Of a stretch of 38,262 nucleotides of DNA, positions 1-38,262 are shown piece by piece. This DNA comes from Pelomyxa schiedti (lineage: Eukaryota; Protista; Evosea), in the NCBI GenBank assembly GCA_020536535.1, contig JAHLWZ010000957.1, positions 1 through 38,262 on the forward strand, written 5' to 3'. Positions within the stretch are counted from its first letter, which is position 1, and each line of letters opens with the position of its first letter. Both the position numbers and the translations under genes were made by a program. The notes under the pieces were generated by a model. It was not told the DNA's origin, searched no databases, and saw nothing but the letters and a program-made list of their open reading frames with translations.

Positions 1-1329
1 GAAGGATGAAATTTAAACACTCACCCTCCAAAGGTATCTCTGCAAAAACAGACTTCGACCAGTTGTGGGATTCCGGCCGATGAAATGTGTTGTGATGTTT
101 CTCGATCTTGTTGACTTTGTGAGTGATATTCATTTCCATCCCCATTCCGTTCCAGTTTTCATTGGTTGACTTGCTCCTCAGACGAAGAAGATGGATGAAT
201 ATGGTCCCCAAATCATCATCGAAGTCATTTCAACAATGTTTGAAGCCTTTTCGAACATTATAACTCAGAATTCGGGGACAATTGACAAGGTGCCTTTCCT
301 TTTCTCTCTCCTTGCACCCTCTTTGTCCCATCAAGGGAAACTCACCTGTTTTTTTGTTGCACAGTACATTGGAGATGCAATCATGGCACGTGTTCTCGCT
401 CTCAAGTTTTTTTTTTTTTTGCTGACGTTCGTACTCCTCAGGCTCTTTGGGGGTGTCCGGAACCACTTGCAGATCCGGAAATGCAAGCATGCATTGCTGT
501 GGATGAAATCCTGGAAGAAGTGTCCAAACTGAATGTGATCTTCACGAAGAAGTTCAATCTCCTCATGCAAGTCCGCATTGGGGTGAGCCACTCCCTTCTT
601 GCCTGTCTCTCTGCTTTAAATAAACCACCACTCTGCCAGGTCCACTTTGGAGAGGTGAGAGCCGGAAATGTCGGGTATCAATGCTTTTTCTGCTTTTCTC
701 CTCTCTTTCTGACAATTAATATGTGGGTGCAGATCGAGTCAGAGATTGAACTACACTGTGTTAGGTGTGTGTTTTTTAGTTGTGTCGTACAAACGAACTA
801 ATTCCTCTCCGTGAAAACAAAAAGGCAACACAGTGAACCTCGCATCAAGAATTGAGCCGTTGAACAAGGAACTCGGAACATCAGTTCTTGTCACAGACAG
901 CATCAGGGATGCTTGTTCCAAGTTGTTTTCATTCAGAGCTCTTGGTTACATTCAGGTGACCACCGCCAACCCCCAAAGTGAAGTGAATTCACTCACACTC
1001 ACATTGAAACAGGTCCGAGGATTCAAAGACTCAGTTCGTGTTCACGAATTCCTTGGATTCTCTGCCAAGTTTGATGCCCCAATCCATGATTTTCCAGCCA
1101 TTCTTCTCACATCTCTTTTTTTTTTCACAAATGCAGGCTTGACACCAAGACAATGGTCATGTTGGAACAATATTCGGTGATTGATGCTGCACTGTGCAAC
1201 AAATCAGAGAGGGAAAATGATGCTGCAATCGCCAATTTGTTCGAGGAATTCCTGGTCAAGAACCCAAAGGACAAGACTGTGACTCGTGCTCTGGAATTGT
1301 TGCTCAAATCGTGTGCAAAAAACATGTAA
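1..1329 (+). CDS. Class III adenylate cyclase, copy A (3' part only; gene begins left of the window; multi-exon)
   Basis: Spliced exons read ...VMFLDLVDF|TKKMDEYGPQIIIEVISTMFEAFSNIITQNSGTIDK|YIGDAIM|ALWGCPEP...QVRIG|VHFGEVRAGNVG|SSQRLNYTVLG|NTVNLASRIEPLNKELGTSVLVT... These carry both metal-binding Asp motifs and the N-x3-R motif of class III cyclases. Stop TAA at 1327-1329. Confidence 0.92.
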
Positions 1330-1879
1330 CCAACAAGTTCCAACAATTCCAGATAAATTTGTACTGTGTACTACAATGTTTTCCAACGCCTTGTACCTTT
1401 TTTTTTGGTTTCTGGCACAACTTCAGATCTACGGACAGTAGACAGTTTTGTGTGCAGGAAGCTCATAAGGCCACGAAAATCTGGGAAAACGCGTTTCGTT
1501 ACGAGTAACTACCTTTCCAAACGAACAGGATTCCGGAAAAGACACTTTTGATGATCACCAAAACGGCAATCAAACCGACAAACTACACTCTTTTTTCGGT
1601 TTGCTCACGCGACAGTGGTCCCAAAAAAAGCCAAGGGGACGCAATGTCGAAACTGTTCCCCAGCACATTGGGTTCTTACAAAACCAACACAGTTCACAAA
1701 AAGGAAGCAACAAGGTAACAAAGAAAAAATAATAAAACTCGAAAAGAACGGCAATGCTTCAGCACCACGTGCCAAGACCACACACAGGGAACAAAGTGGG
1801 GGACAGTGAAGGAAGCCCATCATTGCCCTCAGCACTCTCCAAACCCAAAAGAGGGCACCCGGAGCCAAAAGATGGCGCC

Positions 1880-4800
1880 ATGAGGCTCAACAGCAGCAGC
1901 GACTCATCGGAGGAGCAACAACCTGCAGGGAGTGACTTCCTGGACGTGATTGGAGTCAGAACTGGAAGCACACCGCTCAAGGACGAGGAAGGAAAACCGC
2001 GGAGGAGGAAGAGAACACTGAAGGGCTGTCTGCCGATCACATTGGTTGTTCCTGTCACCTCTGCCGTTTTGGTTTTCGTGTTGGTTGGTGCGTGCATCGT
2101 TCCCATGACGATGCAGTGGAATTCCTCGCTCACATCGGTCTCAGACGCTGCAAGATCTAACTTGCTGGAGGTGTGTTGATTCGGGCATGGGCTCCGCACT
2201 TTACTTTGTCCTGACTTTTTAAATCAGGAGTTGGAGCTGTACAAGAGGTCACTGGTGTTTCAGGCGGTTTCCAATGTCTCTTCGTTCATGAACCAACCTC
2301 CTTTGGTTGCAAGATTGGTTGAGGGTGGGCTTCCAGACTCTGCATACACAGACTCTGCACCACTGATGGAACACTACAGTGTTTTCCAACAGTTGTTCCG
2401 CCCCATCAATGTTGAATGGGTCAGTTTCAGCAACCTGGTAACTATTCGTTTCTCGCAATGCCCATTGATCTAAAAATACCACTGGTGTAGATGGTTGCCT
2501 TCCAAAATGCTTATGGTGACCACACATATTCAGAAGGATACAGAAGTGAGTGTCCAAGCAGCAAAAACATTTGCTCACAATCTCCCATAGGTGGTTGGTA
2601 TTCAATCTATGACAGTGATGTGAGCAACAATGTTTTAGTTCGGTATTATATCAACGGCACTGCAAGCAATATCACCAAGGATAGTTTCCCCTATAACTTG
2701 ACTGTGAGGTCATGGTGGTATGTTATCACTGTTACTAGTCACACTTCGAGTGACTTCCTCAGGATCACTGGACTTCAAGCTGACGGAGGACACTGGACCG
2801 ATGTGTACAAATCAATTGGCCCGGAAGGATATATCATTGCCTACACAAAGAGGGTGCTGGCAATCTCGGTTCCAGCAGTGATTCAGATCTCCATTACATT
2901 GGCATATCTGAAAGACTATTTCTTGTCGATGAGCCTCAGCCCAACTGGATCTGCTTACCTCAGTGACAGAACACTGCAGGTCCTTCACTTCGTTTTCCGT
3001 TCTTTTTTTCCCCATTCTGACTTGGGCCCACAGCTGATTGCAGCGAGTCCAGGACTCACCGTGCAATACACAAATGGCTCTGTTGTCAAGACACTGACGA
3101 GCCCGAATGAAACTGTGTCGGTGACAACAGCAGCTTGGTTGAACTTCACAAACGGTGAATACGCCGAAGCCCACTTCGTCGTTGACCTCCCGAGTGGGAA
3201 GTGCTACGCTGACATTGTTCCGGTCACGGCAGATGGTGGTCTCGTTTTGTGGCTGACTCTCGTCACCCCCGAACAGGTGTGACGCCATTGATGAAGGTAT
3301 CGCCGGTGAATCTAATATCTCGTGTCTGCCAGGATTTCCTTTCAAACATCACGAAGCAACAAGACAAGGCAATCAACGATGCGCAAGTTTCACTGTGGTC
3401 GGTTCTGGGTGTCGAGGTGTTCATCGGGTTGTCAGCAATCTGCTTGAGCATCTCTCTGGCTGTCATCCTTGCTTCGGCTCTGAGAAAGGTCACATCGAAG
3501 TTGCAAGCTGTTTCTGATGGAAGCTTCTCAAGGTTTGGAACTCGAACTCTCACTCAAGTAGCAGAGCCTCATAATTTTTTGCAGCAAAAACCAAGTGAGC
3601 AAAGCGTTGAAAACCAGTGCGATAAGGGAAATCGATCAGGTATGGGTAATTCAATGGGTCACAGGATACCGTCAAGTTAACATTCTTGTTCAGCTGAATG
3701 CTGAAGTTTGCACAATGCAAGGCACACTTGAGTCATTCAGCCAGTGAGCCCCCAATCCCTCTCCTTTGCCAAATAATTGACAACAACCTTTCAGGTACGT
3801 GCCAACACAAGTTGTGAGGTATCGTCATTCATTCCCATCCTCACAGCCACAGCAACACAAATGAATGAGCGGGAAGGATGAAATTTAAACACTCACCCTC
3901 CAAAGGTATCTCTGCAAAAACAGACTTCGACCAGTTGTGGGATTCCGGCCGATGAAATGTGTTGTGATGTTTCTCGATCTTGTTGACTTTGTGTGTGATA
4001 TTCATTTCCATCCCCATTCCGTTCCAGTTTTCATTGGTTGACTTGCTCTTCAGACGAAGAAGATGGATGAATATGGTCCCCAAATCATCATCGAAGTCAT
4101 TTCGACAATGTTTGAAGCCTTTTCGAACATAATAACTCAGAATTCGGGGACAATTGACAAGGTGCCTTTCCTTTCTCCTTGCACCCTCTTTGCCCATCAA
4201 GGGAAACTCACCTGTTTTTTTGTTGCACAGTATATTGGAGATGCAATCATGGCACGTGTTCCGGCTCTCAAGTTTTTTTTTTTTTTGCTGACGTTCGTAC
4301 TCCTCAGGCTCTTTGGGGGTGTCCGGAACCACTTGCAGATCCGGAAATGCAAGCATGCATTGCTGTGGATGAAATCCTGGAGGAAGTGTCCAAATTGAAT
4401 GTGATCTTCACGAAGAAGTTCAATCTCCTCATGCAAGTCCGCATTGGGGTGAGCCACTCCCTTCTTGCCTGTCTCTGCTTTAAATAAAACACCACTCTTC
4501 CAGGTCCACTTTGGAGAGGTGAGAGCCGGAAATGTCGGGTATCAATGCTTTTTCTGCTTTTCTTCTCTCTTTCTGACAATTAATATGTGGGTGCAGATCG
4601 AGTCAGAGATTGAACTACACTGTGTTAGGTGCGCGTTTTTTTTGCCAGTTTTGTGTTTTGTGTCGTACAAACGAACCAATTAATTCTCATCCGTGAAAAC
4701 AAAAAGGCAACACAGTGAACCTCGCATCAAGAATTGAGCCGTTGAACAAGGAACTCGGAACATCAGTTCTTGTCACAGACAGCATCAGGGATGCTTGTTC

Positions 4801-5189
4801 CAAGTTGTTTTCATTCAGAGCTCTTGGTTACATTCAGGTGACCACCGCCAACCCCCAAAGTGAAGTGAATTCGCGCACTCACATTGAAAAAGGTTCGAGG
4901 CTTCAAAGACCCAGTTCTTGTTCACGAATTTCTTGGATCCTCGGCCAAGTTTGATGCCTCAAAGCCCTACTTTTTCCTCCTCACACTCTCACACAGGGTG
5001 AACAGCAAGACAATGGTCATGTTGGAACAATATTCGGCGATTGATGCTGCACTGTGCAACAAATCAGAGAGGCAAAATGATGCTGCAATCGCCAATTTGT
5101 TTGAGGAATTCCTGGTCAACAATCCAAAGGACAAGACTGTGACTCGTGCTCTGGAATTGTTGCTCAAATCGTCTGCAAAAAACATGTAA
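1880..5189 (+). CDS. Receptor-type class III adenylate cyclase, copy B (TM - extracellular Cache-like sensor - TM - HAMP-like linker - cyclase); about 17 exons
   Basis: Probable ATG at 1880 (an in-frame ATG at 1754 is an alternative). Hydrophobic helices at ~2035-2105 (LPITLVVPVTSAVLVFVLVGACIV) and ~3390-3480 (LWSVLGVEVFIGLSAICLSISLAVIL). The loop between them has Cache-like motifs (PYNLTVRSW, GHWTDVY, SPTGSAYLSD). Then SFSQYVPTQVV and the same cyclase core as copy A. Stop at 5187-5189. Confidence 0.88.
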
Positions 5190-5200
5190 CCAACAAATTG
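3873..5200 (+). repeat. Direct repeat of 1-~1340 (tandem gene duplication, offset ~3872 nt)
   Basis: Position 1 (gaaggatgaaatttaaacactcaccc...) recurs at 3873. Exons and most introns are nearly identical until just past the stop codon. Confidence 0.97.
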
Positions 5201-5300
5201 CAAACTTGTGCACAAGCGGTTTATTTATTGCCGATCTTTGTCTTCTATTCACAAAAGTGGGCGAGTGCGAGATGGAACGAACGGACAAGTCCTTAATTCG

Positions 5301-7110
5301 TCAATATAAGCAGCATCCTCGGCAAAGTTCCTCGAATTGATCGCAAGCGGGCACGCACAGCCACAAGTTGGGAAAAGAATTCCAGAGGTGACTGCTCAAA
5401 TCATACAAATCCGGGCTCGAGTGCACCATCTCCGTCAACACGTTGTAATGCAAACTCCACCACTGAATGCGTGATTCAGTTGTGGTAGGAATATCTGCTG
5501 CGACGAATTCCAACTTGAAGTCTGATCGACCCTGGAATCTGAGGAATTGAAAACAAATCAGCACGAGTAGCTTGACACACAGTGGGGGAAAAAACCTATC
5601 ATAGATGGTCATCAGTGGACCCCAGGATGTGGCCCCTGGAAGGTATCTGAACATGACGATGTAATGATGATTTGGTAGCCTAGAGATTGCTTGGCTCAGA
5701 ATGCGCCAAACCGTTTCTTCGTCAACATCGAACATCCTTTTTTTTTTTTTTTGTTTTGTTTTGTTTTTGTTCGTGCTTTGGTAATTTGGAGGCAGTGGTA
5801 CCACGCGGAAATGCTTCCGAGGATTCTCTTGGCCGGTTCCTTGTTAACTATAAATATCGGCACGCCGTTGGTCTCGTCGACTAACAAAGTTGGGGGATCA
5901 GCGGGAATCCAAACACTGGAATTTGTATTGGGGGCAGAAGTTATGGCTGTGCATGCATTTGAATATGCTGTTGCGGATGTGGAGGTGGATGTTGTTGTTG
6001 GGGGAAAGTACTGCAGTTTGGAAGGAGCGGGTATTGTGGGTTGTGTGCAGCACCAGACAGGAGGAGGTAATGTGAGTGGTATTGTCCAGTGGTCAGGAGC
6101 AGTGGCTGGCGTCCCTGCTGTCTCTTTTTTTTTTTTTTTTACTTTTGAATAGGAGTTGTGTGAAATTACTTAGAATGTATCTTGATGCAATCCAGGTATC
6201 GGTCTCTCTTTGATAGAACATCATTCGGAGTTTCAATGACCCAGTGAATTTTCGTTTTTTACTTGGATTCGTTGTTTCGTTGACAAAGCGGACTGGAGTA
6301 GGTACACACTGAACAAGCTCTTGGTAGAAGAAAAAACCCAGGAATAGGAATGAGCATGAAATACATGTACCACCCTTAAAAAAAAACTACAGGCAAGTAA
6401 CTTCTCCTTTACTACATTCCTAACCCTCTCCCTCTAGATAGTTTTGTATAGTTATCGAACCTGTTCCCAGCCAAAAGCCACCTTCCAGATGGACATAAAT
6501 ATTGACACCCGGTGGAGGATGAATATTACATTCAAACACTCCCGACTCGATCTGGACCACTACCGGCTGTGACCAGTAGCATCCTCCTTCAACCCCGGGA
6601 GCCTGCCTGATTTCCAGGGCACTTATCTGCTTCTTCACGCCCAGTGCCGCGCAATCTGTGTCCTCATAGAAAGCCCTCCTCCTGAAGTCTGGAACACACC
6701 CCACTGGCAGAGAAATAAGCTTCAGAGTCTGATCTCCCAGACGAGGGGAAACTTTCATTGTCTGGTTCACCCTGACACACATGGACTTTAGCACATCAGT
6801 TATTCCCATGGTAGACAACGACTTGTTCAACTTGTGGGGAATAACTTCTGGCGTCTTAGGAACAACTACAGCAAGGGTTGCCTCAAGTGTTTCCTTTTTT
6901 TTTTCCTTCTCTCTGGCTTTCCAACTTGAAAGGGGAGCCCCAACTTGGTGATACCACTTGCCTGTTCTATTTTCAGGTGTGACCTGGCCTGTTGTGTGCT
7001 CTTCCTTTTTTTACATGTGCCAACCAAGTGGAGTCCAGTCACGTTCTCCTTGAACCAGAGATCAGATGGGAATCAAATCGGAAAGCAGAACGACCTGAAA
7101 GCACAGGGCA
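5301..7110 (-). CDS. Hypothetical multi-exon protein, no family recognised (5' end uncertain)
   Basis: Open exons at ~6430-6895 (ETLEATLAVVVPK...NYLEGE), ~5802-6120 (GTPATAPDHW...ILGSISAW) and 5301-5736 (MFDVDEETVW...CRGCCLY*). Intron 5737-5801 (GT..AAG) joins W|MFDV in frame. Confidence 0.55.
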
Positions 7111-7357
7111 TCCTGCACTCCTGTGAGTTCACCACCACAATCAAATTGGGAAAGGTGGGAATAAAAAAGAAATAACGGGTGGTGCCCCAAGAATTTTTTT
7201 TTTATTTTAATTTTTTTGTTATACAGAACCCAGATTACACCTGCTTTCACAGCAGCCTCATTTTGTGAGGGACTAGGACCCAGGACAATTTTTACCACAC
7301 CACATTCTTGTTTGTTTTTATTGTGGGGGCTGGTGAGTGGTGCCTCCTGGAGAATTG

Positions 7358-9502
<2,145 letters not shown>

Positions 9503-10315
9503 TTGTTTGTGAGAGTTATACCACGTGCACACCCGTAGAGACTCTGTTTATTTGTGCATATGGAGAAAAAGGGAAAAAAAAAGAGAGATCTTCATGAGCT
9601 CAGGGAAATTAATTAACGAGTTCGCACTTAATTAAACTGTAGTGCTGCCTATTTTTCTTTCCTTGTTGTTTCTTTTTGTTTTTTCCTCGCAATTAAACGT
9701 AATTGCTCGGGTAACGGTGATGTCGTAAAAATAGAAAATACTTAGGAGGAATTCTACCGTTAGAATAGAAAACCCAGCTCCGTTGGGCCGAGAATGGAAA
9801 TTTTCACAGACTCTTGTGGGGGTGGTGCTGGTATCAATGTTGGTGATTCTGGAGTTCCAACCAAGTCAACACTCCTTGTTCTTTCCCTTTCCTTGGGCTG
9901 AGCACCCTCTTCTGCCAAATGAGTGTTGACACAAACCACAGTTTATTACACCGGGATATTGCTCCCAGATTCACGTGGGCCTGCAGGAAAACCATTAGTT
10001 AATCATCTTGATCCAACATTGTATGAAGATTGCATCCACGAAGCAAAGTGACAATTGTCATCATTTCAGACTTCACAACCAGTGATGCCGCTCACACCAC
10101 TACGAGGGACCACGGCGTTGTCCAACAACCGACATGTACTCACTCATTCTCAATTGCGTTTGCAGCACTTCGCCGCAGTCGTCTGAAAAGGAACTTTCGA
10201 CGGTGCGCTACTGGAAGGAGCACAGTAAGGAGTCTAAAGCTGAAAACGATGGAAGAAAAAAGTAACGTTGGAATGAAACGAGAGTTCTTTTTTCGTTAAA
10301 TATGACTTCGGGTGT

Positions 10316-11985
10316 TCAGTGACCAAGGATGGTGGCAATTTCGTCGATGATGCGCATGCAAACGTCGACATCGGACTTGGGGGTGGTGAGGGCAGGGCGG
10401 AATCGAATGGACCTGGATCCGCAGGCAAGGATGACCATTTCTGAGAGAAACCGGTTAGTGCGAAACCAACCATAGGGTGTTTGTTTGTAGAGAGCGAGAA
10501 ATACTCTTGTCCATGGCAATGCTTCTGAACTTGTTGCGCAACTCGGCATTTGGAAGGTCAAAGGCAATCATGAGACCCTTGCCCCTCACGTTGGAGATGA
10601 CGGTTGGGTGGGCAGCTTGAATGGCTTGAAGCTTGGTAAGTGCGTAGGCACCGACTTCGGCGGCATTGTGAACCAGATTCTCCTCCTCAATGATCTCCAA
10701 GATCTTCTGGGAGCGAACCATGTCAGTAAGGCTTCCACCCCATGTGGAGTTGATGCGAGACGGGAGGTGGAAGACGTTGTCCTTCACGCTATCAATTCGG
10801 CCTGTGCACATGAAGCCACAAATTTGTGTCTTTTTGCCGAAGCAGACCATGTCGGGAACAACGCCAAGGTGTTGGAAGGCCCATGTCTTTCCTGAGTAAC
10901 GACGTCAGATAATACCAAACGAAACTGCGAAGCTATACCGGTGAGCCCACAACCGCACTGGACTTCATCGAAGATGAGCATGGTCTCGTACTTAAGAGTC
11001 AAGGCGCGGAGTGCTTGCATAAACTCTGGGCGGAAGTGGTTATCGCCTCCCTCACCCTGAATAGTTTCGATGATAACTGCGGCAATGTCATCGCCATCAG
11101 CTGCAAGGTAGGCCTCAGCAAGGGTAAGAGCCCTCTTCTCTACTCAATTGTAAAAAGTTGAACCATTGAAGGATATTGTGCACACCAGCTTCGATGGTGC
11201 GAGCAAGGTTTTCACCCTCAAGAGGGAAGATGCAAGCAGGGGACTCAATTCTTGGCCAATCCATCTTAGGGAAGTTCATAACCTTAATGGGGTCTGTGTT
11301 GGTGGTGCACATGGTGTAACCAGAGCGTCCGTGGAAAGCACTCTTGAAGTGCATTATCTTGTTGCCTTTGCCTGGTTTGCCCTAAAAAGAATAAGAACGA
11401 AAAGAAGTTAAGTGAATCCTACAGCAGCCTGGTTTGTCCTGATCTTCCAATCGAAAGCAGCCTTCATGGCATTCTCTACTGCAAGGGCTCCACCGCTAAT
11501 GAAGAAAACATGGGAGAACTCGGGTGGCATAAGTACACGCTCAAATGTGGCAACAAATTGAGCCTGGAAGGGTTGGCCTTAATCTCCAAGACGCAAGATA
11601 GCGAACAAACCATTTCAACGGAGTAAATGTCGGAGTTGGATGGGTTCTGAAGAGCCACCCTTGTGATTTTTTCAACGAATGCTGGGTCCCTCATCTTTGG
11701 GTGATTGTGGCCCACAGCCCATGAGGCGAAGTAAGAAAACACATCCAACAACTCAACTCCTGTGCGGCTATCCCACAGCCAATTACCGTGTGATTTCTAT
11801 CATAAAAAAATAATAAGTCTCGTGCATGAATTGCACGAAGGTGGGAGGGGAAAAAAAAAAAAACGTACATCGAAGTCGACAACGAAGTCGAAACCGTCAG
11901 CCAACATCACTCGGCCGATCGTTTCGTGAACATTTGCGCTGGTGATGGCATCGACTTGGGCGCGTGTAAGTGGTACTCTTGCCAT
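10316..11985 (-). CDS. lat: L-lysine 6-aminotransferase (class III PLP-dependent aminotransferase, bacterial LAT type), about 7 exons
   Basis: Spliced product has MLADGFDFVVD, GHNHP, NPSNSDIYS, FFISGGALAVENAMKAAFDWK, AFHGRSGYT, IQGEGGDNHFRPEF, LIFDEVQCG, FGKK (PLP lysine), RINSTWGG, RGKGLMIAFD and SIRFRPAL. These match actinobacterial-type LAT signatures. Confidence 0.88.
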
Positions 11986-12148
11986 TGTTGTTTTTGTTAA
12001 GATCGTAGATCCGACGCGTGTTGCGGGAAGGGTTGTTGTTGGGGCTGTTTTTTTATGATTTGTTGTTTACCCCCAAAACCAGGCTTAAAACAATGGAGAA
12101 ACCGAAAATAGGAATCACAGTAGAACTGTACATTGTGGTTCCTTGCTT

Positions 12149-12180
12149 CTCGAAATTCGGCCGAAATCTCAAATTTCGAG
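12149..12180. promoter_or_regulatory. Inverted repeat with nested palindrome in the divergent lat/RasGEF intergenic region
   Basis: ctcgaaatt (12149-12157) and aatttcgag (12172-12180) are perfect reverse complements. ttcggccgaa (12156-12165) is itself a palindrome. The regulatory role is inferred from position only. Confidence 0.3.
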
Positions 12181-12333
12181 GGGTCTGAGCCTCAGTTCCA
12201 CCCTGACGGTGTCCCTCCATTTGTGCTCCAAAGTGGCCTCATGAAGCTGGGAGTTTTCGGAGAGACCAGTCCTGGAGTCTACCCCAACATCAAGTTAAAG
12301 TTTTTCATCAATCTACCGTTTGTATCGAGCACA

Positions 12334-15300
12334 ATGTTAAAAAAGGTACACAAGCGAAAGGTCGAACCGTTCTAAACATTCTTTTCTTCTTTTTCCTGCG
12401 TACAGAGTTTCACGCAACCTCGTGTCACCAGGGTATTTTTTTTCCATCGTTATTTTTTGTAGTTGTACTGAACCAAAGAAGGATTCAACACTTCGAGTGG
12501 ATAGTGCCAGAAGAAAGGCAAGAAGTCAAACTTGATTTGAATTAATCCCATAACTGGTTCCATTTTGTGACCTATGACAGGGCCCAGAACGACCACGTGG
12601 TCTCAAATGCAGTGCATTGACAAAATGTTCCAAGCACATCAAAAGATGGACTGAATCGTGGTTAGTTCTGAGATTCAGTGAACTGTGGTACTATAAACCA
12701 ATGCAGGTAGAAAAAAAAAAAAAAAGAAATCCCATTATCAACGAACTCACGTGCCATAGTATGCTGTCCCAAGACAGAAGTTCCCTTTGAGAGGTTGCAG
12801 TGTTGCTCAGGCAGATATGGAAGAGAGTACACATGACAACACTTTCAAGTTTTCATGTGGCTCTGAGGCTATTTTCTTTTCCACATCTGACAGGTCAAAA
12901 TGATCCAGTTCCACTGGATTCTGAGTGAAGACTATAGGGAAGAAATGGAATCCTGGATAACTGCTATTCGAGCTGTGGCAAGTCTGCATACTGGTCCAGT
13001 TGACGTGAAACCTCTCAAGACGTCTTCTGAATCAAATTTAAAGCAGGAATTGAGTGTGACCTTTTGTGGTCAATATGAACTCTAACAAAATTGTAGCAAA
13101 TGTTGTATCACTAGCAGATCACGTAATCTCTTTATTTTATGAACTCAATGACAGTACTTTATCTGATAAACCTCCCCTTTCTGTTGCTGGTAACAAAGAG
13201 AACGGTTTTCTTGTGGTCTCAGCTGTCTTAGAGGAAATTGGAAGTTTCGCGGTGGGACTTGCTAATGTAATACCTATTTTTGTATCTAAAAGATCATCAC
13301 AAAGTGTAAAACAACTTTGCTCTTTGCTTGTCCAAATTGCGGTATGCCTCTTGTTTTCGTACACTGCAGGTTCAATTTACTAGACCAGTATTTCTGAACT
13401 GCAAAAAACCTATTTTGAGCAAAACGAGGAGCTTGGATTGGAAGAATTACGTGTACAAATTAATATACTTTTCACAAATACTTCTGATCTAGTCTCCACA
13501 TGCGCTACTGGTTGCGATTCCGCCTACCACGAACATATGCAAGCAATATCTCTCATAGCATGCAAAGTATAACACGCTCACCTTTTTTCCCCCCTTTACA
13601 AGATGAATAAAGGTAATCACACTGCTAGCAGATTCCTCTATAAAAACAACTCCACTCAGTGCTGAGGTTATGAATAGTCAATGGCCAAAACTTTCTCAGC
13701 ACCTTAAAGTTATATCAGAGTTAGCATTAAAGGTTTTTATATACTTTTAATATGAGCTATTAAGAGCAAGAAAAAAGGTCGTTGACAAAACGGGAAATGA
13801 CCTACCAACATTTATTGTGCCCATTCTTTCTGCTCTTCACGACGACTTTCATTCAGCCACCACTCAGTCCATATCAGAAGGTGTAACAGTGTCAACTAAA
13901 GAAGCTGTTGACACAACCTCGAAAAGACTTACAGAGGGCTTTCTCAAAGTATACTTCTCCACTTCCTTACTTATCTAAACTTTACAATACCAGATTGTTG
14001 GACTCTGCAAAGCTGCCGACATACAAGCTATTCAAAGTCGCTCATTTACTGACAAGCTTCGGGTACTTGCCCAGAGACCAAAATGGCAATAACTGACAAG
14101 TTGTTCAAATGTAGCAAGCCAGTTCTTTGATAACTGACCTGGAACTTGTTCAAATAAACGAGATTTTTGAACTTGTTGAAACTTTAAAGTCGCTTGTTAA
14201 ACAGTTGGATCTTTTCCCAGAAGCCATTAAAGTAAGAAGGATCATTAATAATTATTATTAGACGTAACTCATTTTTCTTTCCTTAGTCACTTGACTTATC
14301 ATATTTTCGATCTCTAGGAGCCACAATGACAACTACGATTCAGTGCATTTCAAAATCAACTGAGGTCTGTTCCCCACTCCCCGAGAGAGTTTTCCCCAAC
14401 CTTTTCCCGATTGCAGCATCTAATCACTCTTGACATTGGTGCTGAAACTCAAGATACCCTTATAAAAGCAACTGATACAGCTACAAATGTGGGAAAATCT
14501 CTCTTCGCCACTATTGAGGTATATACAAAACTTGTTGAGAAATCTAATTATCTGTTAACAGGAAACATTGACAAATCAATTACGAAATCTCACGGGGGTG
14601 CTGCGTCTCTGTGGACTTGTAAACTCCTTGGCAGAAGCAATGTCCGCTTTGCTCCGGGTGAGTTTATGTGGAAAGATCTGCTACTTCCATTTGATTTGTG
14701 ACAAGTTTGCAGATTTGTCTTCAAATTACGCGCTCCATGAAGAGAAAGAACACAATATTTGACCCTCCCCCTCTTCCCAATCATTTGGTAGAACTTGGAG
14801 ATACACAGGCACCAGATTTGAAAAAAGATGTCGAAAGCGTTCAGTACCGTCCTTGTAATCATTGTCTTTTATCACAGTAATTGTGCCAAACAGAGAGGAA
14901 GTTGAAGAAGAACCCGATGTTAACATCTGGAATGAGCCAGCAGACAACCCAAACAATATCGTACTCGACGAAGAGAGAACTGTCAAATGCGCCAATTTAA
15001 ACAAGCTTGTGGAACGCCTTACTAAAGGCGAGAGCCATGGTTTGTTCAGTATCAATCCTTTGTTGTATATGACTTCATGAAAGACATTAACCTGCAAAAG
15101 ACTTTTATCACCACATATCGATCATTTACCACTCCTGAAATGTTTTTCAAGAAGCTATTGCAGAGGCAAGTGTCACTTTTGCCCAAAGCATTGGCTCATC
15201 CCCAATTCAGATTCAAGCTTGTTATACCGAGGCTTCCACCATCCGTTTCAGTTGATGAGTACATCAGACATACTGTTCTTCCAGTCCAACTCCGCATTAT

Positions 15301-16781
15301 CAACGTTCTCAGACAATGGGTCGAAATAAGGTAATAACCCTTTCATGTGCTCATCCACTGAGTTTTTAAACAGTTTTTTTGATATTTCCGATGATTTGGT
15401 GTCAAATTTGCGCAAATTCATTGAAACTGAAATGAGTGAGGCTCATCCAGGACCAGCAAAACAGCTCAGCAATCTTATTGACAAACAGGTTAATTGCCCG
15501 AGAATTCCTAAATGCTGAAGCAAAACTCTACAGATCAAAGAGCGTGATCTGGGTAAGGAACAAGCCCTTCAGACTGAACAACTTCTAGTTCCAGTCTCAG
15601 TTCCACAAACTGCCTCTACCCCAACCCCAGATTCCTCCGGCACTACAACTGAATTGTCTGTCAGCCCAAATCCAACACCAATACTTCCAATCAACGACAT
15701 TCCCCCACCTCCGTCTCCTCCCCCACTCGCCCCTCCATCATCTCCACCACCCATTCCTCCGCCTTTGCCTGGTAGCGCGCCAGTTCAGTCAATGCTACTA
15801 GCTTTCCCGCTTGAAGAACTTGCCCAACAGCTCACATATGCTGATTTTAAGCTCTATAGTGCTATACGAGTACTTGCACATCACATTACTTTTTTCATCT
15901 TCCAATCTAGTCAAACAGCCTGTGGAGCTGCTCAACCAGTCATGGAGCAAAAAAAATCTGAAGCATCTTGCCCCTCATGTTCTCGCCCTGAGTGCCCGCT
16001 TTAATGTAATTTCTAACTGGGTCTCTGCTGCAATACTTCTCCCGGAATCGCCTGAAGATCGAACTGCCGCTTGGATCAAGTTGATTTCTTTATGCGATGT
16101 ATTCCTCTTCACAATCAGGCCTTCCTTGATGAAAAAAAGGAACTCTTCCGGCTCAATAACTTCAACACTCTGCTGTCTGTTCTGTCGGGATTAAATTCTT
16201 CTGCAATCCATAGGATGAAACGCTCGAGTGCTTTGCTACCTCCTGCACTCATAGCAGTATAAAAAATCAAACCTCCTCTCTTATCCCAATTCCTCTCTTC
16301 ACAAATAGGCTCATGAAGCTAAAATGAAACTAATGAACACGACCCAGTCACACCACAATTACCGAGAAGCCCTCCATAACGTGAACCCACCTTGTCTTCC
16401 ATACCTGTGACGCTTCTGGTTCGATATTCTACAAAGCTAACTTCCTCAAGGGGTGTATACCTGACTGACCTCACTTTTATTGAAGATGGCAACAAAGATG
16501 TGGTTGAGGGCTTGATTAACTTCAGAAAACGCCAACTTGTGTACAACATTGTGCGTACTCTCCCCCTTGGATCTAAACCACGCCTGACCGAAAACAAAAC
16601 ACTTTTCCAGATATCGGAAATCCAGCTTTATCAACAAAAGCCATACGAATTCAAGCCCAATATGCAAATATTGAGGCTAATGCACAACATACCAATGGTC
16701 TCAGAGGCCGACATGTGGTCCCTCAGCCTCAAGCGAGAGCCCAGGGTTCAGTCCACAATCAACCCAGGAGGCTCTTCCTGA
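12334..16781 (+). CDS. Ras guanine-nucleotide exchange factor: PH domain - long helical region - REM (RasGEF_N) - proline-rich linker - CDC25 domain; >20 exons; start tentative
   Basis: PH: LTKCSKHIKRWTESWLVLRFSELWYYK...EEMESWITAIR. REM: VKCANLNKLVERLT...KTFITTYRSFTTPEMFFKKLLQR...LRIINVLRQWVE. CDC25: [66 protein letters not shown]. Stop at 16779-16781. Confidence 0.93.
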
Positions 16782-16881
16782 GTGACTACGTGGAAAAACC
16801 TGTGGATCTTTTGTGGCAAGGCAGACTTACAGAAAAAAAACAGAAGGAGAAAATAGAAAATTGTTTTTTTGTTCTATGTGC

Positions 16882-19800
16882 CTAGAACATGGCTCGCCTC
16901 TTTTTTGTAGTAACACTGTTCGCCACTGCTTTCTTAGGCATTTGACTTGCAGCAGTGGTGGTTTGGCTTGCTGCTTGCTCGTCCACTTTCTTTCTTACAG
17001 CCAGGAAGAGAGCTTGAATATGACAAACCTGCAAATCTTCAGGAAAAATACTTTGGATGGCGCTGATGTCCCCTGGATATTTGAACTGCGGCCAGACATG
17101 CAGAACTTTGATGAGATTTCTTAAGGGGAATTCTGTTGTGAATCTATCCCCAATAATGTATCGAAGAACAACTCTCCCAAGCACAAACAGAATGATATGT
17201 AGAGTAATGCCAAAGGAGGTGAGGTTCTTAAGGAACATGTCGATAATTTCCACAGGTGGTGTCTCACAGTATGCAGGTTTGAGGTTTTTTACTTCAATGG
17301 GTAAGATCACATCTTCCAATGTTTCATACAATGTCACAATGCAGCGTAGTGGTGTGTTGGTAATCTCTGGTTGAACACCTTTGAAACTTAGTGTATCGGA
17401 AGACAGCCATTGCTTTGCATAATCAACAAGTGTCATATCTCTTGAACCACCGGTTTTGCACACACTTGATACAATTATTTGCAGCAGGGAGAGTGCTTTG
17501 TTTGTGTCTGGTATCCGTCCTTGCAACACAGTCAAAATGGCAGTGTTTATAGGGTGTGACCATTCTTGTTTCACCTAATTTTGCTATGTGAGTGGAAAAA
17601 CGAAGAATGAAGGAACCTTGCTTGCAACTTCAAGGAGAACGTGTTCACTGGACAAAAAAAGTTCCATGAAATAAGGGAAAGGTTCGATCCTATCAGCTTT
17701 CAATAACACACTATCTTTTACAATGGCCTGTGCAAGCTTGGACTCTATTGTTAAAAGATCATAGTGCATTTCAGTTCCAAATCCATACTCAGGGTTAGAA
17801 GCAGCAAATGGCAAAACGGTTTCCCATATTTCAGATGAAACGGATATGAAGTGAGGTTGCTGAGCGTTCTGAATATGAATTTCATGTAGGAGTCTAAGGC
17901 CACCCTCCTGCTGTAACATCTTTACAGATTTACAGCCCCTCAGTGCTATTTTAAAGGATTCCTCCAGGAACTGATTTTGATATTGTGCAATAGTGCTCAA
18001 CATCCCTGAAAACCAAAATGAGGCTTTCAAAGAAGAGGTACAATTTACCTGCCAGAAATATACCCTGATCTTTCTCGTCGATGCAACAGAGTTCAAAAGA
18101 TTGCATTTCGGACATAGAAGGAATTTGTTCTTGAGCAAACTTTTGGGATTGATACTGAATCTCTGAAGTATTAGTTAATATTCAGTTATTACATAACAAA
18201 AATTAGACCAGGCAAAGACTTCTTAATCGTATTCCAGGAAAGGGAGAATTGAGGAAACAGTTCTTTTAGATGAGGTACTCCTCTAATGATATGGGAAACA
18301 GCATTTTTGGCATCAGATCGTTTTACGAGATGGCCGAAATATTTTTTTACTGTAGCCACCCAGTTACACAACACCTGTAAGTGAGAAATATACTCCAGTT
18401 TCTGAAAGGAATTGAAAAGCAAGTGCAGGAATGGAAAGTCCGATCTTGAGTGAGGAAGACAGACAACCCTCGCTTTAAGCAATTCGTAGGAACCCAGGAG
18501 TGTTATACGGTACAAACGAGGTAGGCTTCGTGGATCCGGCTTGTCTACTTCAGTGATCTCTCTTTCTACTGGAGAGCTTTTTGCAAGCAGCATTTTCAAT
18601 CCATCAACAGTAAAGCTATTCAGGTTGTTGCATATGTGAGAATCCACAAATTTCTGCCATTCTATTTCCCATTTCGAGCGATCGGATTCAGTACAGAGTT
18701 GATGTCTTTGAAAGGAGAGTTTGGTAATTTGTAACAGTGACTGAATCACAACTAGGAGCATGACATCCTCAGTACAGCCAAGTAAATGCATAAGTATTTG
18801 CCAGTCATTGTTTATGTGGCTGCGGAACAAAGATTTAGGCTGGATTGAACTCTCTGATAGTAGAAAGGTAGATGACACAATCAGATGAAGTAAACGGTAG
18901 GCTGGAGGGGAGAGCTCTCTTTGAGTCCAATTCCATGACGCATTAACTTCTTCCTTAATATAACCAGTAACACTTGGAACCAGTTGTGTGATTTGTTCTA
19001 ACGGGTAGTTTGTGCCCTGATCAGCGCTCATGATTAAAGTACTACAAGAGGGACAGATGGTACTTTCTATCACTTTACCAGCACAACCAAGGATGAAATT
19101 TGTTCCACATTGGCATCTGTAATGCTTTACAGAATGGAGGGAGTCGGTACTTGGGGGTGCTGAAAAACCAGCCAAAACAAACTGGTCAGCGAATACTCCC
19201 TGCCTGTAAGATCCAAAGGGTGTTAGCTTTAGGTTTGATGTAGCTATTAATATGTCCAGAAATACAAGGATTACGCTAATATGAATATCATGAAGAGAGG
19301 ACACAGGCTTCAGAGAAAAAGGTTCCCTATTCTTAAGGATTTCCAGCAAAAGTCTTTTGTGAGGAAATTGAGATGGACATGCTGTTTCCACCCAGGAGAT
19401 CAAGTATTCTTCACCTTGGTGTAAAGGTCGTTGACTGTATGTAAGAAATATACTGCCGGAAAAAGCACATAAAAGGGATTGAGCTTTTTCATTGGTAGTT
19501 GCAGAAGACATAAATTCGTGCAGGAAAAGTGTCCTTCGGTCTTTAACCACCTCAGCTATAAGTTGCTCTCCCTCAGAGGCAGTGACAAGGAGATCAAAGG
19601 GATTGTAAATCAACCGATAATGTCTTGGAGCCCAATGGACAGTCTGGAGCCAGCTTGGTACTGTACTTTGCTTACAGAATTCCTCAATTTCAGTAATTCC
19701 CATCCCTTGCTGGTGAAGCAACTTCAAAAAGAAGGTTTTAGAGGCAATGGACCTTGGGTGCTCCTGTTGCTCAAAAAAAGCAGCAAAAAGGTCAAAAACA

Positions 19801-22800
19801 GCAGAACAGGGCATTTGACCAGTTTTAATTCCAATTGCAAAAAGACGAAGTAATGCACGCATAAGGGCAACAGCAAAACAAGTTCGAATGGAAACTACTT
19901 CACTTGAAAGTACATCCATAGCTGGTAAAAATGCAACTTTGATCCATGAAGCAGCCTCTTCCTGAGCCAAATTCGGGATTTCCTCCAAGTAGTTACTCTC
20001 CAAAATGGAACACAATACAGCTTGGATATTGCTTTCTAAATCAGGTGGCACAGGATGAAAGACTTTCTCTACTTCTACAAGTGCAGCTGGGGTGGTGGCA
20101 CAGACTGTTGCAAAAATGGTGGAATCGGTTTCTTTGGAGTGTTCAATTATTTCATCCAGCAAAACAGAGCAATGGCACAAGGATAAAAGCGAAGATGGGC
20201 CTACTGTGCTTAGAGAAGAATGTATATTTGATAACACAGATGGCAAAGAGTGGTCAAAAGCAATTTCCAATTTCTGGAAGTGCAGATTTCCAAGAAATGA
20301 TTGTAATAAAAGACATACTTCCACACAATTTACTTGTTTGATGCTCACAACTGCTTGAATAATTTTATTAAAGAGAGTGTCTGAGGTAAAAAAATCTTCA
20401 CTATCTGTTAATAAACACAGTTCAAGAAACTGTGAAATAGGAACACCATAGGGAATGATGAGGGAAAAATCATTTAGCAAATGCAATATAGACAATTCAA
20501 CTGGAGTAGTGATGGCCCATCTCCTTATGGAAGTCAAGGAATATTCTCTCACTTTCGAAGCAAGAGCTGACCACGATTCAATACCACCAGTTATCAGTAG
20601 GTCACTTTCAGAACCAGGAATCAAAAGTTTAGATGCCCGGGAAATAAGACCAGAAACAAATTCAGCACCAGTATAGTTGCAGTTAACCAATTCTAACATC
20701 TTATCTATTGGTAGTATTTTTGTGAGACAAGAGGCAAGTTGAATCTGTGATCGTATGGCATCACCTTTCAACCACCACCAAAAATGCACTTCAAATGGAG
20801 GCATATCTCCAGCACTCTTCTCAATATTGGCTTCAAGAATTTGTATCTGTTGTTGAAAGGAAAGTGCAGAACCCACATGCTTAATTGAAAAAAAATCTCG
20901 AAGGTACAAAAGAGTGGCACTGGTTCCTTTGCACAAAATTGTGTTCACTGCCGGTGGCAGCACTTCTTGTACTATTGATGCAAGGTCTTCAATGGCTTTG
21001 TCTTTAGAGACTTCGTAACTAGTAAGCACAACATCTCTGAAAGATTCAATCTTGGTCATGATTATATTGAAAAAGGGGAAACTTGTGTTAAAGTTTGTTC
21101 CCAGCCCTTGCAGTAAGATTCCAGGTTGGGGAATTGGCACCCCAGGTATATTTAATGCCTCGGTTGAAAACATGTAATCACAAAGAACTTTTATCATCTG
21201 TCCTGTTTCTTCATTGCCAGAGAGAAGGTAAGGATACAAGGCGCCAACATTTTCGAGGGCAAATAATACTCTGGAGAGAGCGGAAATTGCTTCAGCTGTA
21301 AAGAAGTCGATTAATGCTAGAATCAAGGAACCGTGACGTAGAAGTTTTGTTTTACTGCACGCAATTGTTATCTGCCATTGGGGGCACTGGGAGGACTGTT
21401 GTAATATTTCTTTTGTTTTTGATTGCAGGAAGTTCAACAATGACGAAGTCTTAATCAGAGACACCATATTTGTGATTCTGCTTGAGTACTGTATATCACT
21501 TGGATAAAGAATATTCATAAAAGCCCGTTCTAGTATTAGGTCAATCCCAAATTGTTGGTTGTCAAGAAGTTCATCCAATGGCTTGCTCAATAGTTTCTCC
21601 ACCATTAGACCGGGAAATGGGAGGTTAAGTGATTCAACAGTTGAAACAGTCCATCCACTCAGATAATCAAATAACCACTTTGAAGAATCTGCTCTGTGTT
21701 CATGTTGATTGAGGTACACTACAACACACACATGCTTTGGAGTGCTTTGTTGTGTTGCATGTGATTGATCAATTGCAAGTCGTAGTAAATGCATATTGTC
21801 TACATCCATAGGTTCACTAGCATTGCACTGTATGACAAGTAGGTTGGCTTCAGATTCAAAAAAAACCTGAATTTTTTGGCGAAGTTCTCGCTCCGACTTA
21901 AATATTCCCAAAGTTTCCAAGTGGAAAGTCATTAAACCATTTAGCTCCAAGGCTATATCACAATTGATTGGACTAAATGTAAGAACCTCCAACTTACACC
22001 CTTTTGGTGAATTCTGAATGTGCCACTCTAGAGCACTCTTTAAATTTATGTGGCTCTGCTTTTTGAAGTAGAGGTCCTTGAGGGAGCTAAAATGGCTTGC
22101 ACCTTGGGACTTGACAGTGCGCATAACTCCAGAAGCTGTGGCAAGCTGAGTTAAAGAGGATTTTAGTGTATCCAAAATAGCTTGGTCTTCTCCGTGGATA
22201 GACAGAATTAATGAACACAGTACATCCCTGTTCCATCCTAAAAAAAGGTCTTCGACACTGAACTCTGGGTGCTGGGGAAGTTTAGAAATTTCTTTTGACC
22301 ATGTTATTAGTTCTTGTAAATGCCGCTTTTGTACTTCAGTGAGCACTTCTTCATATGTGAGAACCTGCTTCTCAAACCGGTTCAAAAATGGGGGATCTGA
22401 GAAAGGCAGAGTCTGTTCTTCTGTTAAAACAATGCACCTAAAGGAATCATGCACAAAGCACATGGGGTTTGAATGGGCACCAAGTGCGATTCGACAATTT
22501 TTTCTTTCTCCAACTACTGTATAAGACTGATTCAGCAAATCATAAAGGCTGCCATAGATAGGTTCCAGACCTTTCAAGATCAAATGCTCACCATTTTCCA
22601 TCGCCAATATAATTCTGCTTAGAATTCGATAATAGTAGTCTGCACACTGATCATGGGGAAACTTGCTTCCATAGAGAAATGTAGGAGAGCATACACTCTG
22701 TAAGATCATATTGATTGCACTTTCCCCTCTTGTTATTATTAGAAGGTGCCTGGCACAAGGGTCGTGAATATTTTGTCTAATGAGTTCCATAACAGCAATT

Positions 22801-25800
22801 TTACGAAAATGGTGCTGTTTGCTTGTCATAGTTTTACTGAGGAAACCTTGACAGATGCCTTCAAGTGTTCTTGGAATACCACCAAAATTGCGTTGAATTG
22901 CCCCATTAAGGTGATCATAAACTTCCATGTCTGATGCATTGCCCTTGAGTGTACGAGAAATACACTTTATAAGTGAATAAAAGTCTCTAAGGCCATGAAA
23001 ATTGGCAGGGCTCTGTTTTTTTACATGCTCATAATAAGCTTCAGATAAGCCTTTAAGCCAGTTTTCAATTGGTTTCTCGATTGGTGTGTTTGGACATAAC
23101 CCTTTCAGTATTTCTTTAGCTGTATTTAAGAGATCAGCTGGCTCAGGATCAGGACGAGTGAGATGCAATGCTCGGTTCATTTTCGCAGCATCCAGTGCCC
23201 AATTAGAGATACCAATCACTGCTACTTCAGGTATCTCCTTAGGAAATCCTGGCTCCAGAAGGCTGTGCAATACCTTGAGTGGATTGTGACGGGAAATTTC
23301 AGCAAGCCCAACTTCATCAAGGATGACAACTGGAAGTACACCTTTCTTTACAAACTGCTTTGCTTTTGTGAAAACTTTTTTAATACCCTCAGAAGTAGCT
23401 GACTCGGAACCTTGGAATGATATACTTATGACTTGGTCACATTTTTGAAACCATTTATCCCGAGAATCAGCTCCTCTTAGGTTCCTGTTAATCAATTGCA
23501 TGGAAAGAGATTTACTGCACCCAGGTTTGCCAACCAAAAATATTGGAATTTTGTTCAAAATGCATACCAAAAGAACAAATACATTCTCAAGAAGTGCTTC
23601 ATTTAACGCTGTTCCAGGAGGAAGTTCCATCCTCTTTAAGTAATCTTTCTGCTCTTTTCTAAGAATCTTCAAATATTCCTGCTCTCCATACCCTTTGTTG
23701 TACCCACAAGAGTGCAACACATGGCATGCCAGCTTACGAAACTGCTGTCGTAGAATTGGTGTTTCAAGTGCGGAGTGGTAGCAATGAGACAATGCAAGAA
23801 TAATGGCTTTTACAGAGGGGTGTACCTGTAGTTCTGGTTTGTGCCGACGGGAAGTTTGTTGCTGCCAGTTAGAAAGACCAATCCTTTTTTCTCTTAAGGG
23901 CCGAGAAAAGCTTGCCATAAACCAATGGAAAAGTCGTATGAAACGTCTTATATCTCGCAAACTTACACTCCAAGGTGTATGCACTTTTCTCAAAAAAGAT
24001 TGAGACCGTGACAGTAACTTGCTCACAGTCGACACGTACTCTGATGGAAACTGTGGCATATCTGGAACAGATTGTGATAACATACAGGAAATATAAGCTT
24101 TCTCATCCTCTTCCGAGAGGCACCCATAGTCAAACACATACTCCAGCATGGACTCAGGCAGTGGCAAGACGGAGTAAACGAGCCTTGTCTGATTGGGTGT
24201 AACCTGTACTTTGGTTGACAGTAAGCCACCAGCTGTTACCTCTGAGATACCGCATAGACGATAAGGATTGCAAGCAGCAAGGAAAGTGATATTGGAAGGA
24301 AGAGGAGATCCCAACAGTCGATGATGCACCACAACTTCCGACAGTACCCCAATATGTTCAGAGGTATTTATTTCATCAAAAAATGCCCAGCAGTCTTGTG
24401 TACTTCCTGTCTGAGCTGTGAGTTTGTTACACTTTTGTGTAACATCTCTAATGAAGTTAATGATTTCTTCTAACGATGTGCCAGCATGGCAATTCAGGGT
24501 TTCAAAAACAGGCAAGTCCAAAACACTTTTTAAGAATCTAATCAAGCTTGTTTTCCCACACCCAGTGTCTCCCATCAAAATCACAGGAACGTGGCAATGA
24601 ACCCGGGTTATTACCATTGCCATTTTTAATAAGTTGTCAGGGGTAATAGAGTATCCTTGAAGTACAGACTGGCAAGGGCTATTGTCTACTCTGCTTATTC
24701 TTTTCAGTTTTTCAATTAATTGAGGCTCTGATAGAGCTCGGTAGTCTTCTAATGTCTTACTTGGGCTCTGTGTTGTCAATAGTTTCTCAAAGGTCTTTGG
24801 CATATTTGTTTTGTAGAGAGCAGTAATCGACTGTGCATCAACAGAATGAAATATAACCATGAAAAAATCCAAATTCTCCCAGCTTTGAGTGTGAGAATTG
24901 AATAGCTGAACCAGTCGTTCTTCAGGTACATGTGATAAGCTTCTTTTTACCTCTTGTTGTTGAAGATTTCCAATGCCACTAGTTGCAAATTTTGATGCAA
25001 CTTGACATAAAACATCAACTAAGAGTGACCTAGTGTTTGGGTCAGCCCCCATGGCCTGGAGATTTTCAACTCGGAAAAACTGACTGAGTGACATCTTCCT
25101 CAGTTGATCAGAAAAGATTCTGAGGAAGGTGAATAAAAGGAAAAATGATGGTGGCCAGTCTATCCTTGACAAGAAGAATTGATTGAGGAGCACCTTACAT
25201 CGAGCATCTGGGATTACTAAAGCATTTGAAGCATTCAAGTCTTCACCAAAGGAAATTTCTTGAGTATCAATGAGGTGTTTGTCTTGTGAGTCAAGATAAT
25301 TGCAGACCACTTGAATGGGGTGCTTTATATTGTGGTTCACAATAAGGTTATCTAGTGACCATGTCAACCTTTCTTCTTTAAATAAACTTCCCAAGTAGAA
25401 CTGGTTTATAAGCTGACTTTCTGCTGTGTTGGCAATTTCAATAAATATCATTCTTTCAGAAGGAATATGGTAAACACGCTTTGCCCCACTAGAGATTGAA
25501 CCAAGAACAATTAACTCAAATAGAATGGTACTCAGTAATTCAGGGTCATTTACCATCCCAATATTTAAGTGCAAGGCTTCAAATTTGCTAAGCTTAGCAC
25601 TTCTCAAACTAGACAATATACTGCCTCTTTCAACTGGACCACTGATATCCACAGTACACACCCCCTTTCCCATTTCAAAGCACTTCTGGAAAATCATTTC
25701 AGTTTTTCCAAGACCCGCGCTGGTTGAGGATACAATTGTTACACTTGGAAACATATTTGTCAGGAGCGTGTGTAATTGTGGTGTTGGCATTCCAGCAATA

Positions 25801-28800
25801 TGCTGGCTAATTGAATTGAATGCATTTCCAATCCATTGTTTTCCATTCTTTCTTTGGCACACAAGGGCCAATCTGAACTGGTTGTGAGCTTCCTGAGCTT
25901 GCATTACAGTTTTCGATATATGTTGTTGGGATTCAGTAGATAACAATTCTGGGTGAACACAGCAATAAAGGGAGTCAGGGAACCCGGCTTTTGTAGCCCC
26001 CAGGCATCTATTAAGAAAAATTTCGATTTCTTCTTGCTTTGTTTCAGATGTACAGAAAATCAACTCGTGACGTTCTGGCATAAATCCATGATTGGTGTAC
26101 AATGCCATTACTACATTCAATTCAGATTTATCCCCAATAATTGCAACAAAAATTTTCCCCATGGTAACTTGGCAATCAGTGAACTGATCTCTCGTTTCAT
26201 TAAACACCAATGGCACTTTACATCGCTTGTGTGTTAGAAATACTGATAAATTTTCCCCAAGGGCATTGAGACACTCAAGGTTAAACTGGATGGGAGGAAG
26301 TACTGCTGCACATTTAAGTGTAACTTCAGAGGGTAACAAACAAATTAATTCCTGGACTTCAGAACTTATGTGACCTGAGAGAAGTAGATTGTAAAGAGTC
26401 CATATTTGGTTACTTAAGAAGAAATTCAAAACATAGTGATGTTTTCGTGACTCGTCAAGAGCATTCACAACTTCATCCAGAGAATTGTCAAGATCTCTAT
26501 TCATTTCCTGAAGTGTGTGTACATTTGTATGTTCACAAGCATATTTTGAACCGCAAACGCCAAGGTCGAATATGATGTTCAGTGAAGAGACAATATCTTG
26601 AATTATATCAACAACTAGAATAAATTGCTGCATTGAATTCAATTCAATCTGGCTTGTTGTTCCAGAGAGTCTAACAGTAGGCTTCACTCTTTGATAATCT
26701 GTTGAGGTAAAAAGTAAAGCACGACTCCTCAGGTCAAGTAAATCATTCAGAGTCTTCATGCCAGGCTTCTCTCTGAACGTCAAGACTACCTCACATTGGG
26801 AATCCTTAAAGAAAAAGCGAAATGTGCCTTGACTTATTGTGTTTTGTACAATTTCTCTTGTAACTTCTCCTCTGTTGGCCAGTGAATCAAAGGCATGTTG
26901 TAAGGCATAGAAATTTTCATTACAACTGCGTAGTTTTCCAGCAATTGAAGGACATTCACTACTCACTCTATTCACAACATTAATAAACTCCTCTAAAGAA
27001 CAGAGAGGCTTAACATTGTCTACCAGTGGGGAGATCAGGCGCTTCAAGTCAACCAAGTCAGCTACACATCCTTCTTGGAGCATCTCATCAGAATAGTCTT
27101 CAAAAGCACCTACCAATTGGCGGAGATCCTCAGATCGTTTCTCCTTCAGGAATGTAATCAAAAGTGTACTATCAGTAAGCATTTCAATAAAAGGCCAACT
27201 TGCAGTAGTAACAGCAGAGATTAGACTGGTGAGTTGTTTAGTTTTTATTGCAACATCAGTGATAAGGGAGGCATCAATTTTAGCTGGCTCTAGTGCATCC
27301 ACAGTAACTTGCAGTTTTGAGCAATGCTGTGAAAGTTCACAGATTATCATCGCTCTTAGAAGAAAGGCAGTATTTCGCCTATGGGTTGCTAAAGATAGCA
27401 CAGATTCAAGAGCTTGTTTAGTCTGAGGTGTGAAAGGCGCAAATAATCTCTCTGCTTGAAAGATTTCTGAGGATAGGGATTGGGGATCTATTGAGCCGAA
27501 TACTTCACAAGCAACCTCAAAGGTGAGAGGTTTACTTTGTGCAAGGTTCCTCCAGAAGGAATTAAAACAAGTTAAAGCCGAATTCATAGCTGTCAAAACC
27601 TCATCAACTGTAGAGGGGGTTGTGTGTTTGACCTCAGATTGCCAAAAACTTTGGAAGCTGGTCATATTATAAACTGGAAGTACTAGTTTGAGATGACTTA
27701 AGGGTAACAAAAATGGGTTCCAGAACTCCAAACTTCCTGCCTCCTGTATTCTCAAAGGTGCTCCTTGTGTGTTTTTCCCTTCTTTGAGAACTTGAGCAAA
27801 GCTGGACAATTCTTCTGAAGCAAATGTAGGCACACAAAATTGACGAAGAAACACACTAATGCTTTCAAAGTTTTTGGAGAATTGATTGAAATCGTTCATA
27901 GCTACCTCCACTATCCGAGAGGCTTCAGTTTTGTTAACAGTAAAAGGAGTGATAAACTGAGCAATGGTCAGGGACTCAATAGCAGTGAGGGATTGGAATT
28001 CTTGGATGGGCATTGTTCTTTCAGATAAAGCCCTGGCAAGTTGACTCAGAGTGTTTCTTACTGTTTGCACTTTGATATTTGCATGAGTGATGGGACAACT
28101 CTCTGTTAACATAATAATTCGCCACCAAAAAGGTCCTCCTTTCATCACTGTTACAGCTAAATTATCAGAAGTATGCTCTGGATTGATTGTAGGCAACAAC
28201 TCTAAAAGGTGGCACATGCAAGTGTCAATGAGGGAATTGCTCACTGTATATTCTGAATAAATTGCTGGTTGGCAATGACAAAGTTTAGCTATAATTGCAT
28301 CCAGTTGAGGGAGTGATGGAGTGGCAGAAAAATATGGCTTGATAAAATCCTTGAAGCCATTGAAATACAATTCCATGTTATTTGAGGTGGAAACATCACA
28401 GGCAGTCTCCAAGAAATCGGGCAAAGTGAGAGATTTTTCTATAACAGAATTGTATAAAGTAGATTGGAGGGGACCATCAGATAACTTGGAAAATAAAAGA
28501 GATGCGGACTTCCATAAAACTTGATTAGTGGGGGCACTGTGAAGCCAGGCACTGCAAGTCCCTTTAATAAGCTCATGTGAAGCTCCCTGCTGTTTGAGAG
28601 AGTTGATGATAGGTGGGAAAAGAGTCCAATTACAACCAGTCAATGAAAACTTCGTAACTAGCTCCTTCAGTAAAGTGGGAAAAGAGTTGTCTCCAAAGAG
28701 ATTAGGCAAATCAAAGAAAGGAAGCAAGTCAGATTCCACAGTGGCATTCAATACTTCAGATTTCACTATATTAGCAAGTTCTTCCTGAAAGTTCTGTAGT

Positions 28801-31800
28801 CTCGTCATATTCTCAGATTTGCAGTATGTGAACATAGCAACACGTGATTGCTTCGACCAGTATTTGGTGCAAGGTGAGCAGTGAAACTCAGGAATGTACA
28901 TAGAGGCCTTCTGAAAACAATTCAGATATTGTTGTACTGTTGGTGCAGAAGTGGCCAAGGAGTTAAATATAACTTTTAGATGAGCCTCTTTACTGATTGG
29001 TCTCTTTTGTATAAGTTCGATAACAAAATTCACAAGGTCAGCATATTCTTTGTCCAAGAATTTCTGTTCGGTACATGGTTTGATAAAGTCTAGCCAGGTG
29101 AGTGGTATTTGGTGTATGCTTAAGAGATTCATCCAACTTCTGGGATTAGAAATTGGAAGAGTGACCAATCTTTTGATTGCACACTCCAAACAGTTTAAAA
29201 TGAATCCTGGTAAGGATACACCATTAGAAAGACTTTCTCCAATAGCTTTGAATGAAAGATCAGGATTGGGCCACAAGAAAGAAGGTTGTGACAGATATTG
29301 ATCATTTGAGACTATATAACCAAAAACTATAACAGCCAGGAAGTCCTCATGTATTTGGGGGGAGTGATGCAAAGGTAGTATTTCTTTAGAGGGTTCCAAC
29401 TGAGAAAGGAGTGCTTGCAGTTGGGTAAAATCTTTGCTGGCTGAGGAGACAAAGGCATTGCAACATAGCTTAAAATAGCACCTGAAGACAGAGACATGGT
29501 TACAAGAGGCTAAATAACACTTGAGGCTCAATCGGAATTGATGTGGCCAATGAAAATCAACAAGATTATTACTGTCTGATGTAGCACATTCCCAACAGAG
29601 TTCCTCTTTTGTTTGATGTAGGAACTTGTACTGAACAGCCTTCATGTTAGTGAAGAAAAATGATGGAGAAGACCAATCAACAATACCACTAAAATCTGTT
29701 CCACGTTGTAAGGCCACCTGCCAATGGAAATTACTTAGGGGGAATAGCAGTTAATACACCAAAACCCTTTTACTTTAGGCGGTGCAAATAGACTTACCCT
29801 CATATCCTTGTCCCAGGTTCCAAGCAGTTGGTCATTTCCAACAATATAGACAGAGTGAACCCTTTCTGGTGCACAGACATGAAAAATAATTGGTGTGAGG
29901 TAAGAAACTTCCAATGTTCTTATAATTGCAGAAGTGTGGTTGACCCGGGAAGAAAGAAAGGAATCCAAGGCCAGTGTTTGACAGGAGGAAGCTATGCCCA
30001 CCATGGGATGAGTGAATTTGAGACTGCTCACATCTACGTATGATAGTAAAACCATGACACAACAGTGGGTGTCCCCACCATATGAAGGATGTAGGTATTT
30101 GCAGATGATTTGTTGATAGGAACTGGAGGAAATACTTTTAATGGGGCACACCTTGCACAGTTCATTCATTCTCCACAATTTGGGAGTGATATGCATTGGT
30201 GTGTTTAGCAAGTAATAAATACATGGTAAGATGTAAGACCATGACCATTCCCCCGGTGGGATATAAAGAATTCCCGAGGAGGGTAGTGAGATATTTGAGG
30301 AAAAAGAAGTTGAGATAGAAGTGAGCATAGAACCAGCATGAAACTCAGCTGTGTATATTTGACGTGAAGAAGATATTTCTGTGCAAGATAAATGGATCTA
30401 GGCTACTTCAGTTCTATAGAACAACAGGGGTGCATACCGAAAGAGAATTTGGGAGGATTATTATTGGTTCCCGGTTTTGGATTGGGCAGGAGTAACACAG
30501 AAAGTAGGTTTTCTTTTCTTCCTTAGGGGAAGATAAGGTACTCAGGGCACGTTTGTGAAAGCTGAGGGTATCTCTGCTTAACACTGTTGTATTGTTTGAA
30601 GGTGTTCCTGAAGAAAGGAGACTTTGAGGAGGGGTTTCGGGAAGAGTTACATAGGGTGGAACCAAGTCTAAGAGATATTCTGTCTTACATTATTTTTAAA
30701 GAGATGTGAAATGCAGAACCATTGTCCCTTGTAATAGTCTCATGCCCCATGTATGATGGGTGAAGGTGCCAAGCTTTGATGCACTCTGAACACAACAACC
30801 GGTCACATGACTTGCAAAATGTAAAGCACTCCTCTTCCTTGGACTTCATCATAAATGAGGTGCAGTATGAGCACTCTAACCAATAAAGGCTATCAATATT
30901 TGTTGAAATTTTAGACCACATTTACTTTTAATGGCTCCCCTTTTGTGGGTTTGTCTGCCCTTTGACTTATGGGAATTAGTCAAACAACTGAAGCAATAAA
31001 ATTCCTTGCAGTCAACACAGAAAAAAGATGCATCTTCCCCCCCATAGTCACACTTAATTATGGAAACTGTCAAAGCTAAGAATAATTTAGATCTCCCTGA
31101 AATAGAGAATAAGAGGATAATTGACACACATTGGTGACACCTTAGTTCAGGGGAACGATGTACAAAATCAAAGCACTGTTTACAAAGCAGCTTTCTACAT
31201 TGTGGGCATTCAGTGCAAGAGACTGTACTGGAGTTGCACCATCCACAAGTAGGCACTACAACACTCACCACCACAGACTGAGCAGGGTCTCGGTGATGTG
31301 AGAGTTTCAAGTGCATAACTGCATCACAGGCTGTGCAGAAAAGGGGGGCATCCAGGCAGTCAGCACATCGGAAAAGTCCCTCTTTCTTCCCACAGTTACC
31401 ACATCCTGTGTAACATTTATTTGATTCCTTGATGGGAGTTTTGCGTACTTATAAGTTCTATGGTTGTGTGTTTCTTGCGAGCCTCGCTCTTGTGGGTTGC
31501 CTTGAAACATGCCAAACAAAACAGTGCAGGCTTCAACTCTTTAAAACATTGTTCACATTTCTTCACAGCCGGTAATTCTTCACACGCTTGGCACGGATCT
31601 GTTGCTGGTGGTTGCGTTCCTACCGATAGTCAAACGGTTGTTCGGCGTCGTACGTGCAGCTAAAATTTGTTTTGTGAAAGAACGACCTGAGTGGTCCCTA
31701 TTCACATACGCGGTGTGATAGAAGGCATAGCAACGAGAACAATACGTCACACCACACTCAGTGCAGGGACAACCGGCCGCCCCTTCGCATTTGTAACACA

Positions 31801-31807
31801 CCTGCAT
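16882..31807 (-). CDS. Giant RNF213/mysterin-like AAA+ ATPase-E3 ligase (~4,800 aa): 6 B-box-like Zn fingers - CBM20 - stalk - dynein-like AAA+ core - E3 module with RZ-like finger - CTD
   Basis: RNF213 hallmark motifs in the 3842-aa ORF: SAGLGKT, LMGDTGCGKTSLI, FFDEINT, AACNPYR, SVSLRDIRR, FLVGKPGCSKSLS, LDEVGLAEISRHNPLKVLHSLLE, GISNWALDAAKMNR, FHGLRDFYSLIK, YDLLNQ, PFLNRFEKQ. Intron 29718-29797 (gtaagt..cag, phase 0) links it to upstream exons. Three short introns link it to the exons ending at 16882. The AAA+ core call is very secure; attachment of the B-box exons is likely but inferred. Confidence 0.9.
29585..29890 (-). other. CBM20-like carbohydrate-binding domain split by intron 29718-29797
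   Basis: Spliced sequence IIFHVCAPERVHSVYIVGNDQLLGTWDKDMR|VALQRGTDFSGIVDWS...VQYKF...LCWE matches the CBM20 pattern VxGxxxxLGxW...W...YKF...WE. Animal RNF213 also has an N-terminal CBM20-like domain. Confidence 0.78.
30730..31807 (-). other. Six tandem B-box-like zinc fingers (N-terminus of the RNF213-like gene)
   Basis: Six units of CxxC..CxxC..[FYL]CxxC...H..H: CYKC/CTEC/YCSRC; CQAC/CEQC/FCLAC; CGNC/CADC/FCTAC; CGWC/CPQC/LCKQC; CDYG/CVDC/YCFSC; CSYC/CKSC/LCSEC. Short GT-AG introns lie between several units. Confidence 0.8.
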
Positions 31808-31843
31808 TTTCTGGATAAAAAAAAGAAACGGGGTTTTTTCTTT

Positions 31844-32944
31844 TTATAAGATTGGGGGGAGATCGGGGAGAGTTGATGAACAGGCAGCTTTAATTTTGGT
31901 ATAATCCCTGGCATTGCCGCTTGCAGGGCGCCCAAGGGCCGTTACACTCCACCCTCCTGTTATTCGTTGTAGCACACACATAAGTACAGCCTGCCAGGCA
32001 CCAGCTTTGCGAATTGGGAAATCACTCAAAGGGTTGTTGGGCGTGCTCTGGTCATAGAGGCTTACTGTGGGTGCAGAAAAATGGCGTATAGTTGGCACTT
32101 TCCATGCACTCAGAACAAAAAAGAAGTAGGCAGAGTCAATGGGAACCTTGGAGAGAGAAATGGAGATGTGGTGTGTCCCACGCTCGACACTGCGGTCCAG
32201 AATATCACCCGAGTGTCGTAAACATGCATGAGGTCTTCTATGGTGATAATCTGCAAGGAAAAGGAACTTTCCACGTTTGTCATAGACAAGACAGGTTCCA
32301 TCAAGGTAATCAGTTTTGTGAGAAGGAAACCCCCAGGAGAGGTCAAGCCTAATTTCCGATAGGCTTGCTTGAGGTCCAACGAAACAGTGCATCACAACCA
32401 GCAACTGAACGTTACTTGTGGGAGAAACGGAATGAGTACCAAGTGTCGCTTTACTGCCATTCGGCATGACATCAGTGAGTTCTTTACCATTGGAAATCAA
32501 TCGCTGCTTCTCCACCGTGATATCGGTGCGCCTTTTAACGATACGCTTTATTCTAGAAATTTTAGTTTTTGTCTTGAACGGGACTTGTATAACGTCCCCT
32601 GCCAGCAGTGAGATAAAAAGAGTTCCTTGTGTTGCAGATACTGTCCTGTTCGAGTTGCCTTGTGGAATGGAATAAGACTGCGCAGTCCACTGCTGTTGAA
32701 GAATTTGTTGGTCTTCCACAGGAATAGGAGAGCTGCAAACAGGGCACGGCTTCTCGCTGGAAACGGCATCAAAGTGAAGATACTTGGCTAAACACTTAAC
32801 AAGCATTAAATTGTAAAAACCTCCAGCTGTATAACAAACCACGAGACACCAGGTTGGGTGATGGTGGCAGCCAGGGCCCATTGTCCTCGAGGAAGGAAAG
32901 TCTTCGCGTAGTTTCCTTTCGGCACAAGACGCACACAAAGCCAT
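31844..32944 (-). CDS. RING finger - ubiquitin-like - TerD domain protein (2 exons)
   Basis: ATG at 32944. Removing the 45-nt GT-AG intron 32795-32839 gives CASC..CHH.PTWCLVC..CPVC (C3HC4-like RING). Ubl: LFISLLAGDVIQV..KISRIKRIV..TVEKQRLISNGKEL..VQLLVV, with no di-Gly. TerD-like: IRLDLSW..DYLDGTCLVYD..LRHSGD..ISISLSKVP..FFFVLS..WSVTALG. Confidence 0.8.
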   Translation of the reverse strand: MALCASCAERKLREDFPSSRTMGPGCHHHPTWCLVVCYTAGGFYNLMLVKCLAKYLHFDAVSSEKPCPVCSSPIPVEDQQILQQQWTAQSYSIPQGNSNRTVSATQGTLFISLLAGDVIQVPFKTKTKISRIKRIVKRRTDITVEKQRLISNGKELTDVMPNGSKATLGTHSVSPTSNVQLLVVMHCFVGPQASLSEIRLDLSWGFPSHKTDYLDGTCLVYDKRGKFLFLADYHHRRPHACLRHSGDILDRSVERGTHHISISLSKVPIDSAYFFFVLSAWKVPTIRHFSAPTVSLYDQSTPNNPLSDFPIRKAGAWQAVLMCVLQRITGGWSVTALGRPASGNARDYTKIKAACSSTLPDLPPIL

Positions 32945-33158
32945 TCCACAAAGCAAGTTCTTTAAGGAAAAAATGAAAGGGTTATTGCAAGAATCATCAG
33001 GAGAAATATAACTCTGAGACTGAAACCTCCTCGCCACACTGAGACGTGTGTTCTGTTCCCTAACATCTCCAACTCGATCTCTCGGTAACAGTTCCGAAAT
33101 TTCTCCCCACGAACCTGAAGGTGCTGTTCCTTGAACCGTCTAAGAGCTCTTTTAGCCG

Positions 33159-34845
33159 ATGCGAGCCGTTATTACCCACCTTCGGGTTTCGTTTGCTCTG
33201 GTTGTTGTCCTTTCTTGTTTTGCCTCTGCCACAACCACGTACGACGTGGTAGCCGACTGCGGCGCCAAAGGGGACGGCGTCACGTCGGACGTCCAGGCCA
33301 TCCGCTACTGCGTCTCCAAGGCCGGGGCGACGCCGGGCGGGGCGACCGTCCGGTTCCCGGCGGGCAACTACCTCACCGGCCGCATCAGCCTCGAGTCCAA
33401 CGTGCGGCTGTGGCTCGACCGCGACGCCACGCTGCTGGGCTCGCTCGACGTAAACGACTACAGCGCGACCAACCACGACGCCTGGGCGCTGATCCACGCC
33501 TACCAGGTCTCCAACGTCAGCCTCGAGGGCGACGGCGCCGTCGACGGCCGCGCGGCCCTGTGGGTCGACCACTGGGACGAGCCCGAGCTGCAGCTGGTGC
33601 CGTGGAACAACAGCACCAACACGATCTGGAGCGGGTACGGGGGCTGCACCGGGTCCAACTGCAGGCCCAGGCTCGCGTGGTTCATACAGTGCGACAACAT
33701 CACCATCAAGGGCATCACGCTGAGGAACAGCGCCTTTTGGACTCTGCACATTTTGGGATCGTCGAATATCTACATTAGCGGAATCCACATCCTCGGTGAT
33801 GACAGGTGAGAAAAAAAGTTGGAATTGGTATTGGAATTGTTGTGCTCTCATTTCTTTAGAATCTTTATGGACTGCCTTGTTTAATGTTTAGTAGTTGTAC
33901 TCTAATGCAATAATAATAATATTTGGTAGGTTCCCTAACAATGATGCATTTGATCCTGACTCTTCTCACAACATCGTTTTTGAGAACAACTACCTTGACA
34001 CTGGTGATGATGGCGTATGTCCCAAAGCAACTTCAGGCTATGGACAGACGTATAACATGCACGTTCGGAACTGCACAATTAGATCCCGTTCGTGTGCTGT
34101 GAAGTTCGGTTCAGTTAACGCCGAAGACAGTGCGTTCCAATCTTCTTTGCTAAGCTAGAAGCCCACTCACTTTATCAACATTTCCTAGTGCACGATATGG
34201 TATTCGAAAATCTCACAATTTGGGATACCAATCGAGGTCTTGGCATTCAGCAACGTGACCCTGGCAACATCTACAACATAACATTCCGCAATATCAAAAT
34301 TTATGGAACCCGTTACTGGCCTGATACATGGTGGGGTGTAGCTGAGGTATTTCTGCTTTATACCCTTATCACAACGACTAAACGGTCCACTTACATAACA
34401 GCCAATCTATGTGGTCTCTGCACAAAGAAATGAGGGATACCCTACAGCTGGCATCTCACATGATATTACATTCGAGGACATCGAAGCAGTGGCAGAGAAC
34501 GGCATAATCATATCTGGAAGAATTGCAAACGGCGGTCAATCACCACGCAATATCACACTGCGGAATATCAAGTTGCACATTGACCGATACAGCAATATCT
34601 CCTCCCCCAGTCATGACTACAGGCCGTCCTCCGATCCCGAGGTTGTGGTGTGTGATATTGATGGAATCTATCTGGAGAGTGCACAAGAAGTAACTCTTGA
34701 CAACGTAAAAATCACCTATGGAACACCAACGCAAGACTTCTATGGGGTGTGTCTGGGAGGCTACAATTCCACTTATAAGTTAATTAACTTTGATTGCACT
34801 GATCCAGTCAAGCCGAAAAAAAGGGAAGAGGAAGTTGACAAGTAA
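33159..34845 (+). CDS. Secreted glycoside hydrolase family 28 (polygalacturonase-like beta-helix); exons 33159-33805, 33930-34129, 34189-34346, 34402-34845
   Basis: Signal peptide MRAVITHLRVSFALVVVLSCFASA. Motifs GAKGDGVTSDVQAI, FPAGNYLTG, GDGAVDG, RPRL, LRNSAFWTLH, and acidic catalytic motifs PNNDAFD and TGDDGVCPK, then CAVKFGS and WWGVAEPIYV. All three introns are GT-AG and restore the frame. Confidence 0.9.
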
Positions 34846-34918
34846 CTTTTTTAAAAAAAAAACTTGTTCTACCCTCTGTCTATTTACAGTCGCAAGAAAA
34901 GATTGCATTTTGTGAGTG

Positions 34919-37900
34919 TTACACCTTAGTCTGCTGGGTTTGCCCCAACAGAGAAAGTTGGAGTATCTTGTTCAAATTGGCTTGTGCAGGCAGGAACATG
35001 GTATCTGTGGGTATTTTTCCATGTGGAGGAATGTCACACTTACAAGGAACTCCGGGCTTGTGCGCAATGTGGTTTTCGTCTCCACTGGAAGCAGAGTCCG
35101 CACTTGTTGTTAGGTCTAAAAGATTGAGGTGGGGTGCATGAGTTGTAGGGGCCGAGTGTGGAATTAGGGGAGGTGTAACGGGACTCTTGATTCTCTTGGG
35201 AACCGTGGGTGATGACGCTGAGGGTGGTAACACTTGTGATGCTGATGATGACGAGCAGGTTGTAGTGGCTGCGGTGATGGAGGTACTGACAACTGTTGAG
35301 GAGACTAACGGGGGGGCAGAAAGTGAGCACAGGGAGAGAATGTTCTCGGCCAAGGAAGTTACCGAGGAGTTCGTGGCGGCGCAGGATAAGCGTGGGGATG
35401 TGTGGGGCGTTGGGAGTGTCTCGGAGCTATGCGGAGAGACGGCGGGAGTTTGAACCGGCGTGCTGGTTGCGGCAGGGGCCGTGGTTCCAGAAGTGAGGGG
35501 TAAATCGGGGGGTTGTGTGGAATCATTGGGTGGCACTGGCGGTGATGGTGCGGGAGAATTCTGCGTGGCGGGGATGGAATCGTTGGGTGGTGATGGTTCC
35601 TTGTTCGGAGTCTTACTCCTTGGGCGAGGGGGTGGAGTTTGGCTTCTGCGTGGCGGAGTTTTGCTTCTTGGGGGGGTTTGACTTCTTGGTGTCTTGCTGC
35701 GGGCTCTCTTTCTTAGGGATACTTCTTCCCCAACTTCTTTGGGCAGGTTCAGCATGTGCCGCCATTTAAATTGAGTGTGGGTGTGGAAGAGACTGAGAAT
35801 CTCTGGGTTGGACATATGTCCCACAATGACAGATTCTTGAGGCAGATGGAGAGTGGTAGAATACTGATACGCTGTTTCTATGTTGTTTTCTTCCAAACAG
35901 AGAGCCGGTGATAAATCAGCATTTAGAGGTGATGCAGCGGCTGCCTTCTCCAGTAGTGCAATGAAAAATTTGATAAACCTGAAAGTTATTTAAGGACATC
36001 CTACTTTCTACAATTATTTCTACCGCTCAACAAAACAAGCCATGTTAACACTCTCTGCCTCGGCTTTTTTCAGTAGCCAAGAGCACACCAAATCAGATTG
36101 ATAGAAGCGGTTTGTAGCAAGATCGCACTCAATGAGAGAGTAGTCGATAAGCTTGTATAGAATATTACGGGTTTCAGTGCAATCCTCCTGTTGGAGTACC
36201 GCCATAGCGGCAGTGATGTCAAATGTGCCTTTAAACACAGTCAGCGGAATTGCCCATTTCTCAATCAAATCACGTGAAGCTGCCTCTAGGAAGTAAGGTC
36301 TAAGAAGCTCGGAGTGTTGTTCCATTGTGTTCAGTTTATTGATCAGCATTTCCGGAGAAATGTTGGCAGAGGTATTTAGTTGACTGGCAGCCTTTCGGAT
36401 AGGAACAGGCATCAGACAACAGAGTTGAACTATATACTCCGCCTGATCTTGTGAGAGGGGAACTTGGGGACACAGTGACTTTAGCAGTAATATAGCATCA
36501 GAAGGCAAAAGAGCACCGATGCGCAATTTTAGACATGGAGATTCTGTTAGAGCGTATTTAGACAAATAAGAGTGATTTGCCGTACCAATTACAGAATCCA
36601 AGGGAATATGCTGTTGAGACGTTAAAAGAACAAGGCATGGAGATGAATATTTCGGAATGAGTTGCAAAACTTGCTCACAGCCACCGACATCTTCAATGAG
36701 AACAATGGCACTTTTTCCCCTGAAGCAGCCTGGACCAAATTTAGCCATTGCTAGGTTAATAACAAGGTTAACTTTGATACATTCCACACAGTTCAGACTC
36801 ATTTTCTGGAAGTGTTCCAACAGATGACAATGTTCGTATGGCTCCTTTCATAGCATCGCGCACCTTTAAGGAGATCAATAATGATGAATACTGTGAGTGA
36901 AGTTACTGTTGTTGACCCCAGGTTCATTTGAACGTAGACATCAGCAAACTTGGGGGAAAACTGGCGCGCAACATGTTGCATAATACTAGTTTTACCCACC
37001 AGTGGAAGTCCAAAGAGGAGTACCACAAGTGGAGAGTCTAATGCAAGTAAAACAGTGTGAGGAGCGGTGCCAAAGTACCTGGCAAGGAGTTTGTAATAAA
37101 CGATGATATCAAATTCAATTCGTAGTCTCTTCCAATCAGGTGATTACTTCTCTGAGTGATGGAATCTAGAGAAAACTAAATGATGATTATGCCAAACTGA
37201 AGTACAATTCAGTGCCGGCCTTCCCATAAATTTTCTTTCATCAATCATAGAAGGGCTCATTTCAGAGATACTGCCTTGCCTCCTGACGTAAGCTCTGGCA
37301 CTCTAGTACTAGTGTGACATGTCGACAAAGAAAATGTATGAAACAAACCCTGGTTTGGTCATTTGTCATATAAATTGGGGCTCTTCCTTTTGCAACCTTC
37401 ACTTCAACAACAAATACATCCTCCAGCAGAATTCCTTCACTGGTTTTAATTGGAATAAAAGAAACACTCCACATTTCAGGATCAATTTCTGGTCGGAAAT
37501 CTGGTGGGAGGGACGGTTGAAGCACACTTTAGAGAAAAAAAGGAACCTGAGAGGGTTATTACTTGAAATAAGTCCATCCAATTTCAACCTTAAGTCATCA
37601 CGAAAACTACGCTGAAGACATATTCCTGAAATAGTACCATCATCAGCAACTCCAAAGAATATTGTACCACCAGAAGCATTCACAAAAGCATTCAAATATC
37701 TCTGGATGAAGGGTACAAAAAAAAAATAAAAAATAGGAACATACAACTGCTATTGTTGAAATGAAGCCTGTCACCTCAGTGACATTCGTCAAAGACTTGA
37801 ATCTGCATTGAGTAAGACTCTTTTGTTTTTTTGGCAATTTCTAACACACTCATGTTCTGAGTCTTCCTCAAAAGGTATCTTCGAGTCAAGGGTATAGTAT

Positions 37901-38262
37901 CTAGTACTTGAAGGTTGCATTGGATCAGCTTGCATATCGATGTTCTGAAGATGTGAACACACATCGGGTGATTTCGATTTTGATGTTGGTATGGACAAAG
38001 AGTGAGCCGCCACAATAGCATCCAGGGAATTGGGCTCAGATATAACAGGCACTACAGTAGTGAGGTCTTCATCTTCACTCAATCTAAGAGTAGTTGGCCT
38101 TCCACGCGTTGCTATATTGACCTTTGGCTCCGCACACACTTTCTTATCGGGGACTACGTCCCGGCTGTCATTGGCATTGACAGTGACAGTGACAGATACA
38201 GATACAGGGGCAGGGGCAGGGACAGGTACAGACTTCGATGATGGGATGCCACCCAGTGTTTG
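34919..38262 (-). CDS. Schlafen (AlbA_2) domain - NB-ARC/STAND NTPase - winged helix - Pro/Ser/Thr-rich tail; 5'-partial, multi-exon
   Basis: AlbA_2: FEEDSEHE|FKSL, YLNAFVNASGGTIFFGVADDGTISGI, VVEVKV, YVRRQGS. STAND: LIGRDYEL, Walker A LFGLPLVGKTS (~36988-37014), Walker B AIVLIEDV, LVLLTSQ, IVQLCCLMPVPIRKAA (GxP region), LTVFKGTFDITAAMAV, LIDYSLI, RFYQSDLV (MHD position). Stop at 34919-34921. Confidence 0.85.
38170..38232. repeat. Degenerate 6-nt tandem repeat in coding sequence (encodes VPVPAPAPVSVSVTVTV on the minus strand)
   Basis: gacagt gacagt gacaga tacaga tacagg ggcagg ggcagg gacagg tacaga. Confidence 0.7.

Follow-up and report, generated by a model that had tools for sequence, protein, structure and literature searches.

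Cell-autonomous immunity in animals and bacteria depends centrally on RNF213, on Schlafen nucleases, and on STAND switches, which to our knowledge have hardly been studied in protists. Described features of RNF213 include an N-terminal CBM20, proposed as its ligand-recognition domain, and an RZ finger in which C, H, C, and C bind Zn, one Cys acts as nucleophile, and a His serves as general base (PMC11549300). A modular design of sensor plus Schlafen serves phage defense in bacteria, and bNACHT34 carries a Schlafen RNase as the effector on a STAND NTPase (Kibby 2022/2023; PMC13056530). SAMD9/SAMD9L are described as an AlbA_2 effector joined to a STAND-like NTPase (Mekhedov 2017, as summarized in PMC13056530). 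We found no paper joining RNF213 with Amoebozoa and no relevant paper on defense islands in amoebae.

Layout of the locus

We analyzed a 38,262-nucleotide contig of Pelomyxa schiedti (C957; hereafter the window), an organism in which bacteria and archaea live free in the cytosol (PMC10579272). A preliminary description had read its right part (16882–38262) as a possible linked immunity module and had reported three co-oriented minus-strand genes, interrupted by a GH28 gene and having longer exons than the genes to the left. All four genes were recovered: an RNF213-like giant (gene A), a RING-Ubl-TerD gene (gene B), and a Schlafen-NB-ARC gene (gene D) on the minus strand, with the plus-strand GH28 gene between genes B and D. 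The difference in open frames was equally evident, the longest stop-free frames being 3853, 431, 356, and 275 codons in the right part and at most 263 codons to the left of 16882. The window contains 0 Ns and its only contig break is spanned by one DNA run with a k-1 overlap; the physical linkage of genes A, B, and D holds. Single-cell transcriptomes of unchallenged cells contain transcripts of all four genes, and RNA contigs show that 3′ UTRs at this locus can be as short as ~10 nt. Profile and structure searches were run on single exons or on the database proteins P0002 and P0003, and spliced joins served frame reading only.

The GH28 glycoside hydrolase gene (33159–34845, plus strand) exceeded the profile cut-off of 22.9 with a score of 27.4 bits and has three RNA-confirmed GT..AG introns (33804–33927, 34130–34188, and 34345–34399). 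Its presence is consistent with polysaccharide digestion by P. schiedti (PMC10579272).

Domains and predicted activities of the three genes

Gene A (16882–30328, minus strand, as are all its features below) is labeled RNF213 in GenBank, where its protein P0002 (4411 aa) maps from 30328 to 16885. A large, intron-free exon of 11.5 kb (18189–29717) holds an ORF of 3842 codons, and the C-terminal exons lie at 16882–18138. Profile and structure-chain matches placed a dynein-like AAA core at 22005–24659, with E values of 1e-121 to 6e-121 against the PDB chains of human and mouse RNF213. Two Walker A/B pairs were found within it (24549–24572/24363–24383 and 23508–23531/23307–23327), the Walker A motifs being GDTGCGKT and GKPGCSKS with an hhhhDE Walker B after each; by motif, both AAA modules are predicted to be catalytically competent and could drive ATP-dependent assembly. 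The CBM20 (29585–29890, split by an intron at ~29721–29788) was matched at residues 147–222 of P0002 (PF00686; 30.9 bits, cut-off 23.3) and, together with the stalk, may bind a glycan-bearing surface.

The preliminary description had noted that animal RNF213 ubiquitylates the LPS of cytosolic bacteria via its RZ finger and had suggested ubiquitin tagging of intruders at this locus. No RING was found across P0002 with a strict or a loose pattern or by Pfam, and the RZ-derived zinc finger (19017–19124) is degenerate, its PF20173 score of 14.7 bits falling short of the 27-bit cut-off. We compared its residues by eye with those of the paralogue on contig C1063, whose RZ is canonical (39.6 bits) and aligns to mouse RNF213. 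Five Cys are retained, so that every Cys position of the RZ is occupied, the catalytic one included, while the general-base His position is occupied by Gln and the Zn-binding His is replaced; an extra Cys lies nearby, as it does in the paralogue. An alternative assignment as a DPH3-type CSL finger (E 0.15–0.57) matched no better than the RZ and was rejected. With neither a RING nor the general-base His of the RZ, this paralogue appears a doubtful candidate for ubiquitin tagging via the RZ finger, and any ubiquitin transfer would have to use the Cys that the degenerate finger has kept. The genome, annotated in GenBank with 19,876 genes, holds at least 14 RNF213-like loci on 11 contigs. The idea that the intron-free giant or gene D came from a virus was set aside after two IMG/VR scans, a method detecting close relatives only, returned no relative.

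Six B-boxes (~30700–31807, minus strand; Pfam) are placed between genes A and B. They probably belong to an N-terminal extension of gene A (30438–31807) that is absent from the GenBank model: an RNA-confirmed intron (30398–30437) links a linker exon (30438–30689) in frame to the annotated ORF, 115 stop-free codons lie upstream of the annotated ATG (p ~6e-4), and frame reading allows a GT-AG exon chain starting at ATG 31807. The B-boxes themselves are covered by no RNA contig. If part of the gene, the array might add oligomerization or E2 contact; the genome contains at least 98 B-box loci.

Gene B (31844–32944, minus strand; 351 aa, stop codon TAA at 31844–31846) encodes a putative E3 ligase of the RING type that also carries a ubiquitin-like domain and a beta-sandwich of the TerD fold. 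The canonical C3HC4 RING is visible only once the RNA-confirmed 45-nt intron at 32795–32839 is spliced out, and the ORF at 31844–33037 gave a ubiquitin match of 28.5 bits and TerD matches of 25.0–27.2 bits (TerD cut-off 25.3). The AF2 model of the TerD region (31916–32368; pLDDT 68.5) had TerD structures as its best Foldseek matches (probability 1.0, TM 0.56–0.66), and the TerD fold is confirmed at the level of the model. In bacteria, this fold binds Ca2+. The Ca2+-loop region of gene B retains just an SGD...E...G remnant, common to the Mylnosiga homologue, in a segment with pLDDT <50. Relatives of gene B were found in Mylnosiga (a complete ORF), on the metagenome contig L013, and in mollusc-rich Atlas clusters; all are stand-alone and stop 12–19 residues beyond the conserved TerD end. 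Word-index searches returned the Mylnosiga protein only, and a metagenome scan gave only two contigs, which at 1.7 and 1.9 kb are too short for synteny. TerD is found at one locus in the P. schiedti genome. The earlier use of TerD as a defense marker derives only from its bacterial context and is not supported by the eukaryotic Ubl-TerD proteins, which stand alone.

Gene D (34911–37935, minus strand, poly(A) site at ~34911) encodes the Schlafen(AlbA_2)-NB-ARC STAND protein P0003 (854 aa, mapping from 37935 to 34922). The AlbA_2 domain (exons at ~37262–37935) spans residues 24–160 and reached 56.1 bits, well above the cut-off of 25.3, with one exon alone giving 34 bits. Residues E24, E29, and D68 align to positions 218, 223, and 261 of the 5YD0 chain (+13 offset), that is, to the catalytic residues E205, E210, and D248 of rSLFN13 (PMC5862951), and by this alignment the Schlafen E-E-D triad is intact. 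The P-loop exon (36799–37026) and the NB-ARC/winged-helix exon (36020–36820) follow, with an NB-ARC match of 24.3 bits (cut-off 23.5). The NTPase is closest to Streptomyces AfsR (8K60; E 3e-10, residues 211–485), and among the top 48 relatives retrieved with the NTPase exon, 37 have NB-ARC and 19 have TPRs. A six-frame NB-ARC search of the genome remained blank, the domain being split by introns.

Pfam found no repeat sensor (LRR, TPR, or WD40) in P0003, where residues ~580–854 form a Ser/Pro/Thr-rich tract (tail at 34919–35896), nor any SAM, SIR2, TPR, or OB domain, the matches being AlbA_2, NB-ARC, and AAA_16 only. Long basic or Ser/Pro-rich tails are found in both Pelomyxa Schlafen-NB-ARC paralogues, the two AlbA_2/NB-ARC loci of the genome, and the family is conserved in Amoebozoa (Mastigella, Mastigamoeba, Cavostelium, and Arcella), the homologue in Mastigamoeba balamuthi being m51a1_g1172. 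The NB-ARC would act as a nucleotide switch controlling the N-terminal Schlafen RNase, which once activated may cleave tRNA or rRNA. The analysis shows the domains, key residues, splicing, expression, and genome counts of the three genes, whereas the activities proposed for them, and any role in immunity, are inferred. An immune-type domain logic is credible for two of the three, gene A with its CBM20 and gene D with its triad fused to an NB-ARC switch.

Recurrence, chance, and rival explanations

The proposal of a linked module would lead one to look for linkage elsewhere. Among the RNF213-like, NACHT (~12), TIR (3), TerD, and AlbA_2 loci of P. schiedti, members of different families share a contig on C957 alone, and a genome-wide search found the RNF213/TerD/Schlafen-NB-ARC combination repeated at no other locus; the paralogues are scattered with no cross-family linkage, a result of low power. 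The Schlafen paralogue on contig C518 has unrelated, housekeeping neighbors, and the homologue P0010, on the 34-kb Logan contig L005 from another organism, lies with a GPCR, COG7, an aspartyl protease, and a mitochondrial carrier. Synteny with C957 is absent at these two loci, the only comparable ones, a comparison of very low power (n = 2). Scattered paralogues and missing synteny are two of the three outcomes that the preliminary description had named as speaking against its reading. Because recurrent co-localization of the families was not found, a defense island at C957 is not established.

The number of triples expected by chance within 21.4 kb depended on the families admitted: ~2e-5 for the exact three and ~7e-4 for a five-family list, and about 0.01–2 for broader "immune-like" vocabularies (~0.02–0.08 for 60–100 genes and 0.18–2.2 for 130–300 genes). 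The caveat, raised at the outset, that members of expanded families may meet by chance applies to the RNF213-like and B-box genes; for TerD and Schlafen-NB-ARC, it is ruled out by their one and two loci.

We hold with moderate confidence that the right half of C957 is an unexceptional, densely packed part of the genome in which three independently acting ubiquitin/surveillance-type genes are neighbors by happenstance, with a digestive GH28 among them. The lack of recurrence, the unrelated neighbors on C518 and L005, the stand-alone Ubl-TerD relatives, and a GH28 that fits digestion speak for such a juxtaposition. Against it, the narrow-list expectations are so low that chance is not comfortable for anyone who takes TerD as a defense marker from the start, the spacing of only 36 nt and the shared frame of genes A and B hint at coupling, and the synteny comparison covers two loci only. 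Animal RNF213 also works in just such a setting as the prokaryote-bearing cytosol of this host (PMC10579272, PMC11549300). Beyond the one adjacency, nothing shows joint action of genes A, B, and D, and a functional unit is not demonstrated.

It is unlikely, in our judgment, that the three genes form a selected and co-regulated immunity module, in which gene A would recognize and coat its targets, gene B would ubiquitylate, and gene D would shut off translation, the targets being symbionts in the cytosol, bacterial prey, or giant viruses. The rarity of the triple under narrow family lists would fit such a module, as would the uniqueness of TerD and the scarcity of AlbA_2/NB-ARC in the genome, the expression of all genes in the same single-cell transcriptomes, the intact triad of gene D, and the documented cytosolic symbionts (PMC10579272). 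The arrangement is nevertheless a single locus without synteny on C518 or L005, and the other RNF213-like (at least 13), NACHT, and TIR loci share no contig with a member of another family. An opposite-strand digestive gene lies inside the cluster, nothing ties eukaryotic TerD proteins to defense, and with the B-box loci so numerous, the higher expectations of the longer gene lists also count against the module. Very many genomes were screened, moreover, and one such triple somewhere is expected.

The closeness of genes B and A could alternatively mean that these two are a pair or a single unit, with gene D as a bystander; gene B would then supply the RING missing from gene A, in trans or in cis by TAA read-through or an unseen splice. 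The TAA of gene B and the ATG at 31807 share a frame and are separated by 12 sense codons, gene B has the canonical RING that gene A is without, and the RNA contigs of gene B end at 31898 in two runs, short of the stop codon. An in-frame stretch of 12 codons without a stop has, however, a chance probability of ~0.15, no RNA contig bridges 31650–31897, and a 36-nt spacing is unremarkable since local 3′ UTRs can be so short. With the relatives of gene B being complete stand-alone proteins and a TerD neighbor being found at no other RNF213-like locus, we regard this as distinctly unlikely; a single fused gene with one in-frame TAA was set aside as the relatives stand alone.

A role outside immunity for all three genes appears very unlikely. 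The RNF213-like proteins would then serve lipid-droplet, membrane, or symbiont housekeeping, gene D would be a stress-regulated RNA-turnover factor, and gene B a Ca2+-related E3 ligase. Mammalian RNF213 acts on lipid droplets too, the degenerate RZ and missing RING count against its known antibacterial chemistry, and the sensor-less, long-tailed form of gene D points the same way. Yet Schlafen-STAND NTPase fusions are so far known in defense contexts, namely bNACHT34 and bacterial Schlafens (PMC13056530). Gene A likewise retains CBM20, the proposed ligand-recognition domain of RNF213. SAMD9 is a further Schlafen-STAND example from a defense context. Highly improbable, finally, is a selected linkage group policing cytosolic prokaryotes as the eukaryotic counterpart of a bacterial defense island, in which the RING- and RZ-His-less gene A is served by gene B, 36 nt upstream and in frame, as a split E3 machine and is joined by the Schlafen-NB-ARC switch.

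The present value of the locus lies in its individual genes and a corrected gene model, not in an island. From an amoeba tolerating cytosolic bacteria and archaea, C957 offers three expressed genes as concrete objects for study: an RNF213 variant that has no RING and whose RZ remnant retains cysteines only, an Amoebozoa-conserved Schlafen-NB-ARC family with an intact catalytic triad, and a putative RING-Ubl-TerD ligase. If the linkage were selected, it would be the first defense-island-like arrangement in an amoeba.

Comparison with known systems

The locus resembles prokaryotic defense islands and plant or fungal NLR clusters in having several immune-type genes within ~21 kb. It takes recurrent co-localization in many genomes to define a defense island, however, and tandem paralogues to define an NLR cluster, whereas C957 is one locus with no recurrence.

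Gene B has the fold of bacterial TerD (Klebsiella 2KXT, Streptomyces 2QZ7; TM as above) and shares the ~340-aa Ubl+TerD architecture of the eukaryotic Atlas clusters with a score of 0.94. It differs in adding an N-terminal C3HC4 RING, in a Ca2+-loop region that is poorly conserved and modeled with low confidence, and in its lack of a ter operon context.

Mammalian RNF213 (mysterin; 8S24/6TAX) and gene A have in common an AAA core of ~900 residues with two Walker A/B modules, an N-terminal CBM20, giant size, and a zinc finger where the RZ is expected. Unlike the mammalian protein, gene A is without RING, its RZ is below the Pfam cut-off and has Cys for the Zn-binding His and Gln for the general-base His, and its N terminus probably carries six B-boxes; it is also one of at least 14 paralogues and has an intron-free exon of 11.5 kb.

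Gene D has three partial counterparts. With bNACHT34 and the bacterial Schlafen fusions it shares a STAND NTPase whose effector, at the N terminus, is a Schlafen RNase, but it has NB-ARC in place of NACHT and is a eukaryotic, intron-containing, and Amoebozoa-conserved gene with no repeat sensor. Its NTPase relatives, mostly NB-ARC and often with TPRs, link it to the NB-ARC-TPR proteins of the AfsR/SARP type, from which it is set apart by a Ser/Pro-rich tail of ~350 residues instead of TPRs and by having no DNA-binding SARP domain. SAMD9/SAMD9L are likewise eukaryotic, with an AlbA_2/Schlafen-type nuclease N-terminal to a STAND P-loop switch; the NTPase of gene D is an AfsR-like NB-ARC, and SAM, SIR2, TPR, and OB are missing. 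As judged from its domains, gene D is an analogue of SAMD9, not a family member, and each of genes A, B, and D adds a variant or a further member to a type already known.

Gene order and its genomic setting

Domain matches, RNA-confirmed introns and the GenBank annotation confirmed the arrangement proposed in the preliminary description: three co-oriented minus-strand genes encoding an RNF213-family giant (gene A, 16882-30328, probably on to 31807), a RING-Ubl-TerD protein (gene B, 31844-32944) and a Schlafen-NB-ARC protein (gene D, 34911-37935), with a plus-strand GH28 gene (33159-34845) between genes B and D. The GH28 gene scored above the Pfam cut-off, had three RNA-confirmed introns and fits the amoeba's polysaccharide digestion (PMC10579272). 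Two Logan contigs of a DNA run, of mean depth 47 and 16, break at 34761-34790, where they overlap by 30 nt and a low-depth side branch of 46 nt arises; the join is unambiguous, and uneven single-cell amplification would fit the depth difference. To the left of the cluster, the neighbors resemble housekeeping genes, with minus-strand exons of a uridine kinase/PRK-like protein (8795-9532) and a class-III aminotransferase (10455-10850), and GC is 45-48% in this region versus 39-41% over gene A.

Searches with our own query sequences used single exons or the database proteins P0002 (gene A) and P0003 (gene D). The window spans the entire contig C957 of a genome of 52.4 Mb in 5337 contigs; the published assembly has 19,876 genes with 7.43 introns per gene (PMC8887013). 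Six-frame searches of the whole genome, whose counts are lower bounds, located one TerD locus, two AlbA_2 (Schlafen-type nuclease) loci, at least 14 RNF213-like AAA cores on 11 contigs, about 12 NACHT loci, three TIR loci, three canonical RZ (RNF213-type) zinc fingers and at least 98 B-box matches. Different families among RNF213-like, NACHT, TIR, TerD and AlbA_2 were joined on a single contig only here. The number of triples expected within 21.4 kb varied with the gene list used: 1.9e-5 when restricted to exactly these three families, 6.5e-4 when any three of the five families could contribute one member each, and 2.5e-3, 0.18 and 2.2 for any 32, 130 and 300 "immune-like" genes, respectively; the triple was picked post hoc among very many genomes, which further weakens any p-value. 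The second Schlafen-NB-ARC gene of P. schiedti, on contig C518, had unrelated neighbors, with no RNF213-like or TerD linkage, and so did a gene D homologue on a 34-kb Logan contig. The cluster had been read as a possible physically linked immunity module; as the families meet on no other contig and the neighbors of both gene D relatives are unrelated, this "island" remains a single unreplicated adjacency. The immune-type domain logic behind the proposal held for genes A and D and weakly for gene B. Our literature search turned up no paper dealing with RNF213 in Amoebozoa or with Schlafen-NB-ARC proteins in amoebae. The cytosol of P. schiedti holds a free bacterium (Ca. Syntrophus) and a free methanogen, and a clostridial symbiont lives inside vesicles (PMC10579272).

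The NACHT and RNF213-like families are strikingly intron-poor relative to the genome mean of 7.4 introns per gene, with stop-free frames of 1370-2906 codons (NACHT; C682, C231, C820, C185, C387, C381 and C42) and 3035-3853 codons (RNF213-like; C1063 and C492). C347 carries three RNF213-like AAA cores (at about 2-5, 36-39 and 52-54 kb) and C11 carries two, and the family therefore expands by local duplication. On C231 (3276-81427), two NACHT matches (3276-3743 and 40227-40505) were accompanied by an RZ finger that matched strongly (81305-81427; 71.6 bits) and lies outside any RNF213-like AAA locus.

The RNF213-like giant

The 3842-codon open reading frame of gene A (18189-29717) matched human and mouse RNF213 structures over residues 1687-2571, the AAA3-AAA4 region (E ~1e-121), and a database protein identical to it bears the name "E3 ubiquitin-protein ligase RNF213 [Pelomyxa schiedti]." The gene has two Walker A/B pairs and dynein-type AAA Pfam matches. 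The GenBank model P0002 (4411 aa; 30328 to 16885) contains a CBM20 domain scoring above the Pfam cut-off, a domain recently found in human RNF213 too (PMC11549300); a pattern search of P0002 gave no RING.

At the RZ position (19017-19124), a five-cysteine finger scored 14.7 bits, short of the cut-off of 27. We compared it with mouse RNF213 via the paralogue on C1063, whose canonical RZ finger is alignable to the mouse protein. By this comparison, the finger retains both the first and the last Cys pair as well as the nucleophile-position Cys; it has another residue in place of the Zn-binding His, with an additional Cys close by, and Gln in place of the general-base His (residue roles from PMC11549300). 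The DPH3/KTI11 CSL zinc finger (PDB 1WGE and 2JR7; E 0.15-0.57) resembles this finger as well.

An RNA contig revealed a 40-nt GT..AG intron on the minus strand (30398-30437), removal of which brings 30438-30689 in frame with the annotated gene. With this RNA-confirmed splice, the frame thus stays open for 115 codons upstream of the ATG annotated at 30328 (chance probability ~6e-4), and the annotated start is therefore probably too far downstream and the N-terminus too short. The closest coding sequence upstream of the extended frame is an array of six B-boxes starting at ATG 31807. The two can be linked by a series of canonical introns, with RNA contigs lacking over the B-boxes, and we consider it likely that the array belongs to gene A.

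The RING-Ubl-TerD gene

After splicing of an RNA-confirmed 45-nt intron (32795-32839), gene B encodes 351 residues, with a canonical C3HC4 RING at the start, then a ubiquitin-like domain and a TerD domain. The C-terminal 183 residues were modeled with AlphaFold (pLDDT 68.5), and the best structural matches to this model were crystal and NMR structures of TerD (probability 1.0, TM 0.56-0.66). In the word-indexed database, the only sequence relative was a complete 535-aa frame of the choanoflagellate Mylnosiga fluctuans, which stops 19 residues past the aligned TerD domain; a metagenome contig with introns codes for a Ubl-TerD protein with a similar C-terminal end, and in the ESM Atlas, eukaryotic Ubl+TerD proteins of ~340 aa form clusters. 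The TAA of gene B and the ATG of the B-box array share a frame, 12 sense codons (36 nt) apart (31805-31846). Sequence comparison marks gene B as a separate gene and a member of a wider eukaryotic Ubl-TerD family, because its relatives end soon after TerD and the Atlas contains such clusters. Gene B RNA contigs of two runs terminate exactly at 31898, and a third at 31917; the former position lies 52 nt before the stop codon, between the conserved DYT, which it directly follows, and an A-rich stretch, and shows neither loose letters nor a GT donor.

The Schlafen-NB-ARC gene and its relatives

The annotated gene D protein, P0003, matched AlbA_2 (56 bits) and NB-ARC (24.3 bits), and its NTPase aligned with Streptomyces AfsR (E 3e-10). 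Its AlbA_2 residues E24, E29 and D68 lie opposite E205, E210 and D248 of rat SLFN13, which are catalytic in that protein (PMC5862951). The C-terminus carries a Ser/Pro-rich tail in place of a repeat sensor. The poly(A) tail of the mRNA begins ~8-10 nt past the stop codon (34909-34921), which is itself ~75 nt from the stop of the convergent GH28 gene.

When the NTPase exon was used in an exhaustive HMMER search, 262 relatives were recovered; among the best 48, NB-ARC was present in 37, TPRs in 19 and AlbA_2 in 11. Mastigella, Mastigamoeba, Cavostelium and Arcella have proteins of the AlbA_2-NB-ARC form. The P. schiedti paralogue P0005 (C518:10559-14694), annotated as a "SARP family transcriptional regulator," has an intact E-E-D triad and a tail of 700 residues, rich in Lys, Ser, Thr and Pro, that contains NLS-like runs of basic residues. 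The nearest described analogues of the P. schiedti Schlafen-NB-ARC proteins are bNACHT34, bacterial Schlafen fusions and SAMD9.

What the first reader, a model, noticed from the sequence alone, without database searches (positions are those of the whole stretch)
16882..31807. RNF213-like protein with six B-boxes at the N-terminus and no internal RING
Seen: CBM20, the AAA+ core with intact Walker A/B motifs, an RZ-like finger and a CTD occur in RNF213 order. No Cys/His RING pattern is visible between the AAA+ core and the RZ finger, and six B-box-like fingers precede the CBM20. Established: B-boxes drive higher-order assembly of TRIM proteins (e.g. the TRIM5 lattice on capsids), and LPS ubiquitylation by RNF213 is RING-independent. 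Inference: a TRIM-like/RNF213 hybrid sensor that might polymerise on microbial or glycan surfaces. I know of no described protein with this architecture.
Basis: partly seen in the sequence, partly recalled or inferred. Interest (0 to 1): 0.8.

Follow-up and report, generated by a model that had tools for sequence, protein, structure and literature searches.

The report
RING-less RNF213 relative beside B-box exons
An anaerobic amoeba carries a giant RNF213-type ATPase/ubiquitin-ligase gene that lacks the RING finger, as most non-vertebrate relatives do, and four unannotated exons coding six B-box zinc fingers sit just upstream and probably, though not provably, belong to it.

Summary
The window is the whole contig JAHLWZ010000957.1 of Pelomyxa schiedti (an archamoeba, not human).

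- **Gene body.** The annotated 4411-aa 'RNF213' model (30328..16882) has a CBM20, Walker A/B motifs that read intact in AAA3 and AAA4, an E3 module and CTD collinear with human RNF213, a divergent RZ-like finger and no RING.
- **B-boxes.** Six B-box fingers lie upstream (31807..30742) in four exons that no annotation holds. Ligands are intact at 47 of 48 positions, and the three boxes folded (B3-B5) adopt a B-box fold.
- **Continuity.** Joining the B-boxes to the RNF213 body is plausible. They share a strand, no 3'-end-like signal separates them, the upstream ATG has the better context, and open frames tile the spacer. It is not proven: a stop-free spliced path arises in 23% of shuffles, and no transcript-derived protein holds these exons.
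- **Novelty.** RING-lessness is ordinary, seen in 26 of 33 relatives scanned. The B-box plus RNF213-like architecture already exists in Anaeramoeba flamelloides (5389 aa, two strains). I found no paper describing it.

Verdict: a new variant of a known kind, of moderate interest. Polymerisation on microbes is untested speculation.

The parts
31687..31807 (-). Putative exon 1: ATG at 31807 and B-box 1 (zinc-ligand span 31691-31798).
   Evidence: ANCHR-like_BBOX E 5e-4. Ligand pattern read. The start context 'gaaaATG' resembles other starts on the contig.
31449..31598 (-). Putative exon 2: B-box 2 (ligand span 31468-31593). The upstream intron is 31599-31686 (88 nt), or ends at 31605 or 31620; phase 1.
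   Evidence: ANCHR-like_BBOX 28.4 bits, above the gathering score of 27, E 1.8e-6. Junction options listed.
30926..31405 (-). Putative exon 3: B-boxes 3 (31293-31403), 4 (31134-31247) and 5 (30945-31052; its second ligand is Gly). The upstream intron 31406-31448 (43 nt, phase 1) is the only GT..AG join possible.
   Evidence: Pfam E 0.032, 0.02 and 1.3e-9. AlphaFold mean pLDDT 76.7, above 90 over boxes 4 and 5. Foldseek finds CONSTANS/COL2 tandem B-boxes at E 3e-5. Junction.
30720..30875 (-). Putative exon 4: B-box 6 (30742-30873). The upstream intron is 30876-30925 (50 nt, donor GTAAAT, phase 1).
   Evidence: ANCHR-like_BBOX E 8.6e-4 and IBR 1.1e-3. Junction.
30438..30679 (-). Putative linker exon, rich in Ser, Thr, Pro and Leu and without a Met, in an open stretch of 91 codons. 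It is flanked by candidate introns 30680-30719 (40 nt; alternatives end at 30668 or 30608) and 30398-30437 (40 nt). This is the weakest link of the model.
   Evidence: Open stretches, junctions, composition. Null tests: a spliced path arises in 23% of shuffles, and an open stretch this long has p about 0.045.
29795..30397 (-). Exon holding the annotated start ATG (30328), a 146-aa stretch with no Pfam match, and the first half of CBM20. The reading frame stays open 23 codons upstream of the annotated ATG.
   Evidence: Mapping of P0001, open stretch 30397-29738, no Pfam family on P0001:1-146.
29583..29890 (-). CBM20 carbohydrate-binding module, split by the annotated intron 29715-29794.
   Evidence: PF00686 at 31 bits, above the gathering score of 23.3, E 2.2e-7, P0001 aa 147-222. 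Intron sequence.
18210..29714 (-). Single 11.5-kb exon: N-arm, six-module AAA core, E3 module and RZ finger.
   Evidence: ORF list, mapping, PDB match to RNF213 at E about 1e-121.
21909..25820 (-). Dynein-like AAA core (approximate limits). It holds an AAA2-like GLGKT at 25686-25727. AAA3 has Walker A at 24549-24572 and Walker B at 24372-24383. AAA4 has Walker A at 23508-23531 and Walker B at 23313-23324.
   Evidence: AAA_7 and AAA_5 Pfam hits. Alignment to human RNF213 construct residues 2431-3348. Motifs read.
19134..21908 (-). E3 module without a RING finger.
   Evidence: No Pfam family at E<=0.01, gap at the RING columns, profile match to the human RNF213 E3 region.
19032..19133 (-). RZ-like zinc finger of the 'CxCG' variant. 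The CxxC pair is at the canonical spacing. A Cys lies one residue before the family's nucleophile column. The 'IGG' motif and the His/Tyr position after it are absent.
   Evidence: jackhmmer E 1e-7 and the alignment. Human residue roles taken from PMC11549300.
16885..18971 (-). C-terminal domain, in four coding pieces separated by three short annotated introns (43-46 nt).
   Evidence: Mapping, matches to relatives' C-termini at E down to 7e-39, profile match through human residue 5235.

Best explanation
The locus encodes the Pelomyxa schiedti member of the RNF213 family. This is a giant enzyme built from a CBM20 sugar-binding module, a long N-arm, a six-module dynein-like AAA+ ring, a RING-less E3 module, an RZ-type zinc finger and a C-terminal domain.

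Shown here: the domain content and order, the intact-looking ATPase motifs in AAA3 and AAA4, the absence of a RING, and six well-formed B-box fingers in four short exons directly upstream on the same strand.

Inferred: the true 5' end of the gene is most likely the ATG at 31807. The protein would then start with the six B-boxes, joined through a Ser/Thr/Pro-rich linker to the CBM20, giving about 4817 aa instead of the annotated 4411.

Inferred mechanism, by analogy with mammalian RNF213:
- ATP binding in the AAA ring sets the conformation of the E3 module.
- Ubiquitin, or another modifier, is taken from an E2 by a cysteine of the RZ finger and passed to the target without any RING.
- CBM20 and the B-box array serve as target-binding and self-association or partner-recruiting modules.

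The RZ finger here is degenerate, so catalysis may be weak, altered or lost.

The confidence of 0.6 is for the whole statement including the B-box fusion. Membership of the RNF213 family alone is about 0.97.
For: Family membership:
- PDB hits to RNF213 at E about 1e-121.
- Collinear matches of every segment to 67 relatives.
- A profile match of the E3/RZ/CTD region to human RNF213 at E 3e-64.
- CBM_20 above the gathering score.
- Walker motifs read directly.

RING absence.

RZ homology.

B-boxes: Pfam, ligand alignment, predicted fold and Foldseek matches.

Evidence for one gene:
- The B-box exons are on the same strand, and open frames tile 31843..29738 with only a 20-nt gap.
- Two junctions have a single or nearly single possible short GT..AG intron, of the size of the annotated introns.
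- The annotated ATG 30328 has T at -3 and an open frame upstream. ATG 31807 has the A-rich context of three other starts.
- All other stop codons checked, except one, are followed within 70 nt by an A or T run of six or more. The stop after B-box 6 has none, and none occurs anywhere between the B-boxes and CBM20. The background for 70-nt windows is 12.7%.
- An independent B-box plus RNF213-like protein exists in Anaeramoeba flamelloides in two strains. A transcript fragment there spans its B-boxes and 170 residues beyond.

The upstream UBL-TerD ORF ends where its choanoflagellate homolog ends, so ATG 31807 starts a new gene.

RING-independent activity of RNF213 is published (PMC7311170; PMC11549300).
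Against: - The public model, built with Augustus, PASA and EVM using transcriptome data (PMC8887013), starts at 30328 and omits the B-box exons.
- A stop-free path from B-box 6 to the annotated ATG with two or fewer short introns arises in 23% of composition-matched random sequences.
- The 90-codon open stretch in the spacer has p of only about 0.045, and a real 813-nt spacer on the contig has one as long.
- Codon usage does not discriminate frames.
- No protein among the 1.84 billion representatives resembles the B-box stretch closely, so no transcript-derived ORF supports the join.
- None of the 67 relatives found by word search has a B-box.
- The RZ finger misses Pfam's model at E 0.01. It lacks the 'IGG' motif and the residue aligned with human His4537, and its candidate nucleophile Cys is displaced by one position.
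Confidence: 0.6

Rival explanations
1. There are two genes. A small stand-alone protein of six B-boxes (about 300 aa) runs from ATG 31807 to the stop TAA at 30685-30687. The RNF213 gene then starts at the annotated ATG 30328. The adjacency may or may not be functional.
For: - The B-box 6 frame runs into a stop 18 codons after the last His.
- The public annotation starts RNF213 at 30328.
- The spliced path is not significant against shuffles.
- Proteins made only of B-box arrays exist, such as the 825-aa Mya arenaria and 1789-aa metagenomic hits.
Against: - No A/T-run 3'-end signature follows that stop, unlike the other gene ends on the contig.
- The 359-nt spacer is almost wholly open in two successive frames and holds no Met.
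- The annotated ATG has a poor context.
- The annotation pipeline also missed the 431-codon UBL-TerD ORF next door, so its silence here is weak evidence.
- There is an Anaeramoeba precedent for the fusion.
Confidence: 0.3
2. The B-box exons are the 3' part of the upstream UBL-TerD gene. They would be joined by an intron that removes the TAA at 31844-31846, or by read-through. That stop is the only one separating two stretches in the same frame.
For: - The frame is the same on both sides of a single stop, and only 37 nt separate the stop from the ATG.
- In-frame GT..AG introns of 135-186 nt that skip the stop exist, one with a strong polypyrimidine acceptor at 31811.
Against: - The complete 535-aa transcript ORF of the Mylnosiga homolog ends at the equivalent position, 19 versus 14 residues after the conserved 'NA[KR]DY' motif, and carries no B-box.
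- The candidate introns would delete the end of the TerD match and are two to three times longer than any intron of this gene.
- The spacer carries the A6/T8 runs typical of 3' ends here.
Confidence: 0.05
3. The B-box exons are decaying relics of a former gene or of exon shuffling, and are not expressed as protein.
For: They are not annotated, and no matching protein is in the public collections.
Against: - 47 of 48 zinc-ligand positions are intact although the boxes are only 23-28% identical to one another.
- All frames are open across each box.
- Clean short introns of one phase join them.
- The AlphaFold model is confident, with pLDDT above 90 for two boxes.
Confidence: 0.03

Closest known systems
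Human and mouse RNF213 (mysterin; PDB 8S24, 6TAX, 7OIK)
   Same: The order CBM20, N-arm, six-module AAA ring, E3 module, RZ finger and CTD is the same. The AAA3 and AAA4 Walker motifs fall at positions matching human K2426, E2488, K2775 and E2845 by a constant offset of about 704 residues that I worked out from the alignment ranges and the motif positions, with residue numbers partly from my own knowledge. The E3/CTD region matches at profile level.
   Different: - There is no RING in the E3 module.
- The RZ zinc site is Cys-x-Cys rather than Cys-x3-His, the 'IGG' motif and the His4537 equivalent are absent, and the candidate nucleophile Cys is shifted by one position.
- Identity is about 30% in the AAA core only.
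- Six B-boxes probably sit in front of the CBM20.
Anaeramoeba flamelloides KAJ6250177.1 and KAJ3446893.1, 'B box-type domain-containing protein', 5389-5390 aa
   Same: It has an N-terminal array of B-boxes (Pfam zf-B_box 3.7e-29, ANCHR-like 2e-20), then an RNF213-like AAA core (31% identity, E 9e-92) and an RZ finger, with no RING. The host is also an anaerobic amoeboid protist that keeps prokaryotic symbionts (PMC11550330; PMC10579272).
   Different: - It has about nine or ten boxes rather than six.
- No CBM20 is detected.
- Its RZ finger is canonical enough for Pfam (1.9e-11).
- Its N-arm shows no detectable similarity to the window's.
- It is not sister to the window's protein in the AAA-core tree, although a clade of the two is not rejected (AU p 0.14).
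RING-less RZ-type giant AAA proteins of Glomeromycota (for example Rhizophagus clarus 'RZ-type domain-containing protein'), a soft coral, and unnamed metagenomic eukaryotes (P0024 is the nearest)
   Same: They are collinear over nearly the whole length at 28-35% identity. They lack a RING, carry the 'CxCG' RZ variant, have a similar AAA-to-RZ spacing (about 930-950 residues), and some are coded as giant ORFs without introns.
   Different: None has a B-box. Their RZ fingers keep the 'IGG' motif. Only 9 of the 67 show a CBM20 in their first 650 residues.
TRIM/RBCC proteins and plant CONSTANS-type tandem B-box proteins
   Same: The zinc-finger fold is the same. The best structural matches are the CONSTANS/COL2 tandem B-boxes, TRIM21, TRIM28, PML B1 and the ZFYVE19 B-box.
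   Different: No RING precedes the boxes and no coiled coil follows them. There are six boxes instead of one or two. The partner module is an AAA+/RZ machine.

Membership tests
RNF213 family | Dynein-like AAA core homologous to RNF213's, with Walker A and B in AAA3 and AAA4 | tested here: met
   phmmer against the PDB gives E about 1e-121 over 885 residues. The motifs GDTGCGKT/FFDE and GKPGCSKS/ILDE were read directly.
RNF213 family | E3 module (back, shell, core) and CTD following the AAA ring in the same order | tested here: met
   A profile of 13 non-vertebrate post-AAA regions, including the window's, matches human RNF213 residues 3618-5235 in one stretch at E 3e-64. The single sequence alone gives no PDB hit.
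RNF213 family | C3HC4 RING finger inside the E3 module (the feature that gives the protein its name) | tested here: not met
   There is no RING or U-box Pfam hit at E<=0.01, no C3HC4 pattern, and a gap at the vertebrate RING columns. The same holds for 26 of 33 relatives, so the RING defines the vertebrate orthologs rather than the wider family.
RNF213 family | RZ finger: a zinc site plus a catalytic Cys and His (human C4505/H4509/C4525/C4528, and C4516/H4537) | tested here: inconclusive
   jackhmmer gives E 1e-7 at the expected place. The Cys-x-Cys-Gly variant and the CxxC pair are at canonical spacing. The Cys lies one position before the nucleophile column, and there is no 'IGG' and no His or Tyr at +32. 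Pfam PF20173 is not hit at E 0.01.
RNF213 family | N-terminal CBM20 module | tested here: met
   PF00686 scores 31 bits against a gathering score of 23.3. It was described for human RNF213 in PMC11549300.
RNF213 family | ATP-regulated, RING-independent ubiquitin transfer by transthiolation | not testable with these tools
   This needs biochemistry. It is published for the mouse and human enzymes (PMC7311170, PMC11549300).
TRIM / RBCC family | N-terminal RING finger | tested here: not met
   The first finger after ATG 31807 scores as a B-box, not a RING. The Cys pattern in the neighbouring UBL-TerD ORF gives no RING hit at E<=1 and belongs to another gene.
TRIM / RBCC family | One or two B-boxes | tested here: met
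   There are six B-boxes.
TRIM / RBCC family | Coiled coil directly after the B-boxes | tested here: not met
   This was judged by composition only; no coiled-coil program was run. The 91 codons after B-box 6 hold 11 Pro, 12 Ser and 10 Thr, which is incompatible with a long coiled coil.
B-box zinc finger (Pfam PF22586 / PF00643) | Eight-ligand pattern C-x2-C ... C-x2-C ... C-x2-C ... H ... H | tested here: met
   Seven of eight ligand columns are invariant in the six boxes. The eighth is Cys in five and Gly in B-box 5.
B-box zinc finger (Pfam PF22586 / PF00643) | Profile score above the curated cut-off | tested here: inconclusive
   Boxes 2 and 5 are above the cut-off (28.4 and 38.5 bits against 27). 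Boxes 1, 3, 4 and 6 are below it (14.8-20.5 bits), with the same family as best or near-best hit.
B-box zinc finger (Pfam PF22586 / PF00643) | B-box fold | tested here: met
   The AlphaFold model of boxes 3-5 has mean pLDDT 76.7. Foldseek gives probability 1.0 to the CONSTANS/COL2 tandem B-boxes, the TRIM28 and PML B1 boxes and the ZFYVE19 B-box. Boxes 1, 2 and 6 were not folded.

The most novel reading that the evidence does not exclude
B-box arrays have been fused to RING-less RNF213-type machines in at least two anaerobic amoeboid lineages that live with prokaryotic symbionts, Pelomyxa and Anaeramoeba. The fusions arose either independently or by gene exchange. The B-box array would replace the lost RING as the module that recruits an E2, or that lets the enzyme self-assemble into a coat on bacteria, symbionts or viruses. 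This would be a protist counterpart of the TRIM5 and RNF213 coats of mammals.
Probability: 0.12. Interest if true: 0.75.

Novelty: new variant of a known kind. Interest (0 to 1): 0.45.

Why it matters
RNF213 is studied almost only in mammals, as the Moyamoya disease factor and as the ligase that ubiquitylates bacterial LPS.

This locus and its relatives suggest three things:
- The RING that names the protein was found only in the vertebrate members sampled, with a U-box or a RING-like insert at the same spot in two protists.
- The ancient core is the AAA ring plus the RZ finger.
- The N-terminal 'sensor' end is swapped freely. CBM20, B-boxes, SAM and Tudor domains all occur there among the relatives scanned.

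If the B-box fusion is real, it links the two best-known coat-forming innate-immunity scaffolds, TRIM B-boxes and RNF213, in a single polypeptide of a free-living amoeba full of endosymbionts. That would give a tractable comparative test of what each module contributes.

The locus also flags an annotation error in the public P. schiedti record: a truncated 5' end and a missed UBL-TerD gene.

Tried and rejected
- **Codon-usage scoring.** Log-odds trained on the giant exon did not separate frames beyond the effect of stops.
- **Spliced-path search.** An exhaustive search showed many stop-free paths, so the existence of a path is not evidence. The shuffle test put it at 23%.
- **Single-sequence PDB search.** phmmer of the C-terminal 1650 residues against the PDB found nothing. 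A family profile was needed.
- **B-boxes in relatives.** phmmer of the B-box pieces and a ligand regex against the 67 relatives found no B-box, only a ZZ domain in P0044.
- **Other giant B-box proteins.** A word search with the B-box region of the Anaeramoeba protein found only itself, so it says little about others.
- **Anaeramoeba DNA.** I did not try another route.
- **AU test.** It did not finish on the 51-row tree. A 20-row tree with the simpler model gave p 0.14.
- **Cryptic RING next door.** The 'CGMALCASC...CPVC' pattern in the neighbouring ORF gives no RING hit in Pfam at E<=1, in the window or in its Mylnosiga homolog.
- **Other scans.** Rfam and tRNA scans of the window were empty.
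- **Joined model.** Exons were searched one by one by reference.
Full report
**Source.** A word-based protein search returns a 100% identical, 4411-aa record named 'E3 ubiquitin-protein ligase RNF213 [Pelomyxa schiedti]' on a contig of exactly the window's length. The contig is GCA_020536535.1 JAHLWZ010000957.1. P. schiedti is an archamoeba. The contig is not human. The gene lies on the minus strand.

**Observation: the RNF213 body.**
- One ORF of 3842 codons (18189..29717) dominates the region. It matches human and mouse RNF213 chains at E about 1e-121 over 885 residues of the AAA core.
- Reading the translation gives Walker A GDTGCGKT and Walker B FFDE in the module aligned to human AAA3. 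It gives GKPGCSKS and ILDE in the one aligned to AAA4.
- The annotated model maps to five coding pieces, 30328-29795, 29714-18210, 18163-18047, 18003-17614 and 17571-16885. They are joined by GT..AG introns of 43-80 nt.
- On that spliced model CBM_20 scores 31 bits, above Pfam's cut-off, at residues 147-222. The domain is split by the first annotated intron.
- Every segment of the protein (N-arm from about residue 600, pre-AAA, AAA, E3, RZ, CTD) finds its counterpart in the same order in relatives.
- The C-terminal 1650 residues alone find nothing in the PDB. A profile of that region from 13 non-vertebrate relatives matches human RNF213 residues 3618-5235 (8S24 construct numbering) in one collinear stretch at E 3e-64.

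**No RING.**
- Pfam finds no RING or U-box in the giant ORF or the terminal exons, nor in the 927 residues between the AAA core and the RZ finger.
- A C3HC4 regex finds none. In an alignment of 33 family members the vertebrate RING columns are a gap in the window's row.
- This is the common state. Only six of the 33 (all vertebrates) have a RING and one protist has a U-box at that spot. By eye a RING-like insert also sits there in Thecamonas.
- The window's protein, its nearest relative P0024, the Glomeromycota proteins and an Acropora protein all have the gap.
- RING-lessness therefore does not set this protein apart. Mammalian RNF213 works without its RING (PMC7311170; PMC11549300).

**RZ finger.**
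- Pfam's RZ model does not reach E 0.01. jackhmmer seeded from a Glomeromycota RZ region recruits 33 family members, including the window's residues 3706-3739 (19032-19133), at E 1e-7.
- In the alignment the window has the Cys-x-Cys-Gly form of the first zinc site. Most non-vertebrate members and two turtle paralogs share this form, in place of the Cys-x3-His of human C4505/H4509. The CxxC pair is at the canonical distance.
- The cysteine proposed as nucleophile in human RNF213 (C4516; PMC11549300) aligns with Ala, with a Cys one residue earlier. The conserved 'IGG' motif and the position of the proposed general base (H4537) are absent. The nearest relative P0024 keeps all of them.
- The finger is homologous but degenerate. 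Ligase competence is open.

**B-boxes.**
- Upstream of the annotated start, four open stretches in alternating frames carry six fingers with the pattern C-x2-C, C-x2-C, C-x2-C, H, H.
- Each box, scanned by reference, has ANCHR-like_BBOX as best or near-best Pfam family, with E from 1.3e-9 to 0.032. Two are above the gathering score.
- Aligned to one another they are only 23-28% identical. Even so, seven of eight ligand columns are invariant and the eighth fails only in box 5.
- An AlphaFold model of the stretch with boxes 3-5, built with 26 homologous stretches, has mean pLDDT 76.7 (above 90 over boxes 4 and 5). Its best PDB matches are the tandem B-boxes of CONSTANS and COL2, then TRIM21, TRIM28, PML B1 and ZFYVE19.
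- The six B-boxes are real and look maintained by selection.

**Are they part of the RNF213 gene?** The public annotation calls no gene between 33159 and 30328, so both the B-boxes and a 431-codon ORF further upstream were missed.

Evidence bearing on the upstream gene:
- That upstream ORF (31847-33139) has ubiquitin-like and TerD domains.
- Its only detected homolog is a complete 535-aa transcript ORF of the choanoflagellate Mylnosiga. It ends at the equivalent position and has no B-box.
- The TAA at 31844 is therefore a true gene end, and ATG 31807, 37 nt later, starts something new.

Splicing within the B-box array:
- The joins are well defined. Only one GT..AG intron can join box 2 to box 3 (31448..31406, 43 nt), and essentially one joins box 5 to box 6 (30925..30876, 50 nt, donor GTAAAT).
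- All introns of the array are phase 1.

From box 6 onward the model is weaker. Candidate 40-nt introns (30719..30680 and 30437..30398) lead through a 91-codon Ser/Thr/Pro-rich, Met-free open stretch into the frame of the CBM20 exon. That frame is open 23 codons above the annotated ATG.

In favour of one gene:
- No A or T run of six or more lies anywhere between the B-boxes and CBM20. Such runs follow within 70 nt the stop of five of the six annotated genes and that of the UBL-TerD ORF, which amounts to four of five independent spacers. The background for 70-nt windows is 12.7%.
- ATG 31807 has the A-rich context of three other starts, while ATG 30328 has T at -3.

Against one gene:
- A stop-free path with two or fewer short introns arises in 23% of composition-matched random sequences.
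- The long open stretch has p about 0.045 and is matched in a real spacer of the contig.
- Codon usage is uninformative.
- An exhaustive HMMER search of 1.84 billion representatives found nothing close to the B-box stretch, so no transcript-derived ORF exists in the collections.

I put the single-gene model at about 0.6. Each was searched by reference, so no test of the joined model was run.

**Is the architecture new?**
- The same exhaustive search returned one giant hit, P0095, of 5389 aa. It is Anaeramoeba flamelloides KAJ6250177.1, with a 97% identical copy in a second strain. A transcriptome fragment covers residues 197-761.
- It has about nine or ten N-terminal B-boxes (zf-B_box 3.7e-29), an AAA core 31% identical to the window's (E 9e-92), a Pfam-positive RZ finger, no RING and no detectable CBM20.
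- The B-box plus RNF213-like design therefore exists in public databases. UniProt labels it only 'B box-type domain-containing protein'.
- I found no paper that mentions it. No paper holds both 'Anaeramoeba' and 'RNF213'. The Anaeramoeba genome paper never mentions B-box, ubiquitin or E3. The RNF213/B-box/CBM20 search returned only mammalian work.
- In an AAA-core tree the window's protein is sister to a metagenomic eukaryote protein (P0024, support 95-98). The pair sits in a clade with Glomeromycota and coral-like sequences. The Anaeramoeba protein is on a long branch elsewhere.
- Forcing the two B-box bearers together costs 21 log-likelihood units but is not rejected (AU p 0.14). A single or double origin cannot be decided.
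- None of the other 67 relatives has a B-box. Nine of them have a CBM20 and others carry SAM, Tudor or TPR modules in their first 650 residues. This suggests that the N-terminal end of the family is modular.

**Mechanism.**
- Shown: domain content, apparently intact ATPase motifs, absence of a RING, presence of B-boxes.
- Inferred from the mammalian enzyme: the AAA ring regulates a RING-independent E3 module, whose RZ finger takes ubiquitin from an E2 by transthiolation.
- Inferred from other B-box proteins (established knowledge of the TRIM5 B-box 2 and PML B1 assemblies): the array could drive self-association or recruit partners.
- CBM20 suggests a glycan ligand. Even in human RNF213 its role is unproven.
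- Because the RZ finger is degenerate, a scaffold or sensor role without catalysis is a live alternative.
- That both B-box bearers come from anaerobic amoebae with prokaryotic symbionts (PMC10579272; PMC11550330) is suggestive only.

**Verdict.** This is a new variant of a known kind. Interest is moderate: the RING-less state is ordinary, the fusion is unproven here, and it has a precedent elsewhere. The recurring, undescribed B-box/RNF213 combination in protists is nonetheless worth a cheap RNA-seq check.

Noticed in passing
window 31847-33139 (-): An unannotated 431-codon ORF with a ubiquitin-like domain (E 1.5e-6) and a TerD domain (1.8e-5). Upstream of these, by eye only, is a RING-looking Cys pattern that Pfam does not recognise. 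Its only detected homolog is a 535-aa transcript ORF of the choanoflagellate Mylnosiga fluctuans. The ORF's stop is 37 nt from, and in frame with, the B-box ATG.
   Followed up: partly
window 34919-37935 (-): The next gene upstream is annotated with a Schlafen AlbA_2 domain. Three genes with immune-type or stress-type domains (Schlafen, UBL-TerD, B-box/RNF213) therefore lie on the same strand, interrupted only by a GH28 gene on the other strand.
   Followed up: no
window 33159-34845 (+): A glycoside hydrolase family 28 / pectate-lyase-like gene in an amoeba. Its origin (vertical or by gene transfer) was not examined.
   Followed up: no
window 18210-29714 (-): This is an 11.5-kb exon without any intron, in a genome reported to have 7.43 introns per gene. 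By contrast, the 2 kb at the 5' end would hold six introns. The nearest relative on a metagenomic eukaryote contig (L002 8001-22232) is a single 14.2-kb ORF beside an intron-split V-ATPase gene. Giant ORFs without introns may be a trait of the family, or a sign of recent acquisition.
   Followed up: partly
window 30680-31686 (-): All four candidate introns within and just after the B-box array are phase 1, as expected for modules spread by exon duplication or shuffling.
   Followed up: partly
window 30328 (-): The annotated start codon of the RNF213 model has a poor context (T at -3) and an open frame upstream. The first 146 residues of the model match no Pfam family. The public 5' end is probably wrong whichever gene model is right.
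   Followed up: partly
relatives P0008, P0011, P0017, P0024, P0037, P0050, P0054 and others (RZ regions): The RZ finger has two forms: Cys-x3-His (jawed-vertebrate RNF213, Thecamonas and two protist sequences) and Cys-x-Cys-Gly. The second form is commoner among the relatives found and also occurs in two turtle RNF213-like paralogs. The His that is mutated in functional studies of human RNF213 is therefore not a family-wide feature.
   Followed up: partly
alignment A1, columns around 1363-1410: A RING (vertebrates), a RING-like insert seen by eye (Thecamonas P0042) and a U-box (P0039, an MMETSP transcriptome whose organism name is cut to 'Gymn') occupy the same insertion point of the E3 module. 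This suggests an old E2-binding insert that was lost several times, or gained more than once.
   Followed up: no
P0070 (Mya arenaria, 825 aa) and P0074 (metagenome, 1789 aa): These proteins are made of 10 and about 22 tandem B-boxes and nothing else that Pfam recognises. They show that long B-box arrays occur widely outside TRIM proteins.
   Followed up: no
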